Origin: Syntrophobacterales bacterium
GTDB taxonomy: Bacteria; Desulfobacterota; Syntrophia; Syntrophales; CAMTWB01
DNA length: 49,212 nucleotides
Reading direction: 5' to 3'
Assembly (NCBI GenBank): GCA_037445955.1
Contig: JBBIJM010000007.1
Coordinates: 1 to 49,212 of the forward strand
Below are positions 1 through 49,212 of the stretch, piece by piece. The position numbers were made by a program, and so were the translations under genes. The notes below the pieces were generated by a model. That model searched no databases, was not told where the DNA came from, and was given only the letters and a program-made list of their open reading frames with translations. Positions within the stretch are counted from its first letter, which is position 1. Each line of letters opens with the position of its first letter.

Positions 1-924
1 ACCGGTGCCGTCATCAGAGACATCCTCGAAATTACCGGACGGCGAAACCCCCAGATATCCCTCCTGATCGCCCCCTGCCGGGTTCAAGGCGCCGAGGCGC
101 CAAGGGAGATCATCAGGGCCTTGGAGGATCTGCAAACGATCGCCGACGTAGATGTAATCATCCTGGCCCGGGGCGGAGGAAGCCTGGAAGACCTTGCCCC
201 GTTCAACAGCGAAGAGGTAGCCCGGGCGATCTTTGACTGCCGGATCCCGGTTGTTTCCGCTATCGGTCATGAAACCGATTTTACCATCGCCGATTTTGTG
301 GCCGATCTCCGGGCACCGACCCCATCGGCGGCAGCGGAGTTGGTAACGCCTTCCAGGATGGATTTGAAGGCCCGAATCCTGGATTTAGGCATCCGTTTGG
401 CCAATGCGGCAAGGACTTTACTTGAAAGACGGAAATTCTCGGGGGCCAGGCTCTCTTCCCGCCTGCGCGACCCCAGGGGACTTATCGCCGAAAGGCGGTT
501 TCGCATAGATGACCGGATCGAGAGGATAAAGTCCGGACTTAAGATCAAAGAGATGACAATCCGGCAACTCCTGGCCAACCTTGATCTTCGTCTCGGTCAC
601 AGATCCCCCGGAGAGCGGGTTAAAAATACCCGTTTAAAAATAGCGGAATCAAAGAGGGTTCTTGTGGCTCAGGTCTTATTAAATATCAACTCTCGGAAAA
701 AGATTCTCGAGAAGAACCTGGCCCTGCTTAATACCTTAAACCCCCTGGCCGTATTGAACAGAGGCTTTGCCGTCGCCCGAACCTACCCGGAGGCGGTCTT
801 GATCAGGGACGCAGAGACCCTCGCCCCGGGGGGAAAGGTTGAGGTTCAGGTTGCCCGGGGAAGTTTCAAGGCCGTCGTTTTTGAGCTGAAAAGAGAGAAT
901 GGCCATGAGCAAGGAAAAATTTGA
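1..924 (+). CDS. xseA: Exodeoxyribonuclease VII large subunit (5' truncated by window edge)
   Basis: Frame is open from base 1 (TGAVIRDI). Motifs [38 protein letters not shown] and [11 protein letters not shown]. Followed by xseB. Confidence 0.97.
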
Positions 925-1138
925 AGACGCCTTAATGAGGCTTGAAGAGATCGTAAAGAAGCTTGAGGGGGACGACCTGTCTCTGGAGGATGCCCTTAAA
1001 TCATTTGAAGAGGGGATCAGACTGGCCCGGCTCTGCAACAAAAAGCTCGATGAGGCCCAAAGACGGGTGGAAATCCTCTTGAGAGAGGACGGAGAGACGA
1101 TTCCCTCCCCGTATAAGGAGGGGGATTTTGGCTCCTGA
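905..1138 (+). CDS. xseB: Exodeoxyribonuclease VII small subunit
   Basis: [30 protein letters not shown]. Start is ATG 899 or 905. Confidence 0.95.
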
Positions 1139-2048
1139 ACCATTCTCATCGCTTGCCCGATATCTTGCCGACCGGAAGGCCTTGATAGACGAGGTCTTAA
1201 ACAGGTTCTTACCCCCCTGCGATACCTATCCACCGATCATCTACGAGGCCGTTCGTTACAGCCTTTTTGCCGGCGGTAAGAGGATCCGCCCTATCCTCTG
1301 CCTCGCCGCGGCGGAGGCAACGGGGAAAACCGCCGGAGGGGACCTTTCCGCAATTTTGCAGGCGGCCTGCGCCCTGGAAATGATTCATACCTATTCCCTG
1401 ATCCACGACGATCTCCCGGCGCTCGATAATGACGATTACCGCAGGGGAATTCCCACTTCTCATAAACGATTCGGAGAGGATATCGCGATTCTTGCGGGGG
1501 ACGCCCTCCTGACCGAGGCGTTCAAACTCCTGTCGGATCCCGGTTTAAGTTCCTCCGCCAAACCTGAGATCAGGCTTGAGGTGATCAACATCATCGCCCG
1601 GGCCGCCGGTATCGGGGGCATGATCAGCGGACAGGTTATGGATATGAAGGCCGAAGCCTTGAAACCGGAGCCGAATTTGGTTTACTTTATCCATCAAAAA
1701 AAGACCGCCGAATTGATCCGGGCCTCTGTCCACACCGGGGCGATTCTTGCGGGAGCGCCTGCGGAAGAGCTCTTGGCCCTTCTTAAATACGGCGGCAAGA
1801 TCGGACTTTGTTTCCAGATTGCCGACGATATCCTGAATGCCGCCGGGGACGAGGCCTTATTGGGCAAGGCGGCGGGAAGCGATCTCGCCAGGGGAAAGGC
1901 CACCTTTCCCGCGGTGTTTGGTCTTGAAGAATCCCGGAGAATGGCGGAGACTCTGGTTCGGGAGGCAATCGAGAGCCTTGGCGCTTTTGATTTCCAGGCA
2001 GAGCCGCTAAGAGGGATCGCCTCATTTATCTTAACCCGCAAATCATGA
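1128..2048 (+). CDS. ispA: Farnesyl/geranylgeranyl diphosphate synthase
   Basis: GGKRIRP, HDDLPALDNDDYRRG, FQIADD; xseB-ispA-dxs synteny. Confidence 0.95.
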   Translation: MAPEPFSSLARYLADRKALIDEVLNRFLPPCDTYPPIIYEAVRYSLFAGGKRIRPILCLAAAEATGKTAGGDLSAILQAACALEMIHTYSLIHDDLPALDNDDYRRGIPTSHKRFGEDIAILAGDALLTEAFKLLSDPGLSSSAKPEIRLEVINIIARAAGIGGMISGQVMDMKAEALKPEPNLVYFIHQKKTAELIRASVHTGAILAGAPAEELLALLKYGGKIGLCFQIADDILNAAGDEALLGKAAGSDLARGKATFPAVFGLEESRRMAETLVREAIESLGAFDFQAEPLRGIASFILTRKS

Positions 2049-2097
2049 AATCGGCGCTGACGGCTAAACAAGATTGAATAAAGCATTGGGATGAGGG

Positions 2098-4008
2098 ATG
2101 AATAAAAACAGCACCGGTGTTTTAAGTAAGATAGAAACACCGCAGGACCTAAGAAGACTGAGCCTAAACGAGTTAATTGAGGCGGCCGGGGAAATCCGGG
2201 AAATGATCATTCGCACCGTCTCCGAAACCGGCGGGCACTTGGCCTCGTCTCTGGGTACGGTCGAGCTCACCTTGGCTCTGCATTACGTTTTCAATACCCC
2301 CGTGGACCGCCTCATCTGGGATGTAGGCCATCAGGCCTATGCCCACAAGATTGTAACGGGGCGGAAAGACCGGTTTTCGACCTTGAGACAGGAAGGGGGC
2401 TTGAGCGCCTTTCCCCGGCGGGAGGAAAGCCCCTACGACGTGCTTACCGTAGGCCACAGCGGCACCTCCATCTCCGCCGCCGCGGGGATTGCCGAGGGAC
2501 GCTGTCTCGGGAAGGAAGACTTCAAGGTCCTTGCGGTAATCGGCGATGGCTCCATCTCGGCGGGCATGGCCTTTGAAGGTCTCAACTGGTGCGGCGATCA
2601 GAAAAAAAACCTGATCATTATTCTAAACGACAACGAACTGTCCATTTCCCCCAATGTCGGCGCCCTTTCTTCCTACTTAAACCGGATCATGACCGGCCAT
2701 ACGGTAAGAAGATTAAAAACGGATCTCAAAGGCCTGATCAAATCGATTCCCGGAATCGGGGAGCAGATGGTGAAGTTCTCGAGGCAACTTGAAGAATCGG
2801 TTAAATCCCTCTTTGTCCCCGGCGCCCTTTTCGAAGACCTCGGGTTTACCTATGTAGGCCCTCTCGAGGGACACCGGCTCGACCACCTGATCGGCAATCT
2901 GAAAAACGTTCGCGATCTGAAAGGACCGGTTTTGGTTCATGTGATCACCAGGAAGGGCAAGGGCTATCTGCCGGCCGAAACCGATCCCCTCAAATATCAC
3001 GGGATTTCCAGATTCGACATCGCAAGCGGCCAACCCGCTAAACCTGAGGTCGAGATCCCCACCTACACGAATATCTTCGGGGCCACCATGGTCAGGCTGG
3101 CCGAAGACAATAAACGGATCGTGGCAATAACCGCGGCGATGCGGGAAGGGGTCGGGCTCACTGAATTCGCCCGCCTTTACCCGGAACGCTTCTACGACGT
3201 TGGAATAGCGGAGCAGCATGCGGTCACGTTTGCCGCCGGGCTTGCCATAGAGTCTTTCCTCCCGGTCGTGGCGATCTATTCGACCTTCCTCCAGAGGGCT
3301 TACGATCAGATCATCCACGATGTTTGCCTCCAGAATCTGCCGGTGGTCTTCGCCCTGGACCGAAGCGGGATCGTAGGCGAGGACGGACCTACCCATCATG
3401 GCCTTTTTGACCTCTCCTATCTCCGTTCGATTCCCAACCTGGTCGTTATGGCCCCCAAGGACGAGAACGAAATTCAACATATGTTAAAAACCGCCGTCGA
3501 ATGCGGCCGGCCGGCCGCGGTGAGATACCCCCGGGGCCAGGGCGCCGGGGCCAGGCTGGACAATCAACCTCACCTCCTTCCTCTGGGCAAGGGGGAAATC
3601 ATCAGGAACGGTTCGGATCTGGCGGTCCTGGCCATAGGCTCCTGCGTATATCCCGCGGAGATGGCCGCCTTACTCCTGGCCAAAGAGGGAATCAGCATAA
3701 CGGTGATCAATGCGAGATTTGTTAAACCACTCGATGAAGATCTGATTGTGACTACCTGTAAAAACACCAAATATCTTCTAACGGTCGAAGACAATGTCCT
3801 CAATGGCGGATTCGGCAGCGCTGTCCTTGAGCTTTTGGCCTCCCGGGGGATCTGGGGATTGAAGGTGAAAATGCTGGGCATCCCCGACCGGTTTGTTGAG
3901 CATGGCGCCCTTAAAGACCTCCGCGGGAAATACCGGCTGGATCGGCGGGGGATAGAGGAGGCGATCCGCAGCCTCCTTAATGAAAAGACCGGTGATGAGA
4001 GGGGTTAA
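2098..4008 (+). CDS. dxs: 1-deoxy-D-xylulose-5-phosphate synthase
   Basis: GGHLASSLG, WDVGHQAY, GDGS..N TPP motif, DVGIAEQHAV, GEDGPTHHG. Confidence 0.98.
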   Translation: MNKNSTGVLSKIETPQDLRRLSLNELIEAAGEIREMIIRTVSETGGHLASSLGTVELTLALHYVFNTPVDRLIWDVGHQAYAHKIVTGRKDRFSTLRQEGGLSAFPRREESPYDVLTVGHSGTSISAAAGIAEGRCLGKEDFKVLAVIGDGSISAGMAFEGLNWCGDQKKNLIIILNDNELSISPNVGALSSYLNRIMTGHTVRRLKTDLKGLIKSIPGIGEQMVKFSRQLEESVKSLFVPGALFEDLGFTYVGPLEGHRLDHLIGNLKNVRDLKGPVLVHVITRKGKGYLPAETDPLKYHGISRFDIASGQPAKPEVEIPTYTNIFGATMVRLAEDNKRIVAITAAMREGVGLTEFARLYPERFYDVGIAEQHAVTFAAGLAIESFLPVVAIYSTFLQRAYDQIIHDVCLQNLPVVFALDRSGIVGEDGPTHHGLFDLSYLRSIPNLVVMAPKDENEIQHMLKTAVECGRPAAVRYPRGQGAGARLDNQPHLLPLGKGEIIRNGSDLAVLAIGSCVYPAEMAALLLAKEGISITVINARFVKPLDEDLIVTTCKNTKYLLTVEDNVLNGGFGSAVLELLASRGIWGLKVKMLGIPDRFVEHGALKDLRGKYRLDRRGIEEAIRSLLNEKTGDERG

Positions 4009-4742
4009 TTACCATCAAAGAGCGATTGGACAGGCTGCTTGTGACAGTCGGACATGCAAAAACGAGGGAAAAGGCCCAGGCTCTCATTATGGCGGGCGCA
4101 GTTACCGTAGGTGACAGAACCGTCGACAAACCGGGAACTCTGGTTGACCAGGAGGCGGTAATCAAGGTTACCGAAGACCCCTGTCCCTATGTAAGCCGAG
4201 GGGGATTGAAGATCGAAGGGGCGATTGAGGCCTTCGGCCTTAACGTCTCCGATCTGGTCGCCTTTGACATCGGCGCCTCGACCGGCGGCTTTACCGACTG
4301 CCTCCTTAAGTCCGGGGCAAGAAAGGTCTATGCCCTGGATGTGGGCTACGGCCAGCTCGCCTGGAGTCTCAGGATGGACCGGCGGGTCTGTCCGATTGAA
4401 AGGACCAACATCCGCCATTATGACGGCGGAGACTTAGAAGATCCCATCGATCTGGCCGTCATCGACACCTCTTTTATTTCGCTTAGATTGGTGATCCCGG
4501 CGGTTCTGAAATTCGTCCGTCCGGGCGGTTTGATCCTGGCCCTGATAAAACCCCAGTTTGAGGCGGGAAAAAGGGAGGTTGGCAAGGGGGGGGTGGTGAG
4601 GAATCCGGAAGTCCAGAGACAGGTGGTAGAGGGATTGATCTCCTTTTCCAGGAACCTGGGGCTTAAGGTGCAAGGAACCTGCGAATCCCCCTTGACCGGC
4701 CCTAAAGGCAACCGGGAATATTTCATCCTTCTTGAAAAATAG
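4008..4742 (+). CDS. tlyA: TlyA-family rRNA 2'-O-methyltransferase (S4 + FtsJ domains)
   Basis: KERLDRLLV, YVSRGGLK, DIGASTGGFTD, LIKPQFE, GPKGNREY. The first canonical start is TTG 4026, but the conserved KERLD begins upstream, so ATT 4008 is proposed. Confidence 0.93.
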   Translation: MTIKERLDRLLVTVGHAKTREKAQALIMAGAVTVGDRTVDKPGTLVDQEAVIKVTEDPCPYVSRGGLKIEGAIEAFGLNVSDLVAFDIGASTGGFTDCLLKSGARKVYALDVGYGQLAWSLRMDRRVCPIERTNIRHYDGGDLEDPIDLAVIDTSFISLRLVIPAVLKFVRPGGLILALIKPQFEAGKREVGKGGVVRNPEVQRQVVEGLISFSRNLGLKVQGTCESPLTGPKGNREYFILLEK

Positions 4743-4754
4743 GGGCCGGAGAAA

Positions 4755-6524
4755 ATGTCCAGATCCTCAAGGGGTATCATTCTTGCTAAAACCGCCGGGT
4801 TTTGCATGGGGGTGAAGCGGGCGGTGGATCTGGCCCTGGACGTTGCCCGCTGTCGTCAAGGGAGAAGGATTTATACTTACGGCCCCCTCATCCACAATCC
4901 CCAGACCGTTCAACTCTTAAGGTCAAAAGGGATAGAGCCCCTGTCTCAGGTTCCCCGGTTAAATGATGAAGAGGCCCTCATCATTATCCGGGCTCACGGG
5001 GTTTCTCCGCAAGAGATGGAGGAGCTCAAGGAAAAGGGTTATGAGGTAATCGATGCCACCTGCCCCAAAGTATCCCACGTCCAGGGGATTATCAGCAAAA
5101 ACCGCCGGCAGGGCTGCACCATCCTAATCGCCGGCGATCCGGAGCATCCGGAGGTTAAAGGTCTTGCCGGCTATGCCGAAAATGAGGCCACCGTCCTCAC
5201 GGACGAGGCGGAGGTAGACCTGCTGCCTTCCCTGGAGAAGATTTGCCTGGTCGCTCAAACCACCCAGGACGTGAAACACTATCAAACGATCGCCGATAGG
5301 TTGAAGAAACGCTTCCCTCAGACGGTGGTCTATAATACGATCTGCCAATCCACCGAGCTAAGACAGAGGGAAATAGAGAAGCTCGCCTCCGAAACAGAGG
5401 CCCTGGTGGTCGTAGGCGGAAAGAACAGCGCCAACTCGAGACGTCTGGCGGAGATCGCCCGGCTTTCAGGAAAGCCCTCGTTCCATATCGAAACGGCCGA
5501 TGATCTGGACGAAAAGACGATCAGCCGCTGCGGATCGATCGGTGTTTCCGCCGGGGCCTCCACCCCGAACTGGATAATCGACGAGGTATTAGAAAAAATC
5601 TCCACCGGTAAAGGCCGGTCTGAAAAGGGTATTTTCAATCTCCACAACCTCCTTCGCCTTTGGCTTTTTGCCGTTAGAACCGACCTTTACGCCGCCTGCG
5701 GTGCGGCCTGCCTGTCCTATTGCGCGGCGGTGGTGCAGCAGTTGAACGTGGAGCCGCTGAATCTCCTTACCGCCTCGTTTTATGTTTATGCGATCCACAT
5801 CCTGAACCGCTACATCAGCTCCAGAACCACTCCGGTAACCGGATCGTTCCGGGAAACCCTCTTTCTCAAATCCAAAAAGGCTTATCTCCGAACGGCCCTG
5901 CTGGCCCTGGCTTTTGCCCTGGCTATCTCCCTTATCTCCGGGGTTGATTCTTTCCTCTTGCTCTTTTCCCTCTCCCTCTTTGGGGCCGCCTATTACGTGA
6001 GGTTTCTGCCTTCCCGATGGCGTTTCCGAAGCCTGAGGGATATCCCCGGCTCGAAAAACATCGTCATCGCCCTGGCCTGGTCCGTGGTGGTCACCGTGGT
6101 TCCCCAGGTCAATGAAGACAGGCTTTTTACCCCGGGTCTTATTTCCATCTTTATCTTCACCTTCCTTATCGTGTTTTCCCGAACCGCCCTGGCGGATATC
6201 TGGAATCTGCAAAGCGATCGCCTTCTGGGCCGGGAGACTCTGCCCGTCATGATCGGCAGCAGCGCCGCGAGAAAACTAATTCGCGCCTCTGCCTTCCTGA
6301 TGCTCCTTATCCTGGCTTCCTGCGTTTACTTAGGGTTCCTCTCCCCGCCGGCTATCTTTCTTGTCTTTTGTGTTTTTTATCTCTGGATTTGTCTTGAGCT
6401 CTGTGGTAGAGAGGCAAGGTTTTCCGGATTGGTTCTGGAGGGCATCCTGGAGACCAATTATATCATCGCCGGAGTTGCAGCATTTGGGGGAAATCTGTTT
6501 TTTAACTGGCCAAACACCTTCTAA
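4755..6524 (+). CDS. ispH: 4-hydroxy-3-methylbut-2-enyl diphosphate reductase fused to a C-terminal UbiA-like membrane domain
   Basis: GFCMGV, LIHNP, RAHG, DATCP, HPEV, TIC and SAGASTP in the first ~285 aa. Then a multi-TM domain with DIWNLQSDRLLGRETLP. Confidence 0.93.
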   Translation: MSRSSRGIILAKTAGFCMGVKRAVDLALDVARCRQGRRIYTYGPLIHNPQTVQLLRSKGIEPLSQVPRLNDEEALIIIRAHGVSPQEMEELKEKGYEVIDATCPKVSHVQGIISKNRRQGCTILIAGDPEHPEVKGLAGYAENEATVLTDEAEVDLLPSLEKICLVAQTTQDVKHYQTIADRLKKRFPQTVVYNTICQSTELRQREIEKLASETEALVVVGGKNSANSRRLAEIARLSGKPSFHIETADDLDEKTISRCGSIGVSAGASTPNWIIDEVLEKISTGKGRSEKGIFNLHNLLRLWLFAVRTDLYAACGAACLSYCAAVVQQLNVEPLNLLTASFYVYAIHILNRYISSRTTPVTGSFRETLFLKSKKAYLRTALLALAFALAISLISGVDSFLLLFSLSLFGAAYYVRFLPSRWRFRSLRDIPGSKNIVIALAWSVVVTVVPQVNEDRLFTPGLISIFIFTFLIVFSRTALADIWNLQSDRLLGRETLPVMIGSSAARKLIRASAFLMLLILASCVYLGFLSPPAIFLVFCVFYLWICLELCGREARFSGLVLEGILETNYIIAGVAAFGGNLFFNWPNTF

Positions 6525-7122
6525 GTCCCGGCTTGCCAGAGGGATTTGGGCAATATCTTTACTTTTTCTGGCCGTCCTTCTTTCAGGATGTACAGCCGGC
6601 CGCCAGGCAACCCCCCCCGAAGACAGGGAAAACAGGCCGGCTAAGGTGGCGGTATTTCCGATAGAGCCCGGCCCATACTACGAAGCGAAGGTACCGGTCG
6701 AGAAGCTCCTTCTGGAGCTGCTGGGTCAGGGCAAGGCGTTTAGAGAAATTGTGTTGCCCTCTTCCCCGACCAAAGGGGAACAGGACAAGAAGAAAGAAAA
6801 GCTTATCCTTGATTATCTTGAAAAACTGAATATCTTACATTATTCCGATCCGGATTTAAGCCGGAAGATCGGGGAGGCCTGGTCGGCAAATGTCCTTCTT
6901 ATCCCCGGGATAGAATACTGGGGTTACTCGGCGGTCGGGAAGAACACCGTAGCCAAGATAGGCTTAAGCCTTATCCTGGTCGAGGCGGAAAGCGGCAAGG
7001 TAATCTGGAGGAGCGTCCAATACATCACCAAAAGGTATTACTATTTCAAACCGCCCCTCCCCGAGGTGGCGAGGGACCTCCTGAAAAGGATGCTCGAGCA
7101 AATGCCGGAGAGGCCAGGATAA
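6484..7122 (+). CDS. Putative lipoprotein (DUF799/CsgG/TolB-N-like fold)
   Basis: Hydrophobic stretch ending in lipobox LSGC; VAVFP and LVEAESGKVIW motifs. TTG 6484 has GGAG at 6471; start uncertain. Confidence 0.7.
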   Translation: MGEICFLTGQTPSKSRLARGIWAISLLFLAVLLSGCTAGRQATPPEDRENRPAKVAVFPIEPGPYYEAKVPVEKLLLELLGQGKAFREIVLPSSPTKGEQDKKKEKLILDYLEKLNILHYSDPDLSRKIGEAWSANVLLIPGIEYWGYSAVGKNTVAKIGLSLILVEAESGKVIWRSVQYITKRYYYFKPPLPEVARDLLKRMLEQMPERPG

Positions 7123-7166
7123 AGACAAACTAACTTCCGGATACCAACCGGGAAAGGATGAAAACC

Positions 7167-7388
7167 ATGAAAGAAAAAGTGCAAACGGTCCTCAATAAGG
7201 TAAGACCTAATCTGCAAGCCGATGGAGGCGATGTGGAGCTGGTCGATGTCAGCGAAGATGGGATAGTCAAGGTTAGATTGACCGGAGCCTGCCATGGCTG
7301 CCCGATGTCCCAGATGACCCTGAAAATGGGAATTGAAAGGTATTTACAAAAAGAGATTCCTGAAGTAAAAGAGGTCGTCTCTGAATGA
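7167..7388 (+). CDS. NifU C-terminal/NfuA-type Fe-S carrier
   Basis: [14 protein letters not shown] and [11 protein letters not shown]. Start is 7158 or 7167. Confidence 0.93.
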
Positions 7389-7438
7389 TCCGGGATGATA
7401 CAGAATATAGAAAATAAGCAAAAGGAGATGGGGAAAAA

Positions 7439-7612
7439 ATGTCTTACGTGATTACCGATGAGTGTATCGCCTGCGGTGCCTGCGAAAGTGAATGTCCGGT
7501 GGAGGCTATCAGCGAAGGGGAAGACAAGTACAGTATAGATTCCAGCCTCTGTACCGACTGCGGTGAATGTGCGCCCCAGTGCCCGGTTGAAGCTATCGTT
7601 CCTGGGGAATAG
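7439..7612 (+). CDS. 2x[4Fe-4S] clostridial-type ferredoxin, 57 aa (absent from the ORF track)
   Basis: Manual translation MSYVITDECIACGACESECPVEAISEGEDKYSIDSSLCTDCGECAPQCPVEAIVPGE*. Two CxxCxxCxxxCP motifs; AAGGAG upstream. Confidence 0.95.
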   Translation: MSYVITDECIACGACESECPVEAISEGEDKYSIDSSLCTDCGECAPQCPVEAIVPGE

Positions 7613-7637
7613 GGTAGAAAACGGCGTCTGGTTTAAT

Positions 7638-7688
7638 TTCAAGGGGGGGCGTTAGCCATGAGGCATACCCCCCTCTTGAATTTTTTTT
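7638..7688 (+). terminator. Rho-independent terminator after ferredoxin
   Basis: ttcaaggggggg...ccccctcttgaa stem followed by T8. Confidence 0.75.
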
Positions 7689-7719
7689 GATGATCTTTAT
7701 AATCTGAATTCCGACGCTA

Positions 7720-8361
7720 ATGGCTAGAGGCAAATTTATTACCTTTGAAGGCATCGAAGGATGCGGCAAGTCAACCCAATCGGCCCTGGCGGCGCACTTT
7801 CTCGAGATGCGCGGTATCCCCGTTCTGTCCACCCTGGAGCCCGGCGCAACGGAGCTCGGGGAAACCCTCCGCAATCTCATTTTAAAAGAAACAGGGCCGA
7901 CATTATTCCCGGAGGCCGAACTCCTTCTCTTCGGCGCCGCCCGGGCGGAACATGTCCTGGAACTCGTTCTGCCGGCCCTGGAGGATAATGTCTGGATTAT
8001 CTGCGACCGGTTTAGTGACGCCACCCTTGCCTACCAGGGATACGGCAGAGGGCTCTGCAAGGCGTTCATCAGGAGGATGAACCATTTCGCTTCCCAGTCG
8101 TTGATCCCGGATCTGACGATCCTGATCGATCTCCCCGTCGAGGCAGGTTTAAAGAGGGCAAGGGCAAGAAGCTTTACCTTGACCGGGAGAGAGGCGGGGG
8201 ATCGCATCGAAGGGGAGGGTCTGGCGTTTCACCGCCGGATCAGAAATGGTTACCTCGCCATTGCCCGAAGAGAGAGCGAAAGATTCAGAATCGTAGACGG
8301 GTTAAACGACCCCAATGAGATTCATCAGGAAATCTGCCGTTATCTCGAAGCCCTTTTATAA
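7720..8361 (+). CDS. tmk: Thymidylate kinase
   Basis: FITFEGIEGCGKSTQ P-loop and CDRFSDATLAYQGYGRG. Confidence 0.97.
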   Translation: MARGKFITFEGIEGCGKSTQSALAAHFLEMRGIPVLSTLEPGATELGETLRNLILKETGPTLFPEAELLLFGAARAEHVLELVLPALEDNVWIICDRFSDATLAYQGYGRGLCKAFIRRMNHFASQSLIPDLTILIDLPVEAGLKRARARSFTLTGREAGDRIEGEGLAFHRRIRNGYLAIARRESERFRIVDGLNDPNEIHQEICRYLEALL

Positions 8362-8372
8362 GGGGTCAATCA

Positions 8373-9362
8373 ATGCCCTTCCGCGACATTTATGGACAGG
8401 AAAAACAGATCGATCTAATCAAAACCGCCCTCAGCGGCGGAAGTCTCCCCCAGGCCTTCGTGTTCCAGGGGATTGCCGGGATCGGCAAGACAAAAACTGC
8501 CCTGGCCCTGGCGAAGGCCCTCAATTGCCCTTCCTTCACGATTCGGGCCGACGCCTGCGGCAGCTGCAATTCCTGCAAAAGGATAGACGACTTGAATCAT
8601 CCCGATGTATCCGTCGTAAAGCCGCAGGGGCAGTTCATCAGGATCAGCCAGGTAAGAGACCTCCAGCTTACGATGAGATACAAACCCTTTGAAGGGCGGA
8701 TCCGGGTGACGATCCTCTCTGAGGCGGACAGACTCAGTCAGGAGGCCGCGGGCGCCCTGCTTAAGACCATGGAAGAGCCCCCGAAGGACAACCTTCTGAT
8801 CCTTATCACCTCCCGTCCGGACAAGCTCCCCCTAACCATTCACTCCCGTAGCCGGAGGATTTCTTTTAATCCCCTTACCCGAAACACCATCTTTTCCTAT
8901 TTAACCGAGGTCAAATCCAAAGCCCCCGAGGCGGCCCTTATTGCGTCATCGGCGGCGGGAGGGAGCATCGGTCGATCCCTGGATTTGCTTGATACCTCCT
9001 TCCTTGGGGAAAGAAAAAAACTCATCGATCAATTCTCAAGACCGAACTTTGATGATCTTTTTGATCTTGTGGCCCGGCTGGGCCGGGACAAGGAGGAGGT
9101 TGTCGAAAAACTGACCGTTCTTAAGTCCTTTTTCAGAGATGTCCTCTATCGCCAGGTGAGAGGAACCAGCGATGGGATCATCAACCTCGACTATGCGGCT
9201 GAAATTGCCTCGCTGGCTTGCGAACTTTCCCCGCAAGAACCGCTGGCCAGGATCGAGGCCATTGACCGGGCGATCAATAATTTAGAGCGAAACGCGAACC
9301 TTCAGTTGACATTGGAGACCATGATGATTAAAATCGGGGCTCCTAAACGAAACTCTAGTTGA
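8373..9362 (+). CDS. holB: DNA polymerase III delta' subunit
   Basis: GIGKT, C..ACGSCNSC zinc motif, HPD, ALLKTMEEP; tmk-holB-PSP1-metG synteny. Confidence 0.93.
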   Translation: MPFRDIYGQEKQIDLIKTALSGGSLPQAFVFQGIAGIGKTKTALALAKALNCPSFTIRADACGSCNSCKRIDDLNHPDVSVVKPQGQFIRISQVRDLQLTMRYKPFEGRIRVTILSEADRLSQEAAGALLKTMEEPPKDNLLILITSRPDKLPLTIHSRSRRISFNPLTRNTIFSYLTEVKSKAPEAALIASSAAGGSIGRSLDLLDTSFLGERKKLIDQFSRPNFDDLFDLVARLGRDKEEVVEKLTVLKSFFRDVLYRQVRGTSDGIINLDYAAEIASLACELSPQEPLARIEAIDRAINNLERNANLQLTLETMMIKIGAPKRNSS

Positions 9363-9374
9363 AGATTGCTTTTT

Positions 9375-10280
9375 ATGACCGATATTGAAGATTTAGAATC
9401 AGACGGGACAAGCCTGCCTAAGCCGGCGATTCACCTTCTGGAAGACCAGCGTAAGGAGACACCTAATATAGTCGGGATAAGATTCCGGAAGGAAGGGAAG
9501 GTTTATTCATTTGACCCGGGTGATCAGGTACTCCCTGTCGATGAGCTGGTAATCGTCGAAACCGACCACGGGTTGGCTATGGGAAAGGTATGTGCCGCCG
9601 TTAACAGGCAGTCGCTCACCCATGTTCAAGGCGATTTAAAAAGGGTGCTCCGGATAGCCTCCGACCAGGATCTGTTGACCCGGGAGGCAAACCGGAAAAC
9701 AGAAGAGGAAAGCCGGCCCTACTTCAAAGCTAAGGTTAAAGAACTCGGCCTGCCGATGAAACTAATAGACGTCGAATGCCTTTTTGATAAAAGCAAGATT
9801 ATCTTTTATTTCTCTTCGGAAGGCAGGGTTGATTTCCGGGATCTGGTCAAGGAGCTTGTTCAGAAATATCGCACCAAGATCGAGTTGAAGCAGATCGGCT
9901 CCAGGCACGAGGCCAGGATCATCAAGGGTCTCGGTGTCTGCGGCCGGGAGGTCTGCTGTACCTTAATGTCCCGCAATTTCGACCGGGTGTCGGTAAAGAT
10001 GGCCAAGGAACAGAACCTCTCTTTGAATCCGGAAAAGATATCCGGTCTCTGCGGCCGGCTCATGTGCTGTCTGGCCTTCGAATATGATACCTATCTGGAC
10101 TTGAAGGGTAATATGCCTAAATGCGGCAAAACGATTCAGACCCCCCAGGGCAAGGGTAAGGTTATCCGGCAAAACGTCCTCTCCGGGGAAATATCGGTGC
10201 TCCTTGAGGACGGAAAGGAAACCACGATTAATATGAAAGCCTGCCCCAGGGGAGCAGGCTGCCAAGAGATGAAATCATGA
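9375..10280 (+). CDS. PSP1/YaaT (RicT) family protein
   Basis: GRVDFRDLVKEL, GLGVCGREVCC and KISGLCGRLMCCLAFE. Confidence 0.92.
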   Translation: MTDIEDLESDGTSLPKPAIHLLEDQRKETPNIVGIRFRKEGKVYSFDPGDQVLPVDELVIVETDHGLAMGKVCAAVNRQSLTHVQGDLKRVLRIASDQDLLTREANRKTEEESRPYFKAKVKELGLPMKLIDVECLFDKSKIIFYFSSEGRVDFRDLVKELVQKYRTKIELKQIGSRHEARIIKGLGVCGREVCCTLMSRNFDRVSVKMAKEQNLSLNPEKISGLCGRLMCCLAFEYDTYLDLKGNMPKCGKTIQTPQGKGKVIRQNVLSGEISVLLEDGKETTINMKACPRGAGCQEMKS

Positions 10281-12199
10281 CTAGCGGATACTATATAACA
10301 ACACCAATCTATTACGTAAATGCCTCCCCCCACCTGGGACACGCCTACACCACGATCGTGGCCGATGTCCTGGCCCGTTTCCATCGCCAGAGGAATCACA
10401 AGACCTTCTTCTTAACCGGCACCGACGAGCACGGAGACAAGATCGTCGAGGCCGCCGAAAAGGGCGGAATGAACCCCAAGGACTACGCCGACCTGATCAG
10501 CGGTCAATTCCGGGCACTCTGGCCGGAACTGAATATCACCAACGACGATTTCATCCGAACCACCGATTCCAGACATGTGAAAACCGTCCAGCTTATCCTC
10601 AAGAAGGTCTATGACTCGGGAGACATCTATTTCGGAAGCTACGAGGGGCATTACTGTATCGGCTGCGAACGTTTCTATACGGAGAAGGAACTGGCAGGCG
10701 GGTTATGTCCCGACCACCAGATGCCCCCGGAATATCGGAAAGAAAATAATTACTTCTTCCGGATGAGCAGGTATCAAAACTGGCTCATAGATCATATCGA
10801 AAAGAATCCGGATTTTATCAGACCCGAGCGCTATCGCAACGAGGTCCTGGCCTTCCTGAAGGAACCGCTGGAAGACCTCTGCATCTCTCGACCGAAGTCC
10901 AGGCTTGCCTGGGGGATTCCCCTCCCCTTCGACGAAAACTACGTAACCTATGTCTGGTTTGATGCCCTGATAAATTACGTCTCCGGGTTGGATTATCCCG
11001 AGGGAGAGAAATTTGAGAGCTTCTGGCCCGATGCCCAGCACCTGATAGCCAAGGATATCCTGAAGCCCCACGGGATCTACTGGCCCACTATGCTTGCCGC
11101 GGCGGGAATTCCACCTTACCGGCATCTCAATGTCCACGGGTACTGGAACATCGATCAAAGCAAAATGTCCAAAACCGTAGGAAACGTCGTAAAACCCCTG
11201 GACCTGAAGGACAGGTACGGCCTGGATGCCTTTCGCTATTTTCTCCTTAAGGACATGGTCTTCGGCCTGGATGCCTCTTTCAACGAAGAGGCCCTGATCC
11301 AGAGGATAAACTCGGACCTGGCTAACGACCTGGGGAATCTGGTAAGCCGGATCACGACGATGGCGGCAAGATTCTGCGGCAACCGGATCCCCGAGCCTAA
11401 GGAGCTTTTTGATCACGATCATCGGCTGATTGAGAAGGCAGGAGATACCCGGAAAGACGTTGACCGGTATTTCGGGGAATTGGCCTTTCATAAGGCCCTG
11501 GCGGCGATCTGGGATTTTATCAGCCTGACCAACAAATACGTGGTTGAAACGGAGCCCTGGAACCTGGCCAAGGACAAACTCAAGAACGCCCGTCTTTCCA
11601 CGGTTATCTATAACCTCCTCGAGTCGTTAAGGATCATCGCGATCCTGATCTGGCCGGTTTTGCCTCAAACCTCCGGGCTGATCCTCAAACAGCTTGGAGA
11701 ATCGCCGGTGGAGGCGGATTTTGAAAAGGTGATCCGCTGGGGCGGACTGAACCCGGGAACCCCAGTTCAAGCCGCCCCGGCCCTCTTCCCCCGGATCGAA
11801 AAACAAAAAGAGACAAGGCCGGTAAAAGAAACGGAAAATAAAAGGGAAAAGGTGGAGGCAGGACGGGAGTTAAAGCCGGAAATCACCTACGATGATTTCG
11901 CCAGGCTGGATATCAGAACCGCTCAAGTAATCGAAGCGGAGGCCGTGCCTGATTCCCGGAAGCTCATCAGGCTTAAGATCGATCTTGGCTTCGAACAGAG
12001 GACGATCGTGGCCGGCATCGGCGGGCATTACCTCCCCGCTGCCCTGGTCGGGACAAAAATCATCGTCCTTGCGAATCTTAAACCCCAGGAGCTCATGGGC
12101 GTCCGCTCCCAGGGGATGCTCCTGGCGACGGAAGGAATCAACGGCCTTACCCTGCTCACCTGCGATAAAGAACCCATATTGGGGGGTAGAATCAAATAG
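10277..12199 (+). CDS. metG: Methionine--tRNA ligase with C-terminal tRNA-binding domain
   Basis: YITTPIYYVN..PHLGH, KMSK, CIGC..CPDH zinc knuckle, C-terminal OB fold (SQGMLL). Confidence 0.98.
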   Translation: MTSGYYITTPIYYVNASPHLGHAYTTIVADVLARFHRQRNHKTFFLTGTDEHGDKIVEAAEKGGMNPKDYADLISGQFRALWPELNITNDDFIRTTDSRHVKTVQLILKKVYDSGDIYFGSYEGHYCIGCERFYTEKELAGGLCPDHQMPPEYRKENNYFFRMSRYQNWLIDHIEKNPDFIRPERYRNEVLAFLKEPLEDLCISRPKSRLAWGIPLPFDENYVTYVWFDALINYVSGLDYPEGEKFESFWPDAQHLIAKDILKPHGIYWPTMLAAAGIPPYRHLNVHGYWNIDQSKMSKTVGNVVKPLDLKDRYGLDAFRYFLLKDMVFGLDASFNEEALIQRINSDLANDLGNLVSRITTMAARFCGNRIPEPKELFDHDHRLIEKAGDTRKDVDRYFGELAFHKALAAIWDFISLTNKYVVETEPWNLAKDKLKNARLSTVIYNLLESLRIIAILIWPVLPQTSGLILKQLGESPVEADFEKVIRWGGLNPGTPVQAAPALFPRIEKQKETRPVKETENKREKVEAGRELKPEITYDDFARLDIRTAQVIEAEAVPDSRKLIRLKIDLGFEQRTIVAGIGGHYLPAALVGTKIIVLANLKPQELMGVRSQGMLLATEGINGLTLLTCDKEPILGGRIK

Positions 12200-12213
12200 A
12201 ACGACAGCCTTGA

Positions 12214-12280
12214 ACGAGCCTCGCCTCGAGGCTCGTAAGCGACTGGAAATGACGTTATTCAAAGCTTTCGAATGAATAAC
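12214..12280. terminator. Two hairpins between convergent metG and aldolase genes
   Basis: acgagcctcg-cct-cgaggctcgt (perfect 10 bp, 12214-12236) and gttattca...tgaataac (12254-12280). No strong U-tract. Confidence 0.5.
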
Positions 12281-12316
12281 TGAACCCCGGTTTCCTATCG
12301 GTTTCCCCCCGGCGGG

Positions 12317-13717
12317 TCACCGATTCTCCTGCTTAAGCGCCGCCGGCCTCTTGGGCACCACCTCGATTAAGTCTATGTATTTCAGAAGCCCTTGCCTGCC
12401 GTTGATGCCGAGCTTGGCAAAGAGGAAGGAAAACTGGTGCTCAAGCTCGGTCATGATCTGCTTGAGATTCGTCTCAGGCAGGCCCCATAGTTCCCGTTTG
12501 AAAGGGCCGAATCCTTTTTTCCTGGTTTTGTAAAGGAACTGTTCCTCCGAATCTCCCGACTTCCACTCTCCGGGGAATTCCTTTTTCAGATACCCGTAGA
12601 TGGCCTCCCTAAGGGTGGGTGGAAGGGCCTGGCTTTCGTAAACCATGTTTTGAAATCCCGTGGCCAGATGGACTTCCGCCGTTCGCACCGCCGGGAACCG
12701 GTCAAAGGCCTCGCTGGGCAGGGTGGAGGCGCCGTGCTGGACCGCTCCCGCCAGACCGTATTCCCCGATGGCAACGAGAGAGAGTTTTTCTAAAGTATCG
12801 AAATCCAGTTTAACCTTCGCCACGGTGCCATCGGGCAGGGGAACCCCTCCGTGAGACGTGCCGGTCTGGACGCTTATTTTGCTTATTCCCTTAAGATCGG
12901 GCCCGGCCTTCTTCAATTCCTCGTTATAGCCCTTCATAAAGGCCGCAAGTTCCTCTACCGTGGAATTCTTACCCCCCACCTCCCCGATCTCCCCGCCCAC
13001 GGAGATGGAGATGCCTTCCGGTTCCAGATCCCTGATCAAAACTGTAAGTTCGGAAGCCAGAGAATAATTAAGCCTCTGTTGGTCGTCTATGGTTTGCTGA
13101 GAAAGATCCACCAGGGTAGAGGTATCGATGTCGATGTTGTAGAAGCCGGCCTCGATCGCCTCCCAGATGAGATCCTTAACCGCCTTCAATTCCTTGCCCT
13201 GATCCTTGGCATATCTTCCGGCGCTGACCTGAAAGTGATCGCCCTGAAGAAAGACCGGCCCCTTATATCCCACCTTGATCGCCGCGGCCAGAACCGCTGC
13301 GGTGTACTCGGCCGGCCGTTGGAGGGTGTAATCGATCTCGGAACGGGCGATCTCGAATATTACCGGCCCAGCCTCCCCCTTCATTGCCGCCTTAAACGCC
13401 GCCTGGGAGGTATGATAGGTCAAGGACCGAATATTGATGGCCGGCACGGTAAACCCGCTCTCTTCCCCCCTGCCCATGGCCTCGTAGAGCTTCTGGATCG
13501 AAGCTGAAAGTATACCCAAAGACGAAGCGAGACGATGGATCAGCCAGCGGGCGGCCTCTTTAGTCTCCTTGCCCTCGGAAAATACGGCGGTCATGATCAG
13601 GGTATCTATAAGTTCATCCCGGAGCTTCGCTGGGTCTTTGATCTTGACCTCATCGCCGACAATCTCTATTGCATGTTTGCATCCCTCGCTCAACTGCTGC
13701 AAAGATTCAAAAATCAT
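12317..13717 (-). CDS. Class II fructose-bisphosphate aldolase family protein (long form)
   Basis: TVPAIN, QGDH, GEIGEVGG, GTSHGG and VQHGAS metal-binding motifs; downstream of fbp. Confidence 0.85.
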   Translation of the reverse strand: MIFESLQQLSEGCKHAIEIVGDEVKIKDPAKLRDELIDTLIMTAVFSEGKETKEAARWLIHRLASSLGILSASIQKLYEAMGRGEESGFTVPAINIRSLTYHTSQAAFKAAMKGEAGPVIFEIARSEIDYTLQRPAEYTAAVLAAAIKVGYKGPVFLQGDHFQVSAGRYAKDQGKELKAVKDLIWEAIEAGFYNIDIDTSTLVDLSQQTIDDQQRLNYSLASELTVLIRDLEPEGISISVGGEIGEVGGKNSTVEELAAFMKGYNEELKKAGPDLKGISKISVQTGTSHGGVPLPDGTVAKVKLDFDTLEKLSLVAIGEYGLAGAVQHGASTLPSEAFDRFPAVRTAEVHLATGFQNMVYESQALPPTLREAIYGYLKKEFPGEWKSGDSEEQFLYKTRKKGFGPFKRELWGLPETNLKQIMTELEHQFSFLFAKLGINGRQGLLKYIDLIEVVPKRPAALKQENR

Positions 13718-13755
13718 GTCTCGCTCCTTATAGTTGATTTTATCTTTCTAGCCGT

Positions 13756-14328
13756 TCATTTTCTCGCCGTCATGATAAAGTAAGGGGGGATGTTCAGGGG
13801 CTCGAAGGAAAGATCGACCTTCCTGAAATAACGTTTCAAGATAGGAAAAATCAGGGGGGAGCTCTGATAAACTATCAACTTGCCGTCCTCTTTCAAGGTC
13901 TCCCGGATCCGCTCGATCAGAAGAAACCGCTCTTTTTTCTCGATGAAGCTAAACGGGATCCCCGAGATGACAACGTCGGCCAGACCCTGGTCACCGTCCG
14001 CTCCGTAGTTTGCAATAAGTTCCCGCAGTCTCGGCGATACCTTAAGCACGTCTTCGTGAATCACGATTAATCTCGGATCATGAATCTTGCTCATCTCCCG
14101 GACAAACTCATCAAGAATCTCGATTGCCAGAATCTTGCCTTCGGGAGTCATCGCTTGGAGCAGCTTCCTGGTGATTACCCCGTTGCCCGGGCCAAACTCG
14201 ATGACACATCGGGAGCCGGGGTTTATTTTTTGGACAATCGAGTCGGCAACCCAATTCAGGGTTGGGATAATGGCGCTTACGGTTTTGAGATTCTTAAGGG
14301 ATATTTTTATAAACTCCTGGGTATTCAA
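13756..14328 (-). CDS. SAM-dependent methyltransferase, PmtA/OlsG-like (lipid N-methyltransferase type)
   Basis: VSAIIPT, VIEFGPGNGVIT, VISGIPF and NIPP motifs. TTG start overlaps the fbp stop codon. Confidence 0.8.
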   Translation of the reverse strand: MNTQEFIKISLKNLKTVSAIIPTLNWVADSIVQKINPGSRCVIEFGPGNGVITRKLLQAMTPEGKILAIEILDEFVREMSKIHDPRLIVIHEDVLKVSPRLRELIANYGADGDQGLADVVISGIPFSFIEKKERFLLIERIRETLKEDGKLIVYQSSPLIFPILKRYFRKVDLSFEPLNIPPYFIMTARK

Positions 14329-15281
14329 CGGGAAATGCCTTTCTCTTCATTCAAAAATTCGTGCGCCTTCTTTACCTCATAGGTGCTCCCGATGTAAATA
14401 GGCGATCGTTGGTGAAGGTCCTTGACTGGAATATCCAGGATCGCATCCCGGCCGTCGGTGGCCATACCGCCGGCGTTTTTCACAATAAAGGCCATCGGTT
14501 GCAGCTCAAAAAGGAGCCTCAATTTACCCTGGGGGCTTTTCTTCAAGGCCGGATAGGTGAATAACCCCCCCTTCTTGATAACAATCTGATTGATGTCCGG
14601 GACAAACCCGCCGCTATACCGGAGCTTATATCCCGAATCCTCAAGAAACTCAACGTATTTAAGATGATTGGGAATCCAGTCTTTTCTCAATCCTCCGAGG
14701 CTGTAAATATCGCCCTTCTCTCGAAAGGCGATATTCTCCTGGGAAAGAACATATTCCCCCTCTCGATTGAGGACAAACTCATGGGTGCCCTTTCCCGCCG
14801 AATATACCAGGGTAATGAGGGGGCCGTAGGTTATGTAGAGAGCGGCGACCATGGATTTAGACCCGGTTTCGTAGATCGAATCCTGGTGAATGCCGATGAT
14901 GGTGCCGATGGCCAGATTTGTCTCAACCAGAGATGAGCCGTCCAGGGGATCGGCGGTGATTAAATACCGTCCGCCTCCGGCGGGCATCTTGAAGATCTCT
15001 TCCTCTTCCTCCGAGGCATATTCCCGGACAATACCGGAAAACTGAAGCTGATTCTTGAGGATCTCATCGGCGCTTCGATCGAGGGTGAGCTGTTCCTCCC
15101 CGTAAACATTTTTCAAGCCGGCTAGTTTTCTATTGGATTCCTGGATCTTGGCGGAGATATATTTTCCTATAACCCCGATCTGCCAGATTAGTCTTCTCAG
15201 TTCCTGCTCCACCCCGGCAAGCCACATGTGTCTTCGGAGATCGACGGTGAACTTGGTATAATCGCAAATTCCTTCCCCCAT
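14325..15281 (-). CDS. fbp: Fructose-1,6-bisphosphatase class I
   Basis: NVYGEEQLTLD, ASEE, DPLDGSS, LRYSG..VPD, GKLRLLFE. Confidence 0.96.
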   Translation of the reverse strand: MGEGICDYTKFTVDLRRHMWLAGVEQELRRLIWQIGVIGKYISAKIQESNRKLAGLKNVYGEEQLTLDRSADEILKNQLQFSGIVREYASEEEEEIFKMPAGGGRYLITADPLDGSSLVETNLAIGTIIGIHQDSIYETGSKSMVAALYITYGPLITLVYSAGKGTHEFVLNREGEYVLSQENIAFREKGDIYSLGGLRKDWIPNHLKYVEFLEDSGYKLRYSGGFVPDINQIVIKKGGLFTYPALKKSPQGKLRLLFELQPMAFIVKNAGGMATDGRDAILDIPVKDLHQRSPIYIGSTYEVKKAHEFLNEEKGISR

Positions 15282-15304
15282 GATTAATTCCCCCCTCGCC
15301 TAAG

Positions 15305-16348
15305 CTAGGCGTTTTTATCGCCGGTCACGTTTATCACGTTCGGCGAAGGGATAGCAATACCTTCTTCGCCAAAGCGCCGATGGAGTATTTTCAGGAAATT
15401 ATGGATTAGCTGCGGCTGCAACTTAAATTCCGTCGTCCGCAGGACAACGGTGAGTTTTATCCCATAGTCTCCGAAATTCACATAGCGGACTGTGGGCGTC
15501 CAAGAGGCGGCGCCGGAAGACTGTTCTTTCTCCAGACTTCCGGCAACCTCGTCAATGATCTTCTCTATCCGATCCAAATCCGATTTGTAGCTCACCATGA
15601 GGGGGATGCGGACGGCCAACTCCTGATCGGGCAGGTCGTAATTGGTTATCGACGCCGAGGCAATCTTCTGATTAGGCACGATTATCAGGTAATTAGCGGG
15701 ATTCAACAACGAGGTGGTTCGCCAGTTGATATCCTGAACATATCCCTCGTCTCCGGAATCGAGTTTTATATACTGCCCCAATCTTATCTGCCGGGAGACC
15801 AGGATATGCAAACCGGAAAACAAATTGGCCAGGGTATCCCGCAGGGCCAGGGCTACCGCCAGTCCCCCGACCCCCAGGGCGGTAAGGATCGGGGTGATGG
15901 AGATGCCCAGAGAATTCAGGATGATAAGAAGGCCGGTGATGTAGATGATAAGCTTGGTTACGTTCGACAGGATGGATATGGAATGGGCGATATTGTGGTT
16001 GCGCCGGGCGTAGAGGTTTACCAGTCCCTCCGTAATCCGTGCCACCACCAACGTTGCCGATGAGATCAGGACGATCAGGAAAAGCTTGTCAATCAGCCGA
16101 CTGATCGTCTCACCGAGATCAAGAAAGCCAGAGGCGGCATAGATACCGGCAACGGTGGCCCAGAGGGTCACCGTCCTCTTGAAAGCCGACAGAATTATCT
16201 TATCGCCTTCCCAGGGGGTCTTCGTGGCCAGTTTTTTTAAGCGGGATATAAGCGCCCTTTCTACGATCAGGCCGACAAAGAACCCCCCTGCGACAAAAGC
16301 GACTACTGGAAATAACACCTTGAAATAGGATATAGAGACGTCGAACAT
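15305..16348 (-). CDS. mscS: Small-conductance mechanosensitive channel
   Basis: LTALGVGGLAVALALRDTLANLFSG, G.V.DINWRTT and IIVPN. Confidence 0.92.
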   Translation of the reverse strand: MFDVSISYFKVLFPVVAFVAGGFFVGLIVERALISRLKKLATKTPWEGDKIILSAFKRTVTLWATVAGIYAASGFLDLGETISRLIDKLFLIVLISSATLVVARITEGLVNLYARRNHNIAHSISILSNVTKLIIYITGLLIILNSLGISITPILTALGVGGLAVALALRDTLANLFSGLHILVSRQIRLGQYIKLDSGDEGYVQDINWRTTSLLNPANYLIIVPNQKIASASITNYDLPDQELAVRIPLMVSYKSDLDRIEKIIDEVAGSLEKEQSSGAASWTPTVRYVNFGDYGIKLTVVLRTTEFKLQPQLIHNFLKILHRRFGEEGIAIPSPNVINVTGDKNA

Positions 16349-16425
16349 GAGGGCATACCTTAAAGAAGATTTTCCCGGATCTGTCCTTCATGTTATATCA
16401 CAAAGGACCTTATGAAAAAACCTTT

Positions 16426-16554
16426 ATTATACCTGACGGCACAAATCTTGTGTGGTTCGTAACTTGGGGCTCGACCAGGAATGCAGGGTATTTCCGGATT
16501 CCCGCTTTCCCGGGATTGACGGGATGGATCGTGATTAATATCGTCAGGTATAAT
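16426..16554. mobile_element. MITE-like non-autonomous element with 13-bp terminal inverted repeats
   Basis: ATTATACCTGACG (16426-16438) and CGTCAGGTATAAT (16542-16554) are perfect inverted repeats. The interior has a REP/dRS3-like GGATTCCCGCTTTCCCGGGATTGAC (16496-16520). Confidence 0.6.
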
Positions 16555-16675
16555 CGCATTTGATATTTTTTTAGGTAAAAACCCCTTGCAATTTTTTTTA
16601 AGATGAACCTAGCTAAAACTGGAATTGCCGTATGTTTAATCCCGTGGCAGCCAGAGGGAACAAATATCCTGAATT

Positions 16676-17527
16676 ATGATCAGCTCAAAGCAAGAGGAGT
16701 ACCTCCTGGCCAGGGCCTATCTGCCCGAACATATTGTGACCCTGATGGGCATCGTATCAAAAGGTGAACCTTTTTTTATCGATGACTGCCTGGTTTTTAA
16801 CGGAGATAACTGGACTATCCTTATCGGCTACCCTCTGGAAGAACCATTTACCCCGGAGGGATTAGAGGCAAAGATTGAAAAGATCCGCCGGGTATTCGGT
16901 CCCGAATACCTCTGGTTCATCTCTCCCGCCCCGCTGCGGACCGTTTCGGAACATTGCCGCGAAAGGGAGACAGATCAGTACTTTACCCTGGATATCTCAA
17001 GTGGACCGATAAATAACCGTCTCCGCTGTCTGGCCGAAAATGCCGCTAAGGTCTTGACGGTGGAGAGAAACCATTCCTTCTGCGCGGATAATCTTGAGTT
17101 GGTTGAGGAGCTGACCGGGCGGTCGGAGCTGAAGCCCAGGGTAAAGGCCCTCTACCAGGCCATGCCCGAATACCTTTCTCGCTCAAAAACCGCCCTGGTT
17201 TTAAATGCCCGGGACGGACAAGGCAGGCTCGCCGCCTTCCAGGTGATCGATCTGGCCGGAAGAGACTTCTTGGCGTATATTTTAGGCGCGTACTCCCAAG
17301 TCCATTATGTGCCCCATGCCTCGGATCTCCTTTTTTTCGAGATGACAAAAATCTCCCGGGAGTATGATAAGCAGACGATCAATTTAGGAATCGGCGTCAA
17401 CGAGGGAATAAGGAGATTTAAAAGAAAATGGGGCGGGAGGGTGTTTCTAGGCTACGAGTTCTACGAGTATCATTACCCCGCTTCGAGGACCTTCTTTCTT
17501 TTTGACCAGTTAAGGAGGATTTTTTGA
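16676..17527 (+). CDS. Hypothetical protein, GNAT/FemAB-like fold (paralog 1)
   Basis: 283-aa ORF. C-terminal ASDLL..INLGIGVNEGIRRFKRKWGG resembles the Fem/BioF2-type GNAT end motif. Clear paralog at 18371. Confidence 0.7.
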   Translation: MISSKQEEYLLARAYLPEHIVTLMGIVSKGEPFFIDDCLVFNGDNWTILIGYPLEEPFTPEGLEAKIEKIRRVFGPEYLWFISPAPLRTVSEHCRERETDQYFTLDISSGPINNRLRCLAENAAKVLTVERNHSFCADNLELVEELTGRSELKPRVKALYQAMPEYLSRSKTALVLNARDGQGRLAAFQVIDLAGRDFLAYILGAYSQVHYVPHASDLLFFEMTKISREYDKQTINLGIGVNEGIRRFKRKWGGRVFLGYEFYEYHYPASRTFFLFDQLRRIF

Positions 17528-17549
17528 TGGAAAGAGGATTGGATAATTT

Positions 17550-18374
17550 ATGAATTTGTTCTTTTGGCGGCCCCGGCGTCTAAAATCGGTCTATCGTTTG
17601 GAAAAACAAGAAAAAACGGCCCTCCTGGCGGGAACCGCCCATTTCTGTCCTTACAGCTTCGCCAAACCCCTCACTACCCTCATTGCCGCAGCGGAGATTG
17701 TGGTCTTTGAGGGTCCCCTCGACAAAGAAAGTATGGCCAGGGTAGTCTCTTACGGCAGAGATAAAGGGGATATGCCTTCCCTTTACCAGGCCTTAGACCC
17801 GACGGCAATCCGGGAGCTAAACAGCCGGTTGGCCTCGGTGATAAACGGGAATAATCCTACCGGCAGTTTCGTCGAATTCCTGAAGCCGCCGGAGCCAGAT
17901 TATGTTGAGGAGTTCACCAGAGACATCCGCCCCTGGCTTGCCTTCTTTACCATCTGGTCAACCCTTCTTGACTGGAAACATTCGATGGATGTGGAGGCCT
18001 TCAATATTGCCAGCAAGCTCAACAAAAGGATCCATTTTCTCGAGACCATCGAAGATCAGGTTCAGGCCATGGAAGGGATCCCCTTTGAACGTTTTGTCAA
18101 TTTCCTAAATAATGCAGCCGAATGGAAAAGCTACAAGACCAGGTATCTCAAAACCTTTCTCGGCGGAGATATCGAGAGCTTCAAAAATGTTCTCGCGGCC
18201 TTCCCGACCCGCTGCGATTCCATCCTGACCGCCCGGGATCCGATCTTTTTTAACGGGATAAAAGAGGCCATGAGGCAGGGAAAAACTACGGCCTTTGTGG
18301 GCAATGCCCACGTCCCCGGTCTCCTTTCCTTCTTCGCCGCTGAAGGGTACAACATCGACCAGGTGCGGGTATGA
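17550..18374 (+). CDS. TraB/GumN (TIKI-like) family metallohydrolase
   Basis: LAGTAH, VVFE, LETIEDQ, RD and FVGNAH motifs. No signal peptide. Confidence 0.8.
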   Translation: MNLFFWRPRRLKSVYRLEKQEKTALLAGTAHFCPYSFAKPLTTLIAAAEIVVFEGPLDKESMARVVSYGRDKGDMPSLYQALDPTAIRELNSRLASVINGNNPTGSFVEFLKPPEPDYVEEFTRDIRPWLAFFTIWSTLLDWKHSMDVEAFNIASKLNKRIHFLETIEDQVQAMEGIPFERFVNFLNNAAEWKSYKTRYLKTFLGGDIESFKNVLAAFPTRCDSILTARDPIFFNGIKEAMRQGKTTAFVGNAHVPGLLSFFAAEGYNIDQVRV

Positions 18375-19210
18375 TTACCGAACCGCAAAAGGTCTATATC
18401 AACGAACATGCCTACCTGCCGGAGCATCTTGTCCAGTATGTTTTGGCAATCTCCGGAGGGGAACCTTTTCTCCATAAAGATTTTCTCTTTTATCGCACCG
18501 CAGAGCGGATAATTTTCGTAGGTTACAGCCTTGAAGGAGAAACGGAGGAAGAGTCGCTCCAAGCCGCCTTAGCCGGTGTTTCCGACCGGTTTTCTCCAGT
18601 TGAGATAGCCCTTCTGGCCCCGGTGGTTCCGGCGAAATTCACCGGGGAGCCGGAATCCTTCGACGATTATTACCGGCTTAGCCTTGAGGCGCCGGTAATC
18701 TCGTCTAAAACCAGAAACATGTTAAGACGAGCCCAGGAGGCTCTATCGGTCAGGAGAATACGGGCCTGGACGGAAGAACATGAGGCCCTGATAGATGACT
18801 TCCTCTCCCGGCGCCCGGTGACGGAAGAGGTAAGGTGGATATACAAGAGAATAGGCCTCTATGTCTCTTCCTCCCCGGATGCCCTGGTTTTGGAGGCGAG
18901 AACTTCCCGGGGGGATCTTGCGGCCTTCGATATAGCGGATTTCTCCGCCCGCCACTTTGTCATGTACATGTTCAACTTTGTCTCCCGCAGCCATTACCTT
19001 CCCGGGGCTTCGGACCTATTGCTCGCCGGGATAATCGAAGAGGCAAGAAGGCAGGGGAAGGGTCAGATCAACCTTGGCCTGGGCATAAATCCCGGGGTGG
19101 TCTTTTTCAAGAAGAAATGGGGCGGGACCCCTTTCAAGAGGTATATCTTCTCCCGTCACCGGCCCGCCTCAAATCCTAAATGGCTCGGTTTTTTTAATTT
19201 TCTGAAATAG
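18371..19210 (+). CDS. Hypothetical protein, GNAT/FemAB-like fold (paralog 2)
   Basis: AYLPEH, GEPF, ASDLL and INLGLGINPG..FKKKWGG are shared with the 16676 ORF. ATGA overlap with the upstream gene. Confidence 0.7.
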   Translation: MITEPQKVYINEHAYLPEHLVQYVLAISGGEPFLHKDFLFYRTAERIIFVGYSLEGETEEESLQAALAGVSDRFSPVEIALLAPVVPAKFTGEPESFDDYYRLSLEAPVISSKTRNMLRRAQEALSVRRIRAWTEEHEALIDDFLSRRPVTEEVRWIYKRIGLYVSSSPDALVLEARTSRGDLAAFDIADFSARHFVMYMFNFVSRSHYLPGASDLLLAGIIEEARRQGKGQINLGLGINPGVVFFKKKWGGTPFKRYIFSRHRPASNPKWLGFFNFLK

Positions 19211-19217
19211 CCTGCCC

Positions 19218-19970
19218 TCAAGACTCCCAGCCTGTCCACATCTGCTTTAAATAGGCCGTCTTTGTTCGGCCAAGGGTGGAGAGGTAGATGTGAACGATCA
19301 GGAAGGCAACAAAGATGCAGCCCAAAAGATAGTGGATGGCGGTTATGACCCTCAAACCACCAATTAGGGAAAGATATTCCCTCAAGACATCGACAAACAT
19401 CAGGGAGAGCCCGCTTAAGATCACCAGGGGCAGGGAGAAAAACATGATTATAAAATAAACGATCTTCTGGAGGGGGTTGAACTTATTTGCCGGGGTGGAG
19501 GTATGGGGGTTGGGTTTCCCCTGGAAATATTCGGAAAGGTAGAATCGGAGCTGGGGGATCAGTTTAGTCTTTATCTCGTTTGCCTCCGGAAGATAGATGG
19601 CAAAGAGGCTCCGGGATACAACATAGTAGCCAAGCCAGATAAGATATGAACCGGCAACTACCACTCCGACGGTATCGTGAAGATTTATCGCAGCCTTGAA
19701 AGAGCCGAACAACTCGATACGATCGGCAAATCTAAGCTGGATACCGGAGATGATCAAGGCTACCATACCCAGGGCATTGAGCCAGTGCCAGATTCTCACC
19801 GGAGCGGGAGTCAGGTAGAGAGGCTCGTGGGTTGCCGCCTCGGTCTTCCCCTTTCTTCTAGTTCGGCGGGTAATCATCCGGGCGGTCCCGTGGGCCAGGG
19901 GAACAGCAAAGCCCAGCGAAACCATCATGATACCGGCCGTGTTCATCAGGGTGCTTCTCGATGCCCCCAT
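19218..19970 (-). CDS. Di-heme cytochrome b (Ni_hydr_CYTB/CbcB-like); probably the C-terminal part of a frameshifted cytochrome c-b fusion
   Basis: VRIWHW, NLHD, KFNPLQK, AIHY, IVHIY and MWTGW, plus an extra N-terminal TM helix. Confidence 0.85.
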   Translation of the reverse strand: MGASRSTLMNTAGIMMVSLGFAVPLAHGTARMITRRTRRKGKTEAATHEPLYLTPAPVRIWHWLNALGMVALIISGIQLRFADRIELFGSFKAAINLHDTVGVVVAGSYLIWLGYYVVSRSLFAIYLPEANEIKTKLIPQLRFYLSEYFQGKPNPHTSTPANKFNPLQKIVYFIIMFFSLPLVILSGLSLMFVDVLREYLSLIGGLRVITAIHYLLGCIFVAFLIVHIYLSTLGRTKTAYLKQMWTGWES

Positions 19971-20854
19971 AACATAGAAATCCGGGTCCCGTAAAGCAGA
20001 TCCAGGATCGCCCCTTTTTCTACCGGCAGAACTTGTTTTAAGGTGCCTTCATCGTCGGGCATCAGCATCCGGCTTGTTTCGATGATCTTCGGCCCGGCGG
20101 CATGGCAAAAGGTGCAGTTCCGGCGGTTGTCCAGCACCTGGTAACTGTGGGTCATCCCCTCAGGCATCATGATCCCTTCAAAACGGAGGTTTTTCCCGCC
20201 GGCGGTCTTCTGAAATCTCCTTAGCTCCTGAAGGGAAACCTTTTGGTCGCCATCGAGATCCAGCCCGGAGATATCAGCCGCCGTTGCCTTAATCTCCTTG
20301 CCCCTTTTCCCCTTCAGCGGATGGAGCATTACCACGAGTTTTTCAGAGGAGGTATGACAGGCCACACAGGGAAGGGATGCCAGATGAATGGCGGTATTGG
20401 GAAGCCAGACCCGATGACCCTTGAGCATCGCTTCTGAATCATGACATTTCAGGCAGCCCGCATTGGCCTCCGGGACGGAGGAATATCTTAAGGCCTTCGT
20501 CTCGTGAGGCGAGTGACAATCTACACACTGGGCGTACTGGCTGTGTTTAGTCCCGGCATATTCCTTGACCGCATCACCGTGACACTCGCCACATTCGACC
20601 CTTTTGGATTTTTTTCCCCCCTCCGGATGCCGGGGAGAAATGGCAGGGTGACAGGCGTCGCAGCCCAGTGCGGCATGGGATGAATTATTGTACAACTTTG
20701 AATCTAAGAAGAGAGAGCCCCGTCCCCCCTGCCCTATCCCCTTTTCTCCGTGACATGCCAGGCAATTTTCTGAAGAAGCCGCACTTAACCCGGAAGGTAA
20801 AAAAACAACCAGAATTATAAATACCGTCAGGGAACCTATCCGAGCAAACCTCAT
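19946..20854 (-). CDS. Heptaheme cytochrome c (CbcA-like) with EF-hand-like loop; frameshifted near its 3' end
   Basis: Signal peptide. Seven CxxCH motifs: CLACH, CDACH, CGECH, CVDCH, CLKCH, CVACH, CTFCH. EF-hand-like DLDGDQKVSLQEL. Confidence 0.88.
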   Translation of the reverse strand: MRFARIGSLTVFIILVVFLPSGLSAASSENCLACHGEKGIGQGGRGSLFLDSKLYNNSSHAALGCDACHPAISPRHPEGGKKSKRVECGECHGDAVKEYAGTKHSQYAQCVDCHSPHETKALRYSSVPEANAGCLKCHDSEAMLKGHRVWLPNTAIHLASLPCVACHTSSEKLVVMLHPLKGKRGKEIKATAADISGLDLDGDQKVSLQELRRFQKTAGGKNLRFEGIMMPEGMTHSYQVLDNRRNCTFCHAAGPKIIETSRMLMPDDEGTLKQVLPVEKGAILDLLYGTRISMLWGHREAP

Positions 20855-20878
20855 AAACAGGCCTTTATAGAAATTATT

Positions 20879-21118
20879 TCATCCGGGGGTGACTTCAAGG
20901 GAGTCTGATTCCTTTGGTTTTGATCCCCCTTCAAGCCGTTTTAATGAGCGTTGCCTCTCTTTGTAGGCAAGATGAAGCTGGAGAAAGATCACAAGGACAC
21001 AGGCGAAAAGAAAAACCCAGGTCCAAAAGTAGCTTACCTCTTGACCGAAGCCCGCGGCCTGGGGTTTGCCCGTTGTGGACAGAAAGATCAAGATAAACAG
21101 AATCAACCTGGATGCCAT
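20879..21118 (-). CDS. Small membrane protein (signal-like helix + one TM) upstream of the cytochrome genes
   Basis: 79 aa with two hydrophobic segments. Same strand as, and 24 bp from, the cytochrome c start. Confidence 0.6.
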   Translation of the reverse strand: MASRLILFILIFLSTTGKPQAAGFGQEVSYFWTWVFLFACVLVIFLQLHLAYKERQRSLKRLEGGSKPKESDSLEVTPG

Positions 21119-21235
21119 AGTTACAAGCTATAAACCCTTCAGGCCAAAGGAGTCATCTCGAGGGGATCAGGGGTGGCATCATGAAAGCTTTTCATTCTCG
21201 TCATCTTCTCCCTGCAATCGAGGCGACAAGTATGA

Positions 21236-21308
<73 letters not shown>

Positions 21309-21329
21309 CCTTAAATGAATCAGCCCCAG

Positions 21330-21358
21330 CCTATATCCCAACGCCGGGACCTTGTCAA
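21330..21358 (-). promoter_or_regulatory. Putative sigma70 promoter of tRNA-Thr
   Basis: Minus strand TTGACA-17 bp-TATAGG. Confidence 0.5.
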
Positions 21359-21460
21359 CGGCCTCCTTGCTCTTTTCCCGATGTTTTTTTCGATCTTTAT
21401 CCTTGCACCATCTTACGGGATGGCTTAAAAGGGGAAACCTTACAGCGAAGCGAGGCTTAT

Positions 21461-22309
21461 GTGAGCATCACCGAGGCAGTGTTTCTCGGTATAATCCAGG
21501 GACTGACCGAGTTTCTTCCCATAAGCAGCACAGGTCATTTAACCCTGGCGGGGAAACTGTTTAAGCTTATCTCCGAGTCAAATCCGGAAAAATGGACCGC
21601 CTTTATCGCCGTCATCCAGCTCGGGACGCTGCTTGCGGTCCTGGTTTATTTTCGCAGAGACTTATCCGCCATAACAATAGCCTTTTTCAAGGATAATCTC
21701 TTTGCCCCCAAGGCTATCGGAAAGCAATCCCCCGATTCCCTCTGGGGATGGTACCTGATCCTTGCCACCCTGCCCATCATTGTGATCGGCCTCGGATTTA
21801 AGACGGTTATTGAAGGAACATTTACAAAAAATCTTTATGTAATAAGCGGAAGCCTGATCATATTTGCCCTGATCCTTGCCCTTGGGGAAAGATGGGGGAA
21901 ATTTAACCGTTTGTCCGGTGAGTTACGCTGGTCCGACGCCCTTTTAATCGGGATCGCCCAATCCTTTGCCTTAATCCCCGGGGCCTCCCGCTCCGGGACA
22001 ACAATCACAGCCGGTCTGCTTTTGGGTTTCAACAGGGAGACGGCGGCCAGATTTTCCTTTCTCCTTAGCATTCCGGCGATTGCCGCAAGCGGGATGCTAC
22101 AGTTCTTTCAAACCCTAGGTTATCTCGACCGAAGCCTGGCGGTAAATGTTATCCTGGCCGGTCTCCTGGCCGGGATTGTCGGCTATCTGTCCATCGAGTT
22201 CCTCCTGCGATATTTGAAAAGACAATCGACGTCGATCTTCATTATCTATAGAATCGTCCTGGGCCTTTTCATGCTGGTTCTCTTAAACCGGGGAGTAATT
22301 TCTCCCTGA
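21461..22309 (+). CDS. uppP: Undecaprenyl-diphosphate phosphatase
   Basis: LGIIQGLTEFLPISSTGH, IPGASRSGTTI and AARFSFLLSIP. GTG start at 21461; the ORF-track start lies inside the tRNA. Confidence 0.95.
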   Translation: MSITEAVFLGIIQGLTEFLPISSTGHLTLAGKLFKLISESNPEKWTAFIAVIQLGTLLAVLVYFRRDLSAITIAFFKDNLFAPKAIGKQSPDSLWGWYLILATLPIIVIGLGFKTVIEGTFTKNLYVISGSLIIFALILALGERWGKFNRLSGELRWSDALLIGIAQSFALIPGASRSGTTITAGLLLGFNRETAARFSFLLSIPAIAASGMLQFFQTLGYLDRSLAVNVILAGLLAGIVGYLSIEFLLRYLKRQSTSIFIIYRIVLGLFMLVLLNRGVISP

Positions 22310-22412
22310 ACCGATCACCTCCGAAATGACAAAATCAGCAATACCTAAAAGCTCTCGCATTAACGATACAATATTGGTATATTCCAAAAAAATTCCTCTG
22401 AGGTAGATCGCC

Positions 22413-22643
22413 TTGAGTATCAATGTTACCGTGAAGTTATTCGCCTCCCTGCGCCAGGGGAGATTTGACCTAAAGAGCCTGTCCTTCGACCGGCAGATCA
22501 CCCTGACGGAGCTGCTGCCTCTTTTGGGCATTCCCAAAGAGGAAATAGTTATCGCTTTAATCAATGGAAAAGCCGCCCCAATGGACAAACCCCTGGCCGA
22601 AGGCGACGTGGTCTCTCTCTTCCCTCTCATCGGAGGCGGATAG
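22413..22643 (+). CDS. MoaD/ThiS ubiquitin-like sulfur carrier
   Basis: VTVKLFASLR...LAEGDVVSLFPLIGGG with C-terminal diglycine. Confidence 0.92.
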   Translation: MSINVTVKLFASLRQGRFDLKSLSFDRQITLTELLPLLGIPKEEIVIALINGKAAPMDKPLAEGDVVSLFPLIGGG

Positions 22644-23483
22644 TTGATCGAGAATCATTTAAATAACCTGGAAATTTCATCGTTCCTCAAGGTAAACGCC
22701 CAAAACGGTTTTATCCCCTGGTCTGCCCAGGGGGAGGCGGCAAGGAGGTTCAACCTTACCCTGGCGGAGGTAGAGGAGATCATCCTGGGATTGTCCCTCA
22801 TGCCCCTTCGCTACCGGCGGAATACCAATACATTCAATCACCGGCAGCAACTGGCCTTCCTGAAAAGCCGGGTTTCCGTCATCGGATGCGGCGGACTCGG
22901 CGGCTACGTAATCGAAGGGCTGGCGCGGCTGGGGATCGGACAGATCACCGCCATCGATCCCGATGTCTTTGAGGAAACGAATTTGAACCGGCAGCTCAAC
23001 TCCAGTTTCTCCAACCTCGGCAAGTCTAAAGCAAAGATCGCGGCAAAAAGGGCAGGCGAGATCAATCCGGCGGTCAAGTGTGTCCCCAGGATATTGAGAT
23101 TTTCCAAGACAAACGGCCAGGAGCTGCTCCAAGGCAGCTCGGTGGCAGTTGACGCCTTGGACAACATCCCCGCGAGGCTTGAAGCGGCCTGGGTCTGCAA
23201 TCGAATGGGGATCCCCCTGGTCCATGGGGCAATCGCCGGCTGGTACGGACAGGTGACAGTCCAGTACCCGGGAGAGGACACCATCGAGCGGATATATGCC
23301 GGCGGCGAAGAGGCCGTCGGCGCCGAAAAGAATCTGGGAAATCCTGCCTTCACCCCGGCCCTGGTTGCCGGCCTGGAGGTGTCGGAGGTATGCAAAATCT
23401 TGATTCAAAAGGCAAGCCCCCTCAAGGGAATTCTCATTGTTATCGATCTGTTAGACATGGGTTTCCATAAGATAAGTATCTGA
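22644..23483 (+). CDS. ThiF/MoeB/HesA (E1-like) adenylyltransferase
   Basis: RYRRN, VIGCGGLGG, D.DVFEETNLNRQ, DALDN; adjacent to ThiS. Confidence 0.92.
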   Translation: MIENHLNNLEISSFLKVNAQNGFIPWSAQGEAARRFNLTLAEVEEIILGLSLMPLRYRRNTNTFNHRQQLAFLKSRVSVIGCGGLGGYVIEGLARLGIGQITAIDPDVFEETNLNRQLNSSFSNLGKSKAKIAAKRAGEINPAVKCVPRILRFSKTNGQELLQGSSVAVDALDNIPARLEAAWVCNRMGIPLVHGAIAGWYGQVTVQYPGEDTIERIYAGGEEAVGAEKNLGNPAFTPALVAGLEVSEVCKILIQKASPLKGILIVIDLLDMGFHKISI

Positions 23484-23527
23484 ATTACCCCCTTTGCCGG
23501 GAAAATATTTTTCACCGATTATCTTGC

Positions 23528-23556
23528 TTGAACATTTATCCTTCCTGTAGTAGTAT
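23528..23556 (+). promoter_or_regulatory. Putative sigma70 promoter of tRNA-Arg
   Basis: TTGAAC-17 bp-TAGTAT about 45 bp upstream of the tRNA. Confidence 0.6.
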
Positions 23557-23599
23557 CTCGCCGCTTCTAATCCCTCATACAATAGTACATTCGGCTTGG

Positions 23600-23676
23600 G
23601 GGCGATTAGCTCAGTAGGATAGAGCGCTGGTCTCCGGAACCAGAGGTCGTGGGTTCGAATCCCGCATCGCCCGCCA
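23600..23676 (+). tRNA. tRNA-Arg(CCG)
   Basis: GGGCGATTAGCTCAGTAGGATAGAGCGCTGGTCT-CCG-GAACCAGAGGTCGTGGGTTCGAATCCCGCATCGCCCGCCA. Confidence 0.97.
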
Positions 23677-23687
23677 TTATGGGAATT

Positions 23688-24830
23688 ATGCCCAAAGATA
23701 AAAAGGACAGCCGTCTTTTGTATCGGCTTACCATTGTCGCTCTGCTTACGGTTATTTATTCGGTTGTGGGACTTATCTATCCGTCCTATCGAACAGGAAA
23801 TGATTTCAGCCATCTGGCCTACATTCCAATCGTTCTATCCGGAATCTGGTGGAATAGAAAGGCGGTTATTGTCGCGGCTATCCTGGCCCTGATTACGACA
23901 AGCTTTCACTGGCTGAAGGTCCCTTCGTACCATCCCCTGGACCTGTTGCTGATCCCCGGATCATTCATCTTCATCGCCCTTTTCATCGGCACCTTAAACG
24001 AAAAGCTCAAGACCAAGCACAGGACCTTGATTGAAACGGAAAATAATTACCTGCTCCGTCATCGGGAGGTGGAACGGGAGAGGAAGCTCCTGTCTGAGGC
24101 CGCCAAAAGCAAGGAGGATCAGCTCGTTCACACAACCCGTCTGGCCGAAATGGGGGAGATGGCCGCCGCCATAGCCCATGAGCTTAATCAGCCTCTTACC
24201 GGTATCAAGAACTTCGCCAAGAATGCCCTTTATATCATGCAACAGACCGGCGGATGCACCGAAGACGTACGGGACAATCTGACCCACATATCCCATCAGG
24301 TAGATCGGGCGGCCAGGATAATCAATCAGATGAGGGAGCTGGCGAGAATTTCCGAAACTCACTTTATTCCCCTTCAGATCAACGATATACTCAAAGAAAG
24401 CCTGGATTTTTTGAAACCCCACCTGAAGAATTCGGGCATAGAAACCTTCTTCGGCACGGCGGACAATCTCCCTTTGGTAAAAGGCGATAAGATCCGGCTG
24501 GAACAGGTCTTCTTAAACATCTTGACCAACGCCAGACAGTCCATGGAAAATTCAGAGGAGAGACGCCTGCTGATTCAGACTCATCTTGAAGAATCTTTGC
24601 CTCCCCAGGTGGTAGTGGATATATTGGATACAGGCCGGGGGTTTCGCCAGGAAGACGCCGACAAACTATTCACACCCTTCTACACAACTAAGAATCCAGG
24701 CCAGGGAACCGGTCTGGGGCTCTCGATCTCATTATCCATCATTCATGACCATAAGGGTTCCATTGAGGCTACCGGGGCAGTTGGGGAGGGTGCGCTTTTC
24801 AAGGTTAAACTGCCGGTTTTCAACGAATAA
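23688..24830 (+). CDS. Membrane sensor histidine kinase (NtrB/DctB-like)
   Basis: About 4 TM segments, IAHELNQP H-box, NILTNA, DTGRG, PFYTTK, GTGLGL. Start is 23679 or 23688. Confidence 0.92.
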   Translation: MPKDKKDSRLLYRLTIVALLTVIYSVVGLIYPSYRTGNDFSHLAYIPIVLSGIWWNRKAVIVAAILALITTSFHWLKVPSYHPLDLLLIPGSFIFIALFIGTLNEKLKTKHRTLIETENNYLLRHREVERERKLLSEAAKSKEDQLVHTTRLAEMGEMAAAIAHELNQPLTGIKNFAKNALYIMQQTGGCTEDVRDNLTHISHQVDRAARIINQMRELARISETHFIPLQINDILKESLDFLKPHLKNSGIETFFGTADNLPLVKGDKIRLEQVFLNILTNARQSMENSEERRLLIQTHLEESLPPQVVVDILDTGRGFRQEDADKLFTPFYTTKNPGQGTGLGLSISLSIIHDHKGSIEATGAVGEGALFKVKLPVFNE

Positions 24831-24846
24831 AGGGAAGGTTCTTCCG

Positions 24847-26250
24847 ATGAGCAGGGGTAATGATAAATACCGACCGAAAATAGTTGTCATAGACGACGAC
24901 GATGCGACGAGATTATCCCTGGAACAGATGTTAAAGCTCCGCGGCTATGGCTGTGAGACGTTCATCTCCGCGGAGGCCGCTTTAGCCTGGCCCGGCCTTC
25001 CCGACGTCGATTCTATCATCGTCGATGTCAAAATGCCCGGCATGGACGGAGAAGAATTTCTCTCGGAGATTATCAGGCGGAATTATCCCCCGCCTCTTAT
25101 CATGATCACCGGTCACGGGGACGTTTCCATGGCGGTGCGCTGTCTGAAAACCGGTGCTTACGACTTCGTGGAAAAACCTTTTGAAGATGACGTCCTCCTG
25201 GCCTCCGTCGCCCGGGCCTGCGAAAAGACTTCCCTGAAAAGGGAAGGAGACGAACTGAGACGCCGTTTGAATATGTACACCGCTGCCGGCGAAGAGCGGT
25301 TCGGCATGGTGGGTCGCTGCCGGATTATGCAGGACGTCTTCGAACAGATCGAGGTTGCCGCAAAGACCGATCTGCCCGTTTTGATCATCGGTGAGACAGG
25401 AACAGGCAAGGAACTGGTCGCCCGGGCGATCCATAGCCTAAGTTCCCGCTCCAAAGGTCCCTTTATCGCCGTCAATGCCGGCGCCCTTCCGGAAAATCTT
25501 CTGGAAAGCGAACTCTTTGGTCACGCCCGGGGGGCCTTCACCGGGGCCGATAAAGCCAGAGACGGGAAACTTGTTACCGCAAGCGGGGGAACCCTGCTTC
25601 TCGACGAGGTGGAAAGCATCTCCGCCGCGGCCCAGGTAAAGCTGCTTAGGGTACTGGAAGACGGCCTGGTGTATCCGTTGGGCAAGGACGAACCGCAACG
25701 GGTAAACATCCGGCTTCTGGCCACCACCAAGATAAACCTCCAGGAGCTGGTCCGGGATGGAATTATGCGCAGGGATTTCTATCACCGGATTTTCGTTTTT
25801 TCGATCATGGTTCCCCCGCTCCGGGACCGGGCGGAAGATATTCCCCTTCTGATACCCCATTTCATCAAACTCTCCGCCGGCAGAAATAACATGCCCGTAC
25901 CGGAGGTCCCGGAGAGGATTCTCGAGACCATGTTACGGTTCCCATGGCCGGGCAATGTGAGACAACTTAAACACACCATCGAAAAGATGGTCATTACCTC
26001 GTCAAACCGGGTAATCGGTAATTTCTCCGAGGATATTGATTTTGATTCATCTCGACTGCTTTCCCTGCCCGTCACCCCCGGGAGGCTGAAGAATGAACTG
26101 GAAAAGACCGAAAAGGCGGTCATCGAGCAGGTATTGAGGGAAAACAGCGGCGAGATCAACCTAACCGCCCAGACCCTGGGCATTTCCCGGCGGGCCCTCT
26201 ACGAGCGGATGAAGAAATACAACCTCCCCAAGGAGCATTTTCGCAATTGA
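24847..26250 (+). CDS. Sigma54-dependent response regulator (NtrC/DctD family)
   Basis: REC domain (DDD, DVKMP, KP), GETGTGKE, GAFTGA, LLDE, WPGNVRQL and Fis-type HTH. Confidence 0.95.
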   Translation: MSRGNDKYRPKIVVIDDDDATRLSLEQMLKLRGYGCETFISAEAALAWPGLPDVDSIIVDVKMPGMDGEEFLSEIIRRNYPPPLIMITGHGDVSMAVRCLKTGAYDFVEKPFEDDVLLASVARACEKTSLKREGDELRRRLNMYTAAGEERFGMVGRCRIMQDVFEQIEVAAKTDLPVLIIGETGTGKELVARAIHSLSSRSKGPFIAVNAGALPENLLESELFGHARGAFTGADKARDGKLVTASGGTLLLDEVESISAAAQVKLLRVLEDGLVYPLGKDEPQRVNIRLLATTKINLQELVRDGIMRRDFYHRIFVFSIMVPPLRDRAEDIPLLIPHFIKLSAGRNNMPVPEVPERILETMLRFPWPGNVRQLKHTIEKMVITSSNRVIGNFSEDIDFDSSRLLSLPVTPGRLKNELEKTEKAVIEQVLRENSGEINLTAQTLGISRRALYERMKKYNLPKEHFRN

Positions 26251-26308
26251 AGGGAGGGACCGATTTCAGGTTTTCTCCCCCTTCTTCCATCATTAATCGG
26301 CAGAGACT

Positions 26309-27256
26309 TTATGAGACCTCCGGCTTCAACCAGAAGAGCATTTCAAGTTTTACCCCCTGATTCTTCTCTGAGGTAATAACCAGCTTATCGGTAAAGCGTT
26401 TGATATTTGCCAGCCCCATCCCCGCCCCAAAACCCAGGGATCTGATATATTCCGTGGCCGTCGAATAGCCAGGCCGCATGGCCTTTTCGATATCCTCTAT
26501 CCCCGCCCCCGAATCTTCCACAAAAACCACCACCGAATCGGAGGTGATACTCGCCGCAATCCTGCCCCATCCCCCTCCGTGGATCACCACGTTTACTTCC
26601 GCTTCATAGGTTGAGATGCTTATCTTCCTCACGATAATATCGGAAAAACCCTTTTCTTTGAGATAGTTCTTAAGCAGAGCCGATCCTTCGCCAGCCGCGG
26701 TGACATCCTGGTTGTCAATGAGATAGAGGAAATCCGGCTGGTTCTTGTCTATCTGATTCTGAATCAGGATCGAAAGGGGCGAATCCAGAACCTGGCGCCT
26801 TCTTTCATCATGGAGATAAAGGGCCGACAGCTTGGAAATTACCCCAAACAAAAGGTCAAGTTTAGTGATGATCCCGATGACCTTGTTGTTATCGTCCACG
26901 ACCGGATACCGTCCGAATCTGAAGGTGCTGATGTATTCTACAATCTTCTGTAAATCGTCGTTTTCATGGAGGCAGATGACCTTTTTCCTCCCCAGAACCT
27001 TAATCTTTTTCCTGATGTTATTCCCTTCAAGGGCCTTGATCAGGTCTTCCATAGTTACGATCCCGATAAGTTCGTTGGTATCGTCAACAATGGGAATTCC
27101 CGATATCTGCCTTCTTCTCATCACATCCTTGGCGTCGATCATAGTGTCGTTTTCTTTGAGCACGATCACCGTCGGATTCATGATGTCCTTTGCCTTAAGG
27201 TCCTCAAAAAACTCTTTATACTTCTCTATGATTGCGATTCCCAGATTTTCAGACAT
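26309..27256 (-). CDS. CBS-pair + RsbT/RsbW-like Ser/Thr kinase (HATPase_c) fusion
   Basis: Two CBS repeats (ISGIPIVD, GRYPVVD), then YEAEVNVVIH, DSGAGIEDI..AMRPGYST and GFGAGMGLANIKR. Confidence 0.88.
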   Translation of the reverse strand: MSENLGIAIIEKYKEFFEDLKAKDIMNPTVIVLKENDTMIDAKDVMRRRQISGIPIVDDTNELIGIVTMEDLIKALEGNNIRKKIKVLGRKKVICLHENDDLQKIVEYISTFRFGRYPVVDDNNKVIGIITKLDLLFGVISKLSALYLHDERRRQVLDSPLSILIQNQIDKNQPDFLYLIDNQDVTAAGEGSALLKNYLKEKGFSDIIVRKISISTYEAEVNVVIHGGGWGRIAASITSDSVVVFVEDSGAGIEDIEKAMRPGYSTATEYIRSLGFGAGMGLANIKRFTDKLVITSEKNQGVKLEMLFWLKPEVS

Positions 27257-27733
27257 CGACTGCCCTCGTGATTATATCAAAGATTCTTTTCCTCTTATGC
27301 AACTTATGTTCCTTCTCCATGGCCTTAGGCAGCCTCCCTGTCGAGGTAAATGACACCTCCCGGGCTGGTTGCCCGTCTTTTATCCCGTTATCCTGATTTA
27401 TTTTTTACGATGAAAGTCGCTTGTTTTGGGAAAAGCCCATTTCACCATAAGGATCTCTCGACGATTATTGGGCATAATTCTCCCGGCCGGCCGTAAGACA
27501 ACGTAACTTTTTGCATAATAATATCCTTTTATTGCAATTCTACTGATCCCCTCCAAATGAGCCACGGGAGATATGTGCCCACAGCCCGCCCCTTCTGTTC
27601 CTTCCGAAAGGTTATATTTTTCGCCTTCTTAATATCTCAGATTGTCAACATTCCTATTGATTCTCATTGAATTATAATTGCCGCTGACGTGAAAACCCCA
27701 GAATCCCCTGGGATACATCGAGGTAGAACAATC

Positions 27734-27750
27734 TTGGCAAGGGTATTGCT
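27734..27750 (+). promoter_or_regulatory. Sigma54 (-24/-12) promoter of the hydrogenase operon
   Basis: TTGGCAAGGGTATTGCT has GG (27736-37) and GC (27748-49) at canonical spacing, 70 bp before the hydC ATG. A sigma54 activator is encoded nearby. Confidence 0.8.
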
Positions 27751-27820
27751 TATATCGGATGAAACCCAGGCTACTGTTGTGCCGGTTTAAGGGAACGACC
27801 AATTTTAAGGAGCGAGGGAT

Positions 27821-28342
27821 ATGAACGTTACTGCAGAAAGCGCGCCATGCCATTGTAATTGTAATGTATCAGCGGAGGAGGCGGAGCTCTTTTCCAGACT
27901 TGATGAGGTTCTCTGCGATTATCAAGGGAGGCCTGGAGCCCTGATCCCGGTTCTACAGTGCGCCCAGGCTATTTTCGGCTACCTTCCCGAGGGGGTCATT
28001 AAAAAAATTTCCGAAGGTTTGTCGAAATCCTACAGTGAAGTATCGGGGGTTATAGGATTCTATTCATTCTTCTCAACTGTTCCCAGGGGAAAGCATCTGA
28101 TAAGGGTTTGCATGGGTACGGCCTGTTACGTGCGCGGAGGCAAGCAGGTTTTGGATTCCCTGAGAAAGGAATTGAAGATCGATGTCGGTCAAACAACCGC
28201 GGACAGGATGTTTTCTCTTTCCGTGGTACGCTGTATCGGGGCCTGCGGTTTAGCCCCGGCAGTCATGGTAAGCGACCAGGTTCACGAGCGGGTAAAGCCC
28301 ATCAAGATCAAGCAGATGCTGGAGGCCCATGCCTCCGCTTAA
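27821..28342 (+). CDS. hydC: [FeFe]-hydrogenase NuoE-like [2Fe-2S] subunit (HydC/HndA)
   Basis: ALIPVLQ.AQ..FGYLP, FYSFF, CMGTACYVRG and CIGACGLAP. Confidence 0.92.
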   Translation: MNVTAESAPCHCNCNVSAEEAELFSRLDEVLCDYQGRPGALIPVLQCAQAIFGYLPEGVIKKISEGLSKSYSEVSGVIGFYSFFSTVPRGKHLIRVCMGTACYVRGGKQVLDSLRKELKIDVGQTTADRMFSLSVVRCIGACGLAPAVMVSDQVHERVKPIKIKQMLEAHASA

Positions 28343-28516
28343 AGGCGATCTCCAGAAGGTCTTGCCAGGGGAATCTTGGTATCTATGGAAATAGGGCAAG
28401 TTCAATCTTATTCCCGTAACTTTGATGGAACTGATCCCAATCCCGGGATCCCGGTGGTAAGCGGGCAGATCTCAGGATTCGGCGAGTCGGAAGATGAAGA
28501 AGAAAACACAGGTTTG

Positions 28517-28939
28517 ATGACAAATAACAATCCGGACAAGATAACCGCTTGCGAAGGGGAATCTAAGGCGCCTTCGGCAAGCCTCACCCTTAGGGAAATA
28601 TGCGAAATCCTCGATGCGGAAGTCCTGGTGGGAGAGGATGAACTCGATCTGGAAATAAAGGGGGCGTTTGCCGCCGATTTGATGAGCGATGTCCTTGCTT
28701 ACGCAAAATCCGGCTGCCTCTTGATTACCGGTCTTACGAACCCTCAGATATTTAGAACGGCAGACGTCTTGGACATTGCCGCCGTGATCGTCGGGAGGGG
28801 GAAAAGGCCTTCTCCTGAAGCCCTGGAGTTGGCGAAGGCATTGAGTATCCCCCTTTTAACTACCAGATACATCCTTTTTGAAATAGCGGGCCGTCTTTTT
28901 GCCCGGGGAATCAGGGGATGCATTGAAAAGACTGACTGA
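28517..28939 (+). CDS. DRTGG-domain protein 1
   Basis: LREICEILDAEVL, FAADLMSDVLA, LLITGLTN, RGK.P. Start uncertain (28376-28517). Confidence 0.82.
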   Translation: MTNNNPDKITACEGESKAPSASLTLREICEILDAEVLVGEDELDLEIKGAFAADLMSDVLAYAKSGCLLITGLTNPQIFRTADVLDIAAVIVGRGKRPSPEALELAKALSIPLLTTRYILFEIAGRLFARGIRGCIEKTD

Positions 28940-28944
28940 AGGCA

Positions 28945-29283
28945 ATGGTTATCCTGCGGACTATAGTTGATGTCTTGAATCTTCAGGTGAGAGTCGGCGA
29001 AGATAAACTCTCTGTACCGGTAACAGGCGGGTATGCAGGAGATCTTCTAAGCGATGTAATCGCCAACAGCGAAGAGGGCCAGATCTGGATCACCCGTCAG
29101 ATTCATCAGAATATCGTGGCGGTCGCCGGTCTGAAGAATCTTGCCGGCATTATTCTCGTCCGGGGAAGCGAACCGACCGCGGACACCCTGAAAAAGGCCG
29201 CCCAGGAGGGAATCCCGATGATGGTAACCGATATGTCCTCTTTCGAAGTTGCCGGTCGGATTTATAATATTTTGAGAGCATAG
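28945..29283 (+). CDS. DRTGG-domain protein 2
   Basis: GGYAGDLLSDVIA, IWITRQIHQNIVAVA and SFEVAGRIY. Confidence 0.85.
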   Translation: MVILRTIVDVLNLQVRVGEDKLSVPVTGGYAGDLLSDVIANSEEGQIWITRQIHQNIVAVAGLKNLAGIILVRGSEPTADTLKKAAQEGIPMMVTDMSSFEVAGRIYNILRA

Positions 29284-29297
29284 GCTTTTTGATTGCG

Positions 29298-30035
29298 ATG
29301 CTGAGGAGGTTTCGCTGCGATCTACATATCCATACCTGTCTTTCACCTTGCGGCGATTTGACCATGAGCCCCCGGGCCATAGCGGACGCCGCGGTAGCGC
29401 AAGGTCTGGATCTGATAGCAATTTGTGACCATAATGCCTCGGGAAACGTACCCTACGTGATCGAGGCAGCCAGGGGACGGCCCCTGGTGGTAATTCCGGG
29501 AATGGAAGTAACCAGCAGCGAAGAAGTTCACACCCTGGCGCTCTTTGACAATTTGGATAGGCTTTCCGCCCTTCAGAGGCTTGTAGATGACCATCTCTTC
29601 GGCACCAATCGGGAGGAGATGTTCGGCTGTCAGGCCATCGTCAATGAACTCGATTACGTAGAGGGTTTTGAAGAGAAGTTTCTTCTGGGGGCAACGACCA
29701 TATCCCTTGCCGATCTGATCAAGGAGATTCATCTCTTGGACGGACTGGCCATAGCCTCTCATATCGATCGGGAGAGCTACAGCGTCCTTAGTCAGCTGGG
29801 TTTTATTTCTCCCGATTGCCCCTTCGACGCCTTGGAAGTAACCCGGCGGATGGGAAGGAAAAGGGCGCTGTCCGAATATCAGCAACTGGCAGGCTATCCC
29901 TTTCTCGAGTCTTCCGATGCCCACAATCTGGAAGAAATAGGCCGCGGCAGATCCCTGATCGTCATGAGCGAAGGAACGATACCGGAGCTTAAAATGGCTC
30001 TAAACAATCTCTCAGGAAGGCGGATAGAGGATTGA
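29298..30035 (+). CDS. PHP-domain phosphoesterase
   Basis: DLHIHT, AICDHN, PGME, EEVH, ASHIDR and SSDAH. Confidence 0.9.
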   Translation: MLRRFRCDLHIHTCLSPCGDLTMSPRAIADAAVAQGLDLIAICDHNASGNVPYVIEAARGRPLVVIPGMEVTSSEEVHTLALFDNLDRLSALQRLVDDHLFGTNREEMFGCQAIVNELDYVEGFEEKFLLGATTISLADLIKEIHLLDGLAIASHIDRESYSVLSQLGFISPDCPFDALEVTRRMGRKRALSEYQQLAGYPFLESSDAHNLEEIGRGRSLIVMSEGTIPELKMALNNLSGRRIED

Positions 30036-30038
30036 GTT

Positions 30039-30587
30039 ATGCTGGAGCTGTCCCTCCATATCCTGGATATAGCGGAGAACTCGACCCGTTCCGGAGCCAG
30101 GACAATCCTCGTTGAGATAAAGGAGGATCCCCTGGCAAACCTTCTTACCTTAAAGATCAGCGACGACGGCGCCGGCATGGCCGAAGATACTTTGAAAAGG
30201 GTTGCCGATCCCTTCTTCACCACGAAAACCGTCCGGAAGGTGGGATTGGGACTGCCGCTGCTTAAGCAGGCCGCCGAGGCCGCGGGGGGCGGGATGTCTG
30301 TCTCCTCCGAGATGGGCAAGGGGACAACGGTCGCCGCCTCCTTTATGCTCGACCATCTTGACCGGCAACCTCTTGGGGACATGGGCCAAACGATGGTTAC
30401 CCTGGTGGCGGGCAGTCCGGAGACGAATTTCATCTATCGCCACCTTCGTAACGGAGGCCAATACGTTATAGATACCGGTGAAATTAAAAAAGAACTGGGG
30501 AACATTCCGATAAATAACGCCCAGGTGCTCGGCCTCATTCGATCCGATATTGAAGAGGGCTTAAGAGAGATCGGGGCCATAGGTTAA
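30039..30587 (+). CDS. Stand-alone HATPase_c (histidine-kinase-like ATPase) protein
   Basis: ELSLHILDIAENS, DDGAGM, DPFFTTK and GLGLPL. No HisKA domain. Confidence 0.88.
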   Translation: MLELSLHILDIAENSTRSGARTILVEIKEDPLANLLTLKISDDGAGMAEDTLKRVADPFFTTKTVRKVGLGLPLLKQAAEAAGGGMSVSSEMGKGTTVAASFMLDHLDRQPLGDMGQTMVTLVAGSPETNFIYRHLRNGGQYVIDTGEIKKELGNIPINNAQVLGLIRSDIEEGLREIGAIG

Positions 30588-30679
30588 CGAAGAGAAAAAA
30601 CGGGGATTCAGAGGAATAAACTTATTATACCGGCAGTTGCGGTAATAGCTATCACATTCATCAGACAGGGGAGCGATCT

Positions 30680-31048
30680 ATGGCAAGAATTACAGTAGGG
30701 GATTTGAAAAAGATCAAGGAGAGGGTTCATAATGAAACAGCTTTAAGAGAGGGTGTCCATCGGGCCAAGGTGACGGTACACATGGGAACCTGCGGAATTG
30801 CCGCGGGAGCCAGAGGAGTCATGGATTCCCTGATGGGCGAAATTGCCGCAGCCGGGATATCGGATGTGGTGGTTACAACCTCCGGCTGTGCCGGTCTTTG
30901 CAGTCAGGAACCGATGCTTACGGTTGAGATGACCGGGGAGGAACCGATCGTCTACAGCAAAATCGACGGCAATAAAATGAGACAGATTTTTAAAGGGCAT
31001 ATCCTGGGTGGGGTAGTTCAGAGTCAGTTTGCCCTGGCGAAAGGCTGA
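30680..31048 (+). CDS. hydD: Thioredoxin-like [2Fe-2S] ferredoxin subunit (HydD/HndB)
   Basis: HMGTCGIAAGAR and TSGCAGLCSQEP; immediately before hydB. Confidence 0.85.
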   Translation: MARITVGDLKKIKERVHNETALREGVHRAKVTVHMGTCGIAAGARGVMDSLMGEIAAAGISDVVVTTSGCAGLCSQEPMLTVEMTGEEPIVYSKIDGNKMRQIFKGHILGGVVQSQFALAKG

Positions 31049-31107
31049 TTATAAACCGTGCGTAAATTCGATCAGGATATTAACAAGTCAAGGAGGATAT
31101 TATCCAC

Positions 31108-34100
31108 ATGAAGGTGTTTCGATCTCATTTATTGCTCTGTGGAGGTACCGGTTGTCACGCTTCAGGGTCCCAAGCTGTAAAGGCTGCCCTCATCGACCAG
31201 ATCAACAAGAAAGGGCTCGGGGAAGAGGTTAAGGTTGTAGAGACCGGTTGTAACGGCTTCTGTGCCCAGGGGCCTATCCTGGTAGTCTACCCGGAGGGCG
31301 TGGTTTACATGTCTTTGAAACCGGAGGATATGCCGGAGCTCGTGGAAGAGCATTTTATCAAGGGTAGGATAGTTCAAAGGCTGCTCTACCGTGAACCCCT
31401 CTCTAAAGAGGTGATCCCGGCGATGAAAGACATCCCCTTCTTCGCCCTTCAGGAACTGAGGGTTCTGCGTAATCGAGGGATTATCGATCCGGAGGTTATC
31501 GACGAAGCCATAGCTAGAGACGGTTATGCCGGCATGGCCAAGGCGTTGACCGAAATGACCCCGGAGGCGATCATAAAGGAAGTCCTCGATTCAGGACTCA
31601 GAGGACGGGGAGGGGCCGGCTTCCCCACGGGGCTCAAGTGGAGGTTCTGCTCCCAATCTCCGGGAAATATTAAATACGTCATCTGTAACGCCGACGAGGG
31701 CGATCCGGGCGCCTTCATGGATAGAAGCGTCCTGGAAGCCGATCCCCATGCGGTCATCGAAGGCATGGTAATCGCCGCCAAGGCCATCGGATCAAGCCAC
31801 GGTTACATTTACTGCCGGGCTGAATACCCCCTGGCGATTCACCGCCTCAATATCGCCACCGCCCAGGCCAGAGAGTACGGCCTCCTGGGTCAAAACATCT
31901 TAGGAACGGGCTTCAATTTCGATCTGGATATCTACCAGGGCGCCGGGGCCTTTGTCTGCGGCGAAGAAACGGCCCTCATGACTTCCATCGAAGGCAAGCG
32001 GGGAATGCCGAGGCCAAGGCCCCCCTTCCCTGCCCTCTCCGGCCTCTGGCAGAAACCATCCATCTTGAATAACGTCGAGACCTTTGCCAATATCGGCCAG
32101 ATAATCCATAAAGGCGCCTCGTGGTACAACTCGATCGGAACGGAAAAAAGTAAGGGGACCAAGGTATTTGCCTTAACGGGAGACGTCAACAATATCGGTC
32201 TTGTAGAAGTCCCCATGGGCATTCAGTTAGGGGAGATCATCTATGAGATCGGCGGCGGCATCCAGAAGGGAAAGAAATTCAAGGCCGCCCAGCTGGGCGG
32301 ACCATCCGGCGGATGCATCCCGGCGGCCCATTTGAACACCCCGGTTGATTTTGAGAAGGTAACAGAGCTCGGAGCCATAATGGGTTCCGGAGGCCTGATT
32401 GTTCTTGACGAAGACAAATGCGCCGTCGATGTGGCCCGCTTCTTCATGGATTTCGTACAGGAAGAATCCTGCGGGAAATGCCCCCCCTGCCGGGTAGGCA
32501 CCAAGCGGATGCTCGAGATGATTACCGACATCTGCAACGGCAAAGGTAAGGAAGGCGATATAGAGAAGCTCATCGAGCTTGGAAATAGCATCAAAGACAC
32601 TGCCCTCTGCGGTCTCGGCCAGACTGCCCCAAACCCCGTCTTGTCAACCATCCGCTACTTCAGAGACGAGTACGAGGCCCACATTGTAGAGAAACGATGC
32701 CCTGCAGGAGTTTGTCCTGAGCTGGTACGCGCCCCCTGTCAGAATGCCTGTCCTGCAGGCGTTGACGTACCGGGGTTCGTTTCTCTCGTGGGAGAAGAGC
32801 GTTATTCTGAAGGTCTTAAGTTACATCGTGAAAGAAATCCCTTCGCTGAAATCTGTGGCCGAATATGTTTCCATCCCTGCGAGAGCAAGTGTCGCCGTTC
32901 AAGTCTCGATGAGCCTCTCGCCATCAGGCAGGTAAAGCGTTTCATGACGGGTATGGAGAAGGAACCTCTCCTGCCTGAATTCAGAGCAAGTGAAATAAAC
33001 GCAACGAGAAAGATTGCTATCGTAGGCGCCGGTCCTGCCGGACTCTCCTGCGCCTACTTCCTGGCCCGCCTGGGTTACAAACCCCAGGTCTTCGAGGCCG
33101 CCCCCCGGGCAGGCGGGATGATGGTTCAGACCATCCCGGAATATCGTCTCCCCCGCCAGGCCATCGAGAAAGAGGTCAAGATGATCGAAAACACCGGGGT
33201 GAAGATCAATTACGGCTCCCGGCTGGGCCGCGACTTTACCCTCTTGAGCCTTAGAGATCAGGGCTATGAGGCGGTATTTCTCGGTGTCGGCGTTCCCTAC
33301 GGCAGCAAAATGGGCATCCCCGGGGAGGACCTCATCGGGGTAACCGACGCAATCAGCTACCTAAGAGAATACAATCTCACCGGGAAGGCCCCGGCAGGCA
33401 ACAACGTCGTCGTCATCGGCGGCGGCAATGCGGCAATCGACGCCGCCCGGACGGCCTTAAGGCTGGGCGCCAAGGAAGTAACCCTCCTCTACAGAAGGAC
33501 AAGATTCGAAATGCCCGCCTGGGCCGAAGAGATTCACGAGGCGGAGATCGAAGGGGTAAAGCTGAATTTCCTTGTCGCTCCGATAGAAGCGGTTTCTCTA
33601 AACGGCAGGGTAAGCGCCCTGAAGTGCGCCAAAATGGAGCTGGGTGACTATGACCGCTCCGGCAGGAGACGCCCGGTTGCGGTGAAAGGAAAGGATTTCG
33701 AGGTCAAGGCGGATTTGGTTATCTCCGCCATCGGTCAATATCTTGATGAGAAGGAAATATTCGCCGGTCTCAATGTCGAAACGAACAAGAGCGGGTATGT
33801 CAAGGTGGATCCCCTCTGTGCTCGAACATCGATCGAGTGGCTCTACGCCGGCGGCGATGTCACCGTCGGCCCCTCTTCAGTGGTCGAGGCTATCGCCTGG
33901 GGTGAAAAGGCCGCGGTTGGAATAGATCAGGCCCTAACCGGGACCGACAACGCCTTCTGGCGAAAAGAAAAGGTTCTCGATACCTTCTTCGATCCCGACG
34001 CCGATCCGATCGATGCGAAGAGAGCTCCTCTTTTGAACCTTTCCCTTTCTGAGAGAATGGGCAACTTCAAAGAGGTCGAAAAGGCACTGCCCGCCGCTTC

Positions 34101-34155
34101 CGCGGTCTGCGAGGCCAAGCGGTGTCTCCGCTGCGATTACCGAGCCGAAAGCTAA
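31108..34155 (+). CDS. hydB: NuoF-like FMN/NADH subunit (HydB/HndC) fused to a GltD/NfnB-like FAD-NAD(P)H domain
   Basis: N-terminal [2Fe-2S], LRGRGGAGFPTG, NADEGDPGAFMD, CGEETAL, GGPSGG, ESCGKCPPCR. Then PCQNACP, CGRICFHPCESKCRR, VGAGPAG, IGGGNAAID, YRRT and EAKRCLRCD. Confidence 0.92.
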   Translation: MKVFRSHLLLCGGTGCHASGSQAVKAALIDQINKKGLGEEVKVVETGCNGFCAQGPILVVYPEGVVYMSLKPEDMPELVEEHFIKGRIVQRLLYREPLSKEVIPAMKDIPFFALQELRVLRNRGIIDPEVIDEAIARDGYAGMAKALTEMTPEAIIKEVLDSGLRGRGGAGFPTGLKWRFCSQSPGNIKYVICNADEGDPGAFMDRSVLEADPHAVIEGMVIAAKAIGSSHGYIYCRAEYPLAIHRLNIATAQAREYGLLGQNILGTGFNFDLDIYQGAGAFVCGEETALMTSIEGKRGMPRPRPPFPALSGLWQKPSILNNVETFANIGQIIHKGASWYNSIGTEKSKGTKVFALTGDVNNIGLVEVPMGIQLGEIIYEIGGGIQKGKKFKAAQLGGPSGGCIPAAHLNTPVDFEKVTELGAIMGSGGLIVLDEDKCAVDVARFFMDFVQEESCGKCPPCRVGTKRMLEMITDICNGKGKEGDIEKLIELGNSIKDTALCGLGQTAPNPVLSTIRYFRDEYEAHIVEKRCPAGVCPELVRAPCQNACPAGVDVPGFVSLVGEERYSEGLKLHRERNPFAEICGRICFHPCESKCRRSSLDEPLAIRQVKRFMTGMEKEPLLPEFRASEINATRKIAIVGAGPAGLSCAYFLARLGYKPQVFEAAPRAGGMMVQTIPEYRLPRQAIEKEVKMIENTGVKINYGSRLGRDFTLLSLRDQGYEAVFLGVGVPYGSKMGIPGEDLIGVTDAISYLREYNLTGKAPAGNNVVVIGGGNAAIDAARTALRLGAKEVTLLYRRTRFEMPAWAEEIHEAEIEGVKLNFLVAPIEAVSLNGRVSALKCAKMELGDYDRSGRRRPVAVKGKDFEVKADLVISAIGQYLDEKEIFAGLNVETNKSGYVKVDPLCARTSIEWLYAGGDVTVGPSSVVEAIAWGEKAAVGIDQALTGTDNAFWRKEKVLDTFFDPDADPIDAKRAPLLNLSLSERMGNFKEVEKALPAASAVCEAKRCLRCDYRAES

Positions 34156-34175
34156 GACAAAAGGAGATCATACCT

Positions 34176-35954
34176 ATGCCAAAACTTACCGTAAACAACA
34201 TTGAAGTAAACGTTCCCGCCGGAACGACCATCCTTGATGCGGCCCGGGAAATCGGGATCAAGATTCCCACCTTGTGCTACCTGAAGGATCTCCAGGCGAT
34301 AGGCGCCTGCCGGATGTGTGTGGTTGAGGTGGAGGGAGCCAAGACACTGTCCGCCGCCTGCGTCACCCCGGTCGTCGAGGGAATGGTTGTCCAGACCAAC
34401 AGCACCCGGGCCAGGGAAGCCAGAAAAACTGTATTGGAACTGATCCTCTCGGAGCACAACGGCGACTGTCAAATCTGCAGCCGCTCTGAGGATTGCGAGC
34501 TCAAATCAATGGCCAATGATCTGGGTATTAAAGAGGTGTTTTACGAAGGCGAGAAGACCAGATCAATCATCGATGATTCTACCCCGGCCCTCGTGCGGGA
34601 TACGGGGAAGTGTATCAACTGTCAGCGCTGCGTCACCGTCTGCAGCGAGGTGCAAAGCGTCACCGCCCTGTTCCCTCAAAACCGGGGATTTGAAACTATC
34701 ATCGGGCCCCCGGTAAACACCAACCTGGCGGGAGTCTCCTGCGTCCAGTGCGGTCAATGTTCCGCCGTCTGTCCCGTCGGGGCGATTACCGAGAAAAACG
34801 ACATCGACCGGGTTTGGGCCGCCATCAACGATCCCGACACCTTGACCATCGCCCAGACCGCCCCGGCTATTCGGGCGGCGGTGGGTGAAGGTTTCGGCAT
34901 GCCGGCGGGAACCCTGGCCACCGGCAAAATGGTCGTGGCCCTGCGCCGTTTGGGCTTTGACTACGTCTTCGATACGGAATTTACCGCCGACTTAACGATC
35001 CTCGAGGAAGGAACCGAACTCCTAACCAGGCTCAAAAACAAGCTAGTCGAGGGCGGCGATGCCAAATTGCCCCTCTTTACCAGCTGTTGTCCCGCCTGGA
35101 TAAAATTTTCCGAATATAACTACCCGGAACTTCTTGATAACCTCTCCACCTGCAAGTCTCCCCAGCAGATGTGCGGGGCGGCGGTGAAGACTTACTACGC
35201 CAAGAAAATAGCGAAACATCCCAAAAACATCTTCGTCTGCTCGATCATGCCCTGTACGGCCAAGAAGTACGAGGCTCAGCGGCCGGAAATGGAAAGCAGC
35301 TGGACCAGAGATGTGGACGTTGTCCTTACCACAAGAGAGTTTGCCAAGATGGCCAAAGAGGCGGGGATTGACTTTGTCAACCTTCCCGACGATCAGATGG
35401 ACGCCCCTCTTGGCCTGGCCACCGGCGCCGCCGATATCTTCGCCAACACCGGCGGGGTTATGGAGGCAGCCCTGCGCACCGCCTACGAACTGGTCACGGG
35501 AAGGGTTTTACCCTACGATAAGATGCATGTGCTGCCCATCCAGGGTTTGGAGGGGGTCAAGGAGGCCTCCATCAAGATCGAAGGCGCCGTTCCCGACTGG
35601 TCATTCCTCGAAGGGGCAACGCTCAACATCGCCGTAGTCCACGGCCTGGCCAATGCCCGCAAGGTGGTAGAGGCGGTAAAATCCGGCGAGAAGAACTACC
35701 ACTTCATCGAGGTGATGACCTGTCCCGGCGGCTGCATAGGCGGCGGCGGCCAGCCTCGCTTCACCACTATGGAGATCAGAAAGGCGAGGATTCAGGCTAT
35801 TTACAAGGAGGACGAGTTCAAGGAGCTCCGTAAATCCCACGAGAATCCCGACGTAATTAAGATCTACAAGGAATTCTTTACCAGCCCCCTGTCCCATAGA
35901 TCCCACAGCTTCCTCCATACCCACTATAAACATAGGGGCCGGTACGAAAGTTAA
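34176..35954 (+). CDS. hydA: [FeFe]-hydrogenase catalytic subunit, group A ([2Fe-2S], His-[4Fe-4S], 2x[4Fe-4S], H-cluster)
   Basis: H-cluster motifs TSCCPAW, MPCTAKKYE and EVMTCPGGCIGGGGQ; HNGDCQIC; two CxxCxxC ferredoxin motifs. AAGGAG precedes ATG 34176. Confidence 0.97.
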   Translation: MPKLTVNNIEVNVPAGTTILDAAREIGIKIPTLCYLKDLQAIGACRMCVVEVEGAKTLSAACVTPVVEGMVVQTNSTRAREARKTVLELILSEHNGDCQICSRSEDCELKSMANDLGIKEVFYEGEKTRSIIDDSTPALVRDTGKCINCQRCVTVCSEVQSVTALFPQNRGFETIIGPPVNTNLAGVSCVQCGQCSAVCPVGAITEKNDIDRVWAAINDPDTLTIAQTAPAIRAAVGEGFGMPAGTLATGKMVVALRRLGFDYVFDTEFTADLTILEEGTELLTRLKNKLVEGGDAKLPLFTSCCPAWIKFSEYNYPELLDNLSTCKSPQQMCGAAVKTYYAKKIAKHPKNIFVCSIMPCTAKKYEAQRPEMESSWTRDVDVVLTTREFAKMAKEAGIDFVNLPDDQMDAPLGLATGAADIFANTGGVMEAALRTAYELVTGRVLPYDKMHVLPIQGLEGVKEASIKIEGAVPDWSFLEGATLNIAVVHGLANARKVVEAVKSGEKNYHFIEVMTCPGGCIGGGGQPRFTTMEIRKARIQAIYKEDEFKELRKSHENPDVIKIYKEFFTSPLSHRSHSFLHTHYKHRGRYES

Positions 35955-35986
35955 GGGGAGCCAAAGAGGGGGTGCGGATATATAAT

Positions 35987-36129
35987 TAGGGGCTTGAGCC
36001 TGCTGCGGATAGCTTAGGGAGGGATCTCATGTTGATTCTCACACTCGGGTTACATTACATCTCCCTTTCCTTGGGCGGCTGCTTTGCTGACGAATAATCT
36101 TCCTAACCGTCGCCGCTGGCTCACCCCTA
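35987..36129 (+). other. Long imperfect inverted repeat / structured intergenic RNA candidate
   Basis: Nested pairings TAGGGG/CCCCTA, TGAGCC/GGCTCA and TTAGGGAG/CTTCCTAA. Confidence 0.5.
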
Positions 36130-36250
36130 TTGTTTTCCCTTCGCTTAAGCGGAGGGTGGAACGTGACGGTCCGATACCTCTATGATCAGGCGCCCCCTTT
36201 TCAAGGAGGACAAAGGGGACAAATCAAAAAAATGAATGAGGAGCTAAAAA

Positions 36251-36634
36251 ATGAAAGGGAAAAAGATTTTATTAGTTGACGACGATATCGATCTGATCTC
36301 CGCCATTACCCTGGTGCTTACCAATAGCGGATATGAGGTAACATCCGCCTATAACGGCAAGGAAGGCTTCAAAAAAGCCCAGGCCGAGCAGCCTGATCTG
36401 ATTGTTCTTGATGTTATGATGTCCACCCATTCCGAGGGCTTCGATATAGCCAGGGATTTGAGAAAGGTTGAGGCAACGAAAAAGACGCCGATTATCTTGC
36501 TTACCTCGGTAAACACGACGGTGCCTTTCAAGTTCGAACCGGATGCAACATATCTTCCGGTTAATATTTTCCTCGAGAAGCCGGTAACTCCCGCTGATCT
36601 TCTTGTCCAGATCAAGAAGGTTCTGGGAGACTGA
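36251..36634 (+). CDS. Single-domain response regulator (receiver only)
   Basis: ILLVDDD, PDLIVLDVMM, LT and KP. Confidence 0.93.
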   Translation: MKGKKILLVDDDIDLISAITLVLTNSGYEVTSAYNGKEGFKKAQAEQPDLIVLDVMMSTHSEGFDIARDLRKVEATKKTPIILLTSVNTTVPFKFEPDATYLPVNIFLEKPVTPADLLVQIKKVLGD

Positions 36635-36704
36635 TCCGGCCGGCTTTTTCGCGGGGAGTTTTTTCCGCTATCGGAAATCAGTTCATTTATTTTACCTCAC
36701 CACC

Positions 36705-36738
36705 GGCCTGCCCCGCCGTCTTGGCGGGGCAGCCTTTA
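36705..36738 (+). terminator. GC-rich hairpin between receiver and hybrid kinase genes
   Basis: ctgccccgcc-gtctt-ggcggggcag perfect 10-bp stem with a short T3 tail. Confidence 0.5.
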
Positions 36739-36755
36739 GTATCAATTCAAAACGA

Positions 36756-38240
36756 ATGATGAATACAAATCCCGCGCCCCGGATACTTGTGGTCGATGAC
36801 GAACTGGGCATCAGGGAAGGATGTCGAAGGATCCTTTGCGCGGAAGGTTTCGAGGTTGACCTGGCCGAAGACGGCCTCGGCGGTTACGAGAAGCTCAAGG
36901 CCAACCGGGATTACGCGGCGGCCCTGATAGATTTGAAATTGCCGGGAATGAACGGACTTGAGCTGATAGAAGAGATCCGCAAGATCGATAATGATATAAC
37001 CCTTTTTATAATTACCGCCAACGCCACCATCGAAACCGCCGTAGAGGCGACTAAACGGGGCGCCTACAACTACATTCCCAAACCCTTCACCCCGGAGGAG
37101 TTGTTACTGGCCCTTCGCAACGGCCTGGAAAAAAGATCTCTTGCCCTGGAGGCAAGAAGGTCAAACGAACAGAGAGAAAAACAACTACTCGAGCTGGCCT
37201 TCGAGCGTTCCAAAAGCAAGTCGATCTTGAATTGTATGACCGACGGCGTGATCGTTGTCAATAGACAAAGGCAGATCGTCCTTAGAAATTCCGCCGCCTC
37301 GCGGATCATTACCGAACTGGCGGGATTCAACATGCCCGCTTCTCTGGATGAGGCAATCAAGAACCAGGATCTTAAGGAACTGCTCGTCGATATCCTTGAG
37401 ACAACCACGGACAATGTAATCAGAACCAAAGAGATCACCCTTGATAAAAGCACCTACATGGCAAACGCGACCCCTCTTTATAGTCTTGACCGGGAGAATC
37501 TGGGTGTAGTCACCGTCCTTAGGGATATAACCGCTCTTAAGAAACTGGAGATCGCCAAATCGATGTTTGTCTCGATGGTGGCCCATGAGGTGAAGAGACC
37601 TCTTACCTTCATAGAGAACAAACTGGCCTCTGTTTTTGAGAACATCAAAGACAACGAATTGGCCGAGGAGAAGGAAATCCTCTGCGGGGCCGTAAACCGC
37701 CTCAACCTCTTAAATACCATGGTCGATGAGTTGATATCCCTTGCCGCCATAGAAACGGGACAGTTTGCCCTAAAGCGCTCCTCTGTAAACATCGAACAGA
37801 TAATTGCCCAGGTATTGCAATCTGAAGAACATAATGCTAGGCTAAAAGATATCCACCTCTCGGTAAGGATTGATGAATCAATAAAAGGGGAGCAGGTCTT
37901 AGCCGACGGGAAGGCGATGGCGGTCGTCTTTGGGAATCTGGTCGATAACGCCATAAAGTATACCCCGACAGGAGGAAAGATTGAGGTAGGGATTGACAAC
38001 GGGGGGATTTACATAACGGTCTCGGTAAAAGATAACGGGATCGGGATGTCGGAAGATGAAAAGGAAAGGGTTTTTGAGGATTTTTACCGGGTTAAGAATG
38101 AATACACCGTCAACGTTCCGGGCACCGGTCTAGGTCTTAGTCTCGTAAAGCGCTTCATTGATCTTCACAATGGTAGAATCTCCGTCCAGAGTCAGCCCGG
38201 ACTGGGCTCGATTTTCAAGGTCAGTCTCCAGAAAATCTAA
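36756..38240 (+). CDS. Cytoplasmic hybrid histidine kinase (REC-PAS-HisKA-HATPase)
   Basis: ILVVDDE..DLKLP..KP, DGVIVVN PAS domain, VAHEVKRPL, NAIKY, DNGIG and GTGLGL. Confidence 0.92.
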   Translation: MMNTNPAPRILVVDDELGIREGCRRILCAEGFEVDLAEDGLGGYEKLKANRDYAAALIDLKLPGMNGLELIEEIRKIDNDITLFIITANATIETAVEATKRGAYNYIPKPFTPEELLLALRNGLEKRSLALEARRSNEQREKQLLELAFERSKSKSILNCMTDGVIVVNRQRQIVLRNSAASRIITELAGFNMPASLDEAIKNQDLKELLVDILETTTDNVIRTKEITLDKSTYMANATPLYSLDRENLGVVTVLRDITALKKLEIAKSMFVSMVAHEVKRPLTFIENKLASVFENIKDNELAEEKEILCGAVNRLNLLNTMVDELISLAAIETGQFALKRSSVNIEQIIAQVLQSEEHNARLKDIHLSVRIDESIKGEQVLADGKAMAVVFGNLVDNAIKYTPTGGKIEVGIDNGGIYITVSVKDNGIGMSEDEKERVFEDFYRVKNEYTVNVPGTGLGLSLVKRFIDLHNGRISVQSQPGLGSIFKVSLQKI

Positions 38241-38301
38241 AAGTGAAACCCTTTAAAAAGCCGGGTTGATTTACCGGATATGTAATATCAAAAGGATTAA
38301 T

Positions 38302-39720
38302 ATGACCGCATATCAAGATTTTATAGATGACTCTTACATCGAAGGATTAATCCGGGCAAAACAGCCGGAACCCGGTGAATTGAAGGAGATTCTGGCGAAG
38401 GCAAAACTCAAGAGAGGTCTTTGTCCGGAAGATACGGCCAGGCTCTGCAATCTCCAGAGCCCCGATCTGCTCGAGGAGCTCTTTGAAACGGCAAGAAGCA
38501 TAAAGAAAGATATCTACGGTAACCGGATCGTCTTTTTCGCCCCTCTCTACGTGAACAACTTTTGCGAAAATAACTGTTCTTATTGCGCCTTTCGGGAGTC
38601 CAATACGCTGGTGGCGCGCCATAGCCTCTCCGATTGCGAGCTCGTAGAGGAGGTAAAACTTATCCAGAAGCAGGGGCATAAACGGATCATCCTGGTTTTC
38701 GGAGAATCTCCCCTTTCCCCCGCCCAAGTCATTTCGGAGACCGTTAGGAAGGTTTACGAAATCAAGACCTATAACGAGACGGGAACGGAAATAGGAAGCA
38801 TCAGGAGGATCAACATCAATGCGGCACCTCTGGATGTGGAGGATTACCGAATAGTCAAGTCTGCCGGGATCGGCACCTTTCAGGTATTCCAGGAAACATA
38901 CCATAAAGAGACCTACAGAAAGGTTCATCCCAAAAACACCAGGAAAGGTGACTATCACCGCCGGCTTTTTTCCCTCCATACCGCTCAGGAGGGCGGAATC
39001 GACGATGTAGGGATCGGGGCACTTTTCGGCCTTTATGACTGGCGTTTTGAAGTGGTCTCGCTCATCTGCCATGCCAGGTCTTTGGAAGAACACTTCGGGG
39101 TCGGACCGCATACCATTTCCTTTCCCCGGATCGAGCCGGCCTTCAATACGGCCTTTGTCAACCACATGCCCTTCAAGGTAAGTGATGATGATTTCAAGAA
39201 GATCATCGCCATCATAAGGCTTGCCGTTCCTTACACCGGGCTTATCCTGACCTGCCGGGAAACCGCTGAGGTGAGAAACGAGGTGATCAAGCTCGGGGTA
39301 TCCCAGATAGACGCCGGCTCCAGGATAGGGATCGGCGGTTACACCGAGGCGGCAAAGAGGCAGAGATCGGCCGATAAGGAACAGTTTCGGCTCGGAGACG
39401 ACCGCTCTTTAAACGAGGTAATAGACGGCCTGCTTGCGGAAGAATATATCCCTTCTTTCTGTACCGCCTGCTACCGTCTGGGTCGAACGGGAGAACATTT
39501 CATGGAGCAGGCCAAACCGGGCTTCATCAAGAGCTTTTGCGAACCGAATGCGATGCTTACCTTTTATGAGTACCTGCTTGATTATGCCCCCGCCGAAACC
39601 GTAAGAAAAGGAGAGGAGTTGATTAATCGCCTGCTTCCCGGGCTCGAAGAACGGATCATGGAGACGACCAGACAAAGACTGGCCGAACTTAAAAACGGCC
39701 GCCGGGACCTGTATCTGTAA
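38302..39720 (+). CDS. hydG: [FeFe]-hydrogenase maturase, radical SAM
   Basis: FAPLY..N.CENNCSYC, FQETYH, GPHTISFPR and C-terminal CTAC...C auxiliary cluster motif. Confidence 0.95.
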   Translation: MTAYQDFIDDSYIEGLIRAKQPEPGELKEILAKAKLKRGLCPEDTARLCNLQSPDLLEELFETARSIKKDIYGNRIVFFAPLYVNNFCENNCSYCAFRESNTLVARHSLSDCELVEEVKLIQKQGHKRIILVFGESPLSPAQVISETVRKVYEIKTYNETGTEIGSIRRININAAPLDVEDYRIVKSAGIGTFQVFQETYHKETYRKVHPKNTRKGDYHRRLFSLHTAQEGGIDDVGIGALFGLYDWRFEVVSLICHARSLEEHFGVGPHTISFPRIEPAFNTAFVNHMPFKVSDDDFKKIIAIIRLAVPYTGLILTCRETAEVRNEVIKLGVSQIDAGSRIGIGGYTEAAKRQRSADKEQFRLGDDRSLNEVIDGLLAEEYIPSFCTACYRLGRTGEHFMEQAKPGFIKSFCEPNAMLTFYEYLLDYAPAETVRKGEELINRLLPGLEERIMETTRQRLAELKNGRRDLYL

Positions 39721-39992
39721 GGTGAGAACAAGGGCGGATACAGCATGGAGAGCCTTGAGGCTTCGCTTTGCGAAATGATAATATTTAAGGTTTTCGTATA
39801 ATTGAGGGTTGTCGCCCGTTTCTTACCGCGGGCGCCTTCCTGGTCTTTTGGACCAGGCGCAATAAACGGGTCGTTCAAAAGCTTCGCTCTGAGGACGGGA
39901 TATCGGGCAATAATTTGATCATCCTGTCCCTATGATTACCCAGATTACCGCTGTTCCCTAAACTCCCACCCCGCCTGCCGCCTAATTTATTA

Positions 39993-40021
39993 TTGACACA
40001 AAATCCCGTCCGTGTTAGGTA
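39993..40021 (+). promoter_or_regulatory. Putative sigma70 promoter of glyQS
   Basis: Perfect TTGACA, 17-bp spacer ending TGT, weak -10 TAGGTA. Confidence 0.45.
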
Positions 40022-40073
40022 ACCGCACAATTCTGCAAGGGAAAATAACAATATCCACCCAAAGGAGCGAAAT

Positions 40074-40957
<884 letters not shown>

Positions 40958-40958
<1 letters not shown>

Positions 40959-43030
40959 TGGCTAAAGAACTGCTGATGGAAATCGGCACCGAAGAGATAC
41001 CGGCGGCATTCCTCCCCCGGGTGATCGAAGACCTGGCCGATTTGGCGGCGAAGGAACTCTCCGAAGGCAGGCTTTCTTACGGGGAAATAAAAACCTTCGC
41101 TACCCCCAGAAGGCTGGCCCTCATCGTTACCGACCTAAACGAAAGGCAGGAAACCCAGATCGTAAAGAAGACCGGCCCGGCAACAAGGGTGGCCTGGGAT
41201 AAAGAGGGGCATTTCACCCCCGCCGCCCTGGGTTTTGCCCGGAGTCAGGGCGTGGAACCTGCCGATCTTAAAGTGGTGAGCACCGATAAGGGGGACTATC
41301 TGGCCTTCGAAAAGGAAATCCCGGGGGAGGAAACCGCCAGACTGCTTCCGGCGCTTCTTCCCCGGCTCATACTGGCCCTTCCCTTTCGCAAATCAATGCG
41401 CTGGGGCTATTCGGAAATCCGTTTTGCCCGACCGATCCACTGGCTGCTCGCCCTTTACGGCGGGGAAACAATACCGTTTGTCATAGACGGAATCACAAGC
41501 GGCAGCTCCTCTCAGGGCCATCGCTTCCTGAGCCCGGCCCCTTTTTCCGTCCGGAACTTTGCCCACTATTTGAAAGAGACGAAAGCCAGATTCGTTGTTG
41601 TTGATCCGGAAGAAAGAAGGAAAATCATAAGCGACGGGGTAACGAAAGAGGCGGCGAAGGTAAACGGGAAGGCCCTGGTTGATCCTGATCTGCTTTCTCA
41701 GGTGGTCTTTCTCACCGAATATCCCGAGGTTCTCTGCGGCCAATTCGAGGAAGAATTCCTCGACCTTCCCCGGGAGGTCCTGGCCACGGTCATGATGTCT
41801 CACCAGAAGTATTTTCCCATCGTATCAGAGTCCGGGGACCTCCTGCCCTATTTTCTCACCGTCACCAATACGCCCGCCCGGGACCGGCAAGTGGTGAGAA
41901 GGGGAAACGAAAAGGTAATTCGGGCCAGGCTCGCCGATGCCCGGTTCTTTTTTAAGGAAGATCAGAAAATCCCTCTGGAGGCGCGCCTGCCCGGTCTTGG
42001 TCATGTGGTCTTTCACGCCCTCCTGGGATCGGTTGCCGATAAGGTCGCCCGCCTTCAGGCCCTCTCGTTATATCTTACGGAAATTCTAAATCCGGATTTA
42101 GCGCCGATCTGTGAGCGGGCCGCCGTTTTGGCCAAGGCCGATCTCCTCACCCAGATGGTCGGCGAGTTACCCGAACTTCAGGGGATCATGGGGCGGGAAT
42201 ACGCCCTGCGCTCAGGCGAGGATTCCCGGGTGGCAAGGGCCATTTACGAGCATTATCTCCCCGTCGCCTCGGGAGGCGAGCTTCCCGCAAGCGACGCCGG
42301 GGCGATCTTAAGCATCGCCGACAAGATAGACTCGATCGTCGGTTTTTTCTCCGTCAAGCTGCCCCCGACGGGCACCGCCGATCCCTATGCCTTAAGGAGA
42401 CAGGCCCTGGGGATCATCAACATTATCCTCGAGAGGAAATATCCCCTCGACCTTGACGAACTGATCGACCGGACCCTTTCGAACCTGGCGGGCTGCCGCA
42501 AGGGCTCCCCGGAGGAGATAAAAGGGGAAGTACTCGAATTCTTCCGGGGCCGCCTCTCAAACCAGCTGATTGCCCAGGGGTACTCTGCCGACGGGGTGGA
42601 GGCGGTGGCCTGTTTGGGCATCCACCGGATCCTCTCCGCGGTAAATAAGATCGAAGCCCTGGCACAATTCAGGAGGCGGAACGATTTTGCCGACCTGGTG
42701 GCGACCTTCAAACGGGTAGAGAATATAATCAAAGGGATGAAGACGAATCAGGAGGCAGATCCAACCATTTTCCGTCAGTACGAGGAAAAGGAGTTGCACC
42801 GCTTGTTGCTTAGAATAAAAGGGAACATCGCCCGCCTCCTTGCGAAGGAGGAATATCTGTCCTGTCTGGTCGAGCTTGCCTCCCTGAAGAAGCCGGTGGA
42901 TGCTTTTTTCGATGCCGTTTTGGTGATGGCCAAGGAGGAGGAGGTTAGGGGCAATAGGCTCGCCCTCCTTACGGAAATATCCTGTCTCATCTCCTCCTTA
43001 GCTGACTTCTCAAGAATCCAGACCTCCTAG
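40958..43030 (+). CDS. glyS: Glycine--tRNA ligase beta subunit
   Basis: EIGTEEIP, TPRRLA, HQKYF, ARLADARFF and DPYALRR; TAATG coupling with glyQ. Confidence 0.98.
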
Positions 43031-43126
43031 ACCGGGGTCGGAGGAAGGGGAAACCGGTCAATTCAAAGGGCTTTTCGGACGGCCTTGGCGTGGCCGGCAA
43101 CATTGCGATCCCTGGGCGCAATGGTC

Positions 43127-43179
43127 AAAAATAAGACCACAAGCGGCTATGCAGGCTACGGCACCGCTTGTGGTCTTAT
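43127..43179 (-). terminator. Rho-independent terminator for hppA (possibly bidirectional)
   Basis: Perfect 16-bp stem ataagaccacaagcgg/ccgcttgtggtcttat followed by a T run on the minus strand. Confidence 0.75.
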
Positions 43180-43200
43180 GCCCTCCGGAGATCAATCCCC

Positions 43201-45642
43201 CTATTCCTCCATAATCCTCATCCGGTAGAAGGAGCGGTAAACGAAGAGCAAGGCAATGGCCAGGAAGATTACCCCCAGCCCCATCTTCAAGGTGGCGTTC
43301 TGCATGGTTACCGCTATCTCCACCGCCAGCAACCCGAACAAGGTGGTAAACTTGATGACCGGATTTAGCGAAACCGAAGAGGTGTCCTTATAGGGATCGC
43401 CTACCGTGTCACCCACCACCGTCGCTTCGTGCAGCGGGGTGTTCTTCTCTTTCAAATCGACCTCGACGATCTTCTTGGCGTTATCCCAGGCCCCGCCGGC
43501 ATTGGCCATGAAGACGGCCTGGAAAAGGCCGAAGAAGGCGATGGCGATCAGATAACCGATGAAGAAATAGGGGTTGAAGAAGGAAAGGGCCAGGGCCAGG
43601 AAGAAAATCACCACAAATATATTGATCATCCCCTTCTGGGCATAGATGGTGCAAATCCTAACCACCTCTTTGCTGTCGGCGATGGAAGCCTCCCGGGAGG
43701 AGAGGTCGATGTTTTTCTTGATAAAGACCACCGCCCGGTAGGCGCCGGTAACAACAGCCTGGATGGAGGCGCCGGAGAACCAGTAGATGACACAGCCGCC
43801 CATCATCAGACCCAGGATCACCTCCGGCTGAACGAGGCTCAGCTTGCCGATGACATCTCCATAGATATGCTCAAGGAGCATGATGATCCCGAACACCATC
43901 GTCGTCGCCCCGACTACCGCGGTGCCGATCAAAACCGGCTTGGCGGTCGCCTTGAAAGTGTTTCCCGCCCCGTCGGCTGCCTCGAGGTAGTGCTTCGAGG
44001 TTTCGAAATCAGGGATAAAACCGAATCCTTTCTTGATGTCTTCCTTTATCCCGGAGATCTTTTCGATGAGCGAAAGTTCGTAAATCGATTGGGCGTTGTC
44101 CGAAACCGGTCCGAAGCTGTCCACGGCGATGGTAACCGGCCCCATACCGAGAAAACCGAAGGCCACCAGCCCAAAGGCGAAAACCGGGGTGGCAAAGACA
44201 TATTCCTCAGGCATAATCGCCAGGATCGCGGGATTTTTCGAGACCAGATAGGCCACGAGCATGAGGAAAAGGATGGCAAGTCCCTGCCAGAAGGCGGAAA
44301 AGTTGCCGGCGACCAGACCTGAAAGGATATTCAGCGAGGCCCCACCCTGACGGGAAGAATTGACCACCTCACTTACGTGTCTGGAATTGGTGCTGGTAAA
44401 TACCTTCGTAAATTCCGGGATCAAGGCCCCGGCAATGGTTCCGCAACTGATGATAATCGAAAGGGCCCACCAGAGAGAACCGAAAACCTCCGTCGGCTCG
44501 AGTCCGGCAAGCAGGAGATAGCTGGCGCCAAAGGTCACCAGGATTGATATGGTCGAGGTCAGCCAGATGAGGCTGGTCAAGGGATGTTCAAAATTGAAGT
44601 CCTTGGCCTCTCCATAGAGCCTGGTGCTGGCGGCGTGATTGACGAAATAGGAGATGATGGCCGTCACTATCATCAGGATCCTCATGACGAAGAGCCAGAT
44701 GATCAAGGTTGCGCACATCGCCGGGGTGGTAAACAGGGCCAGGGCGAGAAAGGCGATCAGCGCTACCCCGGTTACTCCGTAGGTTTCAAATCCGTCCGCC
44801 GTCGGTCCTACGCTGTCACCGGCATTGTCCCCGGTGCAGTCGGCGATGACCCCGGGATTTCGGGGATCGTCCTCAGGCAGTTTAAATACGATCTTCATGA
44901 GATCCGACCCGATGTCGGCGATCTTGGTAAAGATCCCGCCGCAGATTCTAAGGGCGCTCGCCCCGAGAGATTCGCCGATGGCAAAACCGATGAAGGACGG
45001 CCCCACCAGATCCTGGGGGAGAAATACCAGGATGCAGATCATGAAGAAGAGCTCGACGCTGACCAGAAGCAGGCCCACGCTCATGCCCGATCTCAGGCAG
45101 ATATCCACTATACCCAGCGGCCTGGCCCTGAGCGAAGCGAAGGCCGCCCGGGAATTCGCCACCGTATTTATACGGATGCCGAACCAGGCAACGCCGTAGG
45201 ATCCTAAAATCCCCAGGACCGAAGACAGGAGGATAATAGAAACGCTCCCTAAGGATTTGCTCTGAAGGCCGTAGAAGTAATAAATGATACAAACGGCGAT
45301 GAGCACCCATAAGGCGAAGAGAAATTTCCCCTGCTGGAGGAGATAGGTTTTACACGTCTCCCAGATGGTGTTGGAGACGTTCAACATTGAAGAATGGGCG
45401 GGCAGGTTTTTGGTCTGATAATACTGGATCATTCCGAAGCCCATGCCGATGGCGCAGATCACAAGTCCCCAGTACATCAGCGAAAGCCCGCTTACCGCGC
45501 TTCCTAATACAATAAAGGAGACACCCGCAAGATCGGGAACCTTGATATCCGCCTCCCCGGCCAGTGCACCTGCGGCCAGGATTGACGGTACTACAACCGA
45601 GACAAAAAATAACAACCCAACACGCCTAATTAGTTTTTCCAT
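43201..45642 (-). CDS. hppA: Membrane-bound ion-translocating pyrophosphatase (long, divergent type)
   Basis: GGIFTKIADIGSDL, PEDDPRNPGVIADCTGDNAG, GPVSDNA, GNTFKA, GGAWDNAKK and GDTVGDPYKDT. Confidence 0.95.
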   Translation of the reverse strand: MEKLIRRVGLLFFVSVVVPSILAAGALAGEADIKVPDLAGVSFIVLGSAVSGLSLMYWGLVICAIGMGFGMIQYYQTKNLPAHSSMLNVSNTIWETCKTYLLQQGKFLFALWVLIAVCIIYYFYGLQSKSLGSVSIILLSSVLGILGSYGVAWFGIRINTVANSRAAFASLRARPLGIVDICLRSGMSVGLLLVSVELFFMICILVFLPQDLVGPSFIGFAIGESLGASALRICGGIFTKIADIGSDLMKIVFKLPEDDPRNPGVIADCTGDNAGDSVGPTADGFETYGVTGVALIAFLALALFTTPAMCATLIIWLFVMRILMIVTAIISYFVNHAASTRLYGEAKDFNFEHPLTSLIWLTSTISILVTFGASYLLLAGLEPTEVFGSLWWALSIIISCGTIAGALIPEFTKVFTSTNSRHVSEVVNSSRQGGASLNILSGLVAGNFSAFWQGLAILFLMLVAYLVSKNPAILAIMPEEYVFATPVFAFGLVAFGFLGMGPVTIAVDSFGPVSDNAQSIYELSLIEKISGIKEDIKKGFGFIPDFETSKHYLEAADGAGNTFKATAKPVLIGTAVVGATTMVFGIIMLLEHIYGDVIGKLSLVQPEVILGLMMGGCVIYWFSGASIQAVVTGAYRAVVFIKKNIDLSSREASIADSKEVVRICTIYAQKGMINIFVVIFFLALALSFFNPYFFIGYLIAIAFFGLFQAVFMANAGGAWDNAKKIVEVDLKEKNTPLHEATVVGDTVGDPYKDTSSVSLNPVIKFTTLFGLLAVEIAVTMQNATLKMGLGVIFLAIALLFVYRSFYRMRIMEE

Positions 45643-46234
45643 TCATACCTCCTTCAGGTTCTATTGCACGTTTGCCTTGGTGATGTCTGGCCATCGATTT
45701 ACCAATTCCTAAAGTGAGCAGGTCGGCAATCACTTCACCTGCCCGCTTCAGCAGTCCCGGCAACGACTCCCTCTCTGCAGACGTGAAAGGCGAAAGGACA
45801 TAATCTTCCGCCCTGGTACCGGCCTGAGGCCGGCCAATTCCGATCCTCACCCGGGGAAAATCTGATGTGCCCAAGGATTCGGCAAGGGAAAGGAGTCCCT
45901 TATGGCCGCCGTGTCCACCGCTTTTTTTAAGCCGGATGGCATTGAAGGGAATATCCAGGTCATCATGGACGACTATCATGTCTCCGGGAGGAATGTCGAA
46001 ATATCGAGCTATTTCACCTACCGAAGCCCCGCTTAGATTCATATAGGTTTGGGGTTTGGCCAAGACGACCCTGATTGCCTCGATCGACCCGCCTCCGGTG
46101 AGGGAATCAAATAACATCTTCTTAAGCGGGATATTGAATCTGGTCGAAACCTCGTCGATCACCAGGAAACCCGCATTGTGCCGGCTGAGACGGTAACGTT
46201 CTCCCGGATTCCCCAGCCCCACTACCAGTTTCAA
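45626..46234 (-). CDS. pth: Peptidyl-tRNA hydrolase
   Basis: VGLGNPG, RHNAGF, KPQTYMNLSG, HDDLD, GGHKG and RIGIGRP. Confidence 0.97.
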   Translation of the reverse strand: MKLVVGLGNPGERYRLSRHNAGFLVIDEVSTRFNIPLKKMLFDSLTGGGSIEAIRVVLAKPQTYMNLSGASVGEIARYFDIPPGDMIVVHDDLDIPFNAIRLKKSGGHGGHKGLLSLAESLGTSDFPRVRIGIGRPQAGTRAEDYVLSPFTSAERESLPGLLKRAGEVIADLLTLGIGKSMARHHQGKRAIEPEGGMNGKTN

Positions 46235-46296
46235 AAATACCTCATCATTATTACAGCATTACAGCAATCGATTTATTGGCAGCATCTCATCCTAGC

Positions 46297-47238
46297 TCAG
46301 ACAAAAAGGGAGCTTACCGAGTCGTTGTAGTAAATCCTCTTCACCGCCTCGCTCAAAAGACCGGCAACGGAAAGAACCTTGATCCGGCCGCACCGGGCGG
46401 CCTTTTCGCCTAAGGGAATGGTGTCGGCGACAATGACCTCAAGGAGATTGGAATTCTCTATCCTCTCCACCGCCGGCCCCGAAAGCACCGGATGGGTACA
46501 GCAGGCGGAGACCTCTTTCGCCCCCGCCGCCTTCAGGGCATCCGCCGCCTGAACTATGGTTCCCGCGGTGTCGATCATGTCGTCAAGGAGGATGACGCTC
46601 TTATCCTTCACGTTGCCGATGATGTTCATCACCTGGGCCTCGTTGGGCTTCAATCTCCTTTTATCTATAATGGCAAGCCCGGCCCCGAGCCGACTGGCAA
46701 AGGCCCTGGCCCTCTCTACGCCTCCGGTATCCGGGGACACTATGACCAGGTTATCCCGGTAATGGCTCTTTAGGTACTCCATCAAAACCGGCGTGGCAAA
46801 GAGGTTATCCACGGGGATATTGAAGAACCCCTGGATCTGGCCGGCATGGAGATCCATGGAAAGGACCCGGCTCGCCCCGGCGGTGGTGATGAGATCGGCG
46901 AGAAGTTTGGCGGTGATCGGCGCCCGGGGGGTCACTTTCCTGTCCTGCCTCGCGTAGCCGTAATAGGGTATCACCGCGGTAATCCGATCGGCGGAGGCCC
47001 TCTTTAAGGCGTCTATCATGATGAGAAGTTCCATCACCGTGACATTGACCGGAGTACAGGTGGACTGGATAATGAAGACGTCCATCCCCCGGACATTCTC
47101 ATTTATCTCCACCCGGGTTTCCCCGTCGCTGAAGGCGGTCACGTTTGCCCTTCCCAGGGGAATCCCCAGCTTGTCGCAGATATTCTTGGCCAGGACAGCG
47201 CTGGCATTCCCTGAAAAGATCCTTATCCTCTCCAGCAT
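46297..47238 (-). CDS. prs: Ribose-phosphate pyrophosphokinase
   Basis: [27 protein letters not shown] and [12 protein letters not shown] 47238 has a GAGGT RBS. Confidence 0.98.
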
Positions 47239-47254
47239 AACCTCACCGTGCTTC

Positions 47255-47329
47255 TGGCTGGGGCGGGAGGATTCGAACCTCCGCATGCAAGAACCAAAAT
47301 CTTGTGTCTTACCGCTTGACGACGCCCCA
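47255..47329 (-). tRNA. tRNA-Gln(TTG)
   Basis: Reverse complement TGGGGCGTCGTCAAGCGGTAAGACACAAGATT-TTG-GTTCTTGCATGCGGAGGTTCGAATCCTCCCGCCCCAGCCA; ispE-tRNA-Gln-prs synteny. Confidence 0.97.
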
Positions 47330-47405
47330 GTTTAATTATGACATTGTGAACTTTGAAAAACTGCTGATTTTGTCATTCAGACCGTTCTTAAAGTATCCTG
47401 TCCCC

Positions 47406-48251
47406 CTAACAAAGGGAGCGAGCGACATGCACTGTCCGGCCGGCCCAACCGCTTCCCAGGAGGGCTTTTGAGGCCAGGCGGGCCTTTCCCTCGTCCTCAA
47501 AAAGCCCGAATACCGTGGGCCCGCTTCCGGACATCAGGGCCCCTTCGGCGCCCTCCCTAAGCAGGCCTTGTTTAATTTCCCCGATCTCCCGATGGCGGCC
47601 GGCGGTGACCTCTTCCAGATCGTTTTGCAGCAAGGTCAGCCAATCCCCCCTCTGAGCGGTGCGAATCCTATAATTTATGTTTTTTTTTGTCAATCCTAAA
47701 TTCAGGTTTTCATAGACCTCTTTGGTAGAGACGGAAAAACCGGGATTAACCAGAACAAACCAGAAGGATGGGACATGTTGGGCCTCGGTAAGGATATCGC
47801 CGATACCTTCGGCCCAGGCGGTCTTTTCGAAGATAAAGAAAGGGACATCGGCTCCGAGCCCCGAGGCCAGTCTCATCAACCGTTCCTTACCGAGGCAAAA
47901 ATCGAACATTTCGTCTAAAGCGACCAGGGTGCAGGCCGCATTCGAACTGCCGCCGCCCAGGCCGGCGGCAACGGGGATATTTTTTTCTATCCCGATCTCG
48001 ACGCCCCCCCGATAACCGGTTGCGTGAAACAGTTTCTCCACGGAGCGATAGACAATATTTTCCTTCCCCAGGGGGATCTTATCCTCATCGCCCCGGATCA
48101 CGATCCCCGTAGGAAGTGGCCGGAAGGTCAACTCGTCAAAGAGGCTGATCCTCTGGAGCAGGGTTTTAAGATCATGATACCCATCCGGGCGCTTCCTGAG
48201 CACCGACAGGTGAAGATTGACCTTTGCCGGGGATAATCTCTTGAGGGTCAT
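47406..48251 (-). CDS. ispE: 4-diphosphocytidyl-2-C-methyl-D-erythritol kinase
   Basis: PAKVNL, DGYH, IPVAAGLGGGSSNAA, GADVPFF and MSGSG. Confidence 0.97.
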   Translation of the reverse strand: MTLKRLSPAKVNLHLSVLRKRPDGYHDLKTLLQRISLFDELTFRPLPTGIVIRGDEDKIPLGKENIVYRSVEKLFHATGYRGGVEIGIEKNIPVAAGLGGGSSNAACTLVALDEMFDFCLGKERLMRLASGLGADVPFFIFEKTAWAEGIGDILTEAQHVPSFWFVLVNPGFSVSTKEVYENLNLGLTKKNINYRIRTAQRGDWLTLLQNDLEEVTAGRHREIGEIKQGLLREGAEGALMSGSGPTVFGLFEDEGKARLASKALLGSGWAGRTVHVARSLC

Positions 48252-48670
48252 TATCCCTTCTCTCGGACGTACCTCACCCGCAATTCATAAAGGATGCCAT
48301 CTAACAGCCTGTTCTCATAGTCTTCGAGGTTTCCTTTCGTCTTTTCCTTAAGCATACTCAAAATATCTATCGTATGCTTGGCGGCGGGGAGGTTTTTCTC
48401 CGTCCTGTTCGTCTGCGGATCCGGGAAGTCGCCGAAATGAAACATCGCGGTAGTACTGAGGGACAGGACGAAGTTGTAGAAATTTACCTCGGTTAAGAAA
48501 TCATCCCTCCCTGTCTCCTCCGCTGGCCCTTCGGTCTGATTCCTCTCATCTGCCTCAGGGGAAGGTTTCCGGGGTTCGGTCTCTTTCATCTCCTCGGGGC
48601 GCGCCTCTCCCCCCTCCTCGAACAACCGCTTATCTTTCACCACAAATCCCCTTTGTTTCTTCTCCTCCAT
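48251..48670 (-). CDS. DUF1844-family protein
   Basis: F..FVLSL, NLPAAKHTIDILSMLKEKTKGNL..E..LL...LYELR. Confidence 0.85.
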   Translation of the reverse strand: MEEKKQRGFVVKDKRLFEEGGEARPEEMKETEPRKPSPEADERNQTEGPAEETGRDDFLTEVNFYNFVLSLSTTAMFHFGDFPDPQTNRTEKNLPAAKHTIDILSMLKEKTKGNLEDYENRLLDGILYELRVRYVREKG

Positions 48671-48718
48671 CGTGCCTCCTGGCCTCCTGGGCCCTGCTTT
48701 GGAATCTCAAGATTCAAG

Positions 48719-49212
48719 TCATATTACCCTTATCCTTCTCAACCGGGCAACCCTTTCCTCAACCGGGGGATGAGTAGAGAAGAGGGTTCGTAAAGATCCG
48801 CCGAGCAAGGGATTGATTATGAACATATGGGCTGTTGCGGGCTTGGCCGCCATCGGCACCGCTTGGGCCGCCCGGGATATCTTTTCCAGGGCCGAGGCCA
48901 ATCCGTAAGGGTTTCTGGAATATCTGGCGCCGGACTCATCGGCCAGATACTCTCGAGACCTGGAGACGGCCATCTGAATGACCGTTGCCGCGAGCGGGGC
49001 GAGGATGGCCATCAGGATCAAGCCGAGGAATCCCCCTCCCCCCTCTTCTTCATTATCGCCCCGGCCGGCCCCGAAAATAGCCGCCCACTGGGCCATATTG
49101 GCGATCATTACGATAGCGCCGGCCAGGGTCGCGGCAATCGACCCGATAAGCATATCTTTGTTCTTTATATGGGCAAGTTCGTGGGCGATGACCCCCTCCA
49201 GTTCCTCCCGGT
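48719..49212 (-). CDS. htpX: HtpX zinc metalloprotease (5' truncated by window edge)
   Basis: In-frame [10 protein letters not shown] (HExxH) upstream of the listed ORF; SRSREYLAD and LFSTHPP. Confidence 0.95.

Follow-up and report, generated by a model that had tools for sequence, protein, structure and literature searches.

Few transferases are known that use aminoacyl-tRNA outside translation, and the known cases belong to cell-wall bridge formation, lipid aminoacylation and drug resistance, N-degron tagging and antibiotics. To our knowledge, no Fem or natural-product GNAT-fold aminoacyl-tRNA transferase has a TraB hydrolase as a partner or fusion domain, and none has a radical SAM/SPASM enzyme in either role. 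PEARL-type pathways add amino acids from aminoacyl-tRNA, tailor them and cleave them off, and PQQ/mycofactocin-type cofactor pathways have a SPASM radical enzyme beside a peptidase. The TraB/Tiki superfamily includes esterases (EreA/B) and endopeptidases (Tiki and RRSP); as far as we know, the biochemical roles of its bacterial TraB-family members are largely unknown. Gene pairs of a synthase and a hydrolase are established for aminoacyl lipids, namely ErdS/ErdH and the hydrolases beside mprF, and the known erasers are alpha/beta hydrolases (PMC7334510). The same source reports a basic helix between the two lobes of MprF and ErdS (PMC7334510). In GNAT-fold aminoacyl-tRNA transferases a positively charged helix binds the tRNA acceptor arm (PMC7334510; PMC12945691).

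Here we analyze a 49,212-nt window, the whole stretch of DNA presented above, in which a TraB/Tiki-type gene (T) lies between two tandem-GNAT paralogs (A and B). A and B are just 10–16% identical to FemX/FemA/FemB, Sbb17/Sba18, Orf11, DhpH-C, DhpK, PacB and VlmA. Like MprF and ErdS, they are double GNAT proteins with a basic inter-lobe helix, their genes adjoin a hydrolase gene, and B members match Pfam PF09924. Unlike MprF and ErdS, they have no flippase, membrane domain or aminoacyl-tRNA synthetase fusion; T is of the TraB/Tiki type, in contrast to the alpha/beta hydrolases of those pairs; and two paralogous transferases occur together with a radical SAM enzyme (R). The A and B of the window also fall below PF09924, and profile–profile comparison with DUF2156 proteins is negative. 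Within its superfamily, T is a full-length member with all motif residues kept, and we found no description in the literature of its placement between, or fusion to, tandem-GNAT transferases. The module would share with PEARL, PQQ and mycofactocin pathways a logic of tRNA-dependent addition, tailoring and hydrolytic release, with R near a hydrolase. It differs from PEARL in that its transferases are GNAT-fold and not LanB-like, and from all three in that neither a scaffold or precursor peptide gene nor an RRE/PqqD domain was found. Our literature searches returned no description of an A-T-B or A-T-B-R module, in line with the statement in the preliminary description that no system of this layout was known.

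Layout of the locus

Table 1. Features of the locus, in window coordinates.
Feature	Position	Strand	Basis
AT-rich 327-nt leader between divergent MscS-like gene and gene A	16349–16675	+	sequence reading
Gene A: 283-aa tandem-GNAT protein, A-type, putative aminoacyl-tRNA-dependent transferase	16676–17527	+	ORF
Gene T: 274-aa TraB/PrgY/GumN (Tiki superfamily) protein, putative metal-dependent hydrolase, soluble	17550–18374	+	ORF
Gene B: 279-aa tandem-GNAT paralog, B-type; start overlaps T stop (ATGA)	18371–19210	+	ORF

The three-gene arrangement reported earlier from this window is confirmed (Table 1). A and B are paralogs in which every motif then listed (AYLPEH, S.GEPF, GY.LE, D.Y..L, HY.P.ASDLL and INLG.G.N.G...FK.KWGG) is visible, and the overlap of the last two genes is real, the stop of T and the start of B sharing ATGA at 18371–18374. 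The stop of A (17527) is followed by the start of T at 17550, which AGAGGA precedes. A single sigma-70-like site lies in the leader (16516–16544) and is not significant, since three promoter-like sites were seen in the region scanned versus 2.5 expected. Rfam gave no matches at E ≤ 1 within 16000–19500.

Scanning A, T and B for Kyte-Doolittle hydropathy in 19-residue windows found no membrane or signal-like segments, including at the C-terminus of T; the highest means are 1.29 (A), 1.33 (T) and 1.14 (B). T thus has no signal-like stretch, as had been noted. The same account gave both paralogs a Phe-rich amphipathic tail and suggested membrane association. Phe indeed makes up 4 of the final 14 residues of A and 3 of the final 13 of B. 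The helical hydrophobic moment of these tails, however, is no higher than in shuffled sequences (649 of 2000 shuffles reached the observed value with A, and 1201 of 2000 did so with B), and the tails show no conservation in the family consensus. Amphipathic membrane-binding tails, and the membrane association drawn from them, are not supported.

Transferases, hydrolase and radical SAM enzyme

A and B are 34% identical over 276 columns (BLASTP, E = 2e-51). With A as the query, 1020 proteins matched at E ≤ 0.001 (1818 candidates scored), and a search with the family profile gave 608 representative clusters (50% identity) with the same threshold, so the family extends far beyond chance. It forms a new, sizeable branch of GNAT-fold transferases. 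Members fall into two ancient clades, A and B, with mirrored trees; the branch always has two paralogs, which gene order and natural fusions connect with a TraB/Tiki hydrolase and with a radical SAM/SPASM enzyme.

Both proteins consist of tandem GNAT domains separated by a cleft, and in structural comparison the fold of A resembles the MprF and DUF2156 synthase domains. The fold thus agrees with the earlier assignment of both paralogs as double-GNAT, Fem/MprF-C-like proteins, although curated-family thresholds are not reached. In the structural model, a helix predicted at residues 114–124 sits between the two lobes. At two of its positions in the A family Lys or Arg reaches 84% and 81%; five positions show 84%, 75%, 83%, 95% and 77% in the B family. 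The helix is positively charged at the family level; in the A of the window itself, the two best-conserved basic positions are occupied by C118 and N122. F248-K249 is invariant in 57 A-type sequences. Among the B-type sequences, 64 in number, F246 never varies and at least 90% keep K247; the invariant or near-invariant residues are D98, D215, G236, F246, K247, K249 and W250. This Phe-Lys pair agrees in position with the catalytic Lys and preceding Phe of characterised enzymes (FemX K305; DhpH-C F328/K329) only in its distance, 22 versus 23 residues, to where the structural alignment ends. Both paralog families also keep an N-terminal (A/x)xVPEH motif.

Neither A nor B of the window scores above any curated Pfam or NCBIfam GNAT/Fem threshold. 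A matches no Pfam family at E ≤ 1, and the sole match of B is to Acetyltransf_6 (PF13480; E = 0.025, 15.2 bits versus a cut-off of 22). Family assignment therefore rests on fold and on weak matches in relatives. At E ≤ 0.1, 47 of 64 B-type relatives match LPG_synthase_C (PF09924; best 1.7e-8), 37 match Acetyltransf_6 and 4 match ATE_C, while 21 of 57 A-type relatives match PF13480; none of the 121 A and B members scanned matches Pfam FemAB at that threshold. A genome-wide PF09924 scan finds a separate bona fide DUF2156 gene, and neither A nor B. Related genomes supplied 21 stand-alone DUF2156 proteins; hhalign of these with the alignments of A and B gave a probability below 1%. Searches of PDB sequences with B alone and with the A-family profile returned chance-level rows only (E > 0.3).

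T matches Pfam TraB_PrgY_gumN (PF01963) at E = 1.3e-23, with 84.6 bits against a cut-off of 26.8 and an alignment over profile positions 2–262 of 263; a genome-wide PF01963 scan also recovers it. The residues of its GTAH, EGPL, LETxxxQ, RD and GxxH motifs are invariant in all 20 orthologs, which bears out the earlier identification of the middle gene as a TraB/GumN protein with intact motifs. PDB sequence searches with T alone and with a T-family profile gave only chance-level rows (E > 0.3). In Foldseek, three chains reach E ≤ 0.001, all from one Tetrahymena complex IV subunit, and EreC and BcR135 appear only at E > 0.2; Foldseek cannot tell an esterase from a peptidase here. The module context offers a direct way to assay a bacterial TraB-family protein.

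R is a radical SAM/SPASM enzyme encoded directly 3' of B in most loci. The three-gene unit of the preliminary description accordingly holds as a set (A-T-B) but not in its size, R being a fourth enzyme. R was invisible from the window because in this genome it is unlinked to A-T-B: it lies on another contig (G000:C49:11660–12790), 9 nt after dsrP. With R absent from the operon, co-regulation is not evident in this genome. R contains Radical_SAM and SPASM domains only; its first Cys lies near residue 27, and it has no RRE-sized N-terminal domain and no RRE/PqqD.

Distribution, fusions and linked genes

The module set was found in 41 of 401 genomes sampled across the phylum. A, T and B are co-inherited in all 20 fetched genome loci, where T is always adjacent or fused to a transferase, as it is in 60 of 61 informative metagenome loci; the triad is thus conserved beyond the window. 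Hosts are sulfate-reducing and syntrophic anaerobes, including records named Desulfovibrio and Mailhella, and the module occurs in subsurface and hot-spring metagenomes. A tblastn search of plasmid sequences found no match to an A-T-B fusion.

Among 35 longer forms, 24 are A-T-B fusions, 9 are A-T and 2 are B-R, and none is fused to a membrane or flippase domain or to an aminoacyl-tRNA synthetase. These natural single-chain A-T-B and B-R proteins are ready reagents. An apparent A-R fusion in G165 (L075) was rejected: the ORF joins A to half of T (N-terminal) and half of R (C-terminal), and it is a deletion remnant because it has lost the remainder of T, the whole of B and the CxxxCxxC of R. 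A complex prediction for A+T+B with B as partner scored 0.00; it was run without controls and gives no verdict either way.

The nearest tRNAs in the window are Thr(CGU) and Arg(CCG), 2 kb and 4.4 kb downstream, and any tRNA is found in 3 of 35 related loci, a different one each time. Neither the window nor the related loci or the longer forms link the module to an aminoacyl-tRNA synthetase, a dedicated tRNA or a tRNA-like element. Gaps between A and T exceed 150 nt in 16 of 67 loci and contain unrelated repeat-like inserts. A DUF2156 gene beside the triad in G001 was dismissed as a coincidence because it occurs at 1 locus only of 114 (three BLAST sets).

Possible functions of the module

We tentatively favor a reading that could well be correct: A, T, B and R form one cytoplasmic pathway or complex for aminoacyl-tRNA-dependent addition, radical tailoring and hydrolysis. 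A, T and B would be three of the four enzymes of this module. A and B would be nonredundant Fem/MprF-C-type transferases, most likely taking aminoacyl groups from aminoacyl-tRNA and attaching them in succession to an amine or hydroxyl on a shared acceptor. R would carry out a radical tailoring step on the substrate common to A and B. T would cleave the intermediate at an ester or amide bond, and in doing so would release the product, or else trim or correct it. The four proteins probably work as a physical complex. The folds, the conservation of active-site motifs, the gene linkage, the fusions and the co-inheritance are observed, whereas the aminoacyl-tRNA donor, the step order, the direction in which T acts and the acceptor are inferred.

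A small molecule, cofactor or protein is a likelier acceptor than a peptide that bears a leader. Upstream of A, neither the window nor 20 further loci contain a conserved small ORF, and no precursor or scaffold peptide gene was found upstream of A, in the clusters or in the A-T gaps; a precursor may be encoded elsewhere. Small-ORF clusters c4, c5, c10 and c14 were rejected as ORF-calling artefacts, since they lie inside B (B dropped, R ORF too long).

The preliminary description, whose interpretation the data support in part, proposed a candidate writer/eraser system acting on lipid II, a lipid or a peptide. A and B would aminoacylate a membrane lipid or other component, with two amino acids or two acceptors, and T would be the esterase that removes these groups. 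The fold of A, the PF09924 matches among B members, the established synthase–hydrolase pairs and the presence of EreA/B in the superfamily of T all speak for it. So does a YeiH-like membrane protein (PF03601), a possible mover of a lipid or solute whose gene adjoins R at 19 of the 32 long metagenome loci; this gene was not found in the fetched fused-type loci L051–L059, except for one partial match in L054. A, T and B also have no membrane segment or demonstrably amphipathic tails, the erasers described for aminoacyl lipids are not TraB proteins, and the scheme has no role for an obligate radical SAM partner or for B-R fusions. A transferase–hydrolase fusion is also compatible with an enzyme of opposing activities, but covalently joining these in A-T-B would be futile unless regulated. 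Writer/eraser logic is one possibility; the A-T and A-T-B fusions, the obligate R and the two ancient, nonredundant paralogs suit a consecutive pathway no less well. We consider writer/eraser homeostasis a live rival, though an unlikely one.

A similarly low probability attaches to A and B being acyl-CoA-dependent N-acyltransferases of the BioF2/CelD-like Acetyltransf_6 type, in a module that acylates and deacylates a metabolite. Against an aminoacyl-tRNA donor we count the matches of many A and B members to Acetyltransf_6, a family not confined to tRNA-dependent enzymes, as well as the lack of a linked synthetase or tRNA, the negative DUF2156 hhalign result, and the Cys and Asn at basic positions of A.

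Less probable still is protein maturation, with R as maturase of a metalloprotein or sulfur-metabolism protein, possibly a component of the dissimilatory sulfite reduction (Dsr) machinery, T as the processing protease, and A and B adding residues to a side chain of that protein or to its newly made terminus. The nearest NCBIfam families of R are putative metalloenzyme and tungsten-enzyme maturases, far below their cut-offs, and its Atlas name is similar. The missing RRE-sized domain of R, the endopeptidases Tiki and RRSP among relatives of T, and the weak ATE_C matches in B members are also consistent with this reading. R lies directly 3' of dsrP in this genome and in G001, and dsrAB adjoins the cluster at L060 and at 7 of the 32 long metagenome loci. 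Since the module stands beside dsr genes in part of the family, its product could matter for anaerobic sulfur metabolism or envelope physiology. However, a single ancestral arrangement in one lineage may account for all of these neighborhoods; other lineages have no dsr gene within about 5 kb; records labelled Anaerolineae and Spirochaetota carry the module too; and no candidate target gene is conserved beside it.

Most doubtful is a precursor-free, ribosome-independent route to a small crosslinked amino-acid-derived molecule, a PQQ/mycofactocin-like cofactor or signal, in which A and B each deliver an amino acid from aminoacyl-tRNA onto a carrier (possibly another aminoacyl-tRNA or the terminus of one module protein), R crosslinks or rearranges the pair and T frees the product; if true, it would be the first pathway to join Fem-type tRNA-dependent ligases to radical SAM chemistry and would define a catalytic role for a bacterial TraB-family protein.

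In at least three genomes (G086, G378 and G428), high-scoring R orthologs occur with no triad match in the same genome, and R therefore has a role of its own.

Gene set and its conservation

Genes A and B encode putative transferases with two tandem GNAT domains (Fem/MprF-C-like), and gene T, between them, encodes a TraB/PrgY/GumN protein. Pairwise alignment shows that A and B are related as paralogs, with 34% identity (E 2e-51), and each of the shared motifs listed in the preliminary description is present in it. The overlap of T and B is ATGA, as described, combining the stop of T with the start of B. A gap of 22 nt, containing a Shine-Dalgarno-like AGAGGA, separates A from T. Because the flanking genes lie on the opposite strand, A, T and B form their own operon in the window. 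None of the three proteins has a membrane-like stretch (top 19-residue hydropathy mean 1.1–1.3). The tails of A and B are indeed Phe-rich but, contrary to the original reading, no more amphipathic than shuffled tails, and they show no conservation across the family. No Rfam element matched near the triad, no linked tRNA dedicated to the module was found in the window or related loci, and a search of plasmids gave no copy of the module.

Coordinates of module genes and related features
Feature	Position	Strand	Remark
Gene A	16676-17527	+	ORF, 283 aa
Gene T	17550-18374	+	ORF, 274 aa; Pfam TraB_PrgY_gumN
Gene B	18371-19210	+	ORF, 279 aa
MscS-like channel gene	5' of A	opposite	Flanking gene
Cytochrome b561-like and multihaem cytochrome genes	downstream of triad	opposite	Flanking genes
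R (own genome)	C49:11660-12790		Locus L064; 47% identity to R of L060, E 3e-109
YeiH-like gene	L041:2716-4248; L060:8493-10031; L072:7583-9115; L083:11705-13240; others
Second TraB-family gene (own genome)	C39:10774-11409		120 bits; 387-aa frame; unlinked to triad
Stand-alone DUF2156 gene (own genome)	C29:25722-26264		PF09924, 108 bits; unlinked to triad
Split T (genome G324)	L043:6479-7283		Two pieces in different frames (6479-6934, 6948-7283)
A/T/R composite ORF (genome G165)	L075:5453-7429		658 aa

Triad-family matches occur in 41 of 401 sampled genomes of the same phylum, nearly always two per genome, and in 5 of 41 close relatives, so the distribution is patchy. The three-gene set, first seen in the window alone, recurs elsewhere: A, T and B are present in all 20 fetched genome loci, in the order A-T-B (17 loci) or B-A-T (3 loci). 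Clustering of ORFs around these loci gave one further conserved gene, R, directly 3' of B; the fetched flanks include it in 14 of the 20 loci. R is a protein of ~365 aa with Pfam Radical_SAM and SPASM domains. Its nearest NCBIfam models are the putative metalloenzyme or tungsten-enzyme maturases TIGR04311 (95–167 bits, cut-off 400) and TIGR04317 (81–160 bits, cut-off 380), and it scores far below both cut-offs.

A metagenome scan confirmed 467 loci, of which we analysed the best 80. All have 44–54% identity to A and thus represent one broad clade. Where the contig is long enough, these best loci contain T (60 of 61), B (51 of 51) and R (38 of 39), usually arranged A-T-B-R. Exceptionally, L151 lacks T, L155 shows no R within 2.6 kb, L106 reads B-A-T-R and L158 has the T-B-R block inverted. 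The A-T spacer, usually ~42 nt, is 159–357 nt in 16 of 67 metagenome loci (L130, L113, L144, L134, L099, L131, L137, L127, L097 and others). These long spacers carry differing repeat-like inserts; when translated, several give strings rich in Gly, Glu and Pro, as is typical for small interspersed repeats.

Among genomes with a strong match to the triad, 36 of 38 also have an R-family match (E≤1e-40); in the other two (G361, G397) the triad is at a contig end or the genome is 79% complete. The same threshold is reached in 55 of 360 genomes lacking a triad match, with high-scoring R in G086, G378 and G428. Since the genomes are mutually related, these counts do not amount to a statistical test. 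They indicate that R can occur alone and that the triad almost never does. The window's genome carries R on another contig, 9 nt after dsrP, as the last gene of a cluster (C49:1-12790) with dsrA, dsrB, a small ORF, a CobB/DsrN-like amidase gene, an extra DsrM/K-like pair and dsrMKJOP. R also follows dsrP in the related genome G001 (L065).

Module proteins also occur as fusions. A profile search returned proteins of about 570–910 aa among its matches. A search aimed specifically at such long proteins gave 35, which domain mapping resolved into 24 A-T-B, 9 A-T and 2 B-R. Four A-T-B fusions were read: P0124, P0141 and P0307 are full, and in P0324 (790 aa) the C-terminus of the B part is garbled. 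Both B-R fusions retain the CxxxCxxC of R and its C-terminal CxxC. The fusion records, from Mailhella, Desulfovibrio and a Spirochaetota MAG, are named only ‘GNAT family N-acetyltransferase’, ‘TraB/GumN family protein’ or ‘PqqA peptide cyclase’. A separate 658-aa ORF in L075 joins A to one half of T (N-terminal) and one half of R (C-terminal). With the remainder of T, the whole of B and the radical SAM cysteine motif of R gone, it was set aside as a probable in-frame deletion.

In a maximum-likelihood tree built from 18 sequences of each type, A and B split on a branch with 100/99 support and their subtrees are near mirror images, which indicates that they arose by a single ancient duplication and were inherited jointly thereafter. 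G001 (L051) and the window's genome are members of one taxonomic family, but G001 has an A-T fusion, of the fused subtype, and the window has separate genes. In the tree their module sequences group with different families, which suggests that the whole module moved horizontally. Gene order, three fusion combinations and co-inheritance jointly make it very probable that the four proteins A, T, B and R work with one another.

Properties of the putative transferases and the TraB-family protein

Neither A nor B reaches a curated family threshold. At E≤1, A matches nothing in Pfam or NCBIfam, and the sole match of B is Acetyltransf_6 (E 0.025, sub-threshold). An AlphaFold2 model of A built with 29 relatives is confident (pLDDT 90.4, pTM 0.86). 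Foldseek matched it to MprF lysyl-/alanyl-PG synthase domains, FemX, DUF2156 proteins and the aa-tRNA-dependent peptide synthases Sbb17/Sba18, all with probability 1.00, in agreement with the double-GNAT, Fem-like identity proposed earlier. Family evidence at the sequence level is mixed. Among 64 B-type relatives, 47 match PF09924 (LPG_synthase_C) at E≤0.1 (best 1.7e-8), 37 match Acetyltransf_6 and 4 match ATE_C; among 57 A-type relatives, 21 match Acetyltransf_6 and 2 match PF09924. On the opposing side, profile searches of PDB sequences gave no match. Stand-alone DUF2156 genes occur in 31 of 41 related genomes searched, with a bona fide example in the window's own genome, and hhalign of the A and B families against 21 such proteins from related genomes gave probabilities <1%.

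As far as the accessible text of a 2026 review goes (PMC12945691), the class has two GNAT domains with the substrate site in between, a tRNA-binding helix and a catalytic lysine (FemX K305; DhpH-C K329, with F328 just before it). MprF and ErdS have a basic helix between their two GNAT lobes (PMC7334510, accessible part). The A and B families have a corresponding basic helix and a Phe-Lys dyad that may be the counterpart of the catalytic lysine. Basic residues in the helix (residues 114–124 of the A model) are 75–95% conserved in the B family and 81–84% in the A family. The A of the window diverges somewhat in the presumed tRNA-binding helix: at its two best-conserved basic positions, 118 and 122, it has Cys and Asn, against Lys/Arg in 84% and 81% of A-type relatives. 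The dyad never varies among the A-type sequences; the B-type sequences all have F246, and at least 90% of them have K247. It lies 22 residues from the end of the structural alignment, against 23 for FemX K305, by offset only. Fold ranking, motifs and weak family matches make aa-tRNA the best-supported and reasonably likely donor for A and B. No aaRS fusion to module proteins was found among the longer forms mapped.

T matches Pfam TraB_PrgY_gumN over its full length (E 1.3e-23, 84.6 bits, cut-off 26.8) and is, from its sequence, a soluble TraB-family protein and putative hydrolase. Residues G28, A30, H31, E54, G55, P56, D147, E165, Q170, R221, R229, D230, G251 and H254 are invariant in 20 of 20 orthologs and match the GxxH / E / ExxxxQ / RD / GxxH set earlier described as intact. 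The window's genome has a second, unlinked TraB-family gene. In G324, T is split, which could be a frameshift or an assembly error.

Proposed pathway and genomic context

We favour a consecutive pathway, in which A and B would build a product, R would tailor it and T would hydrolyse it. The preliminary description proposed a candidate writer/eraser system, in which the transferases modify and T trims. We prefer the consecutive pathway to a switch of this kind in its pure form, because A and B duplicated long ago and have been kept apart ever since, and because the module has an obligate radical enzyme. An enzyme with regulated opposing activities is nevertheless a plausible alternative. A classical RiPP pathway is argued against by the lack of a conserved small ORF for a precursor peptide upstream of A, in the clusters or in the A-T gaps, and of an RRE/PqqD domain in R, where the first cluster cysteine at about residue 27 leaves no room for one.

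The module would belong to a known kind, that of putatively tRNA-dependent GNAT-fold transferases paired with a hydrolase of their own. Its architecture, in which two such paralogs are combined with a TraB hydrolase and a radical SAM/SPASM enzyme, appears to be new. In line with the earlier statement that no described system is known with this layout, a full-text literature search covering few subscription journals and no supplements gave no paper on a TraB protein in combination with Fem/MprF-type transferases or with the R family. The nearest mention, in the accessible part of PMC8939145, is of Tiki/TraB peptidases and SPASM maturases in some graspetide loci.

A gene for a YeiH-like membrane protein (510 aa, PF03601) adjoins R in 19 of 32 long metagenome loci and in four genomes with the triad unlinked or absent (L066, L068, L072, L074); it also occurs in L041 and L060. 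The protein has a Lys-rich insert of about 100 residues after the first membrane segment. dsrAB lies beside the cluster in L060 and 7 of the 32 long metagenome loci. The fused-type lineage (L051–L059) has the YeiH-like gene solely as a partial match in L054. Because this lineage has no dsr gene nearby, the link to sulfur metabolism is not general to the module; it is a lead that may reflect a single ancestral arrangement.

Two further observations concern the window outside the module. The long ORF at 21251-22309 starts within a tRNA-Thr(CGU) gene on the opposite strand (21234-21309), and its BacA/UppP match begins only after a later start near 21431; its first ~60 residues are probably untranslated. 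ARAGORN reports an 87-nt tRNA-Ile(GAU) at 34778-34864, with the anticodon at position 39, within the long ORF 34122-35954. The call may be spurious, or the tRNA may be unusual or contain an intron.

Follow-up and report, generated by a model that had tools for sequence, protein, structure and literature searches.

A HydB-GltD fusion in an [FeFe]-hydrogenase operon of a Syntrophobacterales bacterium

The hydrogenase locus

The window analysed here is a stretch of 49,212 nucleotides from a Syntrophobacterales bacterium. The closest named relatives of this organism are MAGs labelled Smithellaceae. Judged by its gene content, the region at positions 27821-39720 is an intact [FeFe]-hydrogenase operon, which encodes HydC, a HydD-like protein, a HydB-GltD fusion, HydA and HydG, all on the forward strand. 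The first gene of the operon (27821..28342) codes for the NuoE-like HydC, which harbours a thioredoxin-like [2Fe-2S] domain (Pfam 2Fe-2S_thioredx, E 2.6e-47) with Cys97, 102, 138 and 142 present, and matches HoxE/NuoE-type NCBIfam models under their cut-offs. Four accessory genes with a presumably regulatory role follow, which according to Pfam encode two DRTGG proteins (28376-28939 and 28945-29283), a PHP protein (29289-30035) and a HATPase_c protein (30039-30587); elsewhere, the same set is found beside fused and canonical HydABC loci alike. Directly upstream of the fusion gene, and conserved in many loci, lies the gene for a small, thioredoxin-like ferredoxin of 122 amino acids termed HydD-like (30680..31048). 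The protein matches NCBIfam fdxn_Clost under the cut-off (E 5e-7), contains only three cysteines (38, 70 and 74) and gave no match in a Pfam search.

The two open reading frames singled out in an earlier sequence-only reading both exist as described, i.e., 31108-34155, coding for the fusion protein of 1015 amino acids (P0001), and the frame of hydA, which extends from 34122 or 34176 to 35954. The start of hydA is likely the ATG at 34176, ahead of which AAAGGAG is found, rather than the GTG at 34122. The resulting HydA of 592 amino acids (34176..35954) is the catalytic subunit of a group A [FeFe]-hydrogenase by Pfam (Fe_hyd_lg_C, E 1e-96, and Fe_hyd_SSU) and NCBIfam (FeFe_hydrog_A6, 873 bits, cut-off 765). 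It contains the H-cluster motifs TSCCP, MPCTAKK and CPGGC and, besides the H-cluster domain and the small-subunit domain, has sites for one [2Fe-2S], one His-ligated [4Fe-4S] and two further [4Fe-4S] clusters. No other catalytic [FeFe]-hydrogenase was found in the 97%-complete genome, where the remaining Fe_hyd_lg_C match is fused to a histidine kinase. A response regulator (36251-36634) and a hybrid PAS histidine kinase (36603-38240), both identified by Pfam, are encoded between hydA and hydG, and this position alone hints at a role in the hydrogenase system. The H-cluster radical-SAM maturase HydG (38266..39720; NCBIfam TIGR03955, 476 bits, cut-off 312) is also encoded downstream of hydA in genomes of the same family.

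Anatomy of the fusion protein

Residues 1-542 of the fusion protein (31108..32733) represent HydB proper. Pfam assigns 2Fe-2S_thioredx (residues 5-81), Complex1_51K (160-329, E 1.8e-45), SLBB (353-402) and NADH_4Fe-4S (441-525, E 4.5e-35), and a PDB sequence search matches this half with 7t2r_B (832 bits), as well as with 7q4v_B and 8a6t_B. The individual parts are an N-terminal [2Fe-2S] site (C11, C16, C48, C52), the FMN/NADH domain, the SLBB domain, the four-helix bundle of the N3/B1 [4Fe-4S] cluster and the Zn-hinge ligands C438/H525/C531/C536. The motifs previously picked out from the letters are all present, namely ADEGDPGAFM (195-204, including A202 and M204), KVF (352-354), GGPSG (397-401) and H525..C531..C536; they are kept in 11 fusions and are invariant in the alignments A1 and A2. 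The Ala/Met residues of ADEGDPGAFM, KVF and GGPSG are the markers of bifurcating-type HydB described by Losey 2020 (PMC7311640) and are retained, as are B1, the Zn ligands, the cysteines of the N-terminal [2Fe-2S] site and the motifs for FMN and NADH. According to the same source, non-bifurcating HydB features Thr/Ser and Lys/Ser/Ala at positions 232/234 and Tyr at position 367 of Tm HydB, and is devoid of GGPSG and of the extra clusters. A non-bifurcating, NADH-dependent HydAB(C) of the S. wolfei/S. aciditrophicus type is ruled out by A202, M204, F354 and GGPSG.

As the sequence-only reading had proposed, a complete NADP(H)/FAD/2x[4Fe-4S] module (residues 541-1015; 32728..34155) takes the place of the 2x[4Fe-4S] domain on the ferredoxin side of HydB, starting exactly at the boundary of that domain. 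The swap point follows from three observations: HydB chains in the PDB match residues 1-542, residues 541-1012 have their counterpart in the NADPH domain of NfnA/StnC, and the canonical BfuB paralogue of 629 amino acids in the same genome aligns through “...HI.E.RCPA.VC.EL” and then diverges into a 2x[4Fe-4S] motif. The Fe-S domain of the module begins 8 residues past the last Zn-hinge ligand, where B3 begins in canonical HydB, and the cysteine listing contains no CxxCxxCxxxC pair after C536. An assembly or frameshift artefact is ruled out, since the junction is spanned in the same open frame in 120 of the 120 best protein clusters and in three genomes of the same family, where the operon order is as here. 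The AF2 model reached a pTM of only 0.64, and therefore, the relative placement of the HydB and GltD halves is not defined.

Within the module, Pfam recognizes Fer4_20 (residues 535-618, E 1.7e-20) and Pyr_redox_2 (635-930, E 9e-32). The motifs attributed to it earlier, GAGPAG (640-645), GGGNAAID (771-778), YRR (795-797) and CLRC (1006-1009), are in place, and all module motifs are kept in 11 fusions from several phyla. The Fer4_20 region contains C544, C548, C587, C591 and C595 plus K610, R680 is located near the FAD site (corresponding to StnC R239), and a permuted C-terminal tail carries C1006/C1009. The seven conserved cysteines and K610 fit the StnC pattern, which consists of three Cys plus Lys, and of four Cys. 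The FAD motif GxGxxG, R680 and GGGNAAID...YRR are of the very type seen in StnC and NfnB, for both of which NADPH-bound structures exist, and G771, G772, G773, N774, A776, Y795, R796 and R797 are invariant or nearly so among the 34 aligned homologues of alignment A2. By these motifs, the module is complete with regard to two [4Fe-4S] sites, FAD and NADPH.

The PDB sequence matches of the module are 9bov_A (411 bits), 9n5u_A (386), 8oh5_C (352) and 4ylf_B (299). AF2 models residues 560-950 with a pLDDT of mostly 82-96, and Foldseek superimposes the module with an rmsd of 3.5-4.0 A on NfnA/StnC and of 1.9-2.3 A on NfnB/NfnL. The earlier description of the module as NfnB/GltD-like holds for its GltD-like nature and completeness, but not for the NfnB type, since the CxxC is C-terminal due to a circular permutation and the ligand is Lys610 instead of Glu. 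Its tail “..F.EV....EA.RCLRCD” aligns, like that of StnC, with residues at the N-terminus of NfnB/NfnL (4ylf_B 4-43, 5jca_L 8-46). In terms of sequence, the module is thus of the circularly permuted, Lys-liganded Stn/NfnABC type and not of the NfnB bifurcating-FAD type. The FAD of StnC was shown not to bifurcate, as described in PMC10482914, and therefore, a “doubly bifurcating” enzyme, one of the options raised initially, is disfavoured.

Distribution and possible function

NuoF-GltD fusions, already noted to occur in anaerobe genomes, are indeed widespread. Among 121 genomes sampled from the order to which the window belongs, at least 99 contain the fusion, in 27 of the 121 HydA is encoded directly downstream (our count), and the fusion partners seen include [FeFe] HydA, [NiFe] hydrogenase and formate dehydrogenase modules. 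By these counts, the HydB-GltD architecture is neither rare nor specific to [FeFe]-hydrogenase, but constitutes a widespread core. No A subunit adjoins the fusion in 8 of 20 hand-picked loci of the order, and its absence in many genomes of the order suggests that the core may have a function of its own, e.g., transhydrogenation. Moreover, a protein of 654 amino acids, which adjoins Sec-FdhA, combines the bundle of the N3 cluster with a GltD module, lacks an FMN domain and is colinear with residues 417-1012 of the fusion protein (39% identity), the CLRC tail included. Hence, a GltD module at this junction can likely serve the N3/B1 cluster or an A subunit as the sole nucleotide site. The architecture was known before from genome annotation: the Vallitalea genome paper (2018, PMC6163223) remarked on it and speculated on a link to glutamate metabolism. 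The sequence-only reading knew of no characterised enzyme of this kind; likewise, a literature search found no biochemical characterisation of a HydB-GltD hydrogenase, and thus, a design widespread in anaerobes seems never to have been put to a biochemical test.

A complex linking H2, NAD(H) and NADP(H), as originally put forward, is a reasonable proposal, given that the bifurcating-type remainder of HydB, HydC and an intact HydA are kept together with an NADP(H) module. We lean, by a modest degree of confidence, towards a ferredoxin-independent hydrogenase, which would link H2 to NAD(H) at the FMN and to NADP(H) at the FAD; its wiring, nucleotide specificities, lack of ferredoxin coupling and running direction are what we infer from the anatomy. 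The enzyme would belong to the HydABC (Bfu) lineage of multimeric [FeFe]-hydrogenases, with the mobile C-terminal domain of HydB replaced directly past the Zn-hinge. In canonical enzymes, this mobile 2x[4Fe-4S] domain is the ferredoxin-reducing part, and deletion of B3/B4 in T. kivui HydABC is reported to have abolished bifurcation (Li 2025, PMC11829005). NAD(H) would react at the HydB FMN, and the module would handle NADP(H) at its FAD, which may act as an ordinary two-electron/one-electron converter rather than as a bifurcating flavin. The two clusters of the module would link this FAD to the HydB core (B1/FMN/Zn-site region) and, via the HydA cluster chain, to the H-cluster. At the former B3/B4 position, ferredoxin would no longer be a substrate, and in the source organism the main task of the enzyme might be to release electrons from NADH and NADPH in the form of H2.

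The retained bifurcation-type features are not easily reconciled with a plain two-entry enzyme. The Zn-hinge, the N-terminal [2Fe-2S] site, HydC and HydD are lost in non-bifurcating HydB systems, as outlined by Schut 2022, and their retention here argues that a gated, bifurcation-type machinery may still be in use. This consideration leads to a reading that we deem unlikely, yet worth weighing, where NADH and NADPH are obligately coupled by confurcation/bifurcation (2 H2 + NAD+ + NADP+ <-> NADH + NADPH + 2 H+). The Bfu mechanism would then be intact, and two gated low-potential electrons would pass the GltD clusters instead of B3/B4 and recombine on the FAD. The start of the GltD Fe-S domain at the very position of B3 is in agreement with such a route, as is the preservation of the remaining bifurcating core including B1, HydD and the marker residues, and the stoichiometry would fit, with one two-electron acceptor for two one-electron carriers. 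Based on the physiological potentials of approximately -280 mV for NADH and -380 mV for NADPH quoted in Schut 2022, the NADH/NADPH mean of -330 mV would, by computed H2 potentials, permit H2 to accumulate up to approximately 100 Pa, compared to approximately <=10 Pa with NADH alone, and the canonical NfnAB encoded in the genome could feed NADPH. However, NADP+ can be reduced without a low-potential electron, so that bifurcation would waste energy when the enzyme oxidises H2, and the FMN-less protein of 654 amino acids indicates that a module with the same junction can be wired without a bifurcating core.

A generalization of the obligately coupled mechanism is equally tentative: HydC-HydD-HydB/GltD, which almost all members of one order of syntrophs possess, might be a Bfu core variant of general use that works without ferredoxin, plugs into [FeFe] HydA, [NiFe] HydA'SL or FdhA and couples H2 or formate obligatorily to NAD(H) plus NADP(H), with the gated electrons recombining on a non-bifurcating FAD, to or from NADPH. 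If true, the core together with NfnAB would provide an intermediate “gear” (3 NADH + Fd(red) -> 4 H2 versus 1 NADH + Fd(red) -> 2 H2) and lower the demand for costly reduced ferredoxin at syntrophic H2 pressures, and many genes labelled “confurcating HydABC/FdhABC” in metabolic models would be misassigned.

Ferredoxin dependence is less probable still. In NfnSL, electrons reach ferredoxin through the two [4Fe-4S] clusters of NfnB/NfnL. By homology with this ferredoxin-reducing branch, ferredoxin could still dock on the distal cluster of the GltD module or, alternatively, on the HydB N-terminal, HydC or HydD domains, and the hydrogenase would then incorporate an Nfn-like function and couple ferredoxin to H2, NAD(H) and NADP(H). 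The discussion of the Stn paper (PMC10482914) agrees with this possibility, a HydD-like extra ferredoxin-fold protein is conserved beside the fusion, and of the three elements that form the ferredoxin trap of Csac NfnABC according to PMC11829005 (the thioredoxin and the C-terminal domain of NfnB, and the C-terminal domain of NfnC), two are retained here. On the other hand, the B3/B4 domain needed by all Bfu enzymes characterised in the sources consulted is missing, the module ligand is the Stn-type Lys instead of the NfnL Glu, and the StnC module itself does not reduce ferredoxin, as stated in PMC10482914. A module that does not turn over NADP(H) in bulk but serves NADH or another acceptor, or acts as a redox sensor/regulator of an NADH-dependent hydrogenase, would accord with the functional diversity of GltD-like proteins such as SudA (sulfide dehydrogenase) and SfrB (Fe(III) reductase subunit; Kremp 2020) and with the glutamate speculation of the Vallitalea paper (PMC6163223), but is very improbable in view of the 2'-phosphate-type motif GxGxxA...YRR, which is nearly or fully invariant in the 34 homologues and matches enzymes solved with NADPH, and of the absence of a glutamate synthase large subunit gene adjacent to the fusion gene.

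Comparison with known systems

The preferred ferredoxin-independent H2/NAD(H)/NADP(H) enzyme would combine traits of several known systems. With Bfu/HydABC(D) of T. maritima, A. woodii and T. kivui, and with NiFe-HydABCSL of A. mobile, it shares the HydA H-cluster and cluster chain, the NuoE-like HydC and, within HydB, FMN/NADH, B1, the N-terminal [2Fe-2S] (B5), the Zn/B2 site and the marker residues, at 49-68% sequence identity to the solved HydB chains. The accessory DRTGG, PHP, HATPase and HydD genes are also the same as in canonical HydABC loci. Yet, Bfu HydB carries the C-terminal B3/B4 2x[4Fe-4S] domain, where the fusion has an NADP(H)-FAD module of approximately 475 amino acids. Compared with HydDB group A3 (Bfu), the locus comprises the HydB core, HydC and a HydA of group A, which has the H-cluster motifs and a NuoG-like cluster chain, but not the B3/B4 domain on HydB; the Bfu definition of Schut 2022 stresses the absolute conservation of the core cofactors. 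The “second trimeric hydrogenase” of Vallitalea guaymasensis L81 matches the architecture at the level of annotation rather than of sequence comparison.

HydDB group A2, “glutamate synthase-linked” [FeFe]-hydrogenases with a putative function (PMC5037454), similarly associates a group A HydA with a GltD-like NAD(P)H module. Assignment to A2 is ruled out, since the rule given in PMC5037454 demands a neighbouring protein with a GltD-type domain and without NuoF, whereas here NuoF and GltD sit in one protein encoded upstream of hydA. The large subunit of NfnSL (NfnAB) has the same fold, two [4Fe-4S] clusters, FAD, an NADPH site and the conserved Arg (R680 here). In contrast to the fusion, NfnB employs a Glu ligand, an N-terminal CxxC and an NfnA/S partner; an identity with this subunit is ruled out by K610, the C-terminal CxxC and the location of the NfnA gene, which lies on a different contig and has an NfnB partner of its own there.

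The 654-amino-acid NADH_4Fe-4S+GltD protein of the two-subunit, NuoG-like formate dehydrogenase has an N3-bundle/GltD junction identical to that of the fusion protein, and NCBIfam PRK12771 covers the junction in both. It differs by the lack of the FMN domain, the N-terminal [2Fe-2S] site and the Zn-hinge ligands, since A, P, Y and V stand in for H525, C531, C536 and C438, respectively. The pair presumably resembles Geobacter SfrAB. Finally, StnABC/NfnABC of S. ovata, C. saccharolyticus and T. sibiricus feature the same permuted CxxC tail, Lys ligand, Arg near the FAD and NADPH motif, and, like the fusion, combine a GltD module (352-411 bits) with a HydBC-type core. In those enzymes, however, the module is an insertion within the NuoG-like A subunit (StnC/NfnA), whose clusters connect it to B1, whereas here it forms the C-terminus of HydB; and while the B subunit of Stn/NfnABC keeps B3/B4 and reduces ferredoxin in a complex without hydrogenase, here B3/B4 is gone and the A subunit is a true HydA.

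Architecture of the HydB-GltD fusion

The 1015-residue fusion protein P0001 (ORF 31108-34155, forward strand) comprises the Pfam domains 2Fe-2S_thioredx (residues 5-81), Complex1_51K (160-329), SLBB (353-402) and NADH_4Fe-4S (441-525), which are followed by Fer4_20 (535-618) and Pyr_redox_2 (635-930). A comparison with PDB sequences pairs residues 1-542 with HydB chains, namely that of the A. mobile NiFe-HydABCSL complex (7t2r_B 1-542 of 597; 832 bits) and those from T. maritima, A. woodii and T. kivui. For residues 541-1012 the counterparts are NADPH domains, located in S. ovata StnC (8oh5_C 101-568) and in the NfnA proteins of C. saccharolyticus (9bov_A 101-567) and T. sibiricus. No solved chain spanning both halves was found, either by sequence in the PDB or by fold (best Foldseek TMq 0.46). 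AF2 and Foldseek confirm the two folds. Between residues 560 and 950 most blocks of the AF2 model reach pLDDT values of 82-96, the exceptions including two at 77-78, and the whole-chain pTM of 0.64 leaves the mutual position of the halves undefined in the model.

The exchange point is revealed by a canonical 629-residue BfuB, the HydB-type subunit of the bifurcating HydABC-type (Bfu) family, which is encoded elsewhere in the genome. This protein shares 56% identity with P0001 up to the hinge stretch “...YFRDEYEAHI.E.RCPA.VC.EL”, past which BfuB proceeds to CxxCxxCxxxCP and P0001 to “RAPCQNACP”, the start of Fer4_20. The divergence right after the hinge places the exchange at the exact boundary of the C-terminal 2x[4Fe-4S] domain (B3/B4), eight residues past the last Zn-hinge ligand. 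The sequence-only reading, which saw the HydB tail swapped for a GltD-like module, is thus confirmed, and all the motifs it named are present.

The genes from hydC to hydG all lie on the forward strand and form an operon-like row. First comes hydC, whose product is NuoE-like (27821-28342; Pfam 2Fe-2S_thioredx E 2.6e-47). Four genes of the types DRTGG (two), PHP and HATPase_c (28376-30587) are next, and the row continues with a 122-residue HydD-like thioredoxin-fold protein (30680-31048), the fusion and hydA (34176-35954). A response regulator and a PAS hybrid histidine kinase (36251-38240) sit between hydA and hydG (38266-39720; TIGR03955, 476 bits versus a cut-off of 312). The start of hydA is most likely ATG 34176, with AAAGGAG eight bases before it, rather than GTG 34122 of the ORF list. 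HydA is complete, harbouring the cysteine sets for [2Fe-2S], His-ligated [4Fe-4S] and 2x[4Fe-4S] clusters and the H-cluster motifs TSCCP, MPCTAKK and CPGGC; its NCBIfam FeFe_hydrog_A6 score of 873 bits exceeds the cut-off of 765. A promoter and terminator scan of 27200-36700 yielded counts of 8 and 11, no different from those expected after shuffling (7.0 and 11.1), and therefore carries no evidence for operon limits.

The HydD-like protein contains three cysteines only (38, 70, 74), such that the canonical four-Cys [2Fe-2S] site is not evident; despite this, it is conserved beside the fusion in many loci. HydC carries an unusual Cys/His-rich CHCNC (residues 10-14) before its NuoE-like domain. 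A sensor kinase and a sigma-54-dependent response regulator lie upstream (23649-26250), and the downstream region (40074-45642) is housekeeping: glyQ, glyS and a membrane pyrophosphatase (1321 bits, sodium-translocating type).

Identity of the two halves

Conservation of the HydB half was judged in two alignments, comprising 14 diverse and 34 closer fusions. Both sets conserve the N3/B1 cysteines, the FMN loop and the ADEGDPGAFM stretch, and show little or no variation at C438, H525, C531 and C536. The N-terminal [2Fe-2S] cysteines 11, 16, 48 and 52 are equally constant in the closer set, and several of the diverse fusions are devoid of this N-terminal domain. The “bifurcating” marker residues found in P0001 are those of Losey 2020 (PMC7311640), and three Cys and one His bind the Zn2+ “hinge” on which the B3/B4 domain swings (Furlan 2022). 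In T. kivui HydABC, deletion of B3/B4 abolished bifurcation, and non-bifurcating relatives are without the B2-B5 sites (Li 2025, PMC11829005). By the retained markers, the Zn ligands and these criteria, P0001 is a bifurcating-type HydB except for its ferredoxin-reducing domain; membership in the non-bifurcating NADH-type HydB class is ruled out by that class's own criteria.

The GltD module was likened by the sequence-only reading to NfnB with its bifurcating FAD. Yet, in alignments the last part of P0001 (“...NFKEVEKALPAASAVCEAKRCLRCD”) pairs with the first 40 residues of T. maritima NfnB and P. furiosus NfnL, and in StnC and NfnA its counterpart closes the module. Relative to NfnB, the module has thus undergone circular permutation, a trait shared with the related Stn/NfnABC transhydrogenase family; this accounts for the CLRC motif noted earlier and for a Fer4_20 match that begins at profile position 23. 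The seven conserved cysteines (544, 548, 587, 591, 595, 1006, 1009) together with K610 reproduce the StnC pattern of 3 Cys + Lys and 4 Cys. K610 corresponds to K170 of StnC, a lysine that ligates cluster C7 and whose place is taken by Glu in NfnB (Kumar et al. 2023, PMC10482914); V554 aligns with StnC C114. The GGGNAAID...YRR stretch is identical to that of StnC and NfnB, and the arginine associated with the bifurcating FAD of NfnB (R201) has a counterpart in R680 of P0001, as in StnC R239. Lys610 and the permutation nevertheless define the Stn type and dismiss an NfnB-type bifurcating FAD as the best description. Since the FAD of StnC does not bifurcate but passes electrons singly into the cluster chain (PMC10482914), a second bifurcating flavin in P0001 is not favoured. 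The earlier interpretation is thus supported in part: the exchange of the ferredoxin domain for an NADP(H) module stands, and an NfnB-type, second bifurcating flavin is disfavoured.

Distribution and redox partners

The junction (P0001 430-760) was used in a word-indexed protein-cluster search that returned 8000 scored candidates. The best 120 considered all cover 99-100% of the region at 70-100% identity, and most are 1010-1065 residues long. Their source names include Smithellaceae, Phycisphaerae, Planctomycetota, Pirellulales and “Deltaproteobacteria”, and their annotations “NuoF”, “FAD-dependent oxidoreductase”, “hydrogenase” and “Ferredoxin--NADP reductase”. The same open frame in 120 of these 120 clusters and in three same-family genomes rules out an assembly or frameshift artefact. 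In an exhaustive representative search, full-length fusions reach down to 34-36% identity. Three “stand-alone” GltD-like representatives of 489-519 residues (P0060, P0083, P0102) were dropped; two of them share clusters with 1034-1052-residue members, and they are probably fragments.

The species-representative genomes contain 589 stretches coding for a relative, from which 80 loci were retained. By tblastn classification the fused junction is contiguous in 55 of these, the remaining 25 being Stn-type, canonical HydABC or partial matches. The fused gene is followed by [FeFe] HydA with an H-domain at 17 of the 55 loci, by a NuoG-like protein together with both [NiFe] subunits, small and large, at nine, by an FdhA-like protein at another nine and by a NuoG-like protein only at four. 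An A-like gene lies upstream instead at six loci, nothing recognisable follows at four, and six are cut by a contig end. The [NiFe]-type context was confirmed by Pfam at one locus (L057). The MAGs with [FeFe] loci are labelled Verrucomicrobiota, Phycisphaerae, Actinomycetota/Thermoleophilia, Spirochaetaceae, Armatimonadetes, Thermovenabulum, Deltaproteobacteria, Firmicutes, Candidatus Nitricultor lacus, Rhodothermaceae and, in several cases, unclassified “uncultured bacterium”.

Within the order of the window, at least 99 of 121 sampled genomes (its own included) contain a junction-spanning match, a count resting on the 150 best of 661 matches. A HydA H-domain match (E <= 1e-40) occurs in 42 of the 121, and among the matches listed, fusion and HydA lie on the same contig and strand within ~3 kb in 27. 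Twenty order loci, hand-picked mostly without adjacent HydA and hence not random, share the conserved unit DRTGG-PHP-HATPase-HydC-HydD-HydB/GltD. The unit is followed by nothing recognisable at eight of these, by [NiFe] HydA'SL at two, and by [FeFe] HydA and then [NiFe] HydA'SL in tandem at another two; FdhA lies downstream at one and upstream at one. The varied partners identify the fusion as a modular core, rather than a quirk of one hydrogenase.

Tandem or [NiFe]-only sets are seen at L120 and L121 (genomes G041 and G059), L111, L112 and L057. In the tandem form, a single HydC-HydD-HydB/GltD set precedes [FeFe] HydA and then a NuoG-like protein with [NiFe] small and large subunits. These loci would encode a HydABCSL-like enzyme with the same NADPH-module HydB. 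One Thermovenabulum sp. MAG contig (NZ_JBNARB010000001.1) bears both HydB/GltD with HydA (L039) and a separate Stn-type locus (L095), and another Thermovenabulum MAG harbours a canonical HydABC locus (L099); thus, the variants coexist in one lineage.

The copy in the window is itself a mosaic. Residues 1 to ~500 are nearest other same-order fusions (80-90% in 60-residue windows). Beyond residue ~510, P0001 and also HydA are closer (65-82% versus 40-52%) to loci labelled Verrucomicrobiota (L026), Thermoleophilia (L030), Spirochaetaceae (L034) and an unclassified MAG (L027), with a breakpoint near residues 500-540. As three same-family genomes show the same pattern and the same unusual hydC-first gene order, the mosaic is more likely the trace of an ancient swap of modules at the domain junction than an assembly chimera.

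The genome (2.29 Mb, 150 contigs, 97.5% complete) contains one other Fe_hyd_lg_C match, a sensory-type protein fused to a histidine kinase, which leaves the fused enzyme as the only catalytic [FeFe]-hydrogenase found. Four NuoF-like genes are present: the fusion, a canonical BfuB with a Fer4 tail adjoining NuoE and a Sec-type FdhA, a NuoEF pair adjoining MvhD, HdrA and HdrBC-like genes, and a NuoEF pair adjoining CdhD. The genome also encodes canonical NfnAB and, at contig ends, [NiFe] large-subunit fragments. The sensory locus (contig C19, 23791-27193) combines the [FeFe]-hydrogenase domain with a HisKA/HATPase kinase, followed by a response regulator and another kinase; together with the kinase/regulator pair of the window it could mediate H2-responsive regulation. 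On contig C6, a Bfu-type formate dehydrogenase (10421-15488) consists of NuoE, BfuB with a 2x[4Fe-4S] tail and FdhA split by an in-frame stop, and the NuoEF-MvhD-HdrA-HdrBC-like cluster spans 41665-48920.

Proposed electron routes and relation to known enzymes

The FAD of the GltD module may act as a second electron entry beside FMN. Alternatively, the module might take over the gated low-potential role of B3/B4, for which P0001 retains the hinge, the N-terminal cluster, HydC and HydD. A clue comes from proteins of 640-680 residues, present in many copies in the order, that combine the N3-cluster bundle (NADH_4Fe-4S) with Fer4_20 and Pyr_redox_2. A 654-residue example (locus L126, contig C17 of genome G014; ORF 2678-4642, reverse strand) is colinear with P0001 417-1012 (39% identity), with no gap at the junction and the same CLRC tail, yet it is devoid of the FMN domain and the Zn-hinge ligands. 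It adjoins a NuoG-like formate dehydrogenase FdhA (ORF 3-2723, reverse strand) split by an in-frame stop, presumably selenocysteine. The pair probably resembles Geobacter SfrB/SfrA. SfrB and SfrA are listed as homologues of the two StnC halves (Kremp 2020). In the FMN-less protein, the only place for NADPH electrons to go would be the N3/B1-type cluster or the A subunit. Hence, a GltD module at this junction can be wired into the main chain, which raises the odds of a second entry beside FMN and lowers confidence that the module simply inherits the gated role. Against this, the hinge, the N-terminal cluster, HydC and HydD have all been retained with P0001, unlike the FMN-less form, and NADH and NADPH may therefore be used either in a coupled fashion or independently.

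The computed H+/H2 potentials are -296 mV at 10 Pa, -325 mV at 100 Pa and -355 mV at 1000 Pa, and physiological potentials of ~-280 mV for NADH and ~-380 mV for NADPH are quoted in Schut 2022. A 1:1 confurcation of NADH and NADPH, with a mean of -330 mV, could sustain H2 roughly ten-fold above NADH alone, and NfnAB working alongside it would bring the overall reaction to 3 NADH + Fd(red) -> 4 H2.

The architecture is already mentioned in print; the Vallitalea guaymasensis L81 genome paper describes a trimeric hydrogenase (PMC6163223). A 2026 comparative Smithellaceae study, in the passages considered, lists hydB, hndA and hndD and leaves the fusion uncommented. The accessible text of Schut 2022 holds no mention of GltD, NfnL, fusion or glutamate synthase, and its supplementary tables may list such BfuB variants. 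In line with the sequence-only reading, which knew of no characterised hydrogenase of this kind, no biochemical or structural work on the HydB-GltD architecture was found in the open-access papers searched, supplementary tables aside; to that extent, the variant is uncharacterised in print. Regarding HydDB classification, group A2 is ruled out by its own rule, which expressly excludes proteins also bearing NuoF (PMC5037454).

In metabolic models of fermenters and syntrophs, “hydABC” or “NuoEF + hydrogenase/FDH” is routinely taken for an NADH/ferredoxin-confurcating enzyme. The HydB-GltD variant, with an NADPH site in place of the ferredoxin-side domain, occurs in at least 99 of the 121 order genomes and in many other phyla. 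Coupling of H2 or formate to both NAD(H) and NADP(H), if it takes place, would alter the electron carriers assumed in such models, as well as their ATP costs of reverse electron transport and threshold H2 pressures. The question is directly testable, since recombinant production has succeeded for related complexes of the HydABC and HydAB types (Losey 2020, PMC7311640; Furlan 2022). The relevance for specialists in electron bifurcation and syntrophy is high, tempered by the prior mention and by a function that is predicted.

By its conserved sequence features, the HydB-GltD enzyme is a real, conserved and widespread HydABC/Bfu variant with a Stn-type NADP(H) module for the ferredoxin domain. 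It provides a natural experiment on the Bfu mechanism, in which a two-electron flavin site takes the place of the low-potential acceptor domain. Lacking one defining Bfu feature (B3/B4), P0001 should be kept apart from standard confurcating HydABC enzymes.
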